From assembly GCA_045535095.1 (NCBI GenBank), contig JAZSKY010000043.1, positions 1 to 58,844 of the forward strand: a DNA stretch of 58,844 nucleotides. The letters are read 5' to 3'. Position numbers and translations under genes: made by a program. Below are positions 1 through 58,844 of this stretch, piece by piece. Position 1 is the stretch's first letter. The number at the start of each line of letters is the position of its first letter. This stretch comes from Eubacteriales bacterium. GTDB taxonomy: Bacteria > Bacillota > Clostridia > Oscillospirales > CAG-272. Under the pieces are notes generated by a model. The model did not search any database and had not been told where the DNA came from. It saw only the letters and a list, made by a program, of their open reading frames with translations.

Positions 1-1
1 C

Positions 2-2386
2 GAGGCAGACGATATAATTTTTGCCGAGATCAGTATGAGGGATCTTATATGCCAAAGTAATCAGAATTTCGTTGTAGAGTGTAGAATTTACAATGAGAGT
101 GCACCTGCATGGACGGAAACCGCACCTCCTTCGTTTACAACCGCGAGCGCATACGTGGGAGAGTTGCTTGACTCTCACACCGTTACGTACGGCGGCGGTG
201 TAAGCAACGGAAATTGGTATAGCTTTGAACTCACCCAAGTAGCCAAAGCATGGGCAAGCGGAGCGCAAGACCCCGCCAAGGGAATTATCTTCAAGGCCGC
301 CGATAGCCACGAGAACCAAACTACAAACCTTTGGTATAAGACCTTTGGCTCGTATAATAGGAGTAATTATCAACCCGGCTTTAGCGTGGTTTATACCCCG
401 AGAATTTCTCTCGACGACTCTCTCACGCTTCACGAGGGCGAGGAATGGACACTTGACTTTTCAACGAATGCTCCGTCCGTCGTTTGGACATCTGACAACG
501 AGAATGTCGCAACCGTTGATCAAAACGGTACGGTTACAGGACATGGCGCGGGTAAAGCCACCGTCACCGCAACCATAACCGGAACAGACGGTACTACACA
601 AACAGAAGAGTGTACGGTTTATGTTTATTTAGAGGACGGTGTGTACTATATTTCAAACCAATTCTCAAATATGGATTTATATGTGCAAAATTTGAGCATA
701 AACAACACCAATGTAGTCCAGACCCCGCGAGCCACAAATGTAGAGGAAACACAAATCATTCGCCAATTATGGAAGATAGCATATCTTGGAGAAGGTCTTT
801 ACACTATACGCCCTCTGCACAATCTTTCTATGGGTCTGTATTCCGCAAACAACAATGCGGTGATAGCCAATATCGGCGTTTCGGACGATTGTGACGTTTT
901 GACGAGTTCCGCAGAATGGGTTATTTCCATCGCGGATTCAGGTTATGTCATACAGAACAATTACGATGATAAAGCGTTACAACTCGAAGGCGACGGGACA
1001 GAAGCCAACGGAAATGTAATCATGGGAACACCCAGTAACAGTTTGATGTGTCGATGGAACTTTGTTCAAGCTATGAGCGTTCCTACGGGAGTTATCCTTT
1101 ACGATACCATAACGGGTGAACGGGTAACGAATCCTGATGTGATATTCGAGCCAAACGCAGTCCAAACACTTGAGAATATGAACCTTTGCGTTGCGACTTA
1201 TCCCGAATACAATAGGGCACTCTCGTGGACTTCAAGCCACACCGATAAAGCTACGGTGAATACAATGGGAACGGTTACCGCCGTACATTACGGAAACTCT
1301 ATTATTACCGGTACGCTCTTTAACGGAAAAAAAGTGCAGTTTACTGTTGATATTATGTCAGTTCACGAAGGAGAGTATTTTCTGCGAAACAAGCAAGCGG
1401 GTAGTTATGCGGACATTGAAGACCCGACGTCACCGTGCGAAGGAATGGAGATACACAACTGGGAGTTCCACGGAGGCAACTCTCAAAAGTGGATATTCGA
1501 ATATGTCAGTTCGGGGTACTACACCCTTAAATCCGCAAATTACACTACCGCGTATTATCTCGGTGTAGAAAACGATTCTACGGCAGAAAATGCGGATATC
1601 GTTCTTCGTACGAGCAATTCGGGTGACGGTGCCAAATGGAGAATTACAGTAACCGATAGCGGTGCTTATCTTCTGACCTCAAAATCAGGAAATTGGGTGC
1701 TTTCCGCCAGTAATGGAAGCATCGTCAACGGTTATAAGCTAATTCAAAGGACTTATACCAATGATTCGGATTATAAGGACGAGTGGCTGATAAGCGAAGT
1801 GAGTTCATCAATCTTGCTTGAGTCACAGTTTCAAAGTGATTGGTGCTGGGCAGCGTCTGCACGAATGGCGAGCATGAAATATATGATTTCTTCAATTTCA
1901 CAAGAATCTGCGGCAGTTTATACTAAATTAGGAATATCAACACTGTATCCTACCCAAGCACAAATAAATAATGCAAACGCTCCCGCAAATGTTCAAGAAA
2001 CGGAGCAAACATTAGAATATATTCTCAATTATAATAATGTGTACAGTGTAGGGGGATATATTTATAGCGAAAGTGTTTTAAAAAGTTTGCTCGACAACTC
2101 CAATCCTGTAATAATACTTCGCGGATGGTATGATTCGAATTATAATCGAACGGGAGGACATTTTGTCGTCATATACGATTATCACTGGGATTCGCAGAAA
2201 GGCAGATATGTATATGATATATATGATCCATGGCCGGTTAACGTTGGTGCAAGTTATTCAAGATCCTATCAGTCTATATGCAACGGACGTAGCGATAAAG
2301 CAGACAACGGAATTTGGGAAGGAATCGTGGTTTACGAGCTCGGGAATTATTTAAGTACAATCAGTTGGCCTAACCCTAAGACTTAA
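2..2386 (+). CDS. Large modular protein, probably exported (5'-truncated): DNRLRE-like domain, Big_2 Ig-like repeats, ricin-type beta-trefoil domains, C-terminal papain-like cysteine protease (C39/AvrRpt2-like)
   Basis: Frame is open from nt 2. Ig motifs WTSDNENVATVDQNGTVTG and WTSSHTDKATVNTMGTVTA; ricin QxW motifs (RQLWKI, SQKWIF); protease triad QFQSDWCWAAS...GGHFVVI...YDPWP. Confidence 0.8.
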   Translation, partial: EADDIIFAEISMRDLICQSNQNFVVECRIYNESAPAWTETAPPSFTTASAYVGELLDSHTVTYGGGVSNGNWYSFELTQVAKAWASGAQDPAKGIIFKAADSHENQTTNLWYKTFGSYNRSNYQPGFSVVYTPRISLDDSLTLHEGEEWTLDFSTNAPSVVWTSDNENVATVDQNGTVTGHGAGKATVTATITGTDGTTQTEECTVYVYLEDGVYYISNQFSNMDLYVQNLSINNTNVVQTPRATNVEETQIIRQLWKIAYLGEGLYTIRPLHNLSMGLYSANNNAVIANIGVSDDCDVLTSSAEWVISIADSGYVIQNNYDDKALQLEGDGTEANGNVIMGTPSNSLMCRWNFVQAMSVPTGVILYDTITGERVTNPDVIFEPNAVQTLENMNLCVATYPEYNRALSWTSSHTDKATVNTMGTVTAVHYGNSIITGTLFNGKKVQFTVDIMSVHEGEYFLRNKQAGSYADIEDPTSPCEGMEIHNWEFHGGNSQKWIFEYVSSGYYTLKSANYTTAYYLGVENDSTAENADIVLRTSNSGDGAKWRITVTDSGAYLLTSKSGNWVLSASNGSIVNGYKLIQRTYTNDSDYKDEWLISEVSSSILLESQFQSDWCWAASARMASMKYMISSISQESAAVYTKLGISTLYPTQAQINNANAPANVQETEQTLEYILNYNNVYSVGGYIYSESVLKSLLDNSNPVIILRGWYDSNYNRTGGHFVVIYDYHWDSQKGRYVYDIYDPWPVNVGASYSRSYQSICNGRSDKADNGIWEGIVVYELGNYLSTISWPNPKT

Positions 2387-2409
2387 TCATAGAAAGGAAC
2401 ACTACGGTT

Positions 2410-3315
2410 ATGAAAAAAGTATTGATTATTTTATTAACAGTGATTTGCTGCCTTACGTCTGCGCTCAGCAGCGTAGCTAAAGAAAGTAAAAATGTCGATT
2501 CAAAATTTAATGAAAGTCTAAAGGACTCACTTCTTCAAAACCTCACCACTAAAGACAAGGAAATTCTGTTTAATTCTAAAGATCTTGATTCATCTGTCGC
2601 CAAAGTGGATCTGAGCGACAAGCCTATTGTTAAATGCTACACAGAACATCTCTGGGGTGAATTTGAAAATGGCTTACAGTCTGCTGTATCTCACGGTGAA
2701 AACGCCGTCATGGAGCCCTATTATATCGTGTTCGACACACAAACCTACAAAATAGGCAGGTGGACAGATAACGGAGTGGAAAGAGCAGTCGTGCTAGATA
2801 CGTACACCGAGCTGCCGAGGTATTTGAAAGACATTCAGTTACTTGACTCGGAGATTAAAACCGATAGTTCAAAACACACCATAGAAAATATTGTTTGCTT
2901 TGATATGAGTCATTCTTTCTTTGGAATTGTTGTATATTTAGTTACCGACGGAGGAAATATTGTGAAATATTACGAGGACGAAACCTCGGAAGCTATGGTT
3001 TTTTCTGAAGAAGAGTTTAAGCTCCGCGCTAAAAAGTACTACGACTTTTTGATCTCGCCTGAAAACAACTATGATGAAAACGGAAATTTTGTTGGCGGAA
3101 ACAGTGTGACCTTTGCTGGATATGTACAAAATAATCCAATCAATTCCAGCGAAAACAACTCAAACCACACCGACGAAAGTGATTCAAACTATGCCGACGA
3201 CCTTGCAACATCCGAAAAGAATCGTAGAGATGTTGTATATATCATTGGTGCCACCGGTATTGTTCTTGTGAGCAGTACTGCTGCCATCCTCTGGCGAAGG
3301 AAAAGAACTAACTGA
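2410..3315 (+). CDS. Exported hypothetical protein with C-terminal membrane anchor
   Basis: RBS AAAGGA; signal peptide MKKVLIILLTVICC; Asn/Ser-rich linker, then a TM helix and basic tail WRRKRTN. Confidence 0.75.
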   Translation: MKKVLIILLTVICCLTSALSSVAKESKNVDSKFNESLKDSLLQNLTTKDKEILFNSKDLDSSVAKVDLSDKPIVKCYTEHLWGEFENGLQSAVSHGENAVMEPYYIVFDTQTYKIGRWTDNGVERAVVLDTYTELPRYLKDIQLLDSEIKTDSSKHTIENIVCFDMSHSFFGIVVYLVTDGGNIVKYYEDETSEAMVFSEEEFKLRAKKYYDFLISPENNYDENGNFVGGNSVTFAGYVQNNPINSSENNSNHTDESDSNYADDLATSEKNRRDVVYIIGATGIVLVSSTAAILWRRKRTN

Positions 3316-3434
3316 TTGTTCAATTTGCTATCGATAGTATACCGGTTTCGGGCGGTGCGAAATAATACTTCGTGCGGTCGCAATACTCGTGGTCGGTTGG
3401 TAGTTTGTAATATTATTTTCGAAAGGAGATTATT

Positions 3435-4112
3435 ATGAAAAAAATAATTGTTATTCTGAGTTTACTCGTTTTGTCTGTTTGTTTACTCGTAGCGTGTCAG
3501 AATGAGTGTGCGAAAGAAAATACTCCTGATATAGAATGCGGCAACAATTGTGCGAGCAACATCACAGAAGGCGATAGTACAGACGATGGTGATGTGGGTG
3601 ATACTTTAGGAGGAAAAGAGAACGAAACACCGAATTTCGAAGATGCTGAGTACGTGGCTTATGATATGAACACTTTCTTGAATGATCTGAAAAACTCACA
3701 GACGTCCGGTTCAGAAAATGCAGATCTTTATATACCAAATAACACTTCAAGCTCCACGATATCAATTAAAATTCCCGTTTTGCAAAATGATAAATACGAA
3801 CTTTACCAAGTACTAGTGAACGAATGGAGTTATTTTTACTACTATGCACCGATAGAAATAAAGGTTAACGGAGTCTTTGACAAAGGAACAGTTCTGTTTC
3901 ATACTATAGTGGTTAGCATCTCTAAATATCCTATGACTTTCGAAGAGGGGTATCACTCTTCTAGCAATTCATGGGTTTTTAATGATAACGGAAAGGTAAT
4001 AAGCGTTTCGTTCCCCAAACACACTGTTTTAGAGAGCGCAAATGATGTGAGTGATTATTTCACTTTTGAAAACTATGTAATATCCACAAACAATTCAACA
4101 GAAACAGAATAA
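3435..4112 (+). CDS. Hypothetical lipoprotein
   Basis: RBS AAAGGAG; signal peptide with lipobox LVA-C followed by an acidic linker. Confidence 0.75.
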   Translation: MKKIIVILSLLVLSVCLLVACQNECAKENTPDIECGNNCASNITEGDSTDDGDVGDTLGGKENETPNFEDAEYVAYDMNTFLNDLKNSQTSGSENADLYIPNNTSSSTISIKIPVLQNDKYELYQVLVNEWSYFYYYAPIEIKVNGVFDKGTVLFHTIVVSISKYPMTFEEGYHSSSNSWVFNDNGKVISVSFPKHTVLESANDVSDYFTFENYVISTNNSTETE

Positions 4113-4526
4113 ATTACCCCGGCCGCCTCGGCGGCTGGGGAAACCCCAAAAAAAGCTGTCGAAATTTGTCGGATAAAAGTAAACACTCAAATTAGCACAA
4201 GGATCACAAATTCCCAAAACAAAGTGGGAATTTTGGTATTTTTCTATATTGACGCTTGTGATAGCTTCGAATTTCACTGAGTTATCTCACTAAAAAACGA
4301 TTTGAGAATTATCTATTATGGTGCCCAAACGAGGCTATTTATTACGGCCCCGGTGGCCGATATTTTAAAGAAGTTGATGCGAAAATTGTCGATAAAGCGA
4401 GAGTTACATATTGTAACCCCGCGCGCATCGTACATTCCATACCAAAAGAATATATAGGATTTTCTTTTGGAGAAAATTCAACATAAATGATATTTACATA
4501 AAAATGAAGAAAGAAGGCGAAAATCT

Positions 4527-5453
4527 TTGTCGATTCAAAACATTGCTAATATCTTTGAAAACCTAAACACTTGCACCCTTTGGTCCTTGCAATTGTTGAA
4601 AATTACCGCTAATAAGAACGGGGTACACTATTCTAGCAGAGAAATAGAATTATCTTCTGCTGAACGACTTACTAAACTTATTAAGGATATTGCAGAAATA
4701 TATATAAATGGCCATAAAAAAGCACTTTCGCTATATCAAGATATAATGGAGTATGACGGCACAGCAAACGCACTGACTATTTATAAGATGTCAACAGATA
4801 ACGCCCTTATAGCAAACGAATATGAATCGCTAGTAGCCGCTATTGCCAATCCTGATATAGAAGGTGACTCCTTTAAGTACACATCTGCATATCTCATCAA
4901 AGGTGTTGTTAATTTGGATGGTGCTGCGATTCCGGTTAAAATGTTTTCAATTCAGAATCCGATTACAACATTGAAAAATAAGTTCCTTCAAGACAAAGGA
5001 AAGTTTTGTGAAATTTCTAATCAAGTATTACACTTGCGTCCTACGGTAGATGTTATAGTCATTGATAAAACCATATACTTCCTTACCATGGCGGGAGAAA
5101 ATTTATTTAATATGGCTCGCGCATATAAAAAAGTTTGTCAAGTCAAAGTCGACCTCGTTATCCAAAATGATATACTAAACGATGCAAAAGCTTTCAGTGA
5201 TATTGCCGGATCCGGACACAATCCAAGAAGATTTGTGTCGTTTAAAGAGGAAAGATTAAACTTGTTAACAAACAAGACAACGCGACATTCAATTGCTGAT
5301 CAATTTTTAATTCCATTAGATTCAGGTGGCAAGTTCGATACAACGGTGGAGGGAGCAAGTGAAAAAATAGTCAAACTTCTATGCAACAAAGGCATGATAG
5401 ATCCATTTTATAACTATGCGGTTGAAGTCGACGGAGCTAGACAATGGAAGTAA
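4527..5453 (+). CDS. kwaB: Kiwa anti-phage protein KwaB-like (DUF4868)
   Basis: 308 aa soluble protein with DUF4868-like features (DVIVIDKTIYFL..GENLF; C-terminal KIVKLLC..GMIDPF); adjacent to a KwaA-like membrane protein. Confidence 0.7.
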   Translation: MSIQNIANIFENLNTCTLWSLQLLKITANKNGVHYSSREIELSSAERLTKLIKDIAEIYINGHKKALSLYQDIMEYDGTANALTIYKMSTDNALIANEYESLVAAIANPDIEGDSFKYTSAYLIKGVVNLDGAAIPVKMFSIQNPITTLKNKFLQDKGKFCEISNQVLHLRPTVDVIVIDKTIYFLTMAGENLFNMARAYKKVCQVKVDLVIQNDILNDAKAFSDIAGSGHNPRRFVSFKEERLNLLTNKTTRHSIADQFLIPLDSGGKFDTTVEGASEKIVKLLCNKGMIDPFYNYAVEVDGARQWK

Positions 5454-5470
5454 TCTAAGGATGGTAATAT

Positions 5471-6034
5471 ATGTCATTTATAAAATCATTTAGCTTGTTC
5501 TATCTTTCATTAACTCCACTATGGGTATCAGTTGTATTTGTTGATGTCAGGAGTTTATGTGGAAACACAGTCAACCCGCTTACAGAAATTATAAGTATCA
5601 TTTGTATCGGCGCGGCGATGATTATTTCGGCGATTGTTGTGATGTTGACTTTTAGGAAAAAGAATGTTTCCAAGACACAATATTATACCCTGACAGAGGT
5701 AAAAGAGGAAAAATTTCTAACAGTAGAATATGTGCTTTCTTATGTTTTGTCGTTGCTTGCATTTGATTTTACGGTTTGGTATGATGTAGTACTATTTATT
5801 CTGCTTTTCTTGGTATTGTCCTTTTTGCATATTCGTCATAATATATTATGTGCAAATGTTGTACTTGAAATGTTTGGGTATAAGTATTACGAGTGCACAT
5901 TGACAAACGAGGATGGTGTACAGATCCAAAAAAGCGTTATTAGTCATAGAGACTTGATAACACAAAGAAACGAGTATATCTATGCCAAACCTATCAACAA
6001 TGAATATTATTTAGAAAGACTCCAAGTAAAGTAA
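5471..6034 (+). CDS. kwaA: Kiwa anti-phage membrane protein KwaA-like
   Basis: 187 aa, ~4 hydrophobic helices, KwaA-like pattern EYVLSYVLSL...NVVLEMFGYKYY; co-oriented with the kwaB-like gene. Confidence 0.65.
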   Translation: MSFIKSFSLFYLSLTPLWVSVVFVDVRSLCGNTVNPLTEIISIICIGAAMIISAIVVMLTFRKKNVSKTQYYTLTEVKEEKFLTVEYVLSYVLSLLAFDFTVWYDVVLFILLFLVLSFLHIRHNILCANVVLEMFGYKYYECTLTNEDGVQIQKSVISHRDLITQRNEYIYAKPINNEYYLERLQVK

Positions 6035-6150
6035 TTTTATTAGCCACTTGTTTGGACTATTGTGCTGTATAATCTTGTGCTATTAGGATACAACATCAAA
6101 GAAATAGGCTTGCCATACTAGTGCTATAATAACAGTGGTAGGTGAGTACC

Positions 6151-6249
6151 ATGAAAATTATAATACACTTTGAAACAAATAGCGGTCTTATGCGTTGCGG
6201 TGTCATCGTGTCTCTTCATAAGTTGAGGTATCTGAAGATCGTAAACTGA
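6151..6249 (+). CDS. Putative 32 aa leader peptide upstream of the Rhs gene
   Basis: RBS-like AGGTGA, ORF MKIIIHFETNSGLMRCGVIVSLHKLRYLKIVN; TGnTATAAT at 6122-6130; stop codon overlaps a terminator-like stem. Confidence 0.35.
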   Translation: MKIIIHFETNSGLMRCGVIVSLHKLRYLKIVN

Positions 6250-6296
6250 GCACATAAACCGCTTTTTCGACTGTGGTTTATGTGCTTTTTGTTTTG
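6249..6296 (+). terminator. Intrinsic terminator-like hairpin in the Rhs leader
   Basis: AGCACATAAACC (6249-6260) / GGTTTATGTGCT (6275-6286) followed by TTTTGTTTTG. Confidence 0.6.
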
Positions 6297-6334
6297 TGTC
6301 GAGAACAAAAACAACAAAGAAAGGATATACAACA

Positions 6335-9300
6335 ATGAATAAGTTCTCAATCAAACTAATATCTTTAATACTCAGCATCGCTATTATCCTCGTGACAGTG
6401 CCGTTGACAGTTTTCGCTACAACGAGAGATAAAAGCGAAGATGCGAACACAATTATCACCGACGAAGCAATGCTTGGAAATATAATGTCGGATATATACG
6501 AACTCACAGATAGGCGCGACGAATACACAAAACACTTCCGCCTTGAGGACGGAAGCGTTATTGCGGCGCAATACGATGACCCTGTTCACTATCTTGACCA
6601 AAATAATAATTGGCAGGATATAGACAATACTCTTTCGGATGTTGGTAGCGAATACTCAACGAGTAACGCCAAGATCAAGTTTGCGAAAAAGATCACCGGC
6701 AACGAAAGTCTGTTCACTCTTCACGACGGAAACGCCAAGATTACCATGAGTCTTGACGGTGCGATAAAAAAGACAGCAGGCACCGTAATTAACCACAGCG
6801 ACGATAATGAAATGACAAAGCTCCAGAAGATGATGTCGCTTGAAAAAATATCTGCTACTATCGTTTATGCGGATATTTTAGACGGTGTAGATCTCGAGTA
6901 CATTGTCAAATCGGACTACGTTAAGGAAAATATAATCGTAAAGGAACGTCAAAACTCGTACGCATATACCTTTACGCTAAAACTTAATAATCTCGATGCC
7001 GTCCTGAACTCTGATGGATCGATAAGCATTATCGAGCCGGGAACTGATAACATAGTTTACGCTATTCCGGCTCCTGTGGTTTACGACGATAATTACAACT
7101 ATGCTCCGAGCGAAGCGGCGTATTATTTGCTTGACAAAATCGGAACAAATAAATATTCTCTTACAGTTCAAGTGGATTCGGAATGGATGAATGCAGAAGA
7201 ACGTGTGTATCCCGTTGTAGTTGACCCTACCGTATATAAAGGTGGACGCAAATTGGGACAAATGAGAGATACCTATGTGAGCTCTGCTAATCCAGGTACC
7301 AACTACGGCGGACAAAAGGTTTTGCGTGCAGGGTATGACCCCACATACGGCCATACCAGGTCATACATATATCTCAAGCCGTTGCCCACACTGCCTAAGG
7401 GATCATATATAACATCGGCGGAAATCAATTTACAGATATCCAGTATATCAGAATTAAACGATATTACTCTTGCCGCGTATACCATAGATATGGGAACGAC
7501 AAGCTTGTGGAGCGAAACAAAAACGACTTGGAGTACTCATCCCGCGCAATTTTCGCAGCTTCTTGACTACGTAAATATTGAGTATATGACAGAAACCTAC
7601 GATTGGTCGTGGGATATTACCGAAGCGGCGAAGAAATGGTATAGCGGAGCTCTTCCTAATCACGGAATTTGTATCGGACTCTTGGAAGAATCGCTAACAT
7701 CTACCAATTGTGTCGTTTTCCACGCTTCCGAAAGCGATTCGTCTGCCGCCGGTTCATATTTGCCGTTCTATAGCTTCACTTACAGAGACGCAAAGGGTCT
7801 TGAGGATTATTATTCGTATTCATCTGGGAGTGCAGGACTTGTTGGCACATACAGTATTAATAATGCTACTGGAAATATGGTGTTAGTCACACCGCTTCTC
7901 TCTACAACGGACAGCTTGATGCCACTGACACTCTCGCTTGTGTATAACTCGACTCTGGCAGGTATTCCGTATCAGTATTCGGACAGTGTGATGACCGCAT
8001 ATACTAACGGATATACACCGTATGGATTTAAACTTAATATTCAAGAAACGATAATTAAGAAATCCTATATCAATTCGTCGCACGCAACGGCATATCACTA
8101 TATTTGGGCTGATGCTGATGGAACGGAACATTATTTCCTTCCTATTGAGGGAGAGAATAATAAATATCAAGATGATGATGGACTCCAGCTAATACTGGAT
8201 ACATCTTCCTCTACACAGCTTACGATTACAGATAATAGCAAAACCGTAAGAAAATTTGCCAAAATGTCATCATCGCCGAGTGGCACGGCAGAGGCGTGGT
8301 ATCTATCGAGCATTGCAGATAAAAACAATAATGCCGTATCGTTTGCATTTGATGGCGCTTACCGCCCGATAGCGGTGAACTTAGTGCCTAATGGCGGTTC
8401 TCCCATAAACTTCATTACGTTGTCTTATAATACGAACGGACTGCTGTATCTTGTTTGGAATCAAACAAGTAAGGACGGAGTCGTTATAAAATACAGGGAT
8501 CAGTTTGGAAACACTGCCGAAGGTTATGAATATGTTTTGGGTCAAATAAGCTACCTTCACGGAAATGATAGCACGACATTGCAAAACTGGAACGATTATT
8601 ATAACAGTTCGAGCAATCAAAATAATATCACTCTTGACGCTCTTGCTAATTATACGATTATGTACAACAGTCTTTCCCGTGCGTATGATTCACTATCAAA
8701 TTCCACATTTGTATTCGGATATGTCGGCAATGGCACTAACGTAAGCTTAAAGCAAGTTCAAAAAAGTAGTAATAACACTACAGGCCAAAAAATATCTTTT
8801 GAATACTTTAATGGTTACACCGAAATCAGAACGAGCGGCTCAGACGATGTTCACGGAAACGACGACGATATTATCACCGTGTGCACATTTGACGGTGAAC
8901 TTAGATTAAAGTCTAAATATTCAACCGATCTTTCGCGGTCGAAAATATACGGTGCTGTTTCGGGTGAATATGAAACCCAGCAAAATGTCAAAAACAACGT
9001 AAAACACTCGACAACCGTTGGTGGAAGTGCCACGAATTATTTGGTAAATGGTGGGTTTGAAACGACGACCACGAGCGGTGTGATGAGCGGTTGGTCGCGA
9101 ACCTCGAATGTATACCTAAGAACTACCGGTGGAGGTGGCACTCGCGACTGGGGATATATAGAAGTCCGCGCCCAAGCAGGAGTTACCGATAGCGTATCTC
9201 AGCACGTTTTGCTTCCCGAGGGAGAATATACGCTTTCAATGAGTTTGGATAGCGGATCCGCCACAAATGCCAAGGTCTACATGAAAGCCGTTTCTGTAAG

Positions 9301-12300
9301 CAATGGCACACACACCTTTATTAAAGAGTGTCCTGTTAGCAAAGACTATGCAAGCAGTACTATTGAAGTGAGTATGCCTATATCCGCACTCAACGTAACA
9401 AACGGCGGTGAGATTTTTAAAATATCAATCGAAGTTACGGGAGACAGCAATTTAAGCGGTTACTGTAGTGTGCAGTTTGACAATGTCATGCTTGCAAAAT
9501 GCGTCGGAAGTGCACCGTTTACTCGTGTAGAATGTGGTGACTTTGAAAGTTTTTCGGTGAATTCAAATGGTTCGTTTATTACTTCTGTAAGTGATTTTTG
9601 GGAAACCTCCGGAAGTAGTGTAGATTTGGAAGCTTCTGCCTATCCCTTTGGAAACGTAGCATATATCGAGTCAAACAACGGCAATACTGAATATGTAAAG
9701 CAACGAATATACACCGCCGGATACAGTATACTGGATGATTACGACAGTGGGGCGGCGTATTATGAGAGCGACAAGACCTACGTCGTGGCAGGATTTGCAA
9801 AAATATGCAACTCTCTTCCCAAGGACGTTGCCAGAATAAGAGTTGACGTGAATTATTACCAAGGAAGCGGAAATGACCTTTACGTTCAACCATATTACTT
9901 TGACTTCCAAAAAGGCTCTGACGCTTGGCAATTCGTCAGCGGAACATTCGATACAACAGCCGGCGATGTAGTACACTCTATCGATATATACTGTGAGTTT
10001 AGTTCGATCGGTCTCGGATATGCGATGTTTGATAATATCTCGGTGTTCCAAAGTGGAATTGACGAGTTTGAAGAATGTCTGTATTACGGAGACGCGGATG
10101 GCGCTAAAAACGGACTTTTGTATTACAAGAAGTCCGGTTCGTACTACGAAGTCTATGACTACGATAATCAGAAAAATCTCACCCGTGTTGCCAATAATAT
10201 GGGTGAAATACACGACTATACGTACGATGATAAGGGAAATGTTGTTCGCGAAGTATATTATAAATTCCAAAACAACAACGGTTTACCTATTTATCCCGTC
10301 TTTAACAACGACCCCGATTCTTTCATCACCAAAACCCCGCAGACGATAACAGAGTATCACTATAATAATTCCTATGGACTTCTCAGTGAAATCGATGCTT
10401 ATGAAGCACAGTATAATAGTAATGGCGATGTTGTTGCTAAGACAAACGCAAAGCACGTAATCACAAGCTACTCCTATAATCTCGGTGGCGAGTCAAGGAT
10501 TTTTGGATCACTTGCGACCGAAACAAGCAGCCGAGGTGTAGTTACAAGATATTATTACGATGCTACAAACGGACATCTTCTTGCTACGGTAAATCAAAGC
10601 AAGGGAACCGGTATTTGTTATACGTATGATGCACTTGGAAACATAACATTGGTTACACCGGCAACGTACGTATCAAGTACACAGCAGTATTCCTCTGTAA
10701 ATAATGCGGAAAAGGTAGAATATACCTACAACTCCAATAACCGCCTTAATACCATTACAACAGAGTCAACGACGTATTACTTTAACTACGACGCTTTCGG
10801 AAATGCTACCGATATAAGCGCGGGAGATAGAGAGCTTGCAAGCTATACGTATAACCCTAATAACGGCAAGCTTGCAACTATGACTTACGGTAATGGAACT
10901 ACCGTAAGATATGTTTATGACGAACTTGACAATATCAAGGAACTATGGTATAATGTGGGAGGTACAGAAACCAAGGCGTATGAGTATTCTTATACTTGGC
11001 TCGGACAGATAGCACGCTTTGATGATCTGATAAACGGCACAAGCGTTATATATACTTATGACGGCTCAGGAAGACTGACAAACGTTACCGAATATGACAC
11101 CGCAGATATGAAGAATAACTTCGGTGCATACACATTTTACAACGAGAAATCGCAGGTTAGCTCGGTATTTTATTCATCGGACTATATATACCCGGCTGGT
11201 GTGGAAAGCACTTCTTGGTGGTATAGTTATTCGTATATGCCCGATGGAAGTCTGGATTACGTAAGCGTAAATTCGGATATAACCATGGGTGAAATAGACT
11301 ATACTTACGATACGTTTAATCGCATTACGTCCAAAAAGTATTCCTACACCTACGATTATGAAACCGATTACGTAAATAACGTAACTTATTCGTATGCTCC
11401 GGGAGTTTACGATAACACGACAGCTCTTGTAAGCGGCTATACGAGCACGGTAAACGGAACAAGTACAAATTATAGCTATATTTATGATAGCAACGGTAAT
11501 ATAGAGAAAATTTATATCGGCACTACTGCGGTGTATAGATATAAATACGATGATCTCGGACAGCTCGTGCGCGAGGATAACGTTGAGCTTAACCGCACCT
11601 ACGTCTATACCTACGATAACGCAGGCAATATCCTCACCAAAAAGACCTATGCTCTCACATCGGAGGGCGTAACTCCTACAAACCCGCAGAGCACGGTAAA
11701 CTATGGTTATAACGATGCAAGCTGGGGCGACCTTCTCACATCGTATGGCGGTCAAAATATAACCTATGATGCGATAGGTAACCCTCTCTCCTACTACAAC
11801 GGAAGTAGATATACTTTCACTTGGAAGCAGGGCAGAAGGCTTGCAACAGCCGTAAAGGGAAGCAACACTCTGTCCTTTGAATATAACGACGAGGGTATTC
11901 GCGTAAGCAAGACGGTAAACGGCGTTAAGCATTCGTATCACCTTAACGGAAGCCAGATAGCGTACGAGGAGTGGGGAAATAACCTTCTCATATACCTTTA
12001 CGATGCAGACGGGAGCCCGATCGGAATGCTTCACAGAACAACATCGGATGCTTCCTACGACTTCGATGCATATTGGTTTGAAAAGATCCTGCAAGGCGAT
12101 ATAGTTGCCGTTTACAGCAGCAGCGGCACAAAGCTTGTAACCTATAAGTATGATGCTTGGGGTAATATAACCACTACCTACTATAACGGCGGTGCTTCTA
12201 CCGTAGCACAGTATAACCCTTTCCGTTACAGAGGTTATTATTACGATACCGAGACGGGGCTCTATTATGTATCCAGCCGTTATTATGATCCTGAGATTGG

Positions 12301-13036
12301 TCGGTGGATTAATGCGGATAATCAGTTCTCTACAGGTAGTGATTTGACAGGAATGAATTTGTTTGCTTACTGCGGCAATAATCCTGTTAATAGAATTGAT
12401 CTTACCGGAGAAGCTTGGTGGCATTGGGCACTTGGAGCAGCTGTTGTAGCAGCTTGTGCGGTTGCCACAGTAGTTACCTGTGGAGGTTTTGCAGCCGCAG
12501 CAACGGCTGTTTGTATGGTTGGTAGTGGTGTTGCGGCTGCTACGACCGCATCAACTGTTGCCGCCGGAGCATTTATAGGGTCGGCAACTGTTTATGGTAT
12601 GGCAGTTTTGTCTGCCGCATCCACGTCGAGTTCCGTGCAAGAGTTCAATGACCAAGGAAACTGGGGTACAGTAGCGGCAACGGCTTTCGGTGGACTAACG
12701 GGCGGATATGATGGATATACAATGTCCAAAGCACAAACACCGACAAGTACCCCGACAGGGAGAGGTACGCAGAATCCGAAAGTAAAAGCAGCGGTTCAAA
12801 AAGGTCAAGCAATGCACAAACAGATGGATTATGGACCTGGAGTTTTAAAAGAACAAACAATCGCACCTGGATGTAGGGTTGACGGAATAGATTTTAACAA
12901 TCGTATTATATATGAATTGAAACCCAACAATCCACAAGCTATTGCTCGAGGAATGAACCAGCTCAATAGATACACATCAGCCGCAAGTCAACAGTTTGGT
13001 GGGACTTGGACGGGTGTGCTTAAATTGTATGATTAG
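6335..13036 (+). CDS. WapA-like Sec-exported Rhs/YD-repeat polymorphic toxin with DNRLRE domain and C-terminal restriction-endonuclease-fold toxin (Tox-REase-9-like)
   Basis: ATG 6335 after AAAGGA; signal peptide; DTYVSS..P.TNYG DNRLRE region; YD repeats; core NPFRYRGYYYDTETGLYY...NNPVNRIDLTG; Ala/Gly-rich pre-toxin helices; tip RVDGIDFNNRIIYELKPNNP...G.NQL.RY (PD-(D/E)xK). Confidence 0.92.
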   Translation: MNKFSIKLISLILSIAIILVTVPLTVFATTRDKSEDANTIITDEAMLGNIMSDIYELTDRRDEYTKHFRLEDGSVIAAQYDDPVHYLDQNNNWQDIDNTLSDVGSEYSTSNAKIKFAKKITGNESLFTLHDGNAKITMSLDGAIKKTAGTVINHSDDNEMTKLQKMMSLEKISATIVYADILDGVDLEYIVKSDYVKENIIVKERQNSYAYTFTLKLNNLDAVLNSDGSISIIEPGTDNIVYAIPAPVVYDDNYNYAPSEAAYYLLDKIGTNKYSLTVQVDSEWMNAEERVYPVVVDPTVYKGGRKLGQMRDTYVSSANPGTNYGGQKVLRAGYDPTYGHTRSYIYLKPLPTLPKGSYITSAEINLQISSISELNDITLAAYTIDMGTTSLWSETKTTWSTHPAQFSQLLDYVNIEYMTETYDWSWDITEAAKKWYSGALPNHGICIGLLEESLTSTNCVVFHASESDSSAAGSYLPFYSFTYRDAKGLEDYYSYSSGSAGLVGTYSINNATGNMVLVTPLLSTTDSLMPLTLSLVYNSTLAGIPYQYSDSVMTAYTNGYTPYGFKLNIQETIIKKSYINSSHATAYHYIWADADGTEHYFLPIEGENNKYQDDDGLQLILDTSSSTQLTITDNSKTVRKFAKMSSSPSGTAEAWYLSSIADKNNNAVSFAFDGAYRPIAVNLVPNGGSPINFITLSYNTNGLLYLVWNQTSKDGVVIKYRDQFGNTAEGYEYVLGQISYLHGNDSTTLQNWNDYYNSSSNQNNITLDALANYTIMYNSLSRAYDSLSNSTFVFGYVGNGTNVSLKQVQKSSNNTTGQKISFEYFNGYTEIRTSGSDDVHGNDDDIITVCTFDGELRLKSKYSTDLSRSKIYGAVSGEYETQQNVKNNVKHSTTVGGSATNYLVNGGFETTTTSGVMSGWSRTSNVYLRTTGGGGTRDWGYIEVRAQAGVTDSVSQHVLLPEGEYTLSMSLDSGSATNAKVYMKAVSVSNGTHTFIKECPVSKDYASSTIEVSMPISALNVTNGGEIFKISIEVTGDSNLSGYCSVQFDNVMLAKCVGSAPFTRVECGDFESFSVNSNGSFITSVSDFWETSGSSVDLEASAYPFGNVAYIESNNGNTEYVKQRIYTAGYSILDDYDSGAAYYESDKTYVVAGFAKICNSLPKDVARIRVDVNYYQGSGNDLYVQPYYFDFQKGSDAWQFVSGTFDTTAGDVVHSIDIYCEFSSIGLGYAMFDNISVFQSGIDEFEECLYYGDADGAKNGLLYYKKSGSYYEVYDYDNQKNLTRVANNMGEIHDYTYDDKGNVVREVYYKFQNNNGLPIYPVFNNDPDSFITKTPQTITEYHYNNSYGLLSEIDAYEAQYNSNGDVVAKTNAKHVITSYSYNLGGESRIFGSLATETSSRGVVTRYYYDATNGHLLATVNQSKGTGICYTYDALGNITLVTPATYVSSTQQYSSVNNAEKVEYTYNSNNRLNTITTESTTYYFNYDAFGNATDISAGDRELASYTYNPNNGKLATMTYGNGTTVRYVYDELDNIKELWYNVGGTETKAYEYSYTWLGQIARFDDLINGTSVIYTYDGSGRLTNVTEYDTADMKNNFGAYTFYNEKSQVSSVFYSSDYIYPAGVESTSWWYSYSYMPDGSLDYVSVNSDITMGEIDYTYDTFNRITSKKYSYTYDYETDYVNNVTYSYAPGVYDNTTALVSGYTSTVNGTSTNYSYIYDSNGNIEKIYIGTTAVYRYKYDDLGQLVREDNVELNRTYVYTYDNAGNILTKKTYALTSEGVTPTNPQSTVNYGYNDASWGDLLTSYGGQNITYDAIGNPLSYYNGSRYTFTWKQGRRLATAVKGSNTLSFEYNDEGIRVSKTVNGVKHSYHLNGSQIAYEEWGNNLLIYLYDADGSPIGMLHRTTSDASYDFDAYWFEKILQGDIVAVYSSSGTKLVTYKYDAWGNITTTYYNGGASTVAQYNPFRYRGYYYDTETGLYYVSSRYYDPEIGRWINADNQFSTGSDLTGMNLFAYCGNNPVNRIDLTGEAWWHWALGAAVVAACAVATVVTCGGFAAAATAVCMVGSGVAAATTASTVAAGAFIGSATVYGMAVLSAASTSSSVQEFNDQGNWGTVAATAFGGLTGGYDGYTMSKAQTPTSTPTGRGTQNPKVKAAVQKGQAMHKQMDYGPGVLKEQTIAPGCRVDGIDFNNRIIYELKPNNPQAIARGMNQLNRYTSAASQQFGGTWTGVLKLYD

Positions 13037-13047
13037 AGGTGAGATAA

Positions 13048-13458
13048 ATGATGCTTAATCATAATGAATATTTGAATTATACATTACCTAACAATTGGTG
13101 TGCCGAAGAGGATATTGATAATCTTCTTTTGTATAATCCCAGCGGCAATGGTGCGATAACAACATCTTTTTTCAATGTTTTAAAAACAAAAGAATCTTTA
13201 GATGAGCAGATAAGCATATTGGCCAAAAGATTTATTGAACAAAATAATATCAATCTGCATTCTCCTTTAATACTTTTCAACAGAGATGGCAAGACAATTT
13301 TGTACGGAACAGGCACAACATCTGATGGTTGGTTTATAAAATTGTGGGTTGTTGCCAAACACCCGAAAATAGTGTTTGCCACATATCAAAGTGAACGAAA
13401 AAGCGCTGAAGTGAAAGTATGTGATTCTATCATCGATAGTTTTCAGTTCGCATTTTAG
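13048..13458 (+). CDS. Putative immunity protein for the Rhs REase tip (PsbP/DcrB/DUF3805-like fold)
   Basis: Immediately downstream of the toxin, RBS GAGGTGA; N-terminal YTLPNNW and C-terminal IIDSFQF patterns typical of PsbP-like folds. Confidence 0.65.
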   Translation: MMLNHNEYLNYTLPNNWCAEEDIDNLLLYNPSGNGAITTSFFNVLKTKESLDEQISILAKRFIEQNNINLHSPLILFNRDGKTILYGTGTTSDGWFIKLWVVAKHPKIVFATYQSERKSAEVKVCDSIIDSFQFAF

Positions 13459-13638
13459 TCATGGTATTATTTGAGATAAAAAGGTTTCAGGAATGTTCCT
13501 GACAAGTCTGTGTTTGGGTGTCCAAAAATGATGCTTGTCGGTACATAACAGTACCATTCTCTTTTTCGGCGAGTAACCCACCGAAAAACAACGTCCCGGA
13601 GGGGGACAACCCCTCCGGGTACATAGCAAAACCCAGCC

Positions 13639-14418
13639 GAAATCGGATTCTATTACCTCAACAGCAGATACTACGATCCCGAAATGGGTAGGTTTATTAA
13701 TGCGGATGGCGTGATGTCCGGTGCAGACGGATCACTACAAGGTGCAAATCTGTTCGCTTATTGCTTTAATAATCCGGTTAATCTTGATGATTCTGATGGT
13801 AATTGGCCCAATTGGTTGAAAGTTACGATTGGCGCTGTTGCAACCGTGGCCGCGGTCGCTATTACAGTAGCAACCGGAGGTGCGGCAGCTCCGGTTTTGA
13901 TTGGAGTGGCAGCAAGCACTGTGGGCGGTGCGGCGTTTGGGGCAGTCAACCACCGTATTACCACTGGAAGCTGGGAAGGAGCAGGAGAAGCCGCTTTAGA
14001 TGGAGCTGCAGATGGATTCATGTGGGGAGGAATAGGCGCCCTCGGATCTTCTGCTGTGTCTGCCATCCCCAAAATTACAAAGGCAGCCAATGCAGCAAAG
14101 TCAGATCCTATAAAAAAAGCGCTGAAACAATTGGATTCATCTGGTCTGCGTCCCGGACAAACATCAATATCTCGCAGCAGAGTTATGGAACTTGTTAACA
14201 ATTTTGACTCAACTAAAGCTCAAAGTTGTGTATATTCAAACGGTGCAACAAGATTTTTAGTAGATGGGCATCATACTACAGTAGCAAGTACAATTTTAGG
14301 AAAAGGTACTTGTATGAATATGGGAGCAGTTACATCACAGTTGCCTTCTGCAACAAATGTATATTGGTCAAAAAATTGGTATGAATTTGGAAAGACAGTC
14401 ATTAAAATTATGGATTGA
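13639..14418 (+). CDS. Orphan Rhs C-terminal toxin module (core remnant plus ParB/Srx-like tip)
   Basis: Begins mid-core as EIGFYYLNSRYYDPEMGRFINAD, with an in-frame stop just upstream (13624) and no clear RBS; NNPVNLDDSDG; hydrophobic pre-toxin region; tip LRPGQ...FLVDGHHT. Confidence 0.8.
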   Translation, partial: EIGFYYLNSRYYDPEMGRFINADGVMSGADGSLQGANLFAYCFNNPVNLDDSDGNWPNWLKVTIGAVATVAAVAITVATGGAAAPVLIGVAASTVGGAAFGAVNHRITTGSWEGAGEAALDGAADGFMWGGIGALGSSAVSAIPKITKAANAAKSDPIKKALKQLDSSGLRPGQTSISRSRVMELVNNFDSTKAQSCVYSNGATRFLVDGHHTTVASTILGKGTCMNMGAVTSQLPSATNVYWSKNWYEFGKTVIKIMD

Positions 14419-14427
14419 GGGGATGTA

Positions 14428-14958
14428 ATGAAAAAAAAATCTGCTTTTGCCGAACTATTATATGTTGTTTCAAATTTTGAAAAAGGTAGGGTAAAATCCT
14501 CTGGTATATGGAATAAAAAATATGTTAAATCATTGGAAAGTTCAATAGAAATTATGACCCTTCTTACAAATTTAATTTCAGGGAATAAAGAAATTTCACA
14601 AAACGAAATTCATTTTTTACAAGACTTTATTCATAAAAACAAAGGCATTATTTTTAATAACGAAGGAAATATTGATGTTATTTTTGATGATAAAAACGAT
14701 TTTATACCTTCATCTAATGACTTTGAAGAACCCATAAAATTAATGAACTATATCATAATAGAAATCAAGAATCTTTTACGCACCAAGAGCAAAAACTATA
14801 AAATTAAAATATCGTATTTACTGAAAGCGTTTCATAACTTGCCAAAAGTTTTTCTCGACCCAAAAGATACTCGAGTGTTTAATCTTGATATTCATCCCAT
14901 AGACCAGCAAGAAGCCGTTCAATACGCATTTTCATATATTTCAATAATATACAAATAA
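14428..14958 (+). CDS. Putative immunity protein for the orphan toxin
   Basis: Directly follows the orphan tip, RBS GAGGGG; very AT-rich; contains FHNLP. Confidence 0.65.
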   Translation: MKKKSAFAELLYVVSNFEKGRVKSSGIWNKKYVKSLESSIEIMTLLTNLISGNKEISQNEIHFLQDFIHKNKGIIFNNEGNIDVIFDDKNDFIPSSNDFEEPIKLMNYIIIEIKNLLRTKSKNYKIKISYLLKAFHNLPKVFLDPKDTRVFNLDIHPIDQQEAVQYAFSYISIIYK

Positions 14959-15117
14959 ATCCATTGAGAAAATTCATTACGGCATCTGTTGCATTGATCC
15001 ATATTAAAACTTTAAATTAGGAATCCATGCCGTTTAATACAATGACTTGGTTTGGAAAGCTAATTTGAATTTGCTTATAAAAATAATGGATAGTCAGCAT
15101 TAATAACCATACCCTGT

Positions 15118-15151
15118 AAAGCTCCGCTCATTTTGGGCGGAGTTTTCTTTT
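15118..15151 (+). terminator. Intrinsic terminator ending the Rhs locus
   Basis: GCTCCGCTCA-TTT-TGGGCGGAGT followed by TTTCTTTT. Confidence 0.65.
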
Positions 15152-15205
15152 GCTCGTATTTATATACAAAAAAATTCAAAAACATAGCACTTTTTCGCAA
15201 AACCC

Positions 15206-15235
15206 TTGACAAATTCTTACAGATTATGCTATACT
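15206..15235 (+). promoter_or_regulatory. Sigma-A type promoter
   Basis: TTGACA-18 nt-TATACT with TGn extended -10. Confidence 0.55.
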
Positions 15236-15265
15236 ACAGTTGCGACACAACAGAATAAAAGTCTT

Positions 15266-15754
15266 ATGGGTACAGTTTCATTAAAGCTTGAACTTACAGA
15301 AGATTATGGCGTGACAGATGCGTGGGTCTTTACAGCAACCGAATATAATTTTGTAGTCAAAGAATCTGATCTTGGGACATACTTAACCGAAGAAGAGCTT
15401 AAATCTTCTGAAACAATAGAAAAAGTCAAAAGTTATCTTAAGACGAAAGATGAGTTTGGGTTTCAAGGCAAGGATATAGAGTCATTTGAGAGCTTTTATT
15501 TGGCGACAATAAAGACGGAAATAAAAAACGAGCATGAGAAGAAACACGCTCTTGTGGTAGTTGCGTATGAAGATAACGGATGGTGGGAAGGATACTGCTG
15601 TCACGTACTATACGATATTTACCGCATAGGAGATTCGATTTTTGCGGATTTAGATTACCATGCAGGGGATGAGAGTTACACGGAAACCGTCAGCGACGTG
15701 CTTAATGGACTTGATGACGATTATACGTACAAACTCATAAAGAAATTTGGATAA
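15266..15754 (+). CDS. Acidic hypothetical protein (possibly a gene remnant)
   Basis: ORF between a consensus promoter and a terminator. The track's TTG at 15206 is the -35 box, so ATG 15266 is preferred; no clear RBS. Confidence 0.5.
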   Translation: MGTVSLKLELTEDYGVTDAWVFTATEYNFVVKESDLGTYLTEEELKSSETIEKVKSYLKTKDEFGFQGKDIESFESFYLATIKTEIKNEHEKKHALVVVAYEDNGWWEGYCCHVLYDIYRIGDSIFADLDYHAGDESYTETVSDVLNGLDDDYTYKLIKKFG

Positions 15755-15755
15755 G

Positions 15756-15787
15756 AAAATAAGCCGCTCGGAAGAGCGGCTTATTTT
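15756..15787. terminator. Bidirectional intrinsic terminator
   Basis: AAAATAAGCCGCTC-GGAA-GAGCGGCTTATTTT perfect inverted repeat. Confidence 0.75.
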
Positions 15788-15838
15788 GATGCATATATCG
15801 TTTTATCGCTTCATAAAATGTTTGCTTTTTAATAATGA

Positions 15839-15965
15839 TTTCAAAAACACCAGTAATTTTGAAAGCGATTGAAATTTTATCAGCAGTAAAAAGGGCTACA
15901 AAACACCAGTATTTTTGAAATTGAATAGAATATTCAATAACACCCCAACACCAGTGTTTTGGAAA
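15839..15965. repeat. Three copies of a ~26 bp pseudo-palindromic site
   Basis: AACACCAGT(A/G)(A/T)TTT(T/G)GAAA at 15846, 15902 and 15947; idealised consensus TTTCAAAAACAC-CA-GTGTTTTTGAAA. Confidence 0.7.
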
Positions 15966-16401
15966 TGGCCGTTTTGTCGCACCAATCTTTAGATAACACA
16001 GCGTGAATTTTTTCGTTTTGCTCGTTTTTTTGTGTTTTTTTCTATCCAATTATGCTACAAAATCTACATTATTCGGGAACTTACCTTAAAACACCGTCTT
16101 GCTTGCTCTCGTGTGAACTTTCTATGAAATATAACGTAAGAAGATAATTAATGTAATAAAGATATCTAGATGTCGAACTTCTAATTTGTAAATCGTTAAT
16201 ACTGATATATTTGCCTATAAAACTAAAACCTTATCAATGGAGTAAACAGTGTCGTAGCTTAATTGCAACGGTACTGTTTTTATTTTATGAATTTTGATAA
16301 TTAAAATGCTGAATTTATCTAAATTTGCATCTTTGTAATTACTTTTTCTTTCATACTTATATTGAAAGAAAAAACATGAGAGGAGAAAAAAATAACCGAA
16401 T

Positions 16402-16608
16402 GCTGGTTATACCGCATGTAATTGTGGTATAACCAGCCAACTGTTCGGAAACAGGGATGCTTACGTGAATAGTCAACCCGTAAGATCCGCCTAGCTCGGC
16501 GAAAAGATTAAGAAAAATATTAGAAAACTATTTTGAATAACTTTTCCTAAAATGTAGCCAAGACCGTTTAACACCCACCGTGGTGGCGCAATTGTAAAAT
16601 TACAATTG
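16402..16608 (+). other. Multi-hairpin structured leader upstream of the tyrosine recombinase (candidate ncRNA or recombinase/nicking site)
   Basis: Stems at 16402-16437 (15 bp with one G-U), 16441-16454, 16455-16488, 16575-16586 and 16589-16608. Confidence 0.5.
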
Positions 16609-16660
16609 TGATTTAAAAAATCTTACATACTTAAAATAGAAAAAAGAAAAGGAGAAAAAT

Positions 16661-17614
16661 ATGGGAAAGCGGAAAAGAAAAGCAACCGTTACACAGCGAA
16701 TCACCGCAGAAGCAACAGAGCAGTTAAGTGGCATCAAGCATGATGCTACCCGGAAACAGTACATACGGCATTTTAAATCGTATGTACGTTATTGCAGAGA
16801 CACACACAATGTTAAGTTTCTTGAGGATTGTCAATCGTACGTCCAGGATTACTGTGACAATTTAGTAAGCAGCGGAAAGTATAGCGCCTCGACAGTACAC
16901 ACGTATATTGCAGCAATATGTAGAGTACTTAACATTAACATGCGTATTGTGAAAAAGCCAATACGTCATGTGGCCGACTATGTACGCGGACGTACAGAGA
17001 GGTTCGGAGGTGCTACTTATGATGAAAACGATCCAAGATGGTCATATGTCGTAGAATTTCAAAAGAGAGTTGGCATTCGACGGAATGAACTTGAGCATTT
17101 GCGTGGGTGCGATTTTGCGACCGATGAAAGTAATTATCCGTGTGTGCTGGTTAGATGCGGCAAAGGCGGTAAGATTCAATATCAGCGTATAGATGTGGAA
17201 GATATTGAATTTGTGCGCCAGTTTTTTACACGCGTTGAAAAAGATGATTATATTTTTGAAAAATCGTTGTTCCAAAATAATCTTAATTTACATGGACTGC
17301 GTGCCGACTGTGCAAAAAAGTATTATGCAGATGTGCTAAAACGCCTTAAGGAAGATCCGAAATACGCCAAACAACTCGAAGGCAAAATACGAAAACGATG
17401 GGATTTATACTGCCGTGATAAGAAGGGAAGACCTCGTCGGTTTCCTGAACATGAAATTCGTGGTTGGTATATATTACGTGGTAAAAATCGCGAAATGGCA
17501 CGCAGAAAAGGATTGCCTGTATCATATAACAAACTGGCGTTAATGGCTACATCAATTTTTAAGTTGTCACATTGGCGAAATGATGTGACTGTGGCTAGCT
17601 ATCTTTTGGCATAA
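16661..17614 (+). CDS. Tyrosine recombinase (divergent, Integrase_1-like, no arm-binding domain)
   Basis: Catalytic set R (GIRRNEL), K (GKGGK), HxxR (HGLR), H (LSHWR), Y (ASYLL); SAM-like N-terminus (YSASTVHTYIAAI); RBS AAGGAG. Confidence 0.85.
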   Translation: MGKRKRKATVTQRITAEATEQLSGIKHDATRKQYIRHFKSYVRYCRDTHNVKFLEDCQSYVQDYCDNLVSSGKYSASTVHTYIAAICRVLNINMRIVKKPIRHVADYVRGRTERFGGATYDENDPRWSYVVEFQKRVGIRRNELEHLRGCDFATDESNYPCVLVRCGKGGKIQYQRIDVEDIEFVRQFFTRVEKDDYIFEKSLFQNNLNLHGLRADCAKKYYADVLKRLKEDPKYAKQLEGKIRKRWDLYCRDKKGRPRRFPEHEIRGWYILRGKNREMARRKGLPVSYNKLALMATSIFKLSHWRNDVTVASYLLA

Positions 17615-17647
17615 AAAAATAATTAAAAATAAAAAAGGAGAATTGGT

Positions 17648-18064
17648 ATGAAACAAACAACGTTCAATGAAATTTGGGATGAGGCGCATAATGACAGAGA
17701 GGAAATGTTATCGATGTATTTTAAATCTGAATATTTATCTCGTTTGTTAAGTAAAAAGGAGATTATTATGACACGAGATACTATAGCGGCCGCAGAGGCA
17801 ACAAGAACCTTTGATGACTTTTGCAATGTTTTTAATAAGTCGGCACTTAGTATTATGGAAGAATTTGAAATTCCATCCGATGTTGTTGATGAATGGCGCA
17901 ACGGTACATTTCCTCTGTACTTGAAACGTATGATTGCATGTTCGCTCGTATCTGCTGCTATTGAAGATGGTCGTTGCAAAACTTGTCAGTTATGTGGTGA
18001 ATTTTTCTTTTCTAAACACAAGACGGCTTTGTTTTGCGAGGATTGTTGTGAGTGTGTTTTCTGA
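17648..18064 (+). CDS. Small HTH-like protein with C-terminal Cys-rich zinc finger
   Basis: RBS AAGGAG; HTH-like FEIPSDVVDEWRNG; C-terminal CQLCG...FCEDC. Confidence 0.6.
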   Translation: MKQTTFNEIWDEAHNDREEMLSMYFKSEYLSRLLSKKEIIMTRDTIAAAEATRTFDDFCNVFNKSALSIMEEFEIPSDVVDEWRNGTFPLYLKRMIACSLVSAAIEDGRCKTCQLCGEFFFSKHKTALFCEDCCECVF

Positions 18065-18197
18065 AACAAGAAAAAATCGCTATTCAAAAACCACTTTATT
18101 TATTTTTTTCTGTCATACTTATTATGTCGTGCGCGATACTGTTCATGGCCATGAACGAAAATCTTATCAAAAAAACAAACAGAAAAGGAAAAAACTT

Positions 18198-19655
18198 ATG
18201 GAAAATTCGAAACAGAATGTGTCTTGCATTAGTGACACAATAGCATCAACAGAAGCGTTTTTAAATTCGGTTAAACCAGAAACTGGTTATCCCTACAGTC
18301 ATTCCGACATTGGAGCCGCAGAGCTATTTGCAGATTGTTACAAAGACATTTTACGGTACAGTCCGGAACGTAAAAAATGGTATCACTATAAGGATGGCGT
18401 TTGGTCAGTAGATAAGGGAGGTGATATTATAGCAATGAATTTTTGTCAAAATCTAGCCAAAAGATTATGTGACTATGCTACAAATCTATGCGGAAAATAT
18501 CAGTATGAAAAATTTGTTGCTTTTGTATCAGGTTGGCAGAGACACAGCAAACGGGTAAATATACTAAATGATGCACGAGGATATCATCCAATGTCGATGG
18601 AAATGCTGGATCGGGATATATATGCATTTAATTGTCAAAACGGAACGCTCCATCTAGACACTATGGAGTTTACGCAGCATCGCCCTGGTGATATGATTTC
18701 AAAAATCAGCAATGTGATCTATGATCCTAGTGCAAGATGTAATCGATTTTTGACTTTTATCGATGAGATTACCTGTGGAGATAGTGAAAAAGCAAGATTC
18801 TTGCAAAAAGTTTTAGGGTATAGCTTGACGGGAGATACTCGCTACGAATGTATGTTTTTTCTGTACGGTGCCACAACGCGCAACGGCAAGAGTACATTAT
18901 GCGAAAGTGTCCTAAAAGTCATTGGTGAGTATGGTTGTACTGTGCGACCGGAAACTATAGCTTTAAACAAATACGCTAACAGCCATGCGCCGAATGAGGA
19001 TGTGGCACGATTGATAGGTATTAGATTTGCCAACATATCAGAAATATCGCCAACACTTGCAATTAATACATCCCAAATCAAAAGTATGCTGGGTAACGAT
19101 ACAATCAATGCTCGCTTTTTACACGAAAACAGCTTTGATTTTAAAATACAGGCCAAATTTTTTGTAAACACAAATTATTTGCCAAATATAGAGGATGAGT
19201 CTGTATTTAGTAGCGGCCGTATAATTGTAATACCCTTTACAAGGCACTTCTACGAGCATGAACAAGATAAAACGTTAAAAACTCTATTTGCACAACCGGA
19301 AAATCAAAGTGCTATACTTAACTGGTTGGTCGAAGGGTACAAAATGCTTTTGGAAGAAGGTCTTAACATTCCAGTGTCAATAGAAAACGCAACTTCTGAA
19401 TATGCCGGCGATAGCAACATATTTGTTAAATTTGTTGCTGACAAGTTGATTGAAGATCCTGATTCCGAGATCCGTACCATGCAGGCATATCAAGAATACA
19501 AACAATGGTGTCTTGATAACGGATATGGTCCAGTGTCTATCCAACGTTTTGTGAGCGTATTAGCTAACATTGTAACCATCCGAAAAAAACGACCTAAAAC
19601 AGGCGGTAATCCCACCGGAATGATTTGTGGTTATAGATTGGTGATACAACAATGA
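18198..19655 (+). CDS. Phage/plasmid P4/D5-family SF3 helicase (D5_N plus helicase; no primase domain)
   Basis: ATG 18198 after AAGGA; D5_N motifs (NCQNGTLHLDT); Walker A GATTRNGKST; Walker B region FANISE; motif C VNTN; C-terminal wHTH-like region. Confidence 0.88.
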   Translation: MENSKQNVSCISDTIASTEAFLNSVKPETGYPYSHSDIGAAELFADCYKDILRYSPERKKWYHYKDGVWSVDKGGDIIAMNFCQNLAKRLCDYATNLCGKYQYEKFVAFVSGWQRHSKRVNILNDARGYHPMSMEMLDRDIYAFNCQNGTLHLDTMEFTQHRPGDMISKISNVIYDPSARCNRFLTFIDEITCGDSEKARFLQKVLGYSLTGDTRYECMFFLYGATTRNGKSTLCESVLKVIGEYGCTVRPETIALNKYANSHAPNEDVARLIGIRFANISEISPTLAINTSQIKSMLGNDTINARFLHENSFDFKIQAKFFVNTNYLPNIEDESVFSSGRIIVIPFTRHFYEHEQDKTLKTLFAQPENQSAILNWLVEGYKMLLEEGLNIPVSIENATSEYAGDSNIFVKFVADKLIEDPDSEIRTMQAYQEYKQWCLDNGYGPVSIQRFVSVLANIVTIRKKRPKTGGNPTGMICGYRLVIQQ

Positions 19656-19755
19656 TGTAATGTGTAGCGTTGTAGCGGATATTTGGCGATATAAAAATAA
19701 TATAATAGCATAAATTAGAAAAATATAATGTATATATCCGCTACATTCGATACAA
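19656..19755. other. Putative replication origin of the element
   Basis: TGTAGCGGATAT (19671-19682) / ATATCCGCTACA (19734-19745) inverted repeat with extra TGTA(G) repeats, flanking a ~50 bp AT-rich core directly after the helicase stop. Confidence 0.55.
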
Positions 19756-19835
19756 CAGATATTAGATTTAAAAACTGCATAATTCAAATTAAATTGTGCT
19801 AAGAATAATTATAGCATTATATGTGAGGTGTTTTA

Positions 19836-20012
19836 ATGGTCTCTAAAAAGACGGACAGCACAGTAAATCGTACGGCAGAGGAGATATGGCTAAATTATTT
19901 TAACCGATATCTGTTTGAGCAAGGTACCATCAGCGAAAAAGAGTACAATATGATGACCCAAAAGATTTCGGAGTATATGTCAAGACGGTACACTTTCAAT
20001 GTGCTTCGCTAA
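19836..20012 (+). CDS. 58 aa SHOCT-like protein preceding the serine recombinase (not in the ORF track)
   Basis: RBS GAGGTG; MVSKKTDSTVNRTAEEIWLNYFNRYLFEQGTISEKEYNMMTQKISEYMSRRYTFNVLR with the L...G.IS..EY pattern. Confidence 0.7.
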   Translation: MVSKKTDSTVNRTAEEIWLNYFNRYLFEQGTISEKEYNMMTQKISEYMSRRYTFNVLR

Positions 20013-20081
20013 GCTTTACACGGACGGTTTCAAGCAAATCGTCCATACATAACTACAAAATTGTAAAGTTTCTAATTACAC

Positions 20082-20110
20082 TTGCATTTTTGAAAGTCGT
20101 GTGATATAAT
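20082..20110 (+). promoter_or_regulatory. Sigma-A promoter of the serine recombinase
   Basis: TTGCAT-17 nt-TATAAT with TGn extension. Confidence 0.65.
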
Positions 20111-20159
20111 ACATTCAAAACATATAATGATACAACGAACTTTATCAAGGAGAACAACA

Positions 20160-21851
20160 ATGGATATACTTAATATTAGAGCACTCTTGCGTACGAAATC
20201 CATATATGACATTCCTCTTCGCGTGACATTTTATGCCCGTGTTTCCTCGGAAACCGACGAGCAGCTCAACTCACTTGACAATCAGATTGCATACTACGAA
20301 AATTTTATTAAAAATAACGCAAAGTGGACCTATGTTCCCGGATATATCGACGAGGGTCTTTCGGGTATCTCTACGAAAAAAAGAAAACATTTCAATGAGA
20401 TGATCTCCGATGCGAAAGAAGGACTATTTGATCTTATCATTACCAAGGAGATTTCCCGATTTGCCCGTAACACATTGGACTCTCTGCAATATACAAGAGA
20501 GCTTATCAGACTAGGTGTGGGCGTGTTCTTTCAGAATGATAACATCAACACACTTGACGAGGATGCAGAGCTTCGTCTTACGATTATGTCATCTATCGCA
20601 CAGGACGAGCTTCGCAAGCTTTCGAGTCGTGTGAAGTTCGGTCATCAGCAAGCAATCAAGTCGAGCGTGGTTCTCGGCAACAGCCGCATTTTTGGATATA
20701 TAAAAGATGATAAAAAGCTGGCTGTCGATGAGAGCCAAGCTCCTATGGTACGCGATCTTTTTCGTCTGTATGCTACGGGCGAGTACAGTATGAAACAGCT
20801 TGAAACACTCTTTTATGACCAAGGTTATCGTAATTATAACGGTAACAAAATTGCTCATACTACGATGTCGGGCATTATCTCTAACCCTAAATACAAGGGA
20901 TATTATGTCGGCAACAAGGTGCGCGTTGTGGACATGTTTACCAAGAAACAGAAATTCTTACCGCCCGACGAGTGGGTGATGTTCAAGGATGAAACAGGGG
21001 AAATCGTGCCTGCAATCGTATCCGAGGAAATATGGGATAAGGCAAACGAAGTTCTGGCGCGCCGTAGCGAGGATGTGAAGAACCGCAAGGGTGTCTGCAA
21101 CCACGCCAACCTCCTAACAGGCAAACTGTATTGCACTCATTGCGGCATGCCTTACTATCGCCGAGAATCAAAAGATAAGCACGGTAATATTAATTCAAAA
21201 TGGGTGTGTTCCGGAAAGATAAATAACGGCGCTAGTTCATGCCCGTCTTTCCCGATATATGAAGACGAGATCAAACCGATTCTGTTCGATGTTTTCAATG
21301 AAACGCGAGTAGATGTGGAATCACTGATTGAAAGCTATATAGAGATGTTTAGGTCAATGGAAGCCGATGATGAGACTGCAAAACAGATAAAGGAGCAGAA
21401 GCGCACCATAGAGCTTGCAGAACAAAAGAAAAACAAACTTCTTGAACTTGTAACGCTTGGCGCTGTTACCGCAGAGAATTTTAAATCAATGACCACAGCC
21501 TGCGACCGAGAAATTGCGCAGGCGAGCGGAGAGATCGAGGAACTCGAAAAGCAGATGTTCACCAAAGATGAATACCGCAGACATATAGCAGAGGTCAGAA
21601 CACGTTTGGATGCGGCGGTAAGAGATGCCTCGACGGGTATAATATCCCCCGAATTCGTTGCGAGGTACATCGACAAAATCACGGTCACAATAACTGATGA
21701 TGATACAGCGAACTTGGAAATTAAGATTTTCACGGGTGAAAGTACTGAAAAATGGCTGAAAAAGCTTGATTTAAGAACTAAAATTCGTACGGGTGTCACT
21801 ATGAAGAAGATGGTCGAGAAGTACGAGAACGACCTTAAGAACAACAAATAA
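20160..21851 (+). CDS. Large serine recombinase (resolvase, recombinase and Zn-ribbon/coiled-coil domains)
   Basis: ATG 20160 after AAGGAG; YARVSS catalytic Ser; DEGLSG; ISRFARN; LLTGKLYCTHCG...WVC...C. Confidence 0.95.
   Translation: MDILNIRALLRTKSIYDIPLRVTFYARVSSETDEQLNSLDNQIAYYENFIKNNAKWTYVPGYIDEGLSGISTKKRKHFNEMISDAKEGLFDLIITKEISRFARNTLDSLQYTRELIRLGVGVFFQNDNINTLDEDAELRLTIMSSIAQDELRKLSSRVKFGHQQAIKSSVVLGNSRIFGYIKDDKKLAVDESQAPMVRDLFRLYATGEYSMKQLETLFYDQGYRNYNGNKIAHTTMSGIISNPKYKGYYVGNKVRVVDMFTKKQKFLPPDEWVMFKDETGEIVPAIVSEEIWDKANEVLARRSEDVKNRKGVCNHANLLTGKLYCTHCGMPYYRRESKDKHGNINSKWVCSGKINNGASSCPSFPIYEDEIKPILFDVFNETRVDVESLIESYIEMFRSMEADDETAKQIKEQKRTIELAEQKKNKLLELVTLGAVTAENFKSMTTACDREIAQASGEIEELEKQMFTKDEYRRHIAEVRTRLDAAVRDASTGIISPEFVARYIDKITVTITDDDTANLEIKIFTGESTEKWLKKLDLRTKIRTGVTMKKMVEKYENDLKNNK
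21785..21851 (+). pseudogene. Putative attR and displaced 3' end of an alpha/beta-type SASP (ssp) gene, in frame with the recombinase
   Basis: KKMVEKYENDLKNNK resembles the clostridial SASP C-terminal helix (MVKKMxExYE); codons switch to host style at ~21804; TCGTAC/GTACGA inverted hexamers at 21785 and 21821. Confidence 0.6.
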
Positions 21852-21895
21852 AAGATCGTTTGAAATTTAAACCAAAACAAATACCTTTTGGTTTG

Positions 21896-21932
21896 AAAGA
21901 GGCGGGAGGCTGTGCTTCCTGCCTTTTTTCTT
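21896..21932 (+). terminator. Intrinsic terminator
   Basis: AGGCGGGAGGC-TGT-GCTTCCTGCCT followed by TTTTTCTT. Confidence 0.75.
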
Positions 21933-21971
21933 ATATTTATATAAAATAATATATTATTTTTAAAGTTACTG

Positions 21972-22000
21972 TTGCAAACGGCAAAAAAATGTGCTATAAT
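21972..22000 (+). promoter_or_regulatory. Sigma-A promoter of the ligA operon
   Basis: TTGCAA-17 nt-TATAAT with TGn extension. Confidence 0.65.
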
Positions 22001-22012
22001 AGTGCATAATAG

Positions 22013-24028
<2,016 letters not shown>

Positions 24029-24031
24029 AAA

Positions 24032-25306
24032 ATGCTATTTGACAACGTAAAGGTGTATCTGAAGGCAGGAGACGGCGGAAACGGCGCGGTATCCTTCAGA
24101 CGTGAAAAGTACGTTTCGCACGGCGGCCCTGACGGTGGCGACGGCGGAAACGGCGGAAATATTATTTTCAAGGTGGACGAGGGACAGAACACTCTCACCT
24201 ACTACAAGTACAAAAGAAAGTTCAAGGCAGAGAACGGCTCCAACGGAAGTGGCTCGAAATATCACGGTAAAAGAGGCGAGGATCTTATCCTTCCCGTACC
24301 GCCCGGAACTGTCATAAAGGATGCAGAGAGCGGACTTGTCATCAAGGATATGTCCGAGTGCGACAGCTACGTTATCTGCAAGGGCGGACGCGGAGGCTGG
24401 GGAAACCACCACTTCGCAACTCCCACGAGACAGATCCCCCGATTTGCAAAGCCGGGACTCGTCGGCGAGGAAAAGGAGATAATTCTCGAGCTTAAAATGA
24501 TAGCGGACGTCGGACTTATCGGCTTCCCGAACGTAGGAAAATCGTCGATACTTTCGATGATCTCGTCGGCAAGACCGAAGATCGCAGACTATCATTTCAC
24601 AACTCTCGCGCCCAATATCGGAGTCGTTTCGGTAGGAGATGAGAGAGGCTTTGTTGCCGCAGACATTCCCGGACTTATCGAGGGTGCGGCAGACGGAATC
24701 GGTCTCGGACATTCCTTCCTTCGTCACGTTGACAGATGCAGACTGCTTCTTCACGTTGTCGATATATCGGGAAGCGAGGGCAGAGATCCTATCGACGATA
24801 TTATCGCAATAAACGCAGAGCTTGAGAAGTACAGTCCCGAGCTTGCAAAGCGTCCGCAGATAATCGTTGCAAACAAGTGCGACCTTCTTGACAATGATGC
24901 AGACCTTTCCGATTTCGAGGAGTTTGCAAAGGTCAGAGGAAGCGAGGTCATCTACGTTTGCGCACCTATCGGCGAGGGAATACAGGATATGGTCAATAAG
25001 ACCTTCGAGGCTCTCCAGAAGCTTCCTCCCATCAAGATATACGAGGCAGAATACGTTGAGCCTGACATCAGCGAGGAGATCACCTCCCACGAATTTTCCA
25101 TTCACAGAGAGGACGATCTTTTCATCGTCGAGGGCGAATGGCTTCGCCGCGTGATGAACTCTGTCAACTTCTCGGACAGAGAATCGCTTATGTATTTCCA
25201 GAGAGTTCTCAGAAACAGCGGAGTTATTTCTGCACTCGAGGACGCAGGCGTATCGGACGGAGATACGGTCAGCATATACGATTTTGAATTTGACTACGTA
25301 AGATAG
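24032..25306 (+). CDS. obgE: GTPase ObgE/CgtA
   Basis: Gly-rich Obg fold, GFPNVGKS, DIPG, NKCD, C-terminal OCT domain. Confidence 0.98.
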   Translation: MLFDNVKVYLKAGDGGNGAVSFRREKYVSHGGPDGGDGGNGGNIIFKVDEGQNTLTYYKYKRKFKAENGSNGSGSKYHGKRGEDLILPVPPGTVIKDAESGLVIKDMSECDSYVICKGGRGGWGNHHFATPTRQIPRFAKPGLVGEEKEIILELKMIADVGLIGFPNVGKSSILSMISSARPKIADYHFTTLAPNIGVVSVGDERGFVAADIPGLIEGAADGIGLGHSFLRHVDRCRLLLHVVDISGSEGRDPIDDIIAINAELEKYSPELAKRPQIIVANKCDLLDNDADLSDFEEFAKVRGSEVIYVCAPIGEGIQDMVNKTFEALQKLPPIKIYEAEYVEPDISEEITSHEFSIHREDDLFIVEGEWLRRVMNSVNFSDRESLMYFQRVLRNSGVISALEDAGVSDGDTVSIYDFEFDYVR

Positions 25307-25360
25307 CATTCCCCGAATATACCCCTAAAAACGCGAAAATACCTGATATTCGGAGGAAAA

Positions 25361-26461
25361 ATGTTTACACTTACGCAAAGCGAAAAAAATATGATTGAAA
25401 AGCTCGGAGGCGCGGTGGAAAGATACCGAAAGCTCGAGGAAATGCTCGGAGATCCCGAAATAATCTCCGATCAGAAGGAATACACAACACTTATAAAGGA
25501 ATATAAGTCTCTCACTAAAATAGCCGAGAAGTACGGAGAATTTGTAAAGCTTGACAGCGAATGCCGCGATCTTTACGAGATGATCGAGCTGGAGGACGAC
25601 GAGGAGCTTCGCGCTCTCGCAAAGGACGATCTCGAAAACAACGAGGAATCTATGCGCGCTCTTATTGACGAGCTGAGAATACTTATTCTTCCGCGTGACC
25701 CTAACGACGATAAGAACGTTATCGTTGAAATCCGCGGAGGCGCAGGCGGAGACGAGGCGGCGCTTTTTGCCAACTCGCTTTACAGAATGTACTCAATGTA
25801 CTGCGCAGGAGCAGGATATAAGACCGAGATAATCGGCGCAAACGAGACCGAGCTTGGCGGATATAAGGAGATCGACTTTATGATCGAGGGCGAGGGCGCC
25901 TACTCGCGCTTCAAGTTTGAAAGCGGAGTTCATAGAGTACAGAGAGTCCCCGAGACCGAGACGCAGGGAAGAATACACACCTCGACCGTAACGGTTGCCG
26001 TTCTCCCCGAGGCAGAGGAGATCGAGGTCGTAATAAACCCTGCCGATATAATCATCGAGTCGTGCAAATCGAGCGGCGCGGGCGGTCAGCACGTCAATAA
26101 GACCGAGTCTGCAGTACGCCTCACGCATAAGCCTACGGGAATCGTAGTTGAGTGTCAGGAGGAGCGAAGCCAGTTCAAAAACCGCGACAAGGCGATGAAG
26201 GTGCTTCGCGCAAAGCTTCAGGATATGCAGGAGCGAGAGCAGAACGATAAGATAACGAGCGAGAGAAAGAGTCAGGTCGGTACGGGAGACCGCAGCGAGC
26301 GAATTAGAACCTATAACTATCCGCAGGGAAGAGTCACCGACCATAGAATAGGACTCACCCTCTACTCTCTTGAAAACTTCCTCAACGGAAACATTCAGGA
26401 AATGATAGACGCTCTTATTACCGCAGATACCGCGGAAAAATTAAAGAACAGTGAATTTTGA
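25361..26461 (+). CDS. prfA: Peptide chain release factor 1
   Basis: GGQ motif and RF1-specific PxT (VPET). Confidence 0.97.
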   Translation: MFTLTQSEKNMIEKLGGAVERYRKLEEMLGDPEIISDQKEYTTLIKEYKSLTKIAEKYGEFVKLDSECRDLYEMIELEDDEELRALAKDDLENNEESMRALIDELRILILPRDPNDDKNVIVEIRGGAGGDEAALFANSLYRMYSMYCAGAGYKTEIIGANETELGGYKEIDFMIEGEGAYSRFKFESGVHRVQRVPETETQGRIHTSTVTVAVLPEAEEIEVVINPADIIIESCKSSGAGGQHVNKTESAVRLTHKPTGIVVECQEERSQFKNRDKAMKVLRAKLQDMQEREQNDKITSERKSQVGTGDRSERIRTYNYPQGRVTDHRIGLTLYSLENFLNGNIQEMIDALITADTAEKLKNSEF

Positions 26462-26465
26462 TAAT

Positions 26466-27509
26466 ATGTGTGAAAATCATATAAACACAAAAATAATAAC
26501 CTATCCCGATAAAAAGGGAATGTCCGAGGCGGCAGAGCTGATAAGACAGGGAAGGCTGGTTGCTTTTCCCACCGAGACCGTTTACGGACTCGGCGCATCA
26601 GCCCTTTTGTCCGATGCGGCAAAAAAGGTGTACGCGGCAAAGGGACGTCCGTCCGATAATCCGCTGATAATTCACCTTGCAAGATACGAGGACGCCGAAA
26701 AATACTGCGAGGTAACGCCCGAATTTGAGCGTCTCGCAAAGGCGTTCACCCCCGGACCTATTACGGTCGTAATGAAGAAAAAGGATATAATTCCGTCCGA
26801 CGTAACCGGTGGACTTGACACGGTAGCCGTCAGAATACCGAGCCACGAGGCGGCAAGAGAGCTTATATCTCTTGCAGGTGTGCCGATAGCCGCACCCTCG
26901 GCAAATCTTTCGGGAAGACCGTCCACCACGTCTGCCGACCACGTTATCAGCGATATGCTCGGCAGAATAGATATGATAATCGACGGCGGTGACTGCGAGA
27001 TCGGTCTTGAATCGACGATAGTTGCGATAGTCGGCGAAAATAAGCTGAAAATGCTCCGTCCGGGAGCGGTCACGCTCGAGATGCTCAGAGCCGAGGACTT
27101 TGAGGTCGGGCTTGATAAGGCGGTCACAGAGAAGCTCTCCGAGGGCGAAAAGCCTGCCGCACCGGGAATGAAGTATAGACACTACGCGCCGGTATCTCCC
27201 GTCATACTCCTTGACGGAAGCGACGAAAAACGCGTGCAGTTTATGTCGTCTTTTGTCGGAGACGAGTCGGTAGCGCTTGTCTGTTTTAGCGAGGACGGCG
27301 CGATAAACAGCGCAAAAAATGCGGTGGTTATCGGTAGTAAGTACGACCAAGCCGAGCAGGCGCACAGACTTTTTTCTCTCCTTCGCGCATTTGACGATAA
27401 GAGCGAGATAAAGAAGATATACGCGCCTCTCCCCGATAAAAGCGGAATAGGACTTGCAATTTTCAACCGAATGCTCAAGGCGTCGGGATATAGCGTAGTC
27501 ACACTCTAA
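26466..27509 (+). CDS. sua5: L-threonylcarbamoyladenylate synthase (Sua5/TsaC2)
   Basis: AFPTETVYGLGA, KGRPSDNPLIIH, APSANLSG, PGMKYRHYAP linker and SUA5 domain. Confidence 0.96.
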   Translation: MCENHINTKIITYPDKKGMSEAAELIRQGRLVAFPTETVYGLGASALLSDAAKKVYAAKGRPSDNPLIIHLARYEDAEKYCEVTPEFERLAKAFTPGPITVVMKKKDIIPSDVTGGLDTVAVRIPSHEAARELISLAGVPIAAPSANLSGRPSTTSADHVISDMLGRIDMIIDGGDCEIGLESTIVAIVGENKLKMLRPGAVTLEMLRAEDFEVGLDKAVTEKLSEGEKPAAPGMKYRHYAPVSPVILLDGSDEKRVQFMSSFVGDESVALVCFSEDGAINSAKNAVVIGSKYDQAEQAHRLFSLLRAFDDKSEIKKIYAPLPDKSGIGLAIFNRMLKASGYSVVTL

Positions 27510-27544
27510 AAAAGGACACATAAATCTGAAAGGATCTTTTCTAT

Positions 27545-29782
27545 ATGGCAAAGAAAAAGGTAAGTAAGGAATATAAAGCAGACGAGGTAGTAGCACCGAT
27601 AGTCGATCAGCCCATAACCGAAACGGTAGAGAAGAACTATATGCCGTACGTTATGAGCGTTATCATTTCGCGTGCTATCCCCGAAATAGACGGATTCAAG
27701 CCCGCACACAGAAAGGTGCTTTACACGATGTACAAGCAGGGACTTCTCACGGGACCGCGTACAAAAAGTGCCAACGTTGTCGGACAAACGATGAAGATTC
27801 ACCCTCACGGAGACGCGTCCATATACGATACTCTCGTGCGCCTTACAAGAGGACACGAGGCGCTGCTTCACCCCTTTGTTGACTCAAAGGGAAGCTTTGG
27901 TAAGCATTACAGCAGCGAAATGGCGTACGCCGCTCCCCGTTATACCGAGGTAAAGCTCGATCCCTTCTGCGCAGAAATATTCAAGGGAATAGATAAAACC
28001 GCGGTCGAGATGGTGCCTAACTACGATAATACGATGGTTGAGCCCGTCCTTCTTCCCACAAGCTTCCCGAATATTCTCGTTTCGGCGAATATGGGTATCG
28101 CGGTCGGTATGGCGAGCCGTATCTGCTCGTTCAACCTCTCCGAGGTGTGCGACGGCGCAATTCAGGTGCTTCGCAACCCCAACACCGATGCAGACCAGAT
28201 GCTCGATATAATCAAAGCTCCCGATTTTCAGGGCGGCGGATATATCATCTACGATAGAAAGCAGCTTTCCGATATATATTCGACAGGTCGCGGAAGCTTC
28301 ACTATGCGCGCAAAGTACGTTTACGATAAATCGTCCAACTGTATAGACATTATCGAAATTCCGTACTCTACCTCGCTTGAAGCGATAATGAAGCGCCTCA
28401 CCGAGCTCGTTAAAAACGGAAGCCTCAAGGAGGTCTCCGACTTCAGAGACGAGATCGACCTCAAGGGCTTTAAGCTCACGCTTGACTTGAAGCGCGGCGT
28501 TGATCCCGATAAGCTTATGAATAAGCTTTACAGACTTACTCCTCTCGAGGACGATTTCTCGTGTAACTTCAACGTGCTTATTGATAGCGTACCGAGACAG
28601 ATCGGCGTTGTTGAGATACTTAAAGAGTGGATACGCTTCAGAATGGGATGCGTACGCCGCGAGCTTAGCTTCGACCTCGGAAAGAAGGAGGAAAGACTCC
28701 ACCTTCTCGAGGGACTTCGCGAGATCCTTCTTGATATTGATAAGGCAATCAAGATCATTCGTGAGACGAAAAACGATAAGGACGTAGTCCCCAACCTTAT
28801 GCAGGGATTCAGAATCGACGAGATTCAGGCAGAGTTTATCGCGGAAATAAAGCTCCGTCACTTAAACCGCGAGTATATAATCTCTCGCCTTGACGAGATA
28901 AAGAAGCTCACCGAGGATATTGCCGAGCTTAAAGACCTTATAAACAGTGATGCAAAGCTCAAAAACTATATTGCAAAGCAGCTTAAGGAGATCAAGGCTA
29001 AATACGGCAAGGAAAGACGCACCGACCTCATTTACGCAGAGGATATAGTAAATGAGCCTGAAGAGGTAGTTGTCGATACAACTCCCGTTCATATCGTTCT
29101 CTCGAAGGAGGGATATTTCAAGAAGATCTCGATGCAGTCTCTTCGCGGAAACGACGAGCAGTCCTTCAAGGACGGCGACTCGCTCCGAGTTGAGGAGGAC
29201 GCAACCAACGGAGACGATATAATCTTCTTCACCGATAAGGCGCAGTGCTATAAGACCAACGCATCGGCATTTGACTATACCAAGGCGTCCGCCCTCGGCG
29301 ACTTTGCAGCCGCAAAGCTCGGTATGGATAAGGACGAAAAGGTAGTCTATATGAAGGCGATCTCGGGCAATGACTATTCAAAGGGCAACTTTATGTTCTT
29401 CTTTGAAAACGGAAAGGGTGTAAAGGTTCCCGTACTTGCTTACGAGACCAAAACTAACAGAAAGAAGCTCGTCGGAGCCTTCTCGGACGCATCTCCGATA
29501 GTTTCGATCATATACGAGAGCGCACCCACCGAAATTCTTATGATCTCGAATGCAAAGAGGGGAATAGTTATAAGCAGTAACCTCGTTCCCGTAAAGGCGT
29601 CGAGAGCATCGCAGGGCGTATCCCTCTTCACTCTCAAGGGCGGACAGAAGCTCACAACCGTTATGACCGACTTTGCAGATAAATTCAAGAGCGCAAAGTC
29701 TCTGAAAAAGATAAAAATTCCCGCAGTTGGAATCGCAATAGACGAGTACGACGCGGAAAAACAGCAGATACAGCTTATCTGA
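27545..29782 (+). CDS. parC: Type IIA DNA topoisomerase subunit A, ParC-like (no GyrA box)
   Basis: DGFKPAHR, HPHGD, AAPRYTE catalytic Tyr; no QxRGGKG box in the shortened C-terminal domain. Confidence 0.8.
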   Translation: MAKKKVSKEYKADEVVAPIVDQPITETVEKNYMPYVMSVIISRAIPEIDGFKPAHRKVLYTMYKQGLLTGPRTKSANVVGQTMKIHPHGDASIYDTLVRLTRGHEALLHPFVDSKGSFGKHYSSEMAYAAPRYTEVKLDPFCAEIFKGIDKTAVEMVPNYDNTMVEPVLLPTSFPNILVSANMGIAVGMASRICSFNLSEVCDGAIQVLRNPNTDADQMLDIIKAPDFQGGGYIIYDRKQLSDIYSTGRGSFTMRAKYVYDKSSNCIDIIEIPYSTSLEAIMKRLTELVKNGSLKEVSDFRDEIDLKGFKLTLDLKRGVDPDKLMNKLYRLTPLEDDFSCNFNVLIDSVPRQIGVVEILKEWIRFRMGCVRRELSFDLGKKEERLHLLEGLREILLDIDKAIKIIRETKNDKDVVPNLMQGFRIDEIQAEFIAEIKLRHLNREYIISRLDEIKKLTEDIAELKDLINSDAKLKNYIAKQLKEIKAKYGKERRTDLIYAEDIVNEPEEVVVDTTPVHIVLSKEGYFKKISMQSLRGNDEQSFKDGDSLRVEEDATNGDDIIFFTDKAQCYKTNASAFDYTKASALGDFAAAKLGMDKDEKVVYMKAISGNDYSKGNFMFFFENGKGVKVPVLAYETKTNRKKLVGAFSDASPIVSIIYESAPTEILMISNAKRGIVISSNLVPVKASRASQGVSLFTLKGGQKLTTVMTDFADKFKSAKSLKKIKIPAVGIAIDEYDAEKQQIQLI

Positions 29783-29807
29783 CACATAAATAAAGGAGGA
29801 ATGATAG

Positions 29808-31586
29808 ATGGCAGGATCAAACGGAAATAAACCCGATATGAAAAAGCTCCTCGTGCGAATTATCGCAGGCTTTCTCGGGTTTCTGATGATTTTTTCTATC
29901 ATCGTAGTGGCAGTGCAGTCGTATGCAAACACGGCGATCGACCTGAAAGATGGCGATGAAATAGACGTCGGTCTGTATTACGGCAGCTTCCTTGCCGAAA
30001 GCTTTACCGCAGATGCAAGTAAGGGATTTCGCATAGAAATCCCTTACGGCGAGGGCTTTCTTTCCTTCGATGATGCGGACGGCATCAAGAGCGTGTCGAT
30101 AGCAAACGGAGAAAACCTCACCAAGACCGAAAGCTCGTTCAGACGCGCAGAGGAGGGTGCAGGTGTATCTGTCGGCGGATATAGAGTTATGCTCTCGTCC
30201 TATTCAACGAAGGTCGGATCAAACGATAAAAACGATAACATAATCCCGTTCAGACCTACGGGCGAAACAACGGGAACCTTCAATGCAGAAAACATAAGAG
30301 GATATATCGAAAGAATCTCCTCGACCGTCAAAAAGCTCGATAGCTACGCCGTTCCTGCGTATATTGACGGACAGTTTTACATCTGTCTCGGCGGCTTTGC
30401 AAACGCAGAGATAGCCGAGAATTTTCTCGACGCCTTCAAGGCTTCGTATAACTGCGAGGCAATAGTTACCTCTCCCGATAAGAAGGTCTATTCGGTAATC
30501 GACTATAAAACGGGAACTCTTCTTTGCCACCTTTCGGGAATAGACGCGCTCTATCTCACACCGGTTGCAAACGAGAATTTCAAGTCCTCCTCGGGCGGAA
30601 CCTATTACGGACGCCTCCGTTTTGAAAACAGCGGAGAGGGCTTTAAGGTGGTAAACACTCTTTATATGGAGGAGTACGTTGCATCGAGACTTTCCTCCGA
30701 GGTCGATACTGCCGCGTGGAATCCCGAGGCGTTAAAGACGGTCGCGAGCGTTATAAGAACGAATGCGTACGGCTCGCTGAACGAAAAATCGTCGCATAAC
30801 GCAGACGGCTTTGACCTTTGCGCGGACGCTCATTGCGGAATTTATCACGGATGCGGAAACGTGGACGAAAATGCAAAAAATGCGGTACTTTCCACGAAAA
30901 ACATAGTAATAAAGAGCGAAGGAAACCTCATAAACGCCCTTTACGGAACGACCTACGGCGGCGCAACAGTCTCCCTTGAGGACGCCTATGGCGCCTCTGT
31001 CGCAGGCAGAGGAAAGTATCTCTCCGAGGTACTTGCCGCGTGGGAAAACTACGAAAACAGACAGGGCGGCAGATGGACGGGCGAGATAAGTCCTCAGGAG
31101 CTTTACGAGATACTCTCTGTCAGAATGCCCGATTGCCCCTTGCGAGGAAACGTAGTCAAGGTCGAGGCGCTTGAGCGCTCGGAAAGCGGACTTTACGTCA
31201 CGAAGATCGAGTTTACCGATATTTTTGAAAATAAGCTGACGGTCAGCGGAAGCGAGACGATAAGAAATCTTCTGACCGGCGTAGTTGAAAGCGCGAACTT
31301 TGTAGTTGGCGTTGCAGGCAGCGAAACGCTTGAGACCGCTCTCGTTTATAACGTTGATACGCACGAGACTGCAAAGGCAGAGTCTCCCGTTAATTTCAGC
31401 GGTGCTTACGGCAATTTTGTGTTCGTAGGACGCGGACAGGGAAGCGGACTCGGAATGAGCCTTAACGGAGTAAATGACCTCGCAAATAAGGGGTATTCGT
31501 ACGAAAACGCCTATATCGATATTATCAAGATATACTATAAGGACGTAAGCGTTGAAACGCTTGTTACCGAAGAAGGCGCGATGTGA
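29808..31586 (+). CDS. Membrane-anchored SpoIID/LytB-domain protein (divergent)
   Basis: N-terminal TM; EEYV....SEV...W.PEALK; FDLCADAHC; terminal GRGQGSGLGMS variant of the G.GHG.GMSQ motif. Confidence 0.8.
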   Translation: MAGSNGNKPDMKKLLVRIIAGFLGFLMIFSIIVVAVQSYANTAIDLKDGDEIDVGLYYGSFLAESFTADASKGFRIEIPYGEGFLSFDDADGIKSVSIANGENLTKTESSFRRAEEGAGVSVGGYRVMLSSYSTKVGSNDKNDNIIPFRPTGETTGTFNAENIRGYIERISSTVKKLDSYAVPAYIDGQFYICLGGFANAEIAENFLDAFKASYNCEAIVTSPDKKVYSVIDYKTGTLLCHLSGIDALYLTPVANENFKSSSGGTYYGRLRFENSGEGFKVVNTLYMEEYVASRLSSEVDTAAWNPEALKTVASVIRTNAYGSLNEKSSHNADGFDLCADAHCGIYHGCGNVDENAKNAVLSTKNIVIKSEGNLINALYGTTYGGATVSLEDAYGASVAGRGKYLSEVLAAWENYENRQGGRWTGEISPQELYEILSVRMPDCPLRGNVVKVEALERSESGLYVTKIEFTDIFENKLTVSGSETIRNLLTGVVESANFVVGVAGSETLETALVYNVDTHETAKAESPVNFSGAYGNFVFVGRGQGSGLGMSLNGVNDLANKGYSYENAYIDIIKIYYKDVSVETLVTEEGAM

Positions 31587-31593
31587 ATTTAAT

Positions 31594-31626
31594 AAAAGCC
31601 GAAGCATAGCTTCGGCTTTTTGTTTT
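31594..31626 (+). terminator. Intrinsic terminator
   Basis: AAAAGCCGAAGC-ATA-GCTTCGGCTTTT followed by a T tract. Confidence 0.8.
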
Positions 31627-31699
31627 GAATTTTTGAAAATATTGATAATTGCAAATTATATTCGCAGTAACTATCTAAGGCGCCCATCCGCGCCGAAGC

Positions 31700-31987
31700 C
31701 GCCGCAAGCGGCGCCGTGTCATTTGCCGAGGCAAATGACCTCCGATTTATATACATCGGGGAAAACCGCGAAGCGCCTAACAGAAACGACAAAGAACAGA
31801 AGATTTACCCTCTGTTATTTCGCGCTGTGGCGGGGGAAACCCGATACCTTCGGTATCGCCTCGCTATTTGCGCAGCAAATAGCATAGCGCCACGAAGTGG
31901 CGTATTTCGTTCTTTGCGAGACGGAGCACATTTTGCAGAGCAAAACTGCCAGCCGATGCTTGCATCGGGTTTCTGTCGACACAGAAA
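31700..31987. repeat. Cluster of short GC-rich palindromes (REP-like insert)
   Basis: Nine hairpins in ~290 nt, e.g. GTCATTTGC-CGAG-GCAAATGAC, CGATACC-TTC-GGTATCG, GCTATTTGC-GCA-GCAAATAGC, CGCCAC-GAA-GTGGCG. Confidence 0.65.
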
Positions 31988-32063
31988 GTCGGAAGAATAC
32001 TGCACAAATGAGTTTTCGTGTGTTCGCACCGAATCATTCCGTCTGTACAAGAAAAACTAAAAC

Positions 32064-32095
32064 AAAAACTCACTACCTCTCGGTAGTGAGTTTTT
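32064..32095 (-). terminator. Terminator of the 6S RNA (bidirectional shape)
   Basis: AAAAACTCACTACC-TCTC-GGTAGTGAGTTTTT. Confidence 0.75.
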
Positions 32096-32100
32096 CTTTC

Positions 32101-32328
32101 TATCGGGCCCCGCTTATGCCGTGGGTCAAGAAATATAACCCTGCTCTCGTCAGGGTGGTGTCCTCTCCGGTGCTTTACGGTGCTCCCAACGTCCCTTGAA
32201 AACCGTGACTAAGGCAGGGCTTAAAAGGGGAGGTCTGCACTCCGGCTCGGAAGTTTATCCGGACTCCAATATCAGTTTGTAGGTTTATTTACCTGACAGT
32301 TTCCACGAGCAAAGCAGGATGCCCGATA
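32101..32328 (-). ncRNA. ssrS: 6S RNA
   Basis: On the minus strand the 5' and 3' ends pair into a long interrupted closing stem (UAUCGGGC/GCCCGAUA, CCUGCUU/AAGCGGG, CGUGG/CCACG), with a central bubble, a small 3' hairpin (CCCUG..CAGGG) and a terminator downstream. Confidence 0.8.
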
Positions 32329-32335
32329 ACAGATT

Positions 32336-32361
32336 ATTCGGAAAGATGCCGGAAAATACCT
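32336..32361 (-). promoter_or_regulatory. Sigma-H-like promoter for the 6S RNA
   Basis: Minus strand AGGT-18 nt-GAAT (consensus AGGA-N17/18-GAAT), ~7 nt upstream of the predicted 5' end. Confidence 0.4.
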
Positions 32362-32457
32362 TGCAGAGCCCGGCATCTTCCTTTTTTCTTTCCATAATTA
32401 TTGTTTGCAGTAAAAGTGATTTTAAAAGCGGAAATTTCTTCCGTTTTTACGCTGTTT

Positions 32458-32775
32458 TTACGCGTCGTAGTCTATCTCGGAGAAGAGAAGATCGTCGAAA
32501 ACGTCTGCGATTCTGTCGTACTCCTCATCGTCCTCGATGGTGCAGAGAGAAACGTCTCCGTTTTCCTCTTCCTCAACCTTGAGAATAACGTACTCCTCAG
32601 CCTCGGAGCCGTCCTCGTTTACGGGAGCAAGCGCGTAGTAGATCGATCCGTCGTCCGCCTGATAGGTCTCGATAAGCTCGAACTTGGACTCGGTGCCATC
32701 CTCCTCGTCGGTAAGGGTAAGTATGCCGAATTCCTCTTCGGGAAGCTCAGCGCCATTCTTTATTTCTTCGCTCAT
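32458..32775 (-). CDS. DUF1292 family protein
   Basis: Acidic 105 aa protein, LTLTDEEDG...YYALAP...IEDDEEYDRIADVF; RBS AAGGA. Confidence 0.9.
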   Translation of the reverse strand: MSEEIKNGAELPEEEFGILTLTDEEDGTESKFELIETYQADDGSIYYALAPVNEDGSEAEEYVILKVEEEENGDVSLCTIEDDEEYDRIADVFDDLLFSEIDYDA

Positions 32776-32874
32776 ATTATCAGTTTCCTTTCTGAATATT
32801 TCTATATTCATTTTACACTATTTTTTTCTCCATGTCAACGCCTTTCGGAGAATTTGTTTGCTTAAATAAAGATA

Positions 32875-32907
32875 AATAACGGAAGGCACGCGCCTTCCGT
32901 TATTTTT
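32875..32907 (-). terminator. Intrinsic terminator (bidirectional)
   Basis: AATAACGGAAGGC-ACGC-GCCTTCCGTTATT. Confidence 0.7.
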
Positions 32908-32925
32908 GTAAAGCTCTTTTGCGCC

Positions 32926-33144
32926 TTAGTCCTCTGCGCTGTCAAGAATGGGCGTTCTTTCTCTGAAAAGAAGAGAGATGCACCAGATAGCGGCAACTCC
33001 GACGAGAGAGTAGATTATTCTGCTTCCCACAGAGTCCTGACCGCCGAAAATCCACGCTACGAAATCGTAACCGAAGAAGCCGATGCTACCCCAGTTGAGT
33101 CCGCCGACGATAGAGAGGAAAAGGGCTATTCTGTCTATAATCAT
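32926..33144 (-). CDS. DUF378 family small membrane protein (YuzA-like)
   Basis: IVGGLNWG..G.F..D.V..IFG....SRIIY.LVG signature; RBS AAGGAAGG. Confidence 0.9.
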   Translation of the reverse strand: MIIDRIALFLSIVGGLNWGSIGFFGYDFVAWIFGGQDSVGSRIIYSLVGVAAIWCISLLFRERTPILDSAED

Positions 33145-33195
33145 TTTTTCAGACCTTCCTTTTAATATGCGCGAAAATATATCGTTTCGCAAGAT

Positions 33196-33224
33196 TATTT
33201 TGCTCATAGAATAATAAATTATTC
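33196..33224 (-). promoter_or_regulatory. Sigma-G-like (forespore) promoter of the DUF378 gene
   Basis: Minus strand GAATA-17 nt-CAAAATA, matching GnATA-N17/18-CA(T/A)AnTA. Confidence 0.35.
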
Positions 33225-33252
33225 GTGCTTTTTTGCAGGGAAGTTTTGCAAA

Positions 33253-33279
33253 AAAACGGCAGACCGAAGTCTGCCGTTT
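33253..33279 (-). terminator. Intrinsic terminator
   Basis: AAACGGCAGAC-CGAA-GTCTGCCGTTT (UUCG loop and U tract on the minus strand). Confidence 0.75.
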
Positions 33280-33291
33280 AAAAAATATTTT

Positions 33292-34326
33292 TTATTTTGC
33301 TGCCTCAGAATCCTCGCCCTGAGTCTCGTCCTCGAGAGGCTCAAGTATCTCGGAGCCGAAGGTTATGTCGATCCCGCCTGCCTTGACCTCAATCGACATA
33401 GTGCCTGCGCACTTGCCGAAAAGCTCCTCAGGAGATTCGTCCTTTTGTCCGACAGGTACGGTGTTTTCGATTATCTCACCCTCGGTGATAACTATCTTGC
33501 GGAAGTAGCAGGAGCGATCGTATTTCGTGCTTATTGCGAAGCTTCCGTTTTCGATCTCAACGCCCATATTTCTGAAATCGGAGTTGAGAAGAGAAATGTT
33601 CGACGATGCGGTATCTACCGTAAGGTTTTCTGCAGTTACACCGCTTGCTGTGAAGCTCGTTTCAGTCGCAACGTACTCAAAGCTCTGGAGGGTCGCGTCA
33701 CCGAGAGTTATCTCGGAGCCCGAGCCTGCAACGGTGAGAGAGTTTGCCGCGATAGCGCTCATTTCAAGCGTGCTGTCGTAAGCGCTTACGCTGATGTCAC
33801 AGTCCTTTGCTATGTCGGTAAAGCGCATGCTCGATCCGTCTGCACAGGAAAGGCTGATCTTGGAAATGTCAGCGTCAGCGGCGAGATAAATGTGGATCTC
33901 CTGCGCGCCTGCCGACGTGTCGTAGTTAAAGAAGGAACGAAGCGTTTTCCATACGCCGCTGAACTTTACTCCCGTACCGCTGAAATTGAGGTAGTCGAGA
34001 AGGGAAACCTTGTTGGAAACGTTGAGAACCTTTTCGCCTGCTGCCGCGATATAGGTGTTTTCATTGAAGTTTACAAGCTCAACGAGCGATTTCTTTGCGT
34101 TTCCGTGGATCTCAACCTTGCAGTCCTCAACCGATACGTTTACAGACGTGAAGGTCTGACCCTCGAGAGAAATTCGTGTGATAACGTCGCCGTCCTCGTT
34201 GACCGAGGTGTTTCCGTCGATAGCGGCATCGCTTGGAGCCATATCTCTTGCCTTAGCGCAGAGGATATATCCGCTGACGATAAGCACGAGTGCGATAAAT
34301 ATACTGATTATTGAAGATGCTTTCAC
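33292..34326 (-). CDS. DUF4097-like beta-strand repeat membrane-anchored protein
   Basis: N-terminal TM helix followed by alternating beta-repeat sequence; overlaps the upstream DUF1700-like gene by 4 nt. Confidence 0.65.
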   Translation of the reverse strand: MKASSIISIFIALVLIVSGYILCAKARDMAPSDAAIDGNTSVNEDGDVITRISLEGQTFTSVNVSVEDCKVEIHGNAKKSLVELVNFNENTYIAAAGEKVLNVSNKVSLLDYLNFSGTGVKFSGVWKTLRSFFNYDTSAGAQEIHIYLAADADISKISLSCADGSSMRFTDIAKDCDISVSAYDSTLEMSAIAANSLTVAGSGSEITLGDATLQSFEYVATETSFTASGVTAENLTVDTASSNISLLNSDFRNMGVEIENGSFAISTKYDRSCYFRKIVITEGEIIENTVPVGQKDESPEELFGKCAGTMSIEVKAGGIDITFGSEILEPLEDETQGEDSEAAK

Positions 34327-35168
34327 AGAAGATCACATCCTTTCTTTGCCTTTTCGGAGAGACGTCTCAAGCGGACCACGATCAGCTTGAAGATGACTGC
34401 GGCCTTTTCAAGAACCCAAGGAATAAGTCTTATTGCTACGTTGTAAAGAAGAACGGACGAAAGTAAGGTTGCACCGATAACGATAAGCGCAAATCCGATC
34501 TCGTGGATACCGACGTATCTCGGAACCTGCATTACCTGCGTTGCGCCGTATATCAGGGCAACTATGGATACGAGTCCGCCACCGCAAACTATCATAATAA
34601 TTGCGGCAACTATCGCAATAACGAGTGCGGCAAGCGCGAAATAGATCGAGCAGAGCGCGGTGATCACAACGAACGCCGCAAAGAGTATCAGCGGGAAGGA
34701 AAGGAAGGTGAGAATGGTGAAAAGAAGGGAAGGGGTGTTGTCCTCAACCTTTTTCAGAAGCACCTTCAGGAAGGAATCTGCCTCGCCGTCCGACTTTTTC
34801 TTATGGCTGACTGTCGGGGTCATATCGAAGGTTACCACGTCGTCCTCTTTTTCTGCGGGAGTCTCGTAAACGATCTCTTCCTCGGCAGCCTGAACCTCAA
34901 GAGCTATCGTGGGAGCGTCAACTCCGTCACTTTCCTCTTCCTCGATAGGCTCGCTTTCGGGAATCTTCGTTCTCGAGAGGTATTCCTCCATAGCAGAGTG
35001 AACGAGCATATTTACGTTGTCCTCGTTGGCGAATTTTGCAAAAGCCTCGTCCGAAAGAGGTGTGATCTTTTCGGAAACGAGATCGCTTTGCTCGCGTACG
35101 AAATCTGCAGATGCGTTCTGGGCAGTCAGTGCGCCCTCAAACGCCTCCAAAAATTGCTGTTTGGTCAT
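34323..35168 (-). CDS. DUF1700-like membrane protein
   Basis: MTKQQFL N-terminus, acidic linker, several C-terminal TM helices; paired with a DUF4097-like gene. Confidence 0.6.
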   Translation of the reverse strand: MTKQQFLEAFEGALTAQNASADFVREQSDLVSEKITPLSDEAFAKFANEDNVNMLVHSAMEEYLSRTKIPESEPIEEEESDGVDAPTIALEVQAAEEEIVYETPAEKEDDVVTFDMTPTVSHKKKSDGEADSFLKVLLKKVEDNTPSLLFTILTFLSFPLILFAAFVVITALCSIYFALAALVIAIVAAIIMIVCGGGLVSIVALIYGATQVMQVPRYVGIHEIGFALIVIGATLLSSVLLYNVAIRLIPWVLEKAAVIFKLIVVRLRRLSEKAKKGCDLL

Positions 35169-35296
35169 TGCGGCCTCCTTGCTAAAATACGTAAAATTTT
35201 GTCGTTTGACAAAAATATTTGAAAATATACTTGAATATTTTACTGAAAATGTTATACTGTTACTTGTGAAATAAAAACCGAAAGGAATTTTCAGTT

Positions 35297-35920
35297 ATGA
35301 GAATGAGAAAAAAGAAGAACAGCGAGGCGAGACTTGAGGCCTGCGCCGATCTTATTATAAACAGTCCTGAAGAGATGGGAATATTCAGCGACAAATTTCC
35401 GATCTATCTTGAGATAGGCTGCGGAAAGGGCGGATTTATCAGAGATACTGCTAAAAGGTATCCCGAGCGCACCTTCGTTGCCGCAGAGCTTCAGACCTCG
35501 GCTATCATCACCGCTCTTGAAAACTCAAAGGCGGCAGAGCTTGGAAACGTTAAGTTTATGAACGTAAACGCTCTTATGCTCGGTGAATATTTCAAAAAGG
35601 GAGACGTTAAAGAGATCTATCTCAATTTCTCCGATCCGTGGCCGAAGAAGGGACATACCAAGCGTCGCCTTACCTACCGCGCCTTCCTTGACGTTTACAA
35701 GAGTATTCTTGCAGATGACGGAAGAATCGTTATGAAAACCGATAACGACGGACTTTTTGAGTTCTCGCTCGAGGAGTTCCGCGAGTGTGGCTGGACTCTT
35801 GAGAGAGTCACCTACGACCTTCACTCCGAGGAGTGGGCAAGGGACAATATCATGACCGAGTACGAGAAGAACTTTACCGCGCAGGGTATCAAGATCAAAT
35901 CGCTCGTTGCCCGTCCTTAA
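35297..35920 (+). CDS. trmB: tRNA (guanine-N7)-methyltransferase
   Basis: LEIGCGKG, LNFSDPWPK..H.KRRL, KTDN, MTEYE. Confidence 0.97.
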   Translation: MRMRKKKNSEARLEACADLIINSPEEMGIFSDKFPIYLEIGCGKGGFIRDTAKRYPERTFVAAELQTSAIITALENSKAAELGNVKFMNVNALMLGEYFKKGDVKEIYLNFSDPWPKKGHTKRRLTYRAFLDVYKSILADDGRIVMKTDNDGLFEFSLEEFRECGWTLERVTYDLHSEEWARDNIMTEYEKNFTAQGIKIKSLVARP

Positions 35921-36348
35921 TCCTTTTTGAAGATACTTACGTATTCTCCGCGACTTTCTTCCTTTGCGCCCTTCTTTCGCTTCTTACCGATAAGAATGTA
36001 AAGGGGAGAAGAGATCGCGTAAATGAAGAGGAATACGAATACCATAACCGGCGTTCTGTGTCCGAGCGAGTATCCCGCAAGACCGAGACAGATAAGCGCC
36101 GAAAGAAGTGTTGCAAAGAAATGGCAGAGAACTCTTACTGCGAACTTTATCTTGACTATCTCAAAAATGAGATCGCATACGCAGAGGCAGATCGCAAACA
36201 GAAAGAGGATAGCTGAGTTTTTAAGCGGGATAGCAGGGACGAGAGTACCCATCGCGCCCGACAGTATAAGAAGCAGAAAATAAAGCACCGAGAATATGGC
36301 ACACGCATTAGACAGAGTCTTTTTTGCGATGCTCCAATACTTTTTCAC
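35917..36348 (-). CDS. Hypothetical 4-TM membrane protein
   Basis: GTG start after AAGGAGG; four hydrophobic segments and a basic C-terminal tail. Confidence 0.75.
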   Translation of the reverse strand: MKKYWSIAKKTLSNACAIFSVLYFLLLILSGAMGTLVPAIPLKNSAILFLFAICLCVCDLIFEIVKIKFAVRVLCHFFATLLSALICLGLAGYSLGHRTPVMVFVFLFIYAISSPLYILIGKKRKKGAKEESRGEYVSIFKKD

Positions 36349-36558
36349 AGATCTTGTCCTCCTTTTTCGTAAAGCCTTCTGCAAGGGTGTTCATATTATT
36401 ATAACACATATTTTCAACTTTTCAAGTAGAAAAGCGCAAAAATTACATATTGTTAAAAAATAGCGGCAAAAATTCCCGTGACGGACTCTCCATCGCGGGA
36501 TTTTTTTGCGCGTATAAATATTATAATTATAATATAATGCAAAAATTCACAATATTTA

Positions 36559-36587
36559 TTGACATATTGAGAAAAAGGGTGTATAAT
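36559..36587 (+). promoter_or_regulatory. Consensus sigma-A promoter of the nusB operon
   Basis: TTGACA-17 nt-TATAAT. Confidence 0.8.
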
Positions 36588-36635
36588 AATACAGAATATG
36601 CAAATTTATGCAAAAAATATTTTCTGAGGATTATT

Positions 36636-37052
36636 ATGACAAGAAGAGAAGCACGCGAGACACTGTTCAAACTCATCTACGAAAGACCCTATCACAAGGA
36701 GGAAGCTCCCGAGGATACTCTCACGAGAGAGACCGAGGAGCTCGGTATTGACGACGCTTACGTCAGCGCAGGATTTGTCGGCACGTTTAATAATATCGAC
36801 GAGATCGACGCGCTCATCAGCGAAAACTCTATCGGCTGGAAGATAAACCGTCTTTCCAAGGTATCGCACGCAATAATGAGACTTGCCTGCTACGAGATGC
36901 TCTATACAGACCTTCCCGTAAATATTGCTATCAACGAGGCAGTGGAGCTTGCAAAGAAATACGATCACGATCAGGCGCCCTCCTTCATAAACGGAATACT
37001 TAACACGATAGCCGATAAGAAGGGCCTTAAAGACAAGCCGGAGAACGCATAA
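36636..37052 (+). CDS. nusB: Transcription antitermination factor NusB
   Basis: MTRREARE, W.I.RL, IAINEAVELAKKY, FINGIL. Confidence 0.96.
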   Translation: MTRREARETLFKLIYERPYHKEEAPEDTLTRETEELGIDDAYVSAGFVGTFNNIDEIDALISENSIGWKINRLSKVSHAIMRLACYEMLYTDLPVNIAINEAVELAKKYDHDQAPSFINGILNTIADKKGLKDKPENA

Positions 37053-37053
37053 T

Positions 37054-37965
37054 ATGCTTTATCTCGGTATAGATACGAGCAACTATACGACGTCAGCCGC
37101 TCTCGTTTCGGACGACGGAAGAGTAGTTGCCGATTCCCGACTCCCTGTCACGGTAGGTGACGGAGAAAGAGGAATACGCCAGTCGGACGCGGTGTTCACC
37201 CACGTCAAAAATCTTCCCGCGGTCCTTGAAGGACTCGGTGAGATAAAGGATCTCGCGGCAATCGGCGTGTCCTACGCTCCGCGCGACGTTAAAGGATCTT
37301 ATATGCCTTGCTTTCTCTCGGGCGTAGCGTCTGCAAAGGGCGCATCTGTCGCAACGGGAAAAGAGCTTTTCGAGTTTTCGCATCAGGCAGGACATATAGC
37401 GGCGGCAGTTTGTACCGCCGGAAGAGAAGAGCTTCTTAACGAAAGATTTCTCGCCTTCCACGTTTCGGGCGGCACAACCGACCTGCTTCTTTGCGATAAA
37501 TTAAATATCACACAGATAGGCGGCACGCTTGATCTCAACGCAGGTCAGGCAATAGACAGAGTGGGCGTTATGCTCGGACTCAGGTTCCCCTGCGGAAAAG
37601 AGCTTGAGGAAATATCGCTTCCTCTTTCCGATGTGAAATCCTACTCGTGCGTAAAGGGAACGTCCTGCAATCTGTCGGGACTTGAAAATAAAGCCGCAGA
37701 TCTTCTTAAAAAGGGAGAGAGCCGGGAATACATCGCGGCGTTCACTCTTAAAAGCGTGCTTGACACCCTTGATAAGATGTGCAAAAACGCACTTGATGAG
37801 TACGGCGACCTTCCCGTAGTCTTTGCAGGAGGAGTTACCGCAAATAAATATATAAAGGACGCGCTTTCAGCAAAATACAACGCAATATTCACCCTTCCCG
37901 AATATTCAAGGGATAACGCGGTGGGAATTGCTTATCTTGCGAGAAAGAGAGCGCTCGGAATTTAA
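37054..37965 (+). CDS. TsaD/Kae1-family (peptidase M22) paralog
   Basis: LGIDTSNYTTS, HQAGH metal motif, VSGGTT, AGGV.AN, DNAVGIA. Confidence 0.88.
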   Translation: MLYLGIDTSNYTTSAALVSDDGRVVADSRLPVTVGDGERGIRQSDAVFTHVKNLPAVLEGLGEIKDLAAIGVSYAPRDVKGSYMPCFLSGVASAKGASVATGKELFEFSHQAGHIAAAVCTAGREELLNERFLAFHVSGGTTDLLLCDKLNITQIGGTLDLNAGQAIDRVGVMLGLRFPCGKELEEISLPLSDVKSYSCVKGTSCNLSGLENKAADLLKKGESREYIAAFTLKSVLDTLDKMCKNALDEYGDLPVVFAGGVTANKYIKDALSAKYNAIFTLPEYSRDNAVGIAYLARKRALGI

Positions 37966-37981
37966 AGAAAGAAACGAAAAT

Positions 37982-39208
37982 ATGATCAGCGAAAGAGAAT
38001 GTCCGATACTCACGGTATCACAGATAACGCAGTATATAAAAGCGATGTTCTCCTCGGACGCGCTCGTTCAGAGCATTTCGGTAAGGGGAGAGATATCAAA
38101 CCTTGTCGAGCGCGGCGGTCACGTCTATCTTACCTTGAAGGATGACGGCGCGGTCATAAAAGCGGTGATATTCAAATCGTCGCTTATGAAAATAAGGTTC
38201 AGACCTGAAAACACTATGCGAGTCGTGGCTCACGGACGAATCAGCGTGTATGAGCCGAGCGGTCAGTATCAGCTTTATATCGACGCGCTCGAGCCCGAGG
38301 GAGTCGGAGCGCTCGCACTTGCTTACGAGCAGCTCAAAAGAAAGCTTGAAGCAGAGGGACTCTTTTCACCCGAAAGAAAAAAGCCTCTTCCTAAAATACC
38401 GAAGGCGGTAGGAGTTATAACTTCTCCGTCGGGTGCGGCGGTAAGAGATATAATAAACGTTCTTACAAGACGCTTCCCGATGGCGAAGATGGTTCTTTAT
38501 CCCTCGCTCGTCCAAGGAAACGATGCTCCTGCATCGCTTTGCGCGGCACTTGAATATTTCAACCGCGAAAACAACGTTGACGTCATAATAATCGGACGCG
38601 GAGGAGGATCTCTTGAGGACCTCTGGGCGTTCAATGACGAAAGGCTTGCGCGTACTGTCAGCGCGTCAAGGATACCCGTTATATCGGCAGTAGGACACGA
38701 AAGCGATTTCACGATATGCGATTTCGTCTCCGATATGCGTGCGCCGACACCCTCTGCCGCGGCAGAGATAGCAGTACCGGATATGATGGAGCTTTCCTCG
38801 AAAATATCGTCTGTGTCGTCAAGACTTAAGATCGGACTTTTAAGTAAGCTTTCGGGACTGAGACGCGAGCTTGACGCTACTATGTCGAAAAGAGTTCTTC
38901 GCGAGCCGAAAATACTCCTTGACGATAAGAATATGCGCCTTTCTCACGCAGTCGATATGCTCGAAAGATCGTACTCTCTCGTCGTTTCGGAGAAGAGAGC
39001 CGAATTTGGCGAAAAAGCATCACGTCTTGACGCACTCAGCCCACTTGCAGTGCTGTCGAGAGGATATTCGGTAGTTTTTGATAAAAGCGGAAAAATGATA
39101 AAAAGCACTTCCGACGTAAAGACGGGAGACGAGATAAAAATACGCGTGCAGAATGGCGTGATAAACGCCGAGGTGCGCGAGTCTATGGGGGACAGTAATG
39201 GAAAATAA
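37982..39208 (+). CDS. xseA: Exodeoxyribonuclease VII large subunit
   Basis: GEISN, VITSPSGAA.RD, GRGGGSLEDLWAFN, SAVGHE.D, PTPSAAAE. Confidence 0.97.
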   Translation: MISERECPILTVSQITQYIKAMFSSDALVQSISVRGEISNLVERGGHVYLTLKDDGAVIKAVIFKSSLMKIRFRPENTMRVVAHGRISVYEPSGQYQLYIDALEPEGVGALALAYEQLKRKLEAEGLFSPERKKPLPKIPKAVGVITSPSGAAVRDIINVLTRRFPMAKMVLYPSLVQGNDAPASLCAALEYFNRENNVDVIIIGRGGGSLEDLWAFNDERLARTVSASRIPVISAVGHESDFTICDFVSDMRAPTPSAAAEIAVPDMMELSSKISSVSSRLKIGLLSKLSGLRRELDATMSKRVLREPKILLDDKNMRLSHAVDMLERSYSLVVSEKRAEFGEKASRLDALSPLAVLSRGYSVVFDKSGKMIKSTSDVKTGDEIKIRVQNGVINAEVRESMGDSNGK

Positions 39209-39419
39209 GAGCTTTGAAGAAATGCTTTCCGAGCTTGAGGCGCTTGCCTCGAGACTTGAGAGCGGAGACGTGACTCTCGAAGAAGCGCTTGAAACCTATA
39301 AAAGAGGTACGCTTCTTGCGTCCGAGTGCGCAAAGCTTCTCGATAATGCCGAAAAGCAGATAAAAATACTCGTCAAAGACGGAGATAAACTTACGGAGAC
39401 CGATTTTTCGGGTAACTAA
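39198..39419 (+). CDS. xseB: Exodeoxyribonuclease VII small subunit
   Basis: SFEE.L.ELE....LESG...LEE....Y.RG; follows xseA. Confidence 0.95.
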   Translation: MENKSFEEMLSELEALASRLESGDVTLEEALETYKRGTLLASECAKLLDNAEKQIKILVKDGDKLTETDFSGN

Positions 39420-39421
39420 AA

Positions 39422-40306
39422 ATGAGTAGTCAGTTAAAAACAATACTTGCCGAGCGCGCAGAGCTTGTTGAAAAGAGACTTGACAGCCTCCTTTCAGAGT
39501 GCGATAGCGATTTCTCGCTTCTCACAGATGCTATGCGATACTCCACACTCGGCGGCGGAAAAAGAATAAGAGCCTTCCTTGCAACCGAGTTTTCATTACT
39601 CGGTAAGGGAAACGCCGATGCGGTTCTCACGTACGCCTCGTGCGTTGAGATGATACACGCGGCATCTCTTATACACGATGATCTTCCTTGTATGGACGAT
39701 GACGATATGCGTCGCGGAAAGCCCGCTTGTCATATCGCATATCCCGAGGATACCGCTCTGCTTGCAGGAGACGCGCTTTTCGTCTATCCTTACGAGGTGA
39801 TAAGCCAAATGGAAAACGTGTCCGATGGCGAAAAGATAGCGGTCATACGCGAGCTTTCGCGCGCGTCGGGTGCTTTCGGAATGATGGGCGGTCAGCAGAT
39901 GGACGTCTCGGGTAAGGCGGATAGCCTTGAAAAGCTTGAAAAGCTTCAGGGACTCAAGACGGGCAGAATGATACGTGCCGCTTGTCTTGTCGGATGTATC
40001 TCGGCAGGCGCGACCGAAAAGAGCGAGCTTTATCTTGCGGCAATAGAGTACGCGGATAAGATCGGACTTGCTTTTCAGATAATAGACGATCTTCTCGACC
40101 TGACAGGCGATCCCCAAACGCTCGGAAAGAGAGTCGGAGTAGATGCAAAGAAGGATATGATGACCTTTGCAAACGCGCTTCCTTACGACGAGGCTCTCGA
40201 CCTTGCGGCAAAATATACCGCAGAGGCTTGCGTAGCCGTATCGAAATTCGAGGGCTCGGAAACGCTTATCTCGCTTGCAAAAGAGCTTCTTCTCAGGAAA
40301 AGCTGA
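39422..40306 (+). CDS. ispA: Geranyltranstransferase / farnesyl diphosphate synthase
   Basis: GGKRIR, SLIHDDLPCMDDDDMRRG, AFQIIDDLLD. Confidence 0.95.
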   Translation: MSSQLKTILAERAELVEKRLDSLLSECDSDFSLLTDAMRYSTLGGGKRIRAFLATEFSLLGKGNADAVLTYASCVEMIHAASLIHDDLPCMDDDDMRRGKPACHIAYPEDTALLAGDALFVYPYEVISQMENVSDGEKIAVIRELSRASGAFGMMGGQQMDVSGKADSLEKLEKLQGLKTGRMIRAACLVGCISAGATEKSELYLAAIEYADKIGLAFQIIDDLLDLTGDPQTLGKRVGVDAKKDMMTFANALPYDEALDLAAKYTAEACVAVSKFEGSETLISLAKELLLRKS

Positions 40307-40307
40307 T

Positions 40308-41087
40308 ATGAGAATAGATAAATACCTTTTTGAAAACGGATTCGCGCAGAGCCGTCAGAAGGCAAAGGAAACGCTTGAAGCTGGACTCGTTTTCGTGGAC
40401 GGAAAGCAGATAACAAAGCCGTCCTACGAATTTGATCCCGAAACGAGATCGGTTGAGGTCAAGGGAAAGCCTTACGTTTACGTCAGCCGCGGCGGAGTCA
40501 AGCTTGAGGGCGCGCTGAAAAGCTTTAATATTGACGCATGCGGTCTTGTCTGCGCAGATATAGGCTCGTCAACCGGCGGCTTTACAGACTGTCTGCTCCG
40601 CTCGGGCGCAGAGAAGGTCTATGCCGTCGATAGCGGAACTAATCAGCTTCACGAAAGCCTGCGTAACGATGCTCGCATCGTCCTTATGGAAAATTTCAAT
40701 GCGCGAAATCTTAGCAGCGAAATACTCGGAGAGAGAGTTGATATGGCGGTCTGCGACCTTTCGTTTATATCGCAAACACATATCTACGCAAGCGTTTCGG
40801 ATATTTTAAAGGAGGCGGGACTTTTCATAAGTCTCATAAAGCCGCAGTTTGAGGCGGGCAGAGAGCATCTTTCAAAGGGCGGTATCGTACGCGATAAAAA
40901 GATACATAAAAGGGTAATAGACACCCTTCTTGCATTGGCTCAGGGACATAAGCTTTACTGCAAGGCGCTCACAGTATCCCCCATTCAGGGCGGAGACGGA
41001 AATATCGAATATCTCGCTCTCTTTGAGAAAAAGGAGACGGACGATATCAGCGGATATATTCTTCAGGCAGACAAGAGTCTGTTCTAA
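40308..41087 (+). CDS. tlyA: TlyA family rRNA 2'-O-methyltransferase
   Basis: S4 domain MRIDKYL, YVSRGGVKL, DIGSSTGGFTD, LIKPQFEAG, GNIEYL. Confidence 0.96.
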   Translation: MRIDKYLFENGFAQSRQKAKETLEAGLVFVDGKQITKPSYEFDPETRSVEVKGKPYVYVSRGGVKLEGALKSFNIDACGLVCADIGSSTGGFTDCLLRSGAEKVYAVDSGTNQLHESLRNDARIVLMENFNARNLSSEILGERVDMAVCDLSFISQTHIYASVSDILKEAGLFISLIKPQFEAGREHLSKGGIVRDKKIHKRVIDTLLALAQGHKLYCKALTVSPIQGGDGNIEYLALFEKKETDDISGYILQADKSLF

Positions 41088-41116
41088 AATAAAGATAGAA
41101 AAGAGGGCATCTTAAA

Positions 41117-41974
41117 ATGAAATACGATTTTAAAAAGATAGCCGTGCTTCCCAATGCCCGTAAGGACGGGGAGCTTATATACACGAAGGCGCTTCTTTCT
41201 GCGCTTGACGGAAAATACGACGTGCTCGTTCAGAAGGAATTTGAATTTCTTGCAGGCGGCTCTGTCAGTGCGGTATGTGACAGCGAATTTTATTCGTGCG
41301 ATCTTATCATCGTTCTCGGCGGAGACGGCACTATCCTTCGCGCGGCATCAAGCGCGGCAAAGGCAGGCACTCCGATAATAGGCATAAATCTCGGACGTCT
41401 CGGATATATTGCCGAGCTTGAGACGGAAAATATTCCAAATATCTCGGAAATACTCTCGGGTGAGCTTTATACCGAGGAGCGCACGATGATAGAGACCTCG
41501 GTCGAAAGAAACGGTGAGAAGATCCTCGACGGTGCAATAGCGCTTAACGATGCGGCAATAGTTCGCGCAAGCGGACTCGGAGTAGTTGAAATAGACCTCT
41601 CCCTCGGCGGCAAGGCGGTATATAAATATCGCGGAGACGGACTCATCGCATCGACTGCAACAGGCTCGAGCGCATACTCGATGTCGGCAGGCGGACCCGT
41701 AATGGACACCGTTCTCGACTGCATTTCGATAACCCCCATCTGCGCGCACTCGCTCAGATGCCGTCCGATAGTCTTTTCGGGAGACTCGGTATTCGAGATA
41801 GTCTCGAAGGCAGACCCCGACCACGCAAAGCTCTCTCTTGACGGAGAGGAGACCTTGAGTCTTGCGGACGGAGATAAGGTCATAATAAAGAAATCCGAGT
41901 ACGTAACGAGACTCGTCAGAGTCGGTGAAGGCAGCTTTTACAGCGTTCTTTACCGCAAAATGTCCGATATTTGA
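41117..41974 (+). CDS. nadK: NAD kinase
   Basis: LGGDGT, GINLGRLGY, LND, DGLI.ST.TGS.AY.MSAGGP. Confidence 0.96.
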   Translation: MKYDFKKIAVLPNARKDGELIYTKALLSALDGKYDVLVQKEFEFLAGGSVSAVCDSEFYSCDLIIVLGGDGTILRAASSAAKAGTPIIGINLGRLGYIAELETENIPNISEILSGELYTEERTMIETSVERNGEKILDGAIALNDAAIVRASGLGVVEIDLSLGGKAVYKYRGDGLIASTATGSSAYSMSAGGPVMDTVLDCISITPICAHSLRCRPIVFSGDSVFEIVSKADPDHAKLSLDGEETLSLADGDKVIIKKSEYVTRLVRVGEGSFYSVLYRKMSDI

Positions 41975-41997
41975 TCAGACGGAGATGATTTAAAGCT

Positions 41998-42456
41998 ATG
42001 AAAAACGAAAGACAGTCCAAGATAATAGAGCTGATAAACAGCTACGATATAGAAACTCAGGAGCTGCTTCTCGATAAGCTTCGCGAGGCGGGATTTGCGG
42101 TAACGCAGGCAACCGTTTCGAGAGATATAAAGGAGCTTAATATCGTAAAGGTCTCGGTAAAGGGCAGGGGATATAAGTACGCAGTAAAGAGTACGTCCTC
42201 TGACAGAGACGGAACGAAATACGCAAATATTCTGCGCGAAGCGGCAATATCGGTAATTTCGGCAGGAAATCTCGTTATAGTAAGAACCTATGCAGGTATG
42301 GCAGATCCGTCTGCCGCAGCTATCGACCTTACGTGGCATAACGATATTTTAGGAAGTATAGCAGGCGACGATACGATCTTCGTTGCAACTGCCGACCCGA
42401 CCTCGGCAGAGAGACTTGCCGATAAAATAAACGCAGTCCTCGGAAGCAGAGACTGA
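41998..42456 (+). CDS. argR: Arginine repressor
   Basis: TQATVSRDIKEL and GSIAGDDTIF. Confidence 0.97.
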   Translation: MKNERQSKIIELINSYDIETQELLLDKLREAGFAVTQATVSRDIKELNIVKVSVKGRGYKYAVKSTSSDRDGTKYANILREAAISVISAGNLVIVRTYAGMADPSAAAIDLTWHNDILGSIAGDDTIFVATADPTSAERLADKINAVLGSRD

Positions 42457-42485
42457 TAAAAAGCTTTAGGAAGGGAGGCTGAAGA

Positions 42486-44174
42486 ATGCTTTCGTCTATC
42501 CATATAGAAAACGTTGCGGTAATAAAAAAGCTGGACGTTGATTTTGAAAAGGGATTTTCGGTGCTTACCGGTGAAACGGGAGCAGGAAAGTCGATACTTA
42601 TAGACTCGCTCGGACTCCTTCTCGGAGCAAAGACCGAAAGAGAGCTCGTCCGTACGGGCGAGAGCAGTGCAAGCGTTTCGGCAGTTTTCTCGGATATAAA
42701 TTCCGACTGCCTTAAAAAGCTTGACGCACTCGGCATCACTCCCGACGAGGAGGGCTGCCTTTTCATTCAGAGAAACGTCACCTCGGACGGAAAATCAAAG
42801 TCCAAAATAAATGGGGCGACCTATCCGCTCTCGCTTCTTCGCGAGGTGGGTGCGCTGCTCGTTAATATCCACGGTCAGCACGATAGCGGTGATATTTTCG
42901 ACGAAAAGACCTACGCCTACCTCGTTGACTATTACGCAGGACTCAGGGACCTTCGCGAAAAATACCGCACGGAATATAAGAAAATGACCTCTGCCATCTC
43001 CGAAAAGGAGCGCCTTTTCTGTGACGAGCGTGAAAAGGAGAGAAAGACAGAGCTTCTCACCTATCAGATAAACGATATTGAGTCGGCAAATCTGAAAGTT
43101 GGCGAGGAGGAAGAGCTTGACAGCGAAAAGAGAGTGCTTAAAAACATTAAGCAGGTCTCAAAGCAGGTAAGCACAGTCTATCGCGCACTTTATAAAAACG
43201 ATAAGGGAATGTCAGCATCGCGCCTTATTGATATTGCGCACGATACTCTTGAAAATATGTCCGAATTTCTGCCCGACTCGGCAGAGTATGCGGAAAGACT
43301 TTACGAAATATCCTTCGAGCTTGAGCATATAGCCGAAAACGTTTTGTCTGCGCTTCCGAGCGAACATAGTGATCCGGAGCTAAGACTTGACGAGATCGAG
43401 AGCCGTCTCGACACTATCCATAAGCTTAAGCGCAAGTACGGAAGCACTCTTGAGGAGGTAATATCCTATCTCGAGAGATCGAAAAAAGAGCTTAACGATG
43501 TAATGCTCTCGGACGATAGAATAAAGGAGCTTGAAAAAGAGATCGCACAGTACCGCGAAAACGCTTTGAAATACGGAAAAGAGCTTTCCGAAAAGAGAAG
43601 CGAGGCGGCGCGCGAGCTTTCCGAAAAGATAAGCGCGGAGATACGCTTTCTCGATATGGAAAAGGTACGCTTTGGAGTTGAGGTCTCACGCGAGATGCAG
43701 GGCGGAGAGATAGCCTTCACACCGAGCGGAATAGATAAGATAGCCTTTATGGTATCGACTAACCCGGGAGAGCCTCCGAAGGCACTTGCAAAGATCGCGT
43801 CGGGCGGTGAGGCGGCGAGAATACTTCTTGCAGTCAAATGCGTGCTGACGAGCGCCGACAGTATCGAAACTCTCATCTTTGACGAGATAGATACAGGCGT
43901 TTCGGGTAAGACCTCGCAGAAAATAGGTATGAAGCTTCGCGAGCTTGGACAAAATCTGCAGATACTTTCGATAACCCACTCGGCACAGGTAGCGTCAAGC
44001 GGCGAGCATCACTTCAAGATAAAGAAAAATGAGGTTGACGGACGCTCGCAAACCACCCTTACAGTCCTTGACAGAGACGGACGTATAGACGAGATCTCAA
44101 GGATAATGGGCGGAGTAAACATCAGTGAAAAAATAAGAGATTCGGCAAGAGAAATGCTTGAAGAATACCTTTAA
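42486..44174 (+). CDS. recN: DNA repair protein RecN
   Basis: TGETGAGKS, IHGQH, coiled coil, ASGGE, IFDEIDTG, ITH. Confidence 0.97.
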   Translation: MLSSIHIENVAVIKKLDVDFEKGFSVLTGETGAGKSILIDSLGLLLGAKTERELVRTGESSASVSAVFSDINSDCLKKLDALGITPDEEGCLFIQRNVTSDGKSKSKINGATYPLSLLREVGALLVNIHGQHDSGDIFDEKTYAYLVDYYAGLRDLREKYRTEYKKMTSAISEKERLFCDEREKERKTELLTYQINDIESANLKVGEEEELDSEKRVLKNIKQVSKQVSTVYRALYKNDKGMSASRLIDIAHDTLENMSEFLPDSAEYAERLYEISFELEHIAENVLSALPSEHSDPELRLDEIESRLDTIHKLKRKYGSTLEEVISYLERSKKELNDVMLSDDRIKELEKEIAQYRENALKYGKELSEKRSEAARELSEKISAEIRFLDMEKVRFGVEVSREMQGGEIAFTPSGIDKIAFMVSTNPGEPPKALAKIASGGEAARILLAVKCVLTSADSIETLIFDEIDTGVSGKTSQKIGMKLRELGQNLQILSITHSAQVASSGEHHFKIKKNEVDGRSQTTLTVLDRDGRIDEISRIMGGVNISEKIRDSAREMLEEYL

Positions 44175-44208
44175 AACATAAGATACAAAAGCAAAGGAGC
44201 AATACAAA

Positions 44209-45438
44209 ATGACACTTTATGAAGAACTCAAGGCGCGCGGACTCGTAGCGCAGGTAACAGACGAAGAGGAGATAGCAGACCTTATAAATAACGGTAAGGC
44301 AACCTTCTATATAGGCTTTGACCCCACAGCAGACTCTCTCACCGCAGGACACTTTATGGCACTTACCCTTATGAAGCGCCTTCAGGACGCAGGCAATAAG
44401 CCGATCGCTCTCGTTGGTGGCGGAACGGGTATGATAGGTGACCCTTCGGGCAGAACCGATATGAGAAGAATGATGACTAAGGAAATAGTCGATCACAACT
44501 GCGAATGTTTCAAGAAGCAGATGAGCCGCTTTATCGACTTCTCCGAGGGCAAGGCGCTCATGGTTAACAACGGCGACTGGCTTCTCGCTCTCAATTACGT
44601 TGAATTTCTCCGTGACATCGGACCGCATTTCAGCGTAAACAAGATGCTTTCGGCAGAGTGCTACAAGCAGAGACTCGAAAAGGGACTCTCCTTCCTTGAA
44701 TTTAACTATATGCTTATGCAGAGCTACGATTTCTATGAGCTCTTCAACAGATACGGCTGTAACCTCCAGTGCGGCGGAGACGACCAGTGGTCGAATATGC
44801 TCGGCGGTACAGAGCTTATAAGACGTAAGCTCGGCAAGGACGCTTACGCGCTCACCATCACCCTTCTTTGCGACTCTAACGGTAATAAGATGGGTAAGAC
44901 CGCAGGAAACGCAGTATGGCTTGATCCCGAAAAGACCTCTCCGTACGATTTCTTCCAGTATTGGAGAAACGTTGGCGACGCAGACGTGCTTAAGTGCATC
45001 AAGATGCTCACCTTCCTGCCGCTTGATCAGATCGCTGAAATGGAATCGTGGGAGGGCTCGCAGCTCAACCGCGCAAAGGAAATACTCGCATACGAGCTTA
45101 CAAAGCTCGTTCACGGTGAGGAGGAGGCAGAGGAGGCTCTCGGCGCTGCAAAGGCAGTTTTCGGCGCAGGAAGTGCATCTGCCGATATGCCCACCACCGA
45201 GCTTTCTGCAGACGACTTCACCGACGGAAAGATCACCGTTATCGGTATGCTTATAAAGTCAAAGCTCGCATCCTCGGGCAGAGACGCAAGAACTCTCATT
45301 TCGCAGGGCGGTATCGCTCTTTGCGACGAAAAGGTTACCGATATGACCGCATCTGTATCGGTAGAGGACTTTGATAATCGCGACGTAGTTATTAAGAAGG
45401 GTAAGAAGATCTTCCACAAGTTCGTTATCAAGAAATAA
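44209..45438 (+). CDS. tyrS: Tyrosine--tRNA ligase
   Basis: YIGFDPTADSL, QCGGDDQW, KMGKT, C-terminal S4 domain. Confidence 0.97.
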   Translation: MTLYEELKARGLVAQVTDEEEIADLINNGKATFYIGFDPTADSLTAGHFMALTLMKRLQDAGNKPIALVGGGTGMIGDPSGRTDMRRMMTKEIVDHNCECFKKQMSRFIDFSEGKALMVNNGDWLLALNYVEFLRDIGPHFSVNKMLSAECYKQRLEKGLSFLEFNYMLMQSYDFYELFNRYGCNLQCGGDDQWSNMLGGTELIRRKLGKDAYALTITLLCDSNGNKMGKTAGNAVWLDPEKTSPYDFFQYWRNVGDADVLKCIKMLTFLPLDQIAEMESWEGSQLNRAKEILAYELTKLVHGEEEAEEALGAAKAVFGAGSASADMPTTELSADDFTDGKITVIGMLIKSKLASSGRDARTLISQGGIALCDEKVTDMTASVSVEDFDNRDVVIKKGKKIFHKFVIKK

Positions 45439-45469
45439 TCACAGCTACTTTAAAAAGGCGGTAAGACCG

Positions 45470-46393
45470 ATGAATTTAACCCAAAAGGAAATATTTTTCG
45501 ATAGGCTTCGCGTCCTTTCGGATGAAGGCAAGATCTCTATCGGCGAAAGCGTTTCTCTTGCCCCGTATTCCACCTTTAAAATAGGCGGAATTGCAGATTT
45601 TATCGTCAAGCCGTTCACGAGAGACGCACTCATTTTTGCCGTAAAAACGGCAAAAGAGTGCGGCATCAAGTACTCTGTCATCGGAAACGGAAGCAACGTT
45701 CTCTTTCCTGACGGACGCTACCGCGGTGCGCTCATCGTGACGACCTCGCTTGCAGAATGTAAATTTGAGGGAAATAAGATATACGCAGACTGCGGATATT
45801 CTTTCACATCTCTTGCATCGCAGGCGCAAAAGAGAGCTCTCAGCGGACTTGAATTTGCATACGGTATTCCCGGAAGCGTAGGCGGAGCGGTCTATATGAA
45901 CGCAGGCGCTTATGACGGAGAGATAAAAAACGTAGTCACAAAAACCTATTGGTACGATAGCGAAAATGATGTTTTCGGTGAGTTTTGCGGCGAGGAAAAC
46001 TCATTCGGTTACAGAGAAAGCGTCTATCAGACAAATTCGTATATCATTCTCGGTGCAGAATTTTCTCTTGCCGAGGGTAAGGGTGACGAAATACTCGAAA
46101 AAATGCAGGGATTTATGAAGGCGCGCCGCGAAAAGCAGCCGCTTGAATATCCGAGCGCAGGAAGCACATTCAAGCGCGCACCCGGATATTTCACCGCAAA
46201 GCTTATCGACGAGGCCGGAATGAAGGGCTACTCGGTCGGCGGAGCGCAGGTATCCGAAAAGCACGCAGGATTCGTTATAAACAAGGGCGGCGCAACAGCC
46301 GAGGACGTTAAAAAGCTCGTTAGCGATATTAAAAAAGCGGTTTTTGAAAGCAGCGGAGTAAATATCGAGTGCGAGATAAGGATAATCGAGTAA
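45470..46393 (+). CDS. murB: UDP-N-acetylmuramate dehydrogenase
   Basis: GNGSN, GIPGSVGGAVYMNAGAY, PSAGSTFK, SEKHAGF. Confidence 0.97.
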   Translation: MNLTQKEIFFDRLRVLSDEGKISIGESVSLAPYSTFKIGGIADFIVKPFTRDALIFAVKTAKECGIKYSVIGNGSNVLFPDGRYRGALIVTTSLAECKFEGNKIYADCGYSFTSLASQAQKRALSGLEFAYGIPGSVGGAVYMNAGAYDGEIKNVVTKTYWYDSENDVFGEFCGEENSFGYRESVYQTNSYIILGAEFSLAEGKGDEILEKMQGFMKARREKQPLEYPSAGSTFKRAPGYFTAKLIDEAGMKGYSVGGAQVSEKHAGFVINKGGATAEDVKKLVSDIKKAVFESSGVNIECEIRIIE

Positions 46394-46408
46394 AACGGGT
46401 AAAAAAAT

Positions 46409-47275
46409 ATGCAGATAATAATACTTACCGGAATGTCGGGCGCAGGAAAGTCAAGCGCAGGGCAGGCACTTGAGGACTTTGGATACTACAAGGTCGATAA
46501 TATGCCCGTATCTATGCTTGGACAGTTTGCCGCGCTCTGCCAAAGCTCAGAGCTTGGAAATAAGGACATAGTATATACTGTTGACGTAAGATCGGAAGGC
46601 GATTTTTCAAATCTGCTTTCTGCGGTCGAGGAAATAAAGGCGCAGTACGGATGCGTTTTCAGAATAATCTTTATGGATGCGTCCGATGAGGCGATAATAA
46701 AGAGATATAAGGAAAGCAGACATATCCACCCGTACGTTATATCGGACGGAATACCGCTTGCCGAGGCGCTCGTCAGAGAGCGAGCAGTGCTTTCCACTGT
46801 CAGAGAGGTCGCAAACGACGTTATAGATACGACCAGCCTCCGACCCAGTCAGATGCGCGATATTTTATCCGATATTCTCGATAGCGAGAAGCCGAGCAAA
46901 TTCACCGTTACCTTTATGACCTTTGGCTTCAAGTACGGTGCGCCCACAGATGCCGACCTCGTTTTCGACGTCAGATGCTTTGCAAACCCACACTATATCC
47001 CCGAGCTGAGACCGCTCACAGGTCTTGATAAGGAGATACGCGATTTCGTACTCGCAGATGAAAGAGCAAAGGAATTTATAGACAAGCTCGACGATATGCT
47101 CTCCTTTATGATACCTCTTTATATAGAGGAAGGAAAGGCGCATCTTACGGTCGCGGTCGGCTGTACGGGCGGACACCACAGATCTGTCACTGTTGCATAC
47201 GAGCTTTGCGAAAGATTTAAAAACAAAATGAGCGATACGAGAACGGTGCTTTGCCACCGCGATATTGACAAATAA
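46409..47275 (+). CDS. rapZ: RNase adapter RapZ/YvcJ family P-loop protein
   Basis: TGMSGAGKS, FGFKYG.P.DAD.VFDVR, GCTGG.HRSV, HRDI. Confidence 0.96.
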   Translation: MQIIILTGMSGAGKSSAGQALEDFGYYKVDNMPVSMLGQFAALCQSSELGNKDIVYTVDVRSEGDFSNLLSAVEEIKAQYGCVFRIIFMDASDEAIIKRYKESRHIHPYVISDGIPLAEALVRERAVLSTVREVANDVIDTTSLRPSQMRDILSDILDSEKPSKFTVTFMTFGFKYGAPTDADLVFDVRCFANPHYIPELRPLTGLDKEIRDFVLADERAKEFIDKLDDMLSFMIPLYIEEGKAHLTVAVGCTGGHHRSVTVAYELCERFKNKMSDTRTVLCHRDIDK

Positions 47276-47304
47276 AATACACAAAGCGAAAGGAATAAAA
47301 GGAG

Positions 47305-48201
47305 ATGTCCTTTTCGTCAGAAATAAAAAACACCGTAAGTACGGTGAATATTAAGGGTCAGTGCTGTAAGGCCGCCGTCTTGTACGGTATGCTTTTTCCG
47401 CATAACGATTTTACAGGTGCGCCCCTTGGCTTTACAACCGATAACGAGGGTGTGGTAAGTCTTTTTACCGCGATGATGAAATCTGTTTTCGGAACGAAGG
47501 TGACCTTCACCTTCAGCGAGCGCCTTTCAAGAACCAAGGAAACGCAGGCGTGCTACCGACTCGACTATCCCGGTCTTGATATAATGAAGCTTATAAACGA
47601 GCGCTTTTCGAGTCACGAGATCGTAAACGAGTCTCTCCTTTCTTGTGAAGGGTGTGCAGGCGCGTTTATGAGAGGACTTTTCCTCTCGTGCGGAAGCGTA
47701 ACCGATCCAAGCAGAGGCTATCATCTCGAATTTTCGGTATCAAACGATAAAAAGTGCTTTGCGCTTATGGAATATCTCAACGAGAACGGCTTTCCCGCAA
47801 AAAGAACGGTCAGAAGGGGAGTTTCCTCTCTTTATATAAAGGAAAGCGAAAGCATTGAGGACTTTATGACCTATATCGGCGCGGCGCAGGCGTCTCTTAC
47901 CATTATGAACGCCAAGATCGTGCGCGATATAAGAAATAACGTCAATAGACGAATGAACTGCGACGCGGCAAATCTTTATAAGACGACTGGCGCGGCGACA
48001 GCGCAGGTACACGCGATTAAGCATCTTATTGAGGCGGGAAGATTTGATTTTCTGCCCGATCAGTTAAAGGAAACGGCAAGACTCCGTCTTGAAAATCCGC
48101 AGGCGTCTCTTGACGAGCTTGCGAGTCTCCACGAGGGATATATAACCAAGTCGGGCGTCAGCCATAGACTTGCAAAAATAGTTGATTTCGATAAAAAATA
48201 A
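47305..48201 (+). CDS. whiA: DNA-binding protein WhiA
   Basis: MSFSSEIK, RGLFL..GS..DP...YHLEF, NR..NCD.AN, TKSGVSHRL. Confidence 0.95.
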   Translation: MSFSSEIKNTVSTVNIKGQCCKAAVLYGMLFPHNDFTGAPLGFTTDNEGVVSLFTAMMKSVFGTKVTFTFSERLSRTKETQACYRLDYPGLDIMKLINERFSSHEIVNESLLSCEGCAGAFMRGLFLSCGSVTDPSRGYHLEFSVSNDKKCFALMEYLNENGFPAKRTVRRGVSSLYIKESESIEDFMTYIGAAQASLTIMNAKIVRDIRNNVNRRMNCDAANLYKTTGAATAQVHAIKHLIEAGRFDFLPDQLKETARLRLENPQASLDELASLHEGYITKSGVSHRLAKIVDFDKK

Positions 48202-48230
48202 GACAAAATAAAGGAAAGGAGTAATACGGT

Positions 48231-51200
48231 ATGGATTTCGTACACCTTCATTTGCATAGTGAATACAGCCTTCTTGACGGCGCCTGCCGTATTGCTGATA
48301 TTCCGAAAAGGGCAAAGTCGCTCGGTCAGAGCGCGGTTGCCATAACCGACCACGGCGTAATGTACGGTGTAGTCGATTTCTACAAGGCTTGTAAAAATAA
48401 GGGAATAAAGCCGATAATCGGGTGCGAGGTTTACCTTGCAGATACAACGAGATTTGAGAAAAAGCATACGGGAAGATATTTCAATACCCACCTCGTTCTT
48501 CTCGTTAAAAACGAGATAGGATATAAAAATCTTTCTTATATCGTGTCCTCCTCATTTACCGACGGATTTTACGTAAAGCCGCGCATAGATATAGATCTTT
48601 TAAGAGAGCATTCGGAGGGACTTGTCTGCCTTTCCGCCTGCCTTTCGGGATATATGTCAAGAGCGATACTTGCCGATGATATTGAGGCGGCAGAGAATTT
48701 CGCGCTCAGAATGAGAGCGATATTCGGCGAGGATTTCTATATAGAAATTCAGGATCACGGGCTTTCCGATCAGAAAAAGGTAAACGGCGAGCTTGTCAGA
48801 ATAGCAAGAAAGAATAAAATACAGATAGTTGCCACAAACGACGCGCATTACTGCACTCGCGAGGACGCGAAGGTGCAGTCGATACTCGTTTGCGTGCAGA
48901 CGGGAAATAAGCTTTCCGATCCGAGTCCGCTCGGCTTTGAGACCGACGAGTTTTATATGAAAAGCTCGGACGAGATGGAAAGTATTTTCAAAGACTACCC
49001 CGAAGCGCTTGAAAACACGCTCAGGATCGCGGAAAAATGTGATTACGATTTTGAATTCGGTAATCTGAAGCTCCCGACCTACACTCCCGACGACGGCTCG
49101 TCCCCGAAGGACTACCTCAAAAAGCTTGCCTATGAAGGATATGAGCAGAAAAAAGCCGAGGGTAAGATAGTTTTCGATGCAAAGCACACCGAGGACGATT
49201 ATAAGGCTCGCATACTTTACGAGCTTCTTATGATAGAAAAGATGGGATATTCGCAGTATTATCTCATCGTGCGCGACTTTGTAAATTACGCAAAGAAAAA
49301 CGGCGTACACACAGGACCGGGCAGAGGATCGGGCGCAGGAAGCCTCGTTGCATATCTCGTTGGAATTACCGACGTTGATTCGATAAAATACGAGCTTCTT
49401 TTCGAGAGATTTTTAAATCCCGAAAGAGTCAGTATGCCCGACTTTGATATAGACTTTTGTGACCGCCGTCGTGACGAGGTCATAAAATACGTCATCTCGC
49501 GCTACGGCGAGGACAGGGTATCGCAGATAATTACCTTCGGAACGCTTGCCGCAAGAGCGGCAGTGCGCGACATTGGACGAGTTCTCGGAATGTCGTACGA
49601 CGAGGTCGATAAGGTCTCGAAGATGATACCGAGAGACGCAAGAGGAAGCCTCTCCGAGGCACTCAAATCGAGCAAGGAGCTGTCTGAAGCGTACGCATCA
49701 AGCGTTGAGGTTAAAACTCTTATCGACTACGCGTCGAAAATAGAGGGTATGCCGCGCCACGCATCTACACACGCCGCAGGCGTGGTTATAACTAAGGATC
49801 CGGTCTGCTCGTATCTGCCTCTTGCAACGAGCGGAGAAAGCGTTGTAACACAGTTTGATATGGATACGGTCGCAAATCTCGGACTTTTGAAGTTCGACTT
49901 CCTTGCGCTTCGTAACCTCACTATAATAGCAGACGCCGAGGACGAGATCAGAAAGAGCGAGCCGTCCTTCTCAATAGAATCGGTAGCCTTCGACGATCCC
50001 GATACCTACGCCCTTTTTGCAGAGGGCAATACCGACGGAGTATTCCAGTTTGAGTCGGGTGGTATAAAGAGGCTTCTTATGAATATGAAGCCGAAAAATA
50101 TCGAGGATATAATGCTCGCGCTGTCCCTCTACCGTCCCGGACCTATGGACTCAATACCGAGATTTCTTGCGTGCAGACGCGATCCGTCAAAGGTCACCTA
50201 TAAGGTCGAGGCGCTTCGCGAGATACTTGAAAACACCTCGGGCTGTATAATCTATCAGGAGCAGGTCATGCAGATCTGCCGTAAGATAGCAGGATATTCG
50301 TACGGCAAGGCAGATATGGTACGCCGCGCGATGTCCAAGAAAAAATCGGAGGAGATGGAAAAGGAGCGCGACACCTTCGTTAAGGGCGCTACCGAGAACT
50401 TCATCTCAAAGGAGATCGCCAACGAAATATTCGACGAGATGGCAGGCTTTGCAAAGTACGCCTTCAATAAGTCGCACGCGGCGGCTTACTCGATAACCTC
50501 GTACAGAACTGCGTACTTAAAGGCTCACTATCCTGCTCAGTATTACGCGGCGCTTCTTACGTCGGTTATGGGAAACACGCCCAAAATGTCCGAATATATT
50601 GCGTCCGCCCGCAAAATGGGAATATCGGTGCTTGCGCCCGATATTAACGAGAGCGAGGCAGGATTTACCGTCAAGGGAAATAAGATAAGATTCGGTCTTG
50701 CCGCCGTCAAGGGCGTGGGCGAGGCTCTCGCGAATGCAATCTCTGAAGAGAGACGAAAGGGCGCATTCAAATCGTTTGACGATCTTGCCGAGCGCCTTAC
50801 CGCAAGAGAGCTTAACAGACAGTCGCTTCTCGCGCTCGTCAGCGTAGGCGCGTTTGACAGTCTCGGCAGAGCAAGAAGCTCGCTTACCGAGGCACTCGAC
50901 TCGGTCATCGAGGGCGCATCTGCCGCAAAGAGAAGAAATCTTGACGGACAGCTCGATCTTTTCGCTATGCTTGGCGATTCTTCGCCTGCACCTGCATCGT
51001 ACGAGTATCCGGATGTTCCCGAGTACGATAGCAAAAAGCTGCTCTCGCTCGAGAGAGAATATATCGGCGTTTACGTCTCGGGAAGTCTGCTTGACGGATA
51101 TTCCGATCATATTTCGGATATATCTCCCGTGTCTATTGCGGCGATAAACGCATCGGCAAGCGAAGACGAAGGCGGCAGCGACGAGTATGAGACTATCAAG

Positions 51201-51773
51201 GACAGACAGAGCGTAAATATCGTCGGAACAGTTACCGCATCAAATAAAAAGCAGACGAAAAACGGAGATATGATGGCAATAATCACGCTCGAGGATAAGG
51301 CATCGCAGATAAGAGTGCTCGTTTTCTCAAAGGTGTACGAAAAATTTGCCGCGTATATCGGAACGGACTCTATGGTAAGTGTCCTTGGCGACGTCTCAAT
51401 GAAGGACGACGGAAGCGCAGAGATAATCGCTAAAAAAATCGAGCGCCTGATTCCTAACGGAAGCTACGTCAAAGAGATGCCGAGAGTTGAACGACCTGCC
51501 ACACCGACGGTATCCGAAGCAGTCCGCAAGGTCGAAAATACAGTATCCGCGCGTAAAAAGGTGTATATCAAGGTTCCTTCTCTCGATAGCGAGGCGTATA
51601 AACGCGCGCTCGCAACGGTGTCCATCTTCTCAGAGGGTGAGACAGAGGTCGTCTTTTACGATAGCGCAACGTCAAGCTATCATAGAATGTCGTCCTTTAT
51701 GACCGAGATAACACCAAACGCATATAAGCTGCTGTGCGAAATATGCGGAAAAGATGGCGTTATACTGAAATAA
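48231..51773 (+). CDS. dnaE: DNA polymerase III alpha subunit
   Basis: PHP domain HLHLHSEYSLLDG, GRGSGAGS, MPDFDIDF, FNKSHAAAY, OB fold; no intein seen. Confidence 0.98.
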   Translation: MDFVHLHLHSEYSLLDGACRIADIPKRAKSLGQSAVAITDHGVMYGVVDFYKACKNKGIKPIIGCEVYLADTTRFEKKHTGRYFNTHLVLLVKNEIGYKNLSYIVSSSFTDGFYVKPRIDIDLLREHSEGLVCLSACLSGYMSRAILADDIEAAENFALRMRAIFGEDFYIEIQDHGLSDQKKVNGELVRIARKNKIQIVATNDAHYCTREDAKVQSILVCVQTGNKLSDPSPLGFETDEFYMKSSDEMESIFKDYPEALENTLRIAEKCDYDFEFGNLKLPTYTPDDGSSPKDYLKKLAYEGYEQKKAEGKIVFDAKHTEDDYKARILYELLMIEKMGYSQYYLIVRDFVNYAKKNGVHTGPGRGSGAGSLVAYLVGITDVDSIKYELLFERFLNPERVSMPDFDIDFCDRRRDEVIKYVISRYGEDRVSQIITFGTLAARAAVRDIGRVLGMSYDEVDKVSKMIPRDARGSLSEALKSSKELSEAYASSVEVKTLIDYASKIEGMPRHASTHAAGVVITKDPVCSYLPLATSGESVVTQFDMDTVANLGLLKFDFLALRNLTIIADAEDEIRKSEPSFSIESVAFDDPDTYALFAEGNTDGVFQFESGGIKRLLMNMKPKNIEDIMLALSLYRPGPMDSIPRFLACRRDPSKVTYKVEALREILENTSGCIIYQEQVMQICRKIAGYSYGKADMVRRAMSKKKSEEMEKERDTFVKGATENFISKEIANEIFDEMAGFAKYAFNKSHAAAYSITSYRTAYLKAHYPAQYYAALLTSVMGNTPKMSEYIASARKMGISVLAPDINESEAGFTVKGNKIRFGLAAVKGVGEALANAISEERRKGAFKSFDDLAERLTARELNRQSLLALVSVGAFDSLGRARSSLTEALDSVIEGASAAKRRNLDGQLDLFAMLGDSSPAPASYEYPDVPEYDSKKLLSLEREYIGVYVSGSLLDGYSDHISDISPVSIAAINASASEDEGGSDEYETIKDRQSVNIVGTVTASNKKQTKNGDMMAIITLEDKASQIRVLVFSKVYEKFAAYIGTDSMVSVLGDVSMKDDGSAEIIAKKIERLIPNGSYVKEMPRVERPATPTVSEAVRKVENTVSARKKVYIKVPSLDSEAYKRALATVSIFSEGETEVVFYDSATSSYHRMSSFMTEITPNAYKLLCEICGKDGVILK

Positions 51774-51922
51774 ATAAGAGAATTTACTCTTTGTACAATT
51801 ATAAAAATATATTTTTTCACAGTATCGTTGTATTATTATACCGTAGGATATGATAAAAGACGATTTTTGTGGAAAGATAATAAGTGTTTCAACCGAATTT
51901 TCGTTTATGAGAGGCTATATAA

Positions 51923-54376
51923 GTGAAAAAGAGAAACAGAAGAATTAAGGAAAAAGAAAAAAAGGATATCGAGTCCAAAATTCCTGCAATGATGCTCAAG
52001 GGCGCGCTCAAATGCGTGTTCGCGGTATTCAACGTTGTGGCGACTGTCGGACTTATCGGTGTCATAGCGGCGGCTATCGTCGGCTGTGCATTCCTTCTTT
52101 ACATTGCAAATAACGTTGACACGAGCGTTGACGATATTCTGCTTATAACGCAGAATAACGAGCTTGCAACGAAGCTCTATTATTACGACGACGAGGGAAA
52201 TCTCGTTGAGAATAAGGAAGAGGACATCAGTACGGGTACAGGCTCAAGCTGGGTAGAATACGAGGACATTCCCGCTAACTTCAGAGATGCATTTATCGCT
52301 ATCGAGGATAAGAGATTCTGGGACCATAACGGAGTTGACTGGATAGCCACCTCGCGTGCGGCGATAACCTTCTTCGTGCCTATCGGCTCGGACCGAGGAG
52401 GCTCTACGCTGACTCAGCAGCTCGTCAAGAACCTGACGGGTGACGACGATTACTCGATCCAGCGAAAGATTCAGGAAATTTTCCGCGCAATGAACCTTGA
52501 AAAGGAGCTTGGCGGAGACAAGACGATAATTATTGAGCAGTACTGTAACGTCGTTTATTTCGCGCAGGGCGCTTACGGTGTTCAGGAGGCGGCACAGACC
52601 TATTTCGGCAAGGACGCCAAGGATATGACTCTCGTTGAGTGTGCCGCTCTTGCATCTATCGTTCAGAACCCCTCGAAATGGGATCCCAAGACCTATCCTG
52701 AGAACAATCAGTACAGAAGAAGAATAATTCTCAAGGAAATGCTTTCGCAGGGACTTATCACGAGAGCAGAGTACGATGAGGCGTACAACGCGGAGCTGGT
52801 TCTGTACGATTGGTCGAAGCACGTCGAGGAGGATAGTGAGAAGAAATCACAGTACACCTCTTGGTACACAGACGTCGTAATTTCGGAGGGTATAGCACTT
52901 CTTGCTAAAAAGTACGACGTTGCGACCAATATCGCGCAGAGTATGTTCTTCCGCGGAGGATATCAGATAATCACCGCGCTCGATCCCGAGATACAGAAAA
53001 TTATCGAGGAGCATTATAAGGATCCCAGCGATTATTTCAGAAACTCGGAGGTCCTTAACTACGAATCGGCATTTATGGTTATAGACCATAATACGGGACA
53101 AATCAAAGGACTCGTCGGCGGACGCGGAGAAAAGACGGGAAGCCGTATTTTCAACAGAGCAACGCAGGCAAAAAGATCTCCCGGATCGTCCATGAAGCCG
53201 ATAGGAGCATACGCTCTTGCAGTTGATAAGGGACTTGTAAACTACGGAACTATAATGGACGATACCCCCTATCTTGTGGGAGCGACGACCGGTTGGCCGA
53301 GAAACTCCAATAACAGATACGGAGGACTGACGACTATCGAGTACGGAATGGCGGAGTCGAAAAATACGATGCCGGTCAAGCTCGTCGCGTCACTTGGAAT
53401 AGATACCGTTTATAAATTCCTTTCAAATACGCTCGGAATAAGCACTCTCGTAAATAACGATAAAAACCTCTCCTCGCTCGCTATCGGAGGTATGACCTAC
53501 GGAGTTACGCTGAGAGAAATCGTTACCGCGTACGGAATATTCCCGTCGGGCGGCGTTTTCACCGATTCTTCGACGATAATTCAGATTCTTGATGCAAACG
53601 GAAACGTTGTAGTCAATAATACTCCCGAGCGCCACATCGCAATCAGCGAGACAAGCTCGCAGATCATGATAAAGCTTATGGAGGCGGTAATCAACCGTAG
53701 CTACGGTACCGCTTACGGATATACCTCCAAGACCAAGAAGATGAAGCTTTCGGTCGCGGGAAAGACGGGTACCACTGATAACGACTTCGATAAGTGGTTC
53801 GTCGGCTATTCGCCCTACTACACCGCAGGCGTCTGGATCGGATACGACCAGAATCAGAGCCTTGGTTATACGGGTGGATGTCACGTCAAGATATGGGATT
53901 CCATAATGGCGGATATCCATAAGGCGAAGCTGACCGATAACGGAATTGCGATACAAGGATTCGCATCAAACCTTCTCATAAAGGCAAACTACTGTAACGA
54001 TTCGGGAAAGCTTACTACCGATATCTGTAAGGCAGATCCGAGAGGAAGCCGCGTGGTTACGGGATATTTCACTCGTGAAACTCTCCCCACCGAGGAATGT
54101 GACGTTCACATTGTAGCAAACTGGTGTACCTCCTGCAATATGCTTGCAAGTGAATACTGCACAGAGGACGAGATCATAGAGAAGATACTCCTTGTTGTAG
54201 ATAGAACCTATCTGCCCGATACCTTTACGAAGATGCCCGGTGACACAGCATATATTTATAGACCCGACAAGTCTTGCACCTGTCATATCGTTGTTGAGGA
54301 AGATCCCGATGGAGAGCCTGACGGCGGTGACGGAAGCGGAGACGGCGGAGACACCCCCGAATTTCCGGATGAATAA
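51923..54376 (+). CDS. Class A penicillin-binding protein (PBP1A family)
   Basis: TM anchor; glycosyltransferase EDKRF..HNG and GGSTLTQQLVKN; transpeptidase SSMK, SKN, KTGT; Cys-rich C-terminus. Confidence 0.95.
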   Translation: MKKRNRRIKEKEKKDIESKIPAMMLKGALKCVFAVFNVVATVGLIGVIAAAIVGCAFLLYIANNVDTSVDDILLITQNNELATKLYYYDDEGNLVENKEEDISTGTGSSWVEYEDIPANFRDAFIAIEDKRFWDHNGVDWIATSRAAITFFVPIGSDRGGSTLTQQLVKNLTGDDDYSIQRKIQEIFRAMNLEKELGGDKTIIIEQYCNVVYFAQGAYGVQEAAQTYFGKDAKDMTLVECAALASIVQNPSKWDPKTYPENNQYRRRIILKEMLSQGLITRAEYDEAYNAELVLYDWSKHVEEDSEKKSQYTSWYTDVVISEGIALLAKKYDVATNIAQSMFFRGGYQIITALDPEIQKIIEEHYKDPSDYFRNSEVLNYESAFMVIDHNTGQIKGLVGGRGEKTGSRIFNRATQAKRSPGSSMKPIGAYALAVDKGLVNYGTIMDDTPYLVGATTGWPRNSNNRYGGLTTIEYGMAESKNTMPVKLVASLGIDTVYKFLSNTLGISTLVNNDKNLSSLAIGGMTYGVTLREIVTAYGIFPSGGVFTDSSTIIQILDANGNVVVNNTPERHIAISETSSQIMIKLMEAVINRSYGTAYGYTSKTKKMKLSVAGKTGTTDNDFDKWFVGYSPYYTAGVWIGYDQNQSLGYTGGCHVKIWDSIMADIHKAKLTDNGIAIQGFASNLLIKANYCNDSGKLTTDICKADPRGSRVVTGYFTRETLPTEECDVHIVANWCTSCNMLASEYCTEDEIIEKILLVVDRTYLPDTFTKMPGDTAYIYRPDKSCTCHIVVEEDPDGEPDGGDGSGDGGDTPEFPDE

Positions 54377-54382
54377 AAAAAT

Positions 54383-54417
54383 ACGACCGCTTCACATTTC
54401 AGAAGCGGTCGTTTTTG
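54383..54417 (+). terminator. Intrinsic terminator
   Basis: ACGACCGCTTC-N8-GAAGCGGTCGT followed by TTTT. Confidence 0.75.
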
Positions 54418-54533
54418 TAAAACACTTGTTTTTCGGGCGAAAAAATAATAAAAAAACGAGTTTTCTATTGAAAAAAAGAAAAATATATATTATAATAAGA
54501 TGATAAGCTTTTTATGAAAGGACGTGTGAGATT

Positions 54534-55127
54534 TTGAAGGTTATCGGACTGACCGGTGCAAGCGGAAGCGGCAAGGGCTTCGTTTGCCAAATTCTTTCAA
54601 AATATTCTATAATATCGGTGGATACCGATAAGGTCGTCCACGCCCTTTATAAGAAGGACGATGAGTGTAAAAACGAGCTTCGTGCGACGTTCGGAGAGGG
54701 TATCTTTAACCCTTACGGATCGGTCTGCCGTACGCGTCTGCGCAAAATAGTTTTCTCGGACGCAGAAAAGCTTCGCACTCTCAATAAGATCGTCCACCGT
54801 CACGTTATAAGAAAGTGCGAGGAAAAGATCGCGTCTGCCGAGAGAAAAGGGAAGAAGGCGATAGTTATTGATGCACCCCTTCTTTACGAGGCAGGAATGG
54901 ATAAAACGTGCGATTTCGTCATCGCGGTAGTTGCCGATAACGAAATAAGACGTGCCCGTATAGCAGAGCGCGACAAGCTTTCTGACGAAGACATTGAAAA
55001 GCGTATGAAAAATCAAAAGAACGATAGCTTTTTCACCGAAAAAGCCGACTATACTATCGTAAATGACGGTGAAAGCGACCTTGCGCCCGAGATAGAAAAG
55101 ATCCTTTTGTCGGAGGGACTTCTGTGA
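54534..55127 (+). CDS. coaE: Dephospho-CoA kinase
   Basis: IGLTGASGSGK, LRKIVFSD, LNKIVH, DAPLLYE. Confidence 0.95.
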   Translation: MKVIGLTGASGSGKGFVCQILSKYSIISVDTDKVVHALYKKDDECKNELRATFGEGIFNPYGSVCRTRLRKIVFSDAEKLRTLNKIVHRHVIRKCEEKIASAERKGKKAIVIDAPLLYEAGMDKTCDFVIAVVADNEIRRARIAERDKLSDEDIEKRMKNQKNDSFFTEKADYTIVNDGESDLAPEIEKILLSEGLL

Positions 55128-55705
55128 GAAAGATCAAAAACCTCCTTGTCGTTGTCTCTCTTCTTTTGATGCTCGCCCTTATTACAAGCGTTGTGCTTGC
55201 GGTAATGGACTTTCTCCCCGAGATAATGGGTAGCGTTGATAAAATGACCTATCCGCTTGAATATGAGGAAGAAATAAACTCTGCATCTGAGGAGTTTTCA
55301 GTACCGAAGGAGATAATCTGTGCGGTGATATACGTCGAAAGCTCTTTCGATAAGGACGCCACCTCACACGTCGGCGCGCGCGGACTTATGCAGATAATGC
55401 CGTCCACCTTCGAGGATATAAATAAGGCGCTCAAAACAGATTATAGTGAGGACGATCTCTACGATCCTGCGGTAAATATCAGGGCGGGAAGCTACTATTT
55501 GTCCTATCTCTATAAGCTTCTCGGCGACTGGGAGCTTGTCCACGCCGCGTATAACGCAGGAATCGGCAACGTCTGGAGCTGGCTCGAAAACGAGGAGTAC
55601 GCAAGTGACGGAAAGCTCGTGAATATCCCCTTTGAGGAGACCGAAAAATATCTCGAAAAGATAGAAATAGCAAAAGAAAAATACAAGGAACTGTATTTTA
55701 ACTAA
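55124..55705 (+). CDS. SLT-family lytic transglycosylase
   Basis: AVIYVESSF, GARGLMQIMPST, AAYNAG, PFEETEKY; N-terminal TM. Confidence 0.93.
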   Translation: MRKIKNLLVVVSLLLMLALITSVVLAVMDFLPEIMGSVDKMTYPLEYEEEINSASEEFSVPKEIICAVIYVESSFDKDATSHVGARGLMQIMPSTFEDINKALKTDYSEDDLYDPAVNIRAGSYYLSYLYKLLGDWELVHAAYNAGIGNVWSWLENEEYASDGKLVNIPFEETEKYLEKIEIAKEKYKELYFN

Positions 55706-55738
55706 TAAAAAACAAGATCTATATAAAGGAGAAAAACT

Positions 55739-57133
55739 ATGAAAATGGAAAAGGAAATGCTTGACGGACTCAGAGGCGAGCTTACCTATAAGCGTTGCAA
55801 CGTTTATTCGAATGCTACCGAGGAGGACATCGCAAAGATTAACGAATATGCAAAGGGATACTGCGAGTATCTTGATGCGGCAAAGACCGAAAGAGAAGCG
55901 GTAAAGAAGTCTATCGAAATGGTCAGCGCGGCAGGATTTAAGCCCTACGATTTCGGAGATAAGATCGAGGTCGGCGGAAAATATTACTATAATAACCGCG
56001 GCAGAGCGCTCTATCTCTTCGCTATCGGAAGCGAAAATATCGAAAACGGAATCAGAATCTCGGCGGCTCATATCGACTCTCCGAGACTCGACCTCAAGCA
56101 GAATCCCCTCTACGACGAGGGAAATATGGGCTTCTTCAAGACCCATTACTACGGCGGAATCAAGAAATATCAGTGGACTGCTATCCCGCTTGCCCTTCAC
56201 GGCGTTATTATCACGGGAGACGGCAAGACTGTTGACGTTTGCATAGGCGAGGACGATAACGATCCCGTATTCTATATCAACGATCTTCTCCCTCACCTTG
56301 GCGCAGACCAGATGGCAAAGACCGCATCGCAGATAATCCCCGGCGAAAAGCTCAACGTACTCGTTGGCTCTATTCCGCTCGGTGACGATTCGAGCGATAT
56401 AAAGCTCGGCATTCTCAAGCTTCTTGCAGATAAGTACGGCATCAAGGAGGAGGACTTCCTCAGCGCAGAGATCAGCGCAGTTCCCGCATTCAAGGCAAGA
56501 GATATTGGCTTTGACAGAAGCATCATCGGTGCTTACGGACACGACGACCGCGTTTGCGCATATCCAGCACTCAGCGCACTTATCGAGACCGAGAAGCCCG
56601 TTCATACCCTTATGACTATCCTTGCTGATAAGGAAGAGACGGGAAGCGGCGGAAATACCGGTATGAAGAGCGCGATATTCACCGATCTTATCGCAGAGAT
56701 CGCAGCTGCCCTCGGCGGTAACGAGAGAAAGGTAAGAGCAAACTCCAAGTGCCTTTCTGCGGACGTAAATGTAATTTTCGATCCCAACTTCGCAGACGTT
56801 TACGAGACTAAGAACTCGGCGTTCCTCAACTGCGGCGTGGTTATGTCGAAATATACGGGCGCACGCGGAAAGAGCGGTACGTCGGACGCATCTGCCGAGA
56901 TGGTAGCATTCGTTCGCGATCTCTTTGCAAAGGAAGGCGTTATCTGGCAGAGCGCAGAGCTTGGTAAGGTTGACCAGGGCGGCGGCGGAACGGTAGCCGT
57001 TTATATCGCTAACCATAATATCGAGGTAGTTGACCTCGGTGTTGGTGTTATCTCGATGCACGCACCCTACGAGGCGATCTCGAAGGCAGACCTTTATATG
57101 GCTTATAAGGCGTTCGCGGCATTCAATAAATAA
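55739..57133 (+). CDS. M18 family aminopeptidase
   Basis: AHIDSPRLD, GAYGHDDRVC, DKEETGS, SADV, SMHAPYE. Confidence 0.94.
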   Translation: MKMEKEMLDGLRGELTYKRCNVYSNATEEDIAKINEYAKGYCEYLDAAKTEREAVKKSIEMVSAAGFKPYDFGDKIEVGGKYYYNNRGRALYLFAIGSENIENGIRISAAHIDSPRLDLKQNPLYDEGNMGFFKTHYYGGIKKYQWTAIPLALHGVIITGDGKTVDVCIGEDDNDPVFYINDLLPHLGADQMAKTASQIIPGEKLNVLVGSIPLGDDSSDIKLGILKLLADKYGIKEEDFLSAEISAVPAFKARDIGFDRSIIGAYGHDDRVCAYPALSALIETEKPVHTLMTILADKEETGSGGNTGMKSAIFTDLIAEIAAALGGNERKVRANSKCLSADVNVIFDPNFADVYETKNSAFLNCGVVMSKYTGARGKSGTSDASAEMVAFVRDLFAKEGVIWQSAELGKVDQGGGGTVAVYIANHNIEVVDLGVGVISMHAPYEAISKADLYMAYKAFAAFNK

Positions 57134-57139
57134 TGAAAT

Positions 57140-57172
57140 AAAAGACGGAGAAAGCTTTTCTCCGTCTTTTTC
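57140..57172 (+). terminator. Intrinsic terminator
   Basis: AAAAGACGGAGAAA-GCT-TTTCTCCGTCTTTT. Confidence 0.75.
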
Positions 57173-57174
57173 TC

Positions 57175-57203
57175 TTGACATCGGGTGTTTATTGTGCTAT
57201 AAT
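57175..57203 (+). promoter_or_regulatory. Consensus sigma-A promoter of tRNA-Leu
   Basis: TTGACA-17 nt-TATAAT with TGn extension. Confidence 0.8.
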
Positions 57204-57278
57204 TCAGGGGTAATAATTATATGTAAATACTCGCGGATGTGTGTGGAGAAAATTCCACCGCACGCGCTCACACAGCTC

Positions 57279-57360
57279 GCGCCTGTGGTGGAATTGGCAG
57301 ACACGTTGGATTTAGGTTCCAATGCCTCACGGTGTGCAGGTTCAACTCCTGTCAGGCGCA
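57279..57360 (+). tRNA. tRNA-Leu (anticodon TAG), CCA not encoded
   Basis: Acceptor GCGCCTG/CAGGCGC, D-loop GGAATTGGCAGAC, anticodon arm TTGGA-TTTAGGT-TCCAA, long variable arm, T arm GCAGG-TTCAACT-CCTGT. Confidence 0.96.
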
Positions 57361-57590
57361 TAAAAATAAAGGATAGGCAATGCCTATCCTTTATTTTTAT
57401 TTGAATAAACCGAGTTGAAGCTCGCAATTTTGCGAAGCGAAATTGCTAATTTGCGCAAAGAAAACGATGGCAAAAGGTGAGCATAGGCGCAAATTTAGGT
57501 TCGTAACTCCTGTCAGGCGCATAAAAATAAAGGATAGGCAATGCATATCCTTTATTTTTATTTGAATAAACCGAGTTGAAACTCGCAATT
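57344..57590 (+). repeat. 86 bp direct repeat of the tRNA-Leu 3' end plus terminator (period 161 bp)
   Basis: 57344-57429 versus 57505-57590 differ at 2 positions. Confidence 0.9.
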
Positions 57591-57608
57591 ATATTATTAT
57601 TCGAATAA

Positions 57609-57634
57609 AAAAGACCGACAAATGTCGGTCTTTT
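57609..57634 (-). terminator. Terminator of the DAK2 gene (bidirectional)
   Basis: AAAAGACCGACA-AA-TGTCGGTCTTTT. Confidence 0.7.
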
Positions 57635-57647
57635 CCATTTTCTAAAA

Positions 57648-58844
57648 TCACTCTGCTACGAAAATGTACGGATATATCTCCTGCCCGCCTTCGATAAAGT
57701 AAACCTCGGCGTCGGGATATTCCTTTGAAAGATACGCGCTAAGCTCGCTCTGCTCGCTCTCGAGCGCGTCCTCGCCGCAAAATACGGTGAGCATAAACTT
57801 TTCGGGCATGTCAAGGAGCAGGGAAGCGAGCTTCTTCGTTGCCTCCATTCTGCTTTCCTCGGATACAACGATCTCCTTTTCGATAATTCCGATAGTGTCG
57901 CCGTTATTTATATGAACACCGTTCATATCGGCATCTCGGATCGATGGAGAAACGTATCCTGCGGTGACTCTCGCCATCGCCTCTTTCATTTCGACTATGA
58001 CCGAAGAAACGTCCTCGTTAAAGAGATTTGCCGACGAAATGGCAACGTATCCCGTGCCAACGCTCTTGCTCGGCAGAACGTGAATTTTCGCCTCTGTGTA
58101 GAGGTCGGCGGCCTGCTGTGCCGCCATAAATATATTAGAGTTGTTGGGGAAAACGAAGATATTCTCTGCGTTTATCTTCTCGAACGCCTCGATGAAATCG
58201 CTGGTCGAGGGATTGTGCGTCTGACCGCCTCGGATCACCTCGTCAACGCCAAGCTCCGAGTAGAGAGACTCGATTCCGTCTCCGCTTGCTACCGCGACCA
58301 TTGCGTATTTCTTCTTCGGTGCGCTCGGCTTTTCCTCTTTCGCTTCCTTTTCCTCCGCGCTGAGCGTTTCGGTGTGCTGAAGCGACATATTCTCGATCTT
58401 GACTGTGAGAAATTCTCCGTATTTACGGCAATATTCAAGTACTTTTTCGGGTGTGAATGTGTGAACGTGAAGCTTTACTATGCTCTCGGTCTTGAATGCA
58501 ACGACCGAGTCTCCGATAGACGAAAGGAAGTCCTTGAGAGCGTCGGTGTCAAAATTCTCGACGTCGGTTTTGGAGTTCTGAAGCTGTAAAAGCAGCTCGG
58601 TGCAGTATCCGTAGGTCATAACGCTGTCCGCGTTGAACGAAAACTCTACGCTTGCAGGCTTTGTGGCCGAGGGCGTCTTGATAGCCTCTTCCGTGATCTC
58701 CTCGCCGTTGAGGACTCTGTTGAAGCCCTCCATTATATAGAGAAGTCCTGCGCCGCCGCTGTCAACAACGCCCGCTTCCTTTAATACGGTGAGTATCTCG
58801 GGAGTACGGTTGAGCGAGGCGTGCATTTCCTTTACGAGGTCGGC
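57648..58844 (-). CDS. fakA: DAK2-domain fatty acid kinase subunit A (YloV/FakA), 5'-truncated by the window edge
   Basis: LKEAGVVDSGGAG, YGYCTE, KLHVHT, KIENM..QH, GGQT.NPS, GGQ..Y.Y...E; frame open to 58844. Confidence 0.93.
   Translation of the reverse strand, partial: ADLVKEMHASLNRTPEILTVLKEAGVVDSGGAGLLYIMEGFNRVLNGEEITEEAIKTPSATKPASVEFSFNADSVMTYGYCTELLLQLQNSKTDVENFDTDALKDFLSSIGDSVVAFKTESIVKLHVHTFTPEKVLEYCRKYGEFLTVKIENMSLQHTETLSAEEKEAKEEKPSAPKKKYAMVAVASGDGIESLYSELGVDEVIRGGQTHNPSTSDFIEAFEKINAENIFVFPNNSNIFMAAQQAADLYTEAKIHVLPSKSVGTGYVAISSANLFNEDVSSVIVEMKEAMARVTAGYVSPSIRDADMNGVHINNGDTIGIIEKEIVVSEESRMEATKKLASLLLDMPEKFMLTVFCGEDALESEQSELSAYLSKEYPDAEVYFIEGGQEIYPYIFVAE

What the first reader, a model, noticed from the sequence alone, without database searches (positions are those of the whole stretch)
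16402..17614. Second, unexplained tyrosine recombinase with a ~210 nt structured leader (candidate RNA partner or nicking/transfer origin)
Seen: the element already has a serine integrase, yet encodes an intact tyrosine recombinase with no arm-binding domain and a long basic insertion between HxxR and the catalytic Tyr. Directly upstream are five stems, the first 15 bp with a G-U pair that only works on the + strand, plus GCCAAGACCG (16557-16566) beside a CCACC/GGTGG hairpin. From memory and unverified, a similar GCCAAGACC motif precedes Integrase_1-type genes in other phyla. Established: some tyrosine-recombinase-fold proteins act as relaxases (TcpM of pCW3), and integron integrases act on folded single strands. 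Inference: the enzyme acts on or with this folded leader, as a single-strand nicking origin or a bound ncRNA.
Basis: partly seen in the sequence, partly recalled or inferred. Interest (0 to 1): 0.72.

Follow-up and report, generated by a model that had tools for sequence, protein, structure and literature searches.

The report
Recombinase-like enzyme with conserved folded leader
A divergent tyrosine-recombinase-like gene carried on small gut-bacterial mobile islands is almost always preceded by the same conserved, folded non-coding element, which most likely is the site (and perhaps an RNA) through which the enzyme processes the island's DNA for transfer.

Summary
ORF 16661-17614 has the tyrosine-recombinase fold, with all catalytic residues invariant. 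Pfam's Phage_integrase model misses it. The 260 nt in front of it fold far better than shuffles.

The element is conserved family-wide. It has two parts:
- A hairpin with a GGTTAT/ATAACC box. It occurs in 110 of 124 upstream regions within 700 nt.
- A 3' domain ending in (A)GAC-N-GTTTAAC. One of its helices covaries in 24 of 28 sequences.

Folding favours the + strand. No Rfam family matches.

The gene sits on small islands that carry a separate integrase, and no canonical relaxase was seen nearby. In the window that integrase is a large serine recombinase inserted in a spore-protein gene. Of four recombinase-fold proteins compared with the family profile, the relaxase TcpM matched best.

- **Best reading (about 0.4):** a TcpM/MobK/MpsA-like mobilisation module whose upstream hairpin region is its transfer origin and leader.
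- **Main rival (about 0.3):** a new structured RNA, acting as a leader or a cofactor.

No RNA data could be found. The function is inferred, not shown.

The parts
16402..16437 (+). Main hairpin: 15-bp stem with one G-U pair and a 6-nt loop. It carries the family's conserved box GGTTAT...ATAACC, followed by AG.
   Evidence: Fold; coordinates. A box hairpin occurs in 110 of 124 homolog upstream regions within 700 nt, and in 4 more further upstream. There are 54 unique variants whose inner stem differs through compensating changes. The + strand is the more stable in 47 of 54.
16441..16454 (+). Small 5-bp hairpin CTGTT-CGGA-AACAG.
   Evidence: Seen in this window only; not shown to be conserved.
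16455..16488 (+). First hairpin of the 3' domain (stem CTTACG/CGTAAG). Its loop holds AUAGUCAAC, the counterpart of the family's loop (A/G)UGUC(G/A)A(A/C)C.
16489..16501 (+). Conserved block GCCTAGCTCGGCG. It is identical in the two closest loci, L005 and L006.
   Evidence: In other clades its GCUC pairs with GAGC before the 3' motif, and this pairing covaries in 24 of 28 sequences. In the window clade that register is not kept.
16501..16546 (+). A-U-rich variable hairpin. It is an insertion relative to most family members.
16556..16572 (+). Conserved 3' motif AGCCAAGACCGTTTAAC. The family consensus is roughly GCC-(A/T)N-GAC-N-(G/A)TTTA(A/C)C.
   Evidence: AAGAC-N-GTTTAAC occurs once in the 1.73-Mb assembly.
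16575..16586 (+). CCACC-GT-GGTGG hairpin directly after the motif. Homologs have a hairpin at this place too, several with UUCG or GAAA loops.
16589..16608 (.). Palindrome CAATTGTAA-AA-TTACAATTG, followed by TGATTTAAAAAATCT-ACATACTTA. The stretch is nearly identical in L005. It is a candidate operator/promoter region or a weak terminator; this is inference.
   Evidence: The consensus scan found no sigma-70 promoter or terminator in the leader.
16650..16654 (+). Ribosome-binding site AGGAG, 6 nt before the ATG.
   Evidence: Read directly.
16661..17614 (+). Divergent tyrosine-recombinase-fold protein, 317 aa, called F0 in this report.
17648..18064 (+). Small protein (138 aa) with a Cys-rich C-terminus and no family match. 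A homolog lies between the leader and F0 in the closest locus, L005.
18201..19655 (+). P4/D5-type primase-helicase (D5_N, DUF5906, primase_Cterm). The start codon is uncertain; the open frame begins at 17934.
20127..21851 (+). Large serine recombinase, the island's integrase. Its last 16 codons are the 3' end of the interrupted spore-protein gene.
21804..21851 (+). Right junction of the island. This is the 3' remnant of an alpha/beta-type small acid-soluble spore protein gene, which is intact in related genomes.

Best explanation
F0 (16661-17614) is a member of an uncharacterised family of tyrosine-recombinase-fold DNA-processing enzymes. It does not integrate the island; a separate integrase does that. 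F0 works in cis on the conserved element just upstream of its operon.

Most likely the pair is a mobilisation module of the TcpM / MobK / MpsA kind. In this reading:
- F0 binds the conserved GGTTAT/ATAACC box at the foot of the main hairpin, extruded or single-stranded, + strand.
- F0 cuts one strand nearby with Tyr314.
- A co-resident conjugative element can then transfer the excised island. The rest of the folded region serves as accessory origin structure and/or transcribed leader.

Shown here: the fold and catalytic residues; the family-wide linkage of gene and element; covariation; + strand bias; a separate integrase; the best profile match to TcpM.

Inferred: binding, nicking, the cut site and transfer.
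For: (1) Fold and active site.
- The catalytic residues are invariant.
- AlphaFold pLDDT is 84.
- The top Foldseek matches are tyrosine recombinases.

(2) F0 is not an ordinary integrase.
- Pfam shows only sub-threshold N-domain hits.
- A PF00589 search of the whole genome finds 4 other genes but not this one.

(3) Profile comparison.
- F0 against TcpM of pCW3: probability 74%, E 2.8e-5, 109 columns. The alignment covers the RxxE, GKGGK and HxLR-x3-AK-x2-Y blocks.
- Against a phage-type integrase: 17% over 27 columns.
- Against another integrase: 1.5%.
- Against the host's own Xer-like protein: 0.4%.

(4) The cis element is conserved with the gene.
- The hairpin is present in 110 of 124 upstream regions, plus 4 further upstream.
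- It is also present before the 36%-identical Streptococcus suis homolog.
- The double-stranded box is conserved in sequence while the neighbouring stems covary. That suits a protein-binding site.

(5) The motif AAGAC-N-GTTTAAC occurs once in the 1.73-Mb assembly. The element is therefore a cis site beside the gene, not a dispersed target.

(6) Context.
- The islands are small and have their own integrase. A large serine recombinase lies downstream on the same strand in 21 of 53 genome loci plus the window (my reading). Other loci have a classical tyrosine integrase.
- Some carry Rep3, a primase or a replisome organiser.
- No canonical relaxase, coupling-protein or type IV secretion domain appeared in 134 neighbour representatives, nor.
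- Distant homologs sit on 3.5-5.5 kb plasmids that otherwise encode only RepL or Rep3 and small ORFs. That is the classic Rep + Mob layout.

(7) Precedent. TcpM, MobK and MpsA are recombinase-like relaxases with inverted-repeat-rich origins directly upstream of their genes.
- PMC8152469: abstract and Results read.
- PMC6414798: passages.
- PMC6137059: passages.
- The pCW3 intergenic region itself shows three consecutive hairpins before tcpM.
Against: - No nicking, binding or transfer was tested.
- No conjugation machinery was seen near any locus, so a helper has to be assumed.
- The TcpM match is only 74% probability, to a single sequence. NCBIfam names no TcpM-type model for F0.
- According to PMC8152469, the known recombinase-like relaxases lack the core-binding domain. 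F0 has one.
- The conserved region is larger and more elaborate than usual origins: about 250 nt, and up to about 550-600 nt in the human-gut clade. It has at least 5 covarying helices.
- The 3' domain sits 15-40 nt before start codons in several clades.
- It occurs without the main hairpin in some loci (L015, L016, L021, L025).
- It occurs once before other ORFs (L033).
- One clade ends the region in a terminator-like hairpin with a U-tract (15 of 93 on + against 3 on -).
- All of these RNA-like features fit a leader RNA better than an origin.
- The window's own copy fits the family's covarying helix poorly.
Confidence: 0.4

Rival explanations
1. The conserved element is a new structured RNA transcribed with the operon. 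It would be either a cis-regulatory 5' leader (attenuator or protein-binding leader controlling F0 and its small partner genes) or an RNA that F0 needs as a cofactor, as the SGI1 module needs sgm-sRNA. The DNA substrate of F0 would then lie elsewhere or be only the hairpin.
For: - Several helices covary. 13 of 56 predicted pairs have double changes in the 9-locus clade, and 16 of 31 in the human-gut clade.
- One four-base helix switches GCUC:GAGC / UCUC:GAGA / GCUG:CAGC / GUUC:GAAU in 24 of 28 sequences, against 12% for non-cognate pairs.
- The + strand folds better. Consensus energies are -60.1 against -49.0 and -28.4 against -22.3 kcal/mol. 9 of 9 and 10 of 16 single sequences favour +. So do 47 of 54 main hairpins.
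- Conserved sequence lies in loops and junctions of the 3' domain.
- The domain ends 15-40 nt before a start codon in several clades.
- The 3' domain occurs alone before another ORF.
- Terminator-like hairpins lie just before the ribosome-binding site in one clade.
- GNRA or UNCG tetraloops number 55 on the + strand against 27 on the - strand among 655 unique four-base-loop hairpins.
- The distant Caldicellulosiruptor plasmids have a consensus TTGACA-17-TATAAT promoter about 540 nt upstream of the gene.
- Precedent: SGI1 needs an sRNA encoded between mpsA and oriT (PMC9299015, abstract and Discussion part 1 read).
Against: - No transcript evidence exists. No RNA run holds the sequence (a blank, not evidence either way).
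- No promoter upstream of the element, and no terminator, was found in the window.
- In the window clade, a conserved palindrome plus a -10-like stretch lies between the element and the gene. This suggests the gene's promoter is downstream of the structure.
- The most conserved feature is a base-paired box. That is unusual for RNA and typical of protein-DNA sites.
- G-T wobble and purine-purine mismatches are also tolerated in single-stranded DNA, so strand bias does not separate RNA from DNA.
- The tetraloop excess is partly explained by the purine-rich + strand.
- No Rfam family matches. That is neutral.
Confidence: 0.3
2. F0 is a conventional site-specific recombinase, and the main hairpin is simply its duplex palindromic core site. 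It would resolve multimers of the excised, replicating island or plasmid, like Cre/loxP or XerS with its neighbouring dif site.
For: - F0 has the two-domain Xer/Cre-like fold with a complete active site.
- In the window the site reads as 15-bp inverted arms around a 6-bp centre, like a lox or dif site.
- The site lies next to the gene, as difSL does with xerS (recalled, no call).
- Several islands and plasmids carry replication genes.
Against: - The distance between the two box halves varies from about 10 to 45 nt among 54 variants, and the centre is always self-complementary. A strand-exchange spacer of fixed 6-8 bp does not fit this.
- Conserved purine-purine mismatches and a bulged A at the foot of the stem make no sense in duplex DNA.
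- Some family members lack the hairpin but keep the 3' domain.
Confidence: 0.1
3. F0 recombines folded single-stranded hairpins in the manner of integron integrase on attC, or XerCD on the CTX phage. The hairpin has a conserved foot, extrahelical bases and a variable tip, and would be an attC-like site.
For: - The hairpin's anatomy resembles attC: a conserved base-paired foot, conserved mismatches and a bulged A, and a variable terminal stem-loop of variable length.
- The single best Foldseek hit is integron integrase bound to attC (2a3v, E 1.1e-4).
- The best NCBIfam hit is the integron integrase model.
Against: - The NCBIfam score is 20.4 bits against a cut-off of 265.
- Foldseek scores for XerA and Cre are about as good.
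- There is only one full element per genome and per locus, and no cassette array.
- No second partner site was found.
Confidence: 0.07

Closest known systems
TcpM with oriT of Clostridium perfringens plasmid pCW3 (named 'MobM family relaxase' in the RefSeq annotation)
   Same: - Both have the tyrosine-recombinase-fold catalytic domain.
- TcpM is the best of the four profile comparisons made here: 74%, E 2.8e-5, 109 columns.
- Both come from Clostridia.
- Both genes are preceded by a non-coding region of a few hundred bases packed with hairpins and repeats. In pCW3 that region holds the 150-bp oriT (PMC6137059, passages).
   Different: - TcpM is 266 aa and lacks F0's roughly 70-residue basic insertion.
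- TcpM lies in a full tcp conjugation locus beside coupling proteins. F0 lies on small islands with no transfer genes in view.
- The oriT sequences are unrelated.
- TcpM needs the accessory protein TcpK and shows no sequence-specific nicking in vitro.
- F0's relaxase activity is untested.
mobSGI1 of Salmonella Genomic Island 1: MpsA/MpsB, oriT and sgm-sRNA
   Same: - Both are integrative mobilisable islands with a separate integrase.
- Both have a recombinase-like enzyme instead of a classical relaxase.
- SGI1 has an inverted-repeat-rich origin near the gene, and an essential structured RNA encoded between the gene and the origin (PMC9299015; PMC6414798).
- F0 combines in one chain what MpsB (core-binding-like) and MpsA (catalytic) provide separately.
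   Different: - SGI1 is from Proteobacteria.
- The sgm-sRNA is made from a long primary transcript that also serves as mRNA of ORF S022. Its orientation relative to mpsA was not checked here. The strand-biased structure here is sense to F0.
- No RNA has been shown here.
MobK with oriT of Klebsiella plasmid pIGRK
   Same: - pIGRK is a small cryptic plasmid that encodes MobK (PMC8152469). The distant F0 homologs on pATHE02, pYA01-1 and pRGI00233 likewise lie beside a Rep gene on small plasmids.
- The origin lies in the intergenic region preceding the gene, with several inverted repeats.
- The catalytic tyrosine is needed (PMC8152469).
   Different: - MobK is about 28 kDa and lacks a core-binding domain.
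- Its sequence could not be fetched.
- Those plasmid homologs are only 24-29% identical to F0 and lack the GGTTAT hairpin.
Tn4451/Tn4453-type mobilisable transposons of clostridia (recalled from memory, no call)
   Same: They are small clostridial elements that pair a large serine recombinase for excision and insertion with a mobilisation protein. That protein acts on a site just upstream of its own gene.
   Different: There the mobilisation protein is a classical Mob/Pre relaxase, not a recombinase-fold protein. This comparison was not tested here.
Integron integrase IntI with folded attC sites
   Same: - Both are tyrosine recombinases without an arm-binding domain.
- The hairpin substrate has a conserved foot, unpaired bases and a variable tip.
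- IntI is the top structural hit.
   Different: - There are no cassette arrays.
- Only one full element occurs per genome.
- The model score is far below the cut-off.
- The box order and sequence differ from the attC R/L boxes (recalled).

Membership tests
Tyrosine recombinase / type IB topoisomerase superfamily | Catalytic residues R...K...HxxR...(H/W)...Y in a C-terminal catalytic domain. | tested here: met
   R141, K168/K171, H211, R214, H304/W305 and Y314 are invariant in 20 sequences.
Tyrosine recombinase / type IB topoisomerase superfamily | Two-domain fold: a core-binding helical domain plus the catalytic domain. | tested here: met
   AlphaFold model with pLDDT 84.2. The best Foldseek matches are 2a3v, 5hxy, 4a8e, 1f44 and 5jk0, all tyrosine recombinases. 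TM-scores are low (0.2-0.3), as expected when two domains are oriented differently.
Pfam Phage_integrase (PF00589) | Score over the curated cut-off. | tested here: not met
   No PF00589 hit at E up to 1. The whole-genome search finds 4 other genes but not this one. A few homologs carry a precomputed PF00589 hit.
Recombinase-like relaxases (TcpM / MobK / MpsA) | Recombinase-fold catalytic domain with a catalytic tyrosine. | tested here: met
Recombinase-like relaxases (TcpM / MobK / MpsA) | Detectable sequence kinship with a proven member. | tested here: inconclusive
   hhalign against TcpM gives 74%, E 2.8e-5, 109 columns. This is better than three ordinary recombinases at 17%, 1.5% and 0.4%, but it is below confident levels. 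No TcpM-type NCBIfam model hit. MobK and MpsA were not available.
Recombinase-like relaxases (TcpM / MobK / MpsA) | A cis-acting origin with inverted repeats next to, usually upstream of, the gene. | tested here: inconclusive
   A conserved hairpin-rich element lies upstream in 114 of 124 loci. That it works as an origin was not tested.
Recombinase-like relaxases (TcpM / MobK / MpsA) | Site-specific nicking and mobilisation by a conjugative helper. | not testable with these tools
   This needs a nicking assay and a mating assay.
Recombinase-like relaxases (TcpM / MobK / MpsA) | No core-binding domain in the same chain (as stated in PMC8152469). | tested here: not met
   F0 has an N-terminal helical domain with weak SAM-like hits. 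This lowers the claim that it is a close member, not the claim that it works alike. In SGI1 the domain is supplied by MpsB.
Integron integrase (IntI) | Score over the TIGR02249 cut-off; attC arrays and an attI site. | tested here: not met
   20.4 bits against a cut-off of 265. There is a single element in the genome and no array.
Xer-type recombinase with neighbouring dif-like duplex site | Two inverted arms around a spacer of fixed 6-8 bp. | tested here: not met
   The spacing between box halves is 10-45 nt and the centre is self-complementary. The profile match to the host's Xer-like protein is 0.4%.
Any Rfam 15 RNA family | Match at or near the gathering score. | tested here: not met
   No match over the element in the window or in 12 related loci, using permissive E-value thresholds.
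Bridge-RNA (IS110) type RNA-guided recombinase | DEDD/RuvC-like recombinase with a guide RNA in the 5' leader. | tested here: not met
   The protein has the tyrosine-recombinase fold, not DEDD. Only the position of the structured element resembles this system.

The most novel reading that the evidence does not exclude
The conserved 250-600-nt element is a new class of structured RNA that this recombinase-fold enzyme needs. It could be a cofactor that assembles the enzyme on its hairpin DNA site, as SGI1's MpsA module needs sgm-sRNA. More boldly, it could be a specificity-giving RNA. That would make this a widespread RNA-dependent tyrosine recombinase or relaxase of gut Firmicutes.
Probability: 0.15. 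Interest if true: 0.9.

Novelty: new variant of a known kind. Interest (0 to 1): 0.62.

Why it matters
Small islands that carry only an integrase and a few unknown genes are very common in gut bacteria, and how they move between cells is mostly unknown.

If this family is a relaxase-like enzyme with its own origin, several things follow:
- Hundreds of such islands in Oscillospiraceae, Acutalibacteraceae and streptococci become recognisable as mobilisable elements that current typing tools call non-mobilisable. The plasmid homologs are typed that way.
- The still tiny group of recombinase-like relaxases gains a large, well-alignable branch.
- That branch comes with a cis element whose box, mismatches and covarying helices give direct handles for experiments.

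If instead the element is an RNA, it is a new, large structured RNA class tied to a DNA-processing enzyme. It would also be a second case, after SGI1, of an RNA in such a module.

Either way, the gene-plus-element signature can be used at once as an annotation marker: the GGTTAT...ATAACC hairpin, GCUCGG, and GAC-N-GTTTAAC.

Tried and rejected
- **Known families.** PHROGs and PADLOC gave nothing for F0.
- **Public runs.** No RNA holder is listed for window 16100-19700, only DNA contigs with small shares. Expression could not be examined, and read laying was not used.
- **Promoter and terminator scan of 15700-17700.** Nothing was found in the leader, and the counts are at shuffle level.
- **Leader as an att site or the island's left end: rejected.** The right junction is at about 21804 inside a spore-protein gene. 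The 5' half of that gene is nowhere in the contig or the assembly. The island therefore runs off the left end of the contig, and the leader lies inside it.
  - The only feasible test was an exact scan of viral contigs for AGCCAAGACNGTTTAAC.
  - It gave 18 matches. All lack the leader's flanking elements, most lie in two conserved sequence families, and none has an F0 homolog. By my own rough estimate of the collection's size, 18 is near the chance number.
  - One Atlas cluster at rank 30 carries Integrase_1 on 11% of its members.
  - Other phyla could not be sampled.
- **RNAalifold on a mixed 28-sequence alignment of the 3' domain** returned no structure. The helix was then tested by direct pairing counts.
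- **Model R1 on metagenome loci.** R1 was built from one clade. It found only 3 of 77 metagenome loci, because it is dominated by clade-specific sequence. The family-wide elements were then found by pattern.
- **Large serine recombinase as an obligatory partner: rejected.** It is adjacent in about 40% of genome loci. By tblastn with the window's protein it is adjacent in only 16 of 92 loci with enough downstream DNA (an undercount for divergent ones).
- **pIGRK/MobK** could not be fetched.
- **Complex prediction** was not used, because no protein-protein claim is made.
Full report
**What is there**

Window 16661-17614 (+) encodes a 317-aa protein, called F0 here, preceded by 260 non-coding bases.

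Standard libraries barely see the protein:
- Pfam gives only sub-threshold hits to N-terminal SAM-like integrase domains and nothing for the catalytic domain.
- PHROGs and PADLOC give nothing.
- NCBIfam gives the integron-integrase model at 20 bits against a cut-off of 265.
- A PF00589 search of the whole 1.73-Mb assembly finds four other recombinase genes but not this one.

Yet it is a tyrosine-recombinase-fold enzyme:
- In an alignment of 20 homologs at 51-59% identity to the window's protein, R141, K168/K171, H211, R214, H304/W305 and Y314 are invariant.
- The AlphaFold model is confident (pLDDT 84.2).
- Its best Foldseek matches are integron integrase, XerA, Cre and XerH.

It has a core-binding-like helical N-domain and no arm-binding domain. 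A conserved insertion puts 100 residues between R214 and Y314.

**The leader in this window**

- 16395-16665 folds at -72 kcal/mol, z -5.2 against 200 shuffles. The reverse complement does nearly as well (z -5.0). From this one sequence the structures could be DNA palindromes.
- The stems lie at 16402-16437 (15 bp, one G-U), 16441-16454, 16455-16488, 16501-16546, 16575-16586 and 16589-16608.
- GCCAAGACCG lies at 16557-16566.

**The leader is a family trait**

F0 has 259 relatives at E<=0.001 in the protein collection. There are 64 loci in species-representative genomes, almost all gut Oscillospiraceae, Acutalibacteraceae and other Clostridia. At least 353 more are in metagenomes, of which 80 were kept. 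There is one copy in its own genome.

RNAalifold on these nine gives 56 pairs, 13 with compensatory double changes. A covariance model built from them, without the window, finds the window at 16359-16532 on the + strand. E is 0.0048 in 695 kb and 0.0007 in 101 kb, and the E-values are rough. It also finds further loci, each directly upstream of F0.

Pattern searches then showed two family-wide parts.

*First part: the main hairpin.*
- Its foot carries the box GGTTAT...ATAACC followed by AG.
- It is present in 110 of 124 upstream regions within 700 nt and in 4 more further upstream.
- It is also present before the 36%-identical homolog in a Streptococcus suis element.
- Among 54 unique variants the box is constant. 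The outer and inner stems change by compensation, and the tip varies in length. Many keep a purine-purine mismatch and a bulged A next to the box.

*Second part: the 3' domain.*
- It consists of a hairpin whose loop reads (A/G)UGUC(G/A)A(A/C)C, the block GCC-NN-GCUCGGCG, a variable hairpin, an A-rich stretch, and GAGCC-(A/U)N-GAC-N-GUUUAAC.
- The GCUC of the block pairs with the GAGC before the motif. The pair switches to UCUC:GAGA, GCUG:CAGC and GUUC:GAAU in other clades.
- 24 of 28 sequences form the 4-bp helix, against 12% for non-cognate combinations.
- The four exceptions are the window, its two closest relatives L005 and L006, and L061 (one mismatch). The window clade seems to use a shifted GGC:GCC pairing, which is my reading.

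In 120 of 124 loci at least one of the two parts is present. Four have neither: L011, L026, L100 and L103. In the human-gut clade the conserved non-coding block extends to about 550-600 nt with no conserved + strand ORF. No Rfam family matches any of this.

**Which strand, and DNA or RNA?**

Across the family the + strand is favoured:
- Consensus energies are -60.1 against -49.0 for the nine-locus clade and -28.4 against -22.3 for the human-gut clade. 9 of 9 and 10 of 16 single sequences favour +.
- 47 of 54 main hairpins favour +.

So the functional fold is single-stranded and sense to the gene.

RNA-like traits:
- Many covarying helices.
- Conserved loops.
- The end of the domain lies 15-40 nt before start codons in several clades.
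- A lone 3' domain occurs before another ORF in L033.
- Terminator-like hairpins lie just before the ribosome-binding site in one clade (15 of 93 on +, 3 on -, 3 in shuffles).
- There is a moderate excess of GNRA/UNCG loops on + (55 against 27, partly a composition effect).

DNA-site traits:
- The best-conserved feature is a base-paired box.
- Many hairpin tips have 3-nt loops.
- In the window clade a conserved palindrome with a -10-like stretch lies between the structure and the gene.
- No promoter or terminator was found around the window's element.

No RNA run holds the sequence, so expression is open.

**Context**

The window's element sits inside an island whose right end is at about 21804. 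There, related genomes have an intact alpha/beta-type small acid-soluble spore protein gene. In the window, the last 16 codons of the large serine recombinase (20127-21851) are that gene's 3' end. The 5' half of the spore-protein gene is not in the assembly. The island is therefore at least 21.8 kb or runs off the contig. G+C is 0.33-0.47 up to 22 kb and about 0.42-0.53 beyond. The leader is therefore not an attachment site.

Elsewhere:
- F0 is followed on the same strand by a large serine recombinase in 21 of 53 genome loci, often after a DUF6870 gene.
- Other loci have a classical tyrosine integrase, Rep3, a primase, a replisome organiser, an exonuclease or defence genes.
- Housekeeping genes appear within a few kb, so the islands are small.
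- None of the 134 neighbour representatives scanned showed a canonical relaxase, coupling protein or type IV secretion domain. These 134 came from 173 clusters of 200 aa or more; 39 were left out for the size limit. The proteins showed none either.
- Distant homologs (24-29% identity) lie on 3.5-5.5 kb plasmids that otherwise encode RepL or Rep3 and small ORFs. MOB-suite types these plasmids non-mobilisable.
- Several assemblies break contigs at F0, and some genomes hold two or three loci. This suggests multi-copy elements.

**Comparison with known systems**

Three recombinase-like relaxases are described: TcpM (pCW3), MobK (pIGRK) and MpsA (SGI1). Each has an inverted-repeat-rich origin next to, and usually upstream of, its gene. 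SGI1 in addition needs an sRNA encoded between mpsA and oriT.
- PMC8152469: abstract and Results.
- PMC9299015: abstract and Discussion part 1.
- PMC6414798 and PMC6137059: passages.

The pCW3 region upstream of tcpM shows repeats and three hairpins.

The F0 profile aligns with TcpM at 74% probability, E 2.8e-5, over 109 columns. The alignment includes an HxLR-x3-AK-x2-Y block that both share. The same profile gives 17%, 1.5% and 0.4% against two integrases and the host's Xer-like protein. These are single-sequence templates, so the absolute values are weak, but the ranking is clear.

Three earlier notes of this scan on other genomes reached the same kind of reading for other hairpin-rich leaders before recombinase-like genes. 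They are unchecked AI notes about other protein families (one search found no look-alikes), and I do not count them as evidence.

**Verdict**

- The interpretation, that the enzyme acts on or with the folded leader, is supported as a linkage but not resolved as to mechanism.
- I commit to a mobilisation-type module, a recombinase-like relaxase with its origin and leader, at about 0.4.
- A structured RNA leader or cofactor is at about 0.3, a duplex resolution site at about 0.1, and integron-like hairpin recombination at about 0.07.
- The protein family and the element are undescribed as far as my searches show. Rfam, Pfam, NCBIfam, PHROGs and PADLOC do not hold them. Paper searches found no description of DUF6870, of this gene family or of this element. 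Supplements were not read.
- The kind of system is known, so I rate it a new variant of a known kind.

Noticed in passing
window 20127-21851 and 21804-21851; loci L071, L073, L075: The island's large serine recombinase is inserted in an alpha/beta-type small acid-soluble spore protein gene. Related genomes have the intact gene (...GGQMVKKMVEKYENDLKNNK). The recombinase ORF borrows its last 16 codons from it. The gene's 5' half is absent from the assembly.
   Followed up: partly
window 4527-6034: A Kiwa-like defence pair lies upstream of the toxin locus: KwaB-like (4527-5453) followed by KwaA-like (5471-6034).
   Followed up: partly
window 6296-14958: A 2246-aa RHS-repeat protein has a Tox-REase-9 C-terminus. 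It is followed by an orphan RHS-core/toxin fragment (13684-14418) and small candidate immunity ORFs. In other F0 loci (L008, L028, L033, L061), CdiA-CT RNase-like cassettes also lie a few kb upstream.
   Followed up: partly
L033:4207-4385: A second, partial copy of the leader (3' domain only, no main hairpin) lies about 1 kb upstream of the full copy. It sits directly before a 134-aa ORF and an F2-family ORF.
   Followed up: partly
L001 and L002 (Caldicellulosiruptor plasmids pYA01-1 and pATHE02), about 540 nt upstream of the F0-like gene: A consensus TTGACA-17-TATAAT promoter is followed by a hairpin and a long conserved non-coding stretch that ends in GACAGGTTCAACAG. This suggests a long leader before the distant homolog as well.
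   Followed up: no
L008, L009, L012, L013, L017, L022, L028, L033, L034, L061: about 60-90 nt upstream of the structured element: There is a conserved block TCTGTCATAAC-TATGTCAAATA with two direct TGTCA repeats one helical turn apart. It could be a promoter or a protein-binding site for the operon.
   Followed up: no
L105:1547-1663 (-): A drum RNA (Rfam RF02958, 85.5 bits) lies about 1.2 kb upstream of F0 in one human-gut locus.
   Followed up: no
L010:3927-4946: A reverse-transcriptase gene (RVT_1) lies 1.8 kb downstream of F0 in one locus.
   Followed up: no
Loci L016, L030, L032, L037, L041, L043, L051, L053, L055-L057, L065: Many assembly contigs end inside or just beside F0, and several genomes hold two or three F0 loci. 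Repeated elements would be expected to do this.
   Followed up: no
window 15751-15832 (-): There is a weak sub-threshold Rfam match to STnc100 (29 bits against a gathering score of 47, E 8.6e-4) in the A+T-rich spacer upstream of the leader. It is probably chance.
   Followed up: no

Follow-up and report, generated by a model that had tools for sequence, protein, structure and literature searches.

Recurrent junctions and C-terminal tail exchange between a large serine recombinase and a host SASP gene in a clostridial family

Described elements with related architectures

Several elements that carry a large serine recombinase split the coding sequence of a sporulation gene, which precise excision would rebuild: skin (sigK), SPbeta (spsM), gin (gerE), vfbin, and vrin. 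In the available text of two accounts of such intervening elements (PMC4191935, PMC5595907), the targets described are all mother-cell-specific, the elements excise in that compartment only, and for SPbeta and the skin element of C. difficile the direction of recombination is set by a directionality factor; a reciprocal exchange of tails with the recombinase itself is not mentioned there. The island analyzed here is likewise a recombinase-bearing element that appears to interrupt a sporulation-gene coding sequence, and two relatives of its recombinase (L027 and L028, 42-43% identity) adjoin a 3' part of sigK. Unlike the described elements, it has a SASP gene (ssp) as its target and so falls outside the mother-cell pattern. 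SASP genes are expressed in the forespore, and with such a target, excision on the mother-cell model would leave the germ line without the element.

The architecture also resembles that of mycobacteriophage BPs, where, in the available text of PMC3694055, attP lies within an ORF of the element and the C-termini of the free and integrated forms differ. BPs uses a tyrosine integrase, and the ORF that is cut is that of its repressor, which is truncated by removal of a degradation tag (same source). At our locus, unlike in BPs, the ORF that is cut is that of the serine recombinase itself, which takes a new tail from a host gene and gives the host protein one in return.

A third likeness is to Tn4451/Tn4453 (TnpX, TnpV), mobilizable clostridial elements that encode a large serine recombinase; in one of the relatives described below (G348), attL is directly followed by a gene for TnpV (PF14198, 3.9e-34). 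Lyras and Rood reportedly found in 2000 that integrase expression in Tn4451/Tn4453 depends on the state of the element via the junction. Expression of int in ICEKp1 is described, in the available text of PMC13023037, as state-dependent through a junction-created promoter. In Tn4451/Tn4453 and ICEs the junction alters the promoter, at the 5' end, whereas here it alters the protein C-terminus, the stop codon, and the terminator. The literature searched yielded no description of an integrase-SASP tail swap or of an ssp-integrated island; the word 'spore' is absent from the main text of the Durrant et al. preprint, whose supplementary target-gene Pfam list might include SASP.

The recombinase and its junction with ssp

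The window, meaning the whole 58,844-nt stretch of DNA that was analyzed, begins inside the island and contains the following features.

1-21803, no strand: right-hand part (at least 21.8 kb) of the integrated island; left end and attL outside the contig
19836-20012, + strand: 58-aa ORF, candidate recombination directionality factor, from conservation and a predicted complex
20082-20110, + strand: vegetative-type promoter-like site of the recombinase (TTGCAT, 17 nt, TATAAT), from sequence reading
20160-21851, + strand: large serine recombinase ORF, integrated form, 563 aa, from Pfam and PHROG matches
21785-21793, + strand: outer 9-mer TCGTACGGG of the element arm (P arm) of attR
21804-21805, + strand: crossover dinucleotide AA, first two bases of SASP codon 53 and recombinase codon 549
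21804-21851, + strand: 3' remnant of the host alpha/beta-type SASP gene, 15 codons and stop, now the recombinase tail, from matches to relatives
21895-21929, + strand: terminator-like hairpin, 16 pairs then a T run; host ssp terminator, now ending the recombinase transcript
21972-22000: promoter-like site between the ssp terminator and ligA
22052-24028, + strand: ligA, an ORF and the host gene flanking ssp in empty-site relatives

GC content is 0.33-0.46 in the island versus about 0.48-0.53 past 22 kb. The island cargo includes a RicinB/Big_2/Peptidase_C70-like protein, a KwaB-like protein, RHS with Tox-REase-9, and a D5_N primase-helicase.

The recombinase has the domain order of a large serine recombinase: an N-terminal resolvase catalytic domain with the serine nucleophile (Resolvase, PF00239, 1.2e-29, residues 24-167), followed by recombinase (PF07508, 3.4e-18) and zinc-ribbon (PF13408, 1.7e-11) domains with an inserted coiled coil. 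It matches the phrog_95 integrase family (3.1e-108) in an alignment spanning residues 18-540, and R27, V28, and S29 are invariant among 28 aligned sequences. A sequence search against solved structures matched the catalytic domain alone. In the AlphaFold2 model (mean pLDDT 71), long helices at 368-491 lie between zinc-ribbon strands, and the last folded strands (504-511 and 517-523) are followed by a low-confidence helix at 527-561. In 44 aligned upstream regions, conservation reaches 80% or more in the TTGC and TATAAT columns of the promoter-like site, a site that is absent from the consensus scan list and whose first hexamer matches at 3 of 6 positions only.

Residues 1-548 are element-coded, and residues 549-563 and the stop codon are ssp-coded. 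The protein ends in KKMVEKYENDLKNNK, the tail quoted in the earlier note. The crossover falls after residue 548, past both the last modeled strands and the end of the phrog_95 alignment, which places the exchanged segment, as modeled, beyond the last folded DNA-binding element; the integrated-form enzyme therefore most likely keeps its activity. We infer activity for both forms of the recombinase.

A boundary search with 21600-22600 of the window as the query against 41 related genomes put the start of homology to G004 and G005 at query base 205, which is window position 21804, the place where the earlier note had seen the codons turn host-like and well short of the end of the remnant at 21851. 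From there homology continues into ligA, and the DNA match is contiguous from the ssp remnant to ligA in G004, G005, and G002. The 48-nt block 21804-21851 also occurs alone, at 83-96% identity, in G001, G006, G007, and six further genera, and differs by 0-6 mismatches in 48 nt from the ssp end or attR of seven same-genus genomes. A terminator-like hairpin and ligA follow, where the earlier note had placed a terminator and core genes. Of the TCGTAC and GTACGA hexamers said to flank the switch, TCGTAC (21785-21790) does belong to a conserved arm 9-mer, TCGTACGGG, 19 to 11 nt left of the crossover; GTACGA (21821-21826) is ssp coding DNA at +16 to +21 and not a mirror copy of that 9-mer, whose true mirror lies at attL.

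The target proposed earlier, a SASP gene upstream of ligA, is the one seen at empty sites: five of seven same-genus genomes (G001, G004, G005, G006, and G007) have an intact 67-aa alpha/beta SASP gene there, and in all five the equivalent of 21804-21851 closes its ORF. The intact G004 protein matches PF00269 at 59/59 profile positions (102 bits). In the genome of the window (G000), 15 codons are left; a profile search with E up to 10 found no PF00269 match in the window or the whole genome, and tblastn with the G004 SASP found C78:21792-21848 only (next best E 0.48). That the 5' part would lie past the left edge fits a contig that begins inside the island, which also accounts for its absence from the assembly. 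Blastn with the ssp upstream flanks of five relatives gave no useful match for the missing left junction, and tblastx matches of these flanks in G000 were set aside as paralogous regulators only. The neighborhoods upstream of ssp are not conserved among relatives. The putative insertion in this genome is thus read from one junction and by analogy with relatives.

In public sequencing runs, four X2 contigs have the 48-nt block with an intact ssp left arm before the position equivalent to 21804, and at least one of them is identical to the window over 21804-21851. They may stem from an empty-site strain or from excision; no run reached more than 28% of query words, contigs only were compared, and coverage gaps there are uninformative.

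Recurrent junctions and reciprocal tail exchange at a single-copy SASP gene

Both attL and attR are present in four related genomes (G002, G003, G348, and G366), and AA is the only dinucleotide common to the two sites in 4/4 pairs. In all four, TCGTACGGG lies 19 to 11 nt left of the crossover in attR and the mirror 9-mer CCCGTACGA lies 11 to 19 nt right of it in attL, giving an attP layout of TCGTACGGG, 10 nt, AA, 10 nt, CCCGTACGA. A 2-bp crossover between what appear to be imperfect inverted half-sites is the arrangement of large serine recombinases. At each attL, SASP residues 1-52 are joined to a conserved element-coded tail, and the four tails are homologous to one another.

These junctions place attP, as read from the DNA, inside the recombinase coding region, about 32-35 codons ahead of the native stop, so that integration exchanges C-terminal tails: the recombinase gains the last 15 SASP residues, and SASP residues 1-52 gain the native 32-35-residue recombinase tail. 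Both the position of attP and the swap had been anticipated in the earlier note. Unrecombined forms agree with this, since metagenome contigs L047 and L048 carry both arms and a homologous native tail in one recombinase ORF; L023 also has both arms in a single ORF, with a tail that resembles the others at the arm motif only. The relatives behind these three contigs in attP form are about 37-65% identical, and for close relatives no unrecombined form was found. In metagenome contigs the strict attP pattern gave 0 matches, and only a looser one succeeded. In viral contigs, a loose pattern gave 7 matches, all of them chance and none beside a recombinase. No G002-type tail was found on proteins longer than 154 aa, and none of the 6 matches to this tail in the representative library is a recombinase.

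The junction recurs widely. Among the closest recombinase homologues, 119/120 end in SASP-like tails, as do 75 of the 79 readable species-level loci (of 80), whose tails are host-specific (70 by pattern, five by eye). The 70 pattern-matched loci hold at least 49 distinct SASP tails while the recombinase body remains 66-87% identical, and the tail is therefore host DNA. Unlike the recombinases of Tn4451/Tn4453, this clade is site-specific for ssp. It is carried by 34/401 genomes of the host's family, in 25/97 genera. Mobility is recent: the native tails of G003 and G348, whose hosts belong to different genera, differ by one synonymous codon in 33.

The contig is of metagenome style and has a single junction, as an assembly chimera might, and the SASP-like tail might also be the recombinase's own convergent C-terminus. 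Either is extremely improbable: the same junction in independent assemblies from many sources excludes chance, identity runs through the ssp stop and the intergenic region to ligA in the order seen at empty sites, and the reciprocal junction is present in four genomes.

There is one SASP locus per genome in the host's family. No intact alpha/beta SASP copy was found in carriers G000, G002, and G003 or in five further carriers. Carriers nevertheless retain spo0A, spoIVA, spoVA, and gpr, the gene for the protease specific to SASPs. In the G002 attL fusion, PF00269 positions 1-50 are matched; the SASP is thus cut within its conserved domain and is probably non-functional while the island is integrated, a reading taken solely from the loss of the profile beyond position 50 of 59.

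We therefore regard the following account as likely. A modular island, with variable cargo, the 58-aa candidate, and the recombinase at its right end, has recombined with the single alpha/beta-type SASP gene of its host, within codon 53 at the AA, using an attP in the recombinase coding region. The recombinase has thereby taken over the final 15 SASP residues and, with them, the stop and terminator of ssp, and SASP residues 1-52, retaining their own promoter, have taken the native recombinase tail. The integrated-form enzyme and its 58-aa partner could then excise the island, with exact restoration of both genes.

Candidate directionality factor and possible roles of the exchange

Large serine recombinases require a cognate directionality factor for excision. 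The 58-aa ORF is conserved in G002 (E 1e-8) and G366, in both cases immediately before the recombinase gene; the 80 genome loci scanned hold 42 distinct versions, of which 31 sequences were aligned, and no Pfam or PHROG family scored above cut-off. A predicted complex with recombinase residues 305-563 reached an ipSAE of 0.77, versus 0.00 for the best of 3 controls, on a mark reached by 58/80 solved complexes and 2/110 mismatched pairs; ipSAE is a model confidence, computed here on alignments made for this analysis, and could owe part of its value to a resemblance to solved integrase-factor complexes. Contact agreement between runs was at least 94% and partner pLDDT at least 78. The predicted contacts (379-400, 478-503, and 523-525) lie on the domain-proximal coiled coil, in agreement with the available text of PMC12286644, where directionality factors are reported to bind at the point at which the zinc-ribbon domain meets the coiled coil. 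We infer that the 58-aa ORF encodes a directionality factor. A forespore-type promoter look-alike upstream of it, in the window alone, is given no weight.

As to why the exchange exists, we lean slightly towards ssp being mainly a conserved, tolerable landing site and the swap a built-in by-product. The likelihood of such a tolerated by-product is no lower than that of forespore reconstitution of the SASP gene or of a switch in recombinase stability or activity. Conservation of the native tail as protein (an FER..RI..GH..V.Y pattern, 30-90 nt past the crossover), well beyond what an att half-site needs, nevertheless argues against a purely neutral by-product.

That conservation would suit a state switch, in which the two recombinase forms differ in stability or activity and the element senses its integration. 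Also in its favor, attP lies inside the ORF in L025, L026, L047, and L048 as well, relatives only 37-43% identical, and native tails end non-polar (LTI, LTV, IAI, LCI, and VRI) where SASP tails end polar. Non-polar C-termini act as degrons in other systems. In BPs, according to the available text of PMC3694055, attP lies within rep and integration strips a degradation tag, so that the present locus shares the feature of a C-terminus that differs between free and integrated states. The conserved peptide is not universal, however, as the L023 tail shows, and with at least 49 integrated-form variants the tail could matter only via the absence of the native one. By this analogy a state switch is conceivable, and we consider it rather unlikely.

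Developmental excision in the forespore, which would restore the sole SASP gene at the time of need, is less probable still. It would draw on the predicted excision module, and it would explain carriers that lack another alpha/beta SASP gene yet keep their sporulation genes and gpr, with an intact ssp promoter and ribosome-binding site before attL in G002 and G003. All known intervening elements, in the available text of PMC4191935 and PMC5595907, excise during sporulation, but as mother-cell events in a genome that is not inherited. A forespore event would need a circle that persists in the non-dividing spore and re-integrates at germination, since the element would otherwise be lost from the germ line. 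Against it, too, the conserved recombinase promoter is vegetative-type, no conserved promoter, sporulation-type included, was seen upstream of the 58-aa ORF in 22 elements, and a terminator-like hairpin after the attL tail ORF (G002 and G366, read by eye in the printed sequence) would block read-through from the ssp promoter.

We give slender credence to a combination in which the excised-form recombinase is short-lived or biased towards integration on account of its native tail, the SASP stump is neutralized by that tail, forespore excision rebuilds the only SASP gene, and a non-replicating circle rides in the dormant spore and re-integrates at germination. If true, this would be a reversible, germ-line-compatible rearrangement of a sporulation gene.

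Gene-splitting recombinase elements have been explained by the dead-end mother cell, which is at odds with a target expressed in the forespore. An attP inside an integrase ORF amounts to a natural integrase whose C-terminus reports its integration state, and the loci supply a group of serine integrases that are close relatives, whose attB/attP sites are known and for which a directionality factor is predicted. The carriers examined in this family of common gut Clostridia, from the 34 among 401 family genomes, lack an intact alpha/beta SASP while the rest of sporulation and the SASP-degrading machinery are kept, suggesting either that they make spores without the main DNA protectant or that an unknown excision programme operates, alternatives that are both testable with the defined attB, attP, enzyme, and candidate directionality factor.

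Recombinase and ssp at the right junction

The window is one entire contig (C78) of genome G000 (1.73 Mb, 78 contigs, 96% complete). Translation of its recombinase ORF, which matches the phrog_95 integrase profile over residues 18–540 (3.1e-108), confirmed the C-terminus given in an earlier note made from the sequence alone, KKMVEKYENDLKNNK, and the terminator and core genes described there are present as a terminator-like hairpin followed by ligA and obg. GC content is 0.33–0.46 on the AT-richer upstream side versus about 0.48–0.53 beyond 22 kb. The recombinase is preceded by a conserved promoter-like site of vegetative type, whose TTGC and TATAAT columns reach 80% conservation or more across 44 upstream regions.

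Features at the recombinase end of the island
20160–21851, + strand: large serine recombinase, 563 aa, with Resolvase, Recombinase and Zn_ribbon_recom domains
21895–21929: terminator-like hairpin downstream of the recombinase ORF
21972–22000: promoter-like site downstream of the recombinase ORF, before ligA
22052–24028: ligA, followed by obg

Window DNA 21600–22600, searched against 41 related genomes, matched 28. The switch to host DNA had been placed at about 21804, and in two same-genus relatives (G004 and G005) homology starts exactly there (query base 205) and continues into ligA. The 48-nt block 21804–21851 matches by itself in three further same-genus relatives (G001, G006, and G007) and in six other genera (83–96% identity). 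Read backwards in frame, this block belongs to an intact 67-aa ORF in G001, G004, G005, G006, and G007; the G004 product is a full α/β-type small acid-soluble spore protein (SASP; PF00269 at 102 bits, cut-off 22, over all 59 profile positions) that aligns with Bacillus subtilis SspC of entry 2z3x (E 1.1e-5). In G002 and G003, as in the window, the ORF that the block closes is that of a serine recombinase. Five of the seven same-genus genomes therefore carry an empty site with ssp upstream of ligA and two are occupied, which bears out the proposal that the target is ssp.

The junction is widespread. Of the 120 nearest homologues listed, with identities of 82% or more, 119 have a SASP-like tail (the exception is P0006). 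A scan with each species represented by one genome, in which the best 80 of 502 relatives were analyzed, gave 70 tails fitting the SASP pattern (49 distinct), five more that are SASP-like by eye, four non-SASP tails (L074, L092, L099, and L102), and one ORF running off its contig. In these 80, enzyme bodies are 66–87% identical and tails vary as SASP C-termini do, so the tail is host DNA. Hosts were Candidatus Flemingiibacterium, Oscillospiraceae, Acutalibacteraceae, Faecousia, and Eubacteriales from animal and human gut assemblies. Within the window's family (401 sampled genomes), the C-terminal part of the enzyme (E up to 1e-15) occurs in 34 genomes and 25 of 97 genera, and 26 of 35 match rows extend into the tail.

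Left junctions and the attachment site

The 5′ half of ssp is missing from the G000 assembly: the PF00269 profile gave no match at E up to 10, and the G004 SASP matched only C78:21792–21848 by tblastn. The window's own left junction (attL) lies outside the assembly because the contig starts within the island. Relatives supply it. In G002, attL lies 17 kb upstream of the right junction (attR) on a single contig; the related carrier G366 has both on one contig, 28 kb apart; and in G003 and a further carrier, G348, they are split over two contigs. In all four, SASP residues 1–52 continue into an element-coded tail: lysine plus NIPTIRTMKQVSFERTNRIVDGHKTTVRYIAELTI in G002, asparagine plus NMNPVRTMRFERHNRISQGHKITVKYAFSLTV in G003 and G348, and a related sequence in G366. 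These reciprocal junctions verify the predicted swap of C-terminal tails between integrase and SASP; the junction, the exchange, and its repeated occurrence are all established, as is the presence of the target as a single copy.

Compared side by side, attL and attR share a single dinucleotide, AA, across all four pairs; in the window this crossover occupies 21804–21805, bases 1 and 2 of SASP codon 53. TCGTACGGG lies 19 to 11 nt left of AA in all four attR, and CCCGTACGA 11 to 19 nt right of it in three of four attL, the G002 copy having two mismatches. The arrangement is that of a serine-integrase attP, the site in the free element, within the recombinase reading frame, and the four pairs place it inside the ORF as had been anticipated. 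Of two hexamers thought to flank the switch as an inverted pair, TCGTAC (21785–21790) is part of the attR arm; GTACGA (21821–21826) is ssp coding sequence at +16 to +21 and not a mirror copy.

The AlphaFold2 model of the recombinase (mean pLDDT 71, pTM 0.33, 28-row alignment) places the last zinc-ribbon strands at 504–511 and 517–523, followed by a low-confidence helix at 527–561. As the crossover falls past residue 548, beyond these strands, the swapped piece is a terminal appendage outside the folded domains.

Cargo and a candidate partner of the recombinase

Island genes upstream of the recombinase
2–2386: secreted lectin/peptidase-like protein, open at the contig end
4527–5453: KwaB-like protein (PF16162, 1.4e-6)
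6296–13036: RHS-repeat protein, 2246 aa, with a C-terminal Tox-REase-9 tip, then small ORFs
13048–13458: small ORF after the RHS protein
13684–14418: second ORF, its start resembling the end of an RHS core
14428–14958: small ORF after the second RHS-like ORF
About 18198–19655: D5-type primase-helicase
19836–20012: 58-aa ORF, followed by the recombinase

Region 6296–14958 resembles a polymorphic toxin locus that includes an orphan tip and candidate immunity genes. Next to the KwaB-like gene, on its downstream side, is a multi-pass membrane-like protein (phrog_7312, 5.6e-16), and 4527–6034 is possibly a Kiwa-like defense pair, in a gene order differing from that of Kiwa. A 317-aa ORF (16661–17614) with a weak phage-integrase SAM-like N-terminal match (E 0.0098, below cut-off) may be a tyrosine recombinase that has degenerated or diverged. 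Among the window's island proteins scanned, none was seen to be a phage structural protein.

Cargo differs among carriers: the 28-kb G366 element has nothing in common with the window island beyond the 58-aa ORF and the recombinase, and G002 cargo is unlike both. In G348, the first gene after attL is TnpV (PF14198; L034:1788–2129), about 35 nt past the tail-ORF stop; by eye no terminator separates them, so the ssp promoter could read into TnpV in G348, whereas a hairpin occupies this position in G002 and G366. Of the 33 codons in the G003 and G348 tails only one differs, synonymously, although the two hosts belong to different genera, which indicates recent transfer.

The 58-aa ORF occurs in 42 distinct versions among 80 loci scanned, with W18, L19, Y21, and N23 invariant in 31 aligned sequences. 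Its predicted complex with recombinase residues 305–563 scored ipSAE 0.77 (best of three controls, 0.00), a mark that 58 of 80 solved complexes attained, as did 2 of 110 mismatched pairs, a calibration that is rough here given our own alignments; the score may also partly reflect likeness to solved complexes. Runs share at least 94% of contacts, with partner pLDDT at least 78. The predicted contacts (379–400, 478–503, and 523–525) fall on the domain-proximal coiled coil, to which directionality factors reportedly bind (PMC12286644). The model supports binding of the 58-aa protein to the recombinase.

Consequences of the tail exchange

G000 carries spo0A, spoIVA, two spoVAC/EB genes, and gpr, which encodes the SASP-specific germination protease, and thus has a spore-former genotype. 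The family has one SASP gene per genome: a SASP query matched 335 of 401 family genomes, about 20 with two matches and none with more (our table count). The PF00269 profile found one full locus each in G001, G004, and G005, only a truncated locus in G002 and G003 (positions 1–50 or 1–51 of 59), and no full-length match in five further carriers; none of the eight carriers examined has an intact α/β SASP gene, as far as detectable with the queries used. In the alignment with SspC the stump breaks off at GGEIT, ahead of KRLV, presumably within the second DNA-binding helix. In one carrier, G169, the 5′ fragment (C2:62697–62780, L035) extends only to about residue 30, not 52, pointing to a different or additional ssp disruption.

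In both G002 and G003, the DNA upstream of attL matches empty sites at the ssp promoter region and the ribosome-binding site, so the SASP–tail fusion is probably still made; the promoter appears forespore-type. Excision in the forespore with later re-integration would account for carriers coping without SASP, yet it runs contrary to the mother-cell logic of all cases described (PMC4191935, PMC5595907), and we regard it as improbable.

In the recombinase C-terminus coded by the element itself (the native tail), protein-level conservation extends well past the requirements of an att half-site. The 36-aa G002 tail, queried against 1.84 billion representatives, gave six matches: P0121 bears it on the SASP stump of another host, P0122, P0123, P0124, and P0125 are short proteins joining unrelated N-termini to a homologous native tail of the recombinase clade, and P0126 (1065 aa, E 3.4e-4) is the sixth. 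The P0123 N-terminus is HicA-like by eye. The tail therefore goes with the recombinase clade, and some relatives have targets other than ssp; P0122–P0125 suggest that sister elements split other small genes likewise.

No unrecombined form of close relatives was found by protein tail search or by attP patterns in viral and metagenome contigs. More distantly, recombinase ORFs on two metagenome contigs with a degenerate two-arm pattern (L047 and L048; 37–39% identical to the C-terminal part of the window enzyme) continue across the two arms and on into a homologous tail. A viral contig (L023) has both arms in one 603-aa ORF, its tail likeness confined to the arm motif, and L025 and L026 (43% identity) have a similar terminal tail by eye. 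The 78–81% identical recombinases L092 and L102 stop three residues (LTI) past the crossover position, with neither a SASP tail nor a long native tail. On viral contigs L027 and L028, recombinases with 42–43% identity to that of the window terminate a few bases from DNA whose translation is the conserved region of a sigma factor resembling sigK; both are skin-like elements whose recombinase ORF likewise abuts or crosses the junction.

Conservation of the native tail beyond the half-site counts against a purely neutral view and keeps alive a rival in which the exchange is a state switch acting on enzyme stability or activity, a reading we think rather unlikely. The integration-dependent immunity of phage BPs offers a precedent for this switch reading (PMC3694055). 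Tn4451 reportedly controls its integrase at promoter level, depending on element state, and the same is described for ICEKp1 (PMC13023037).

Our literature search found no description of a SASP gene as a serine recombinase target or of a serine integrase with attP in its own ORF; only one match recurred, a review of SPbeta, in which an ssp gene is cargo. In a preprint by Durrant et al. on recombinase discovery at large scale, "spore" is absent from the main text, and the supplementary target-gene tables might list SASP.

On balance we lean towards ssp being a landing site that is short, highly conserved, and tolerable, with the exchange built into a clade whose attP lies within the 3′ coding part of the recombinase. 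Excision of the island by the recombinase and the 58-aa protein would then restore both the recombinase gene and ssp.
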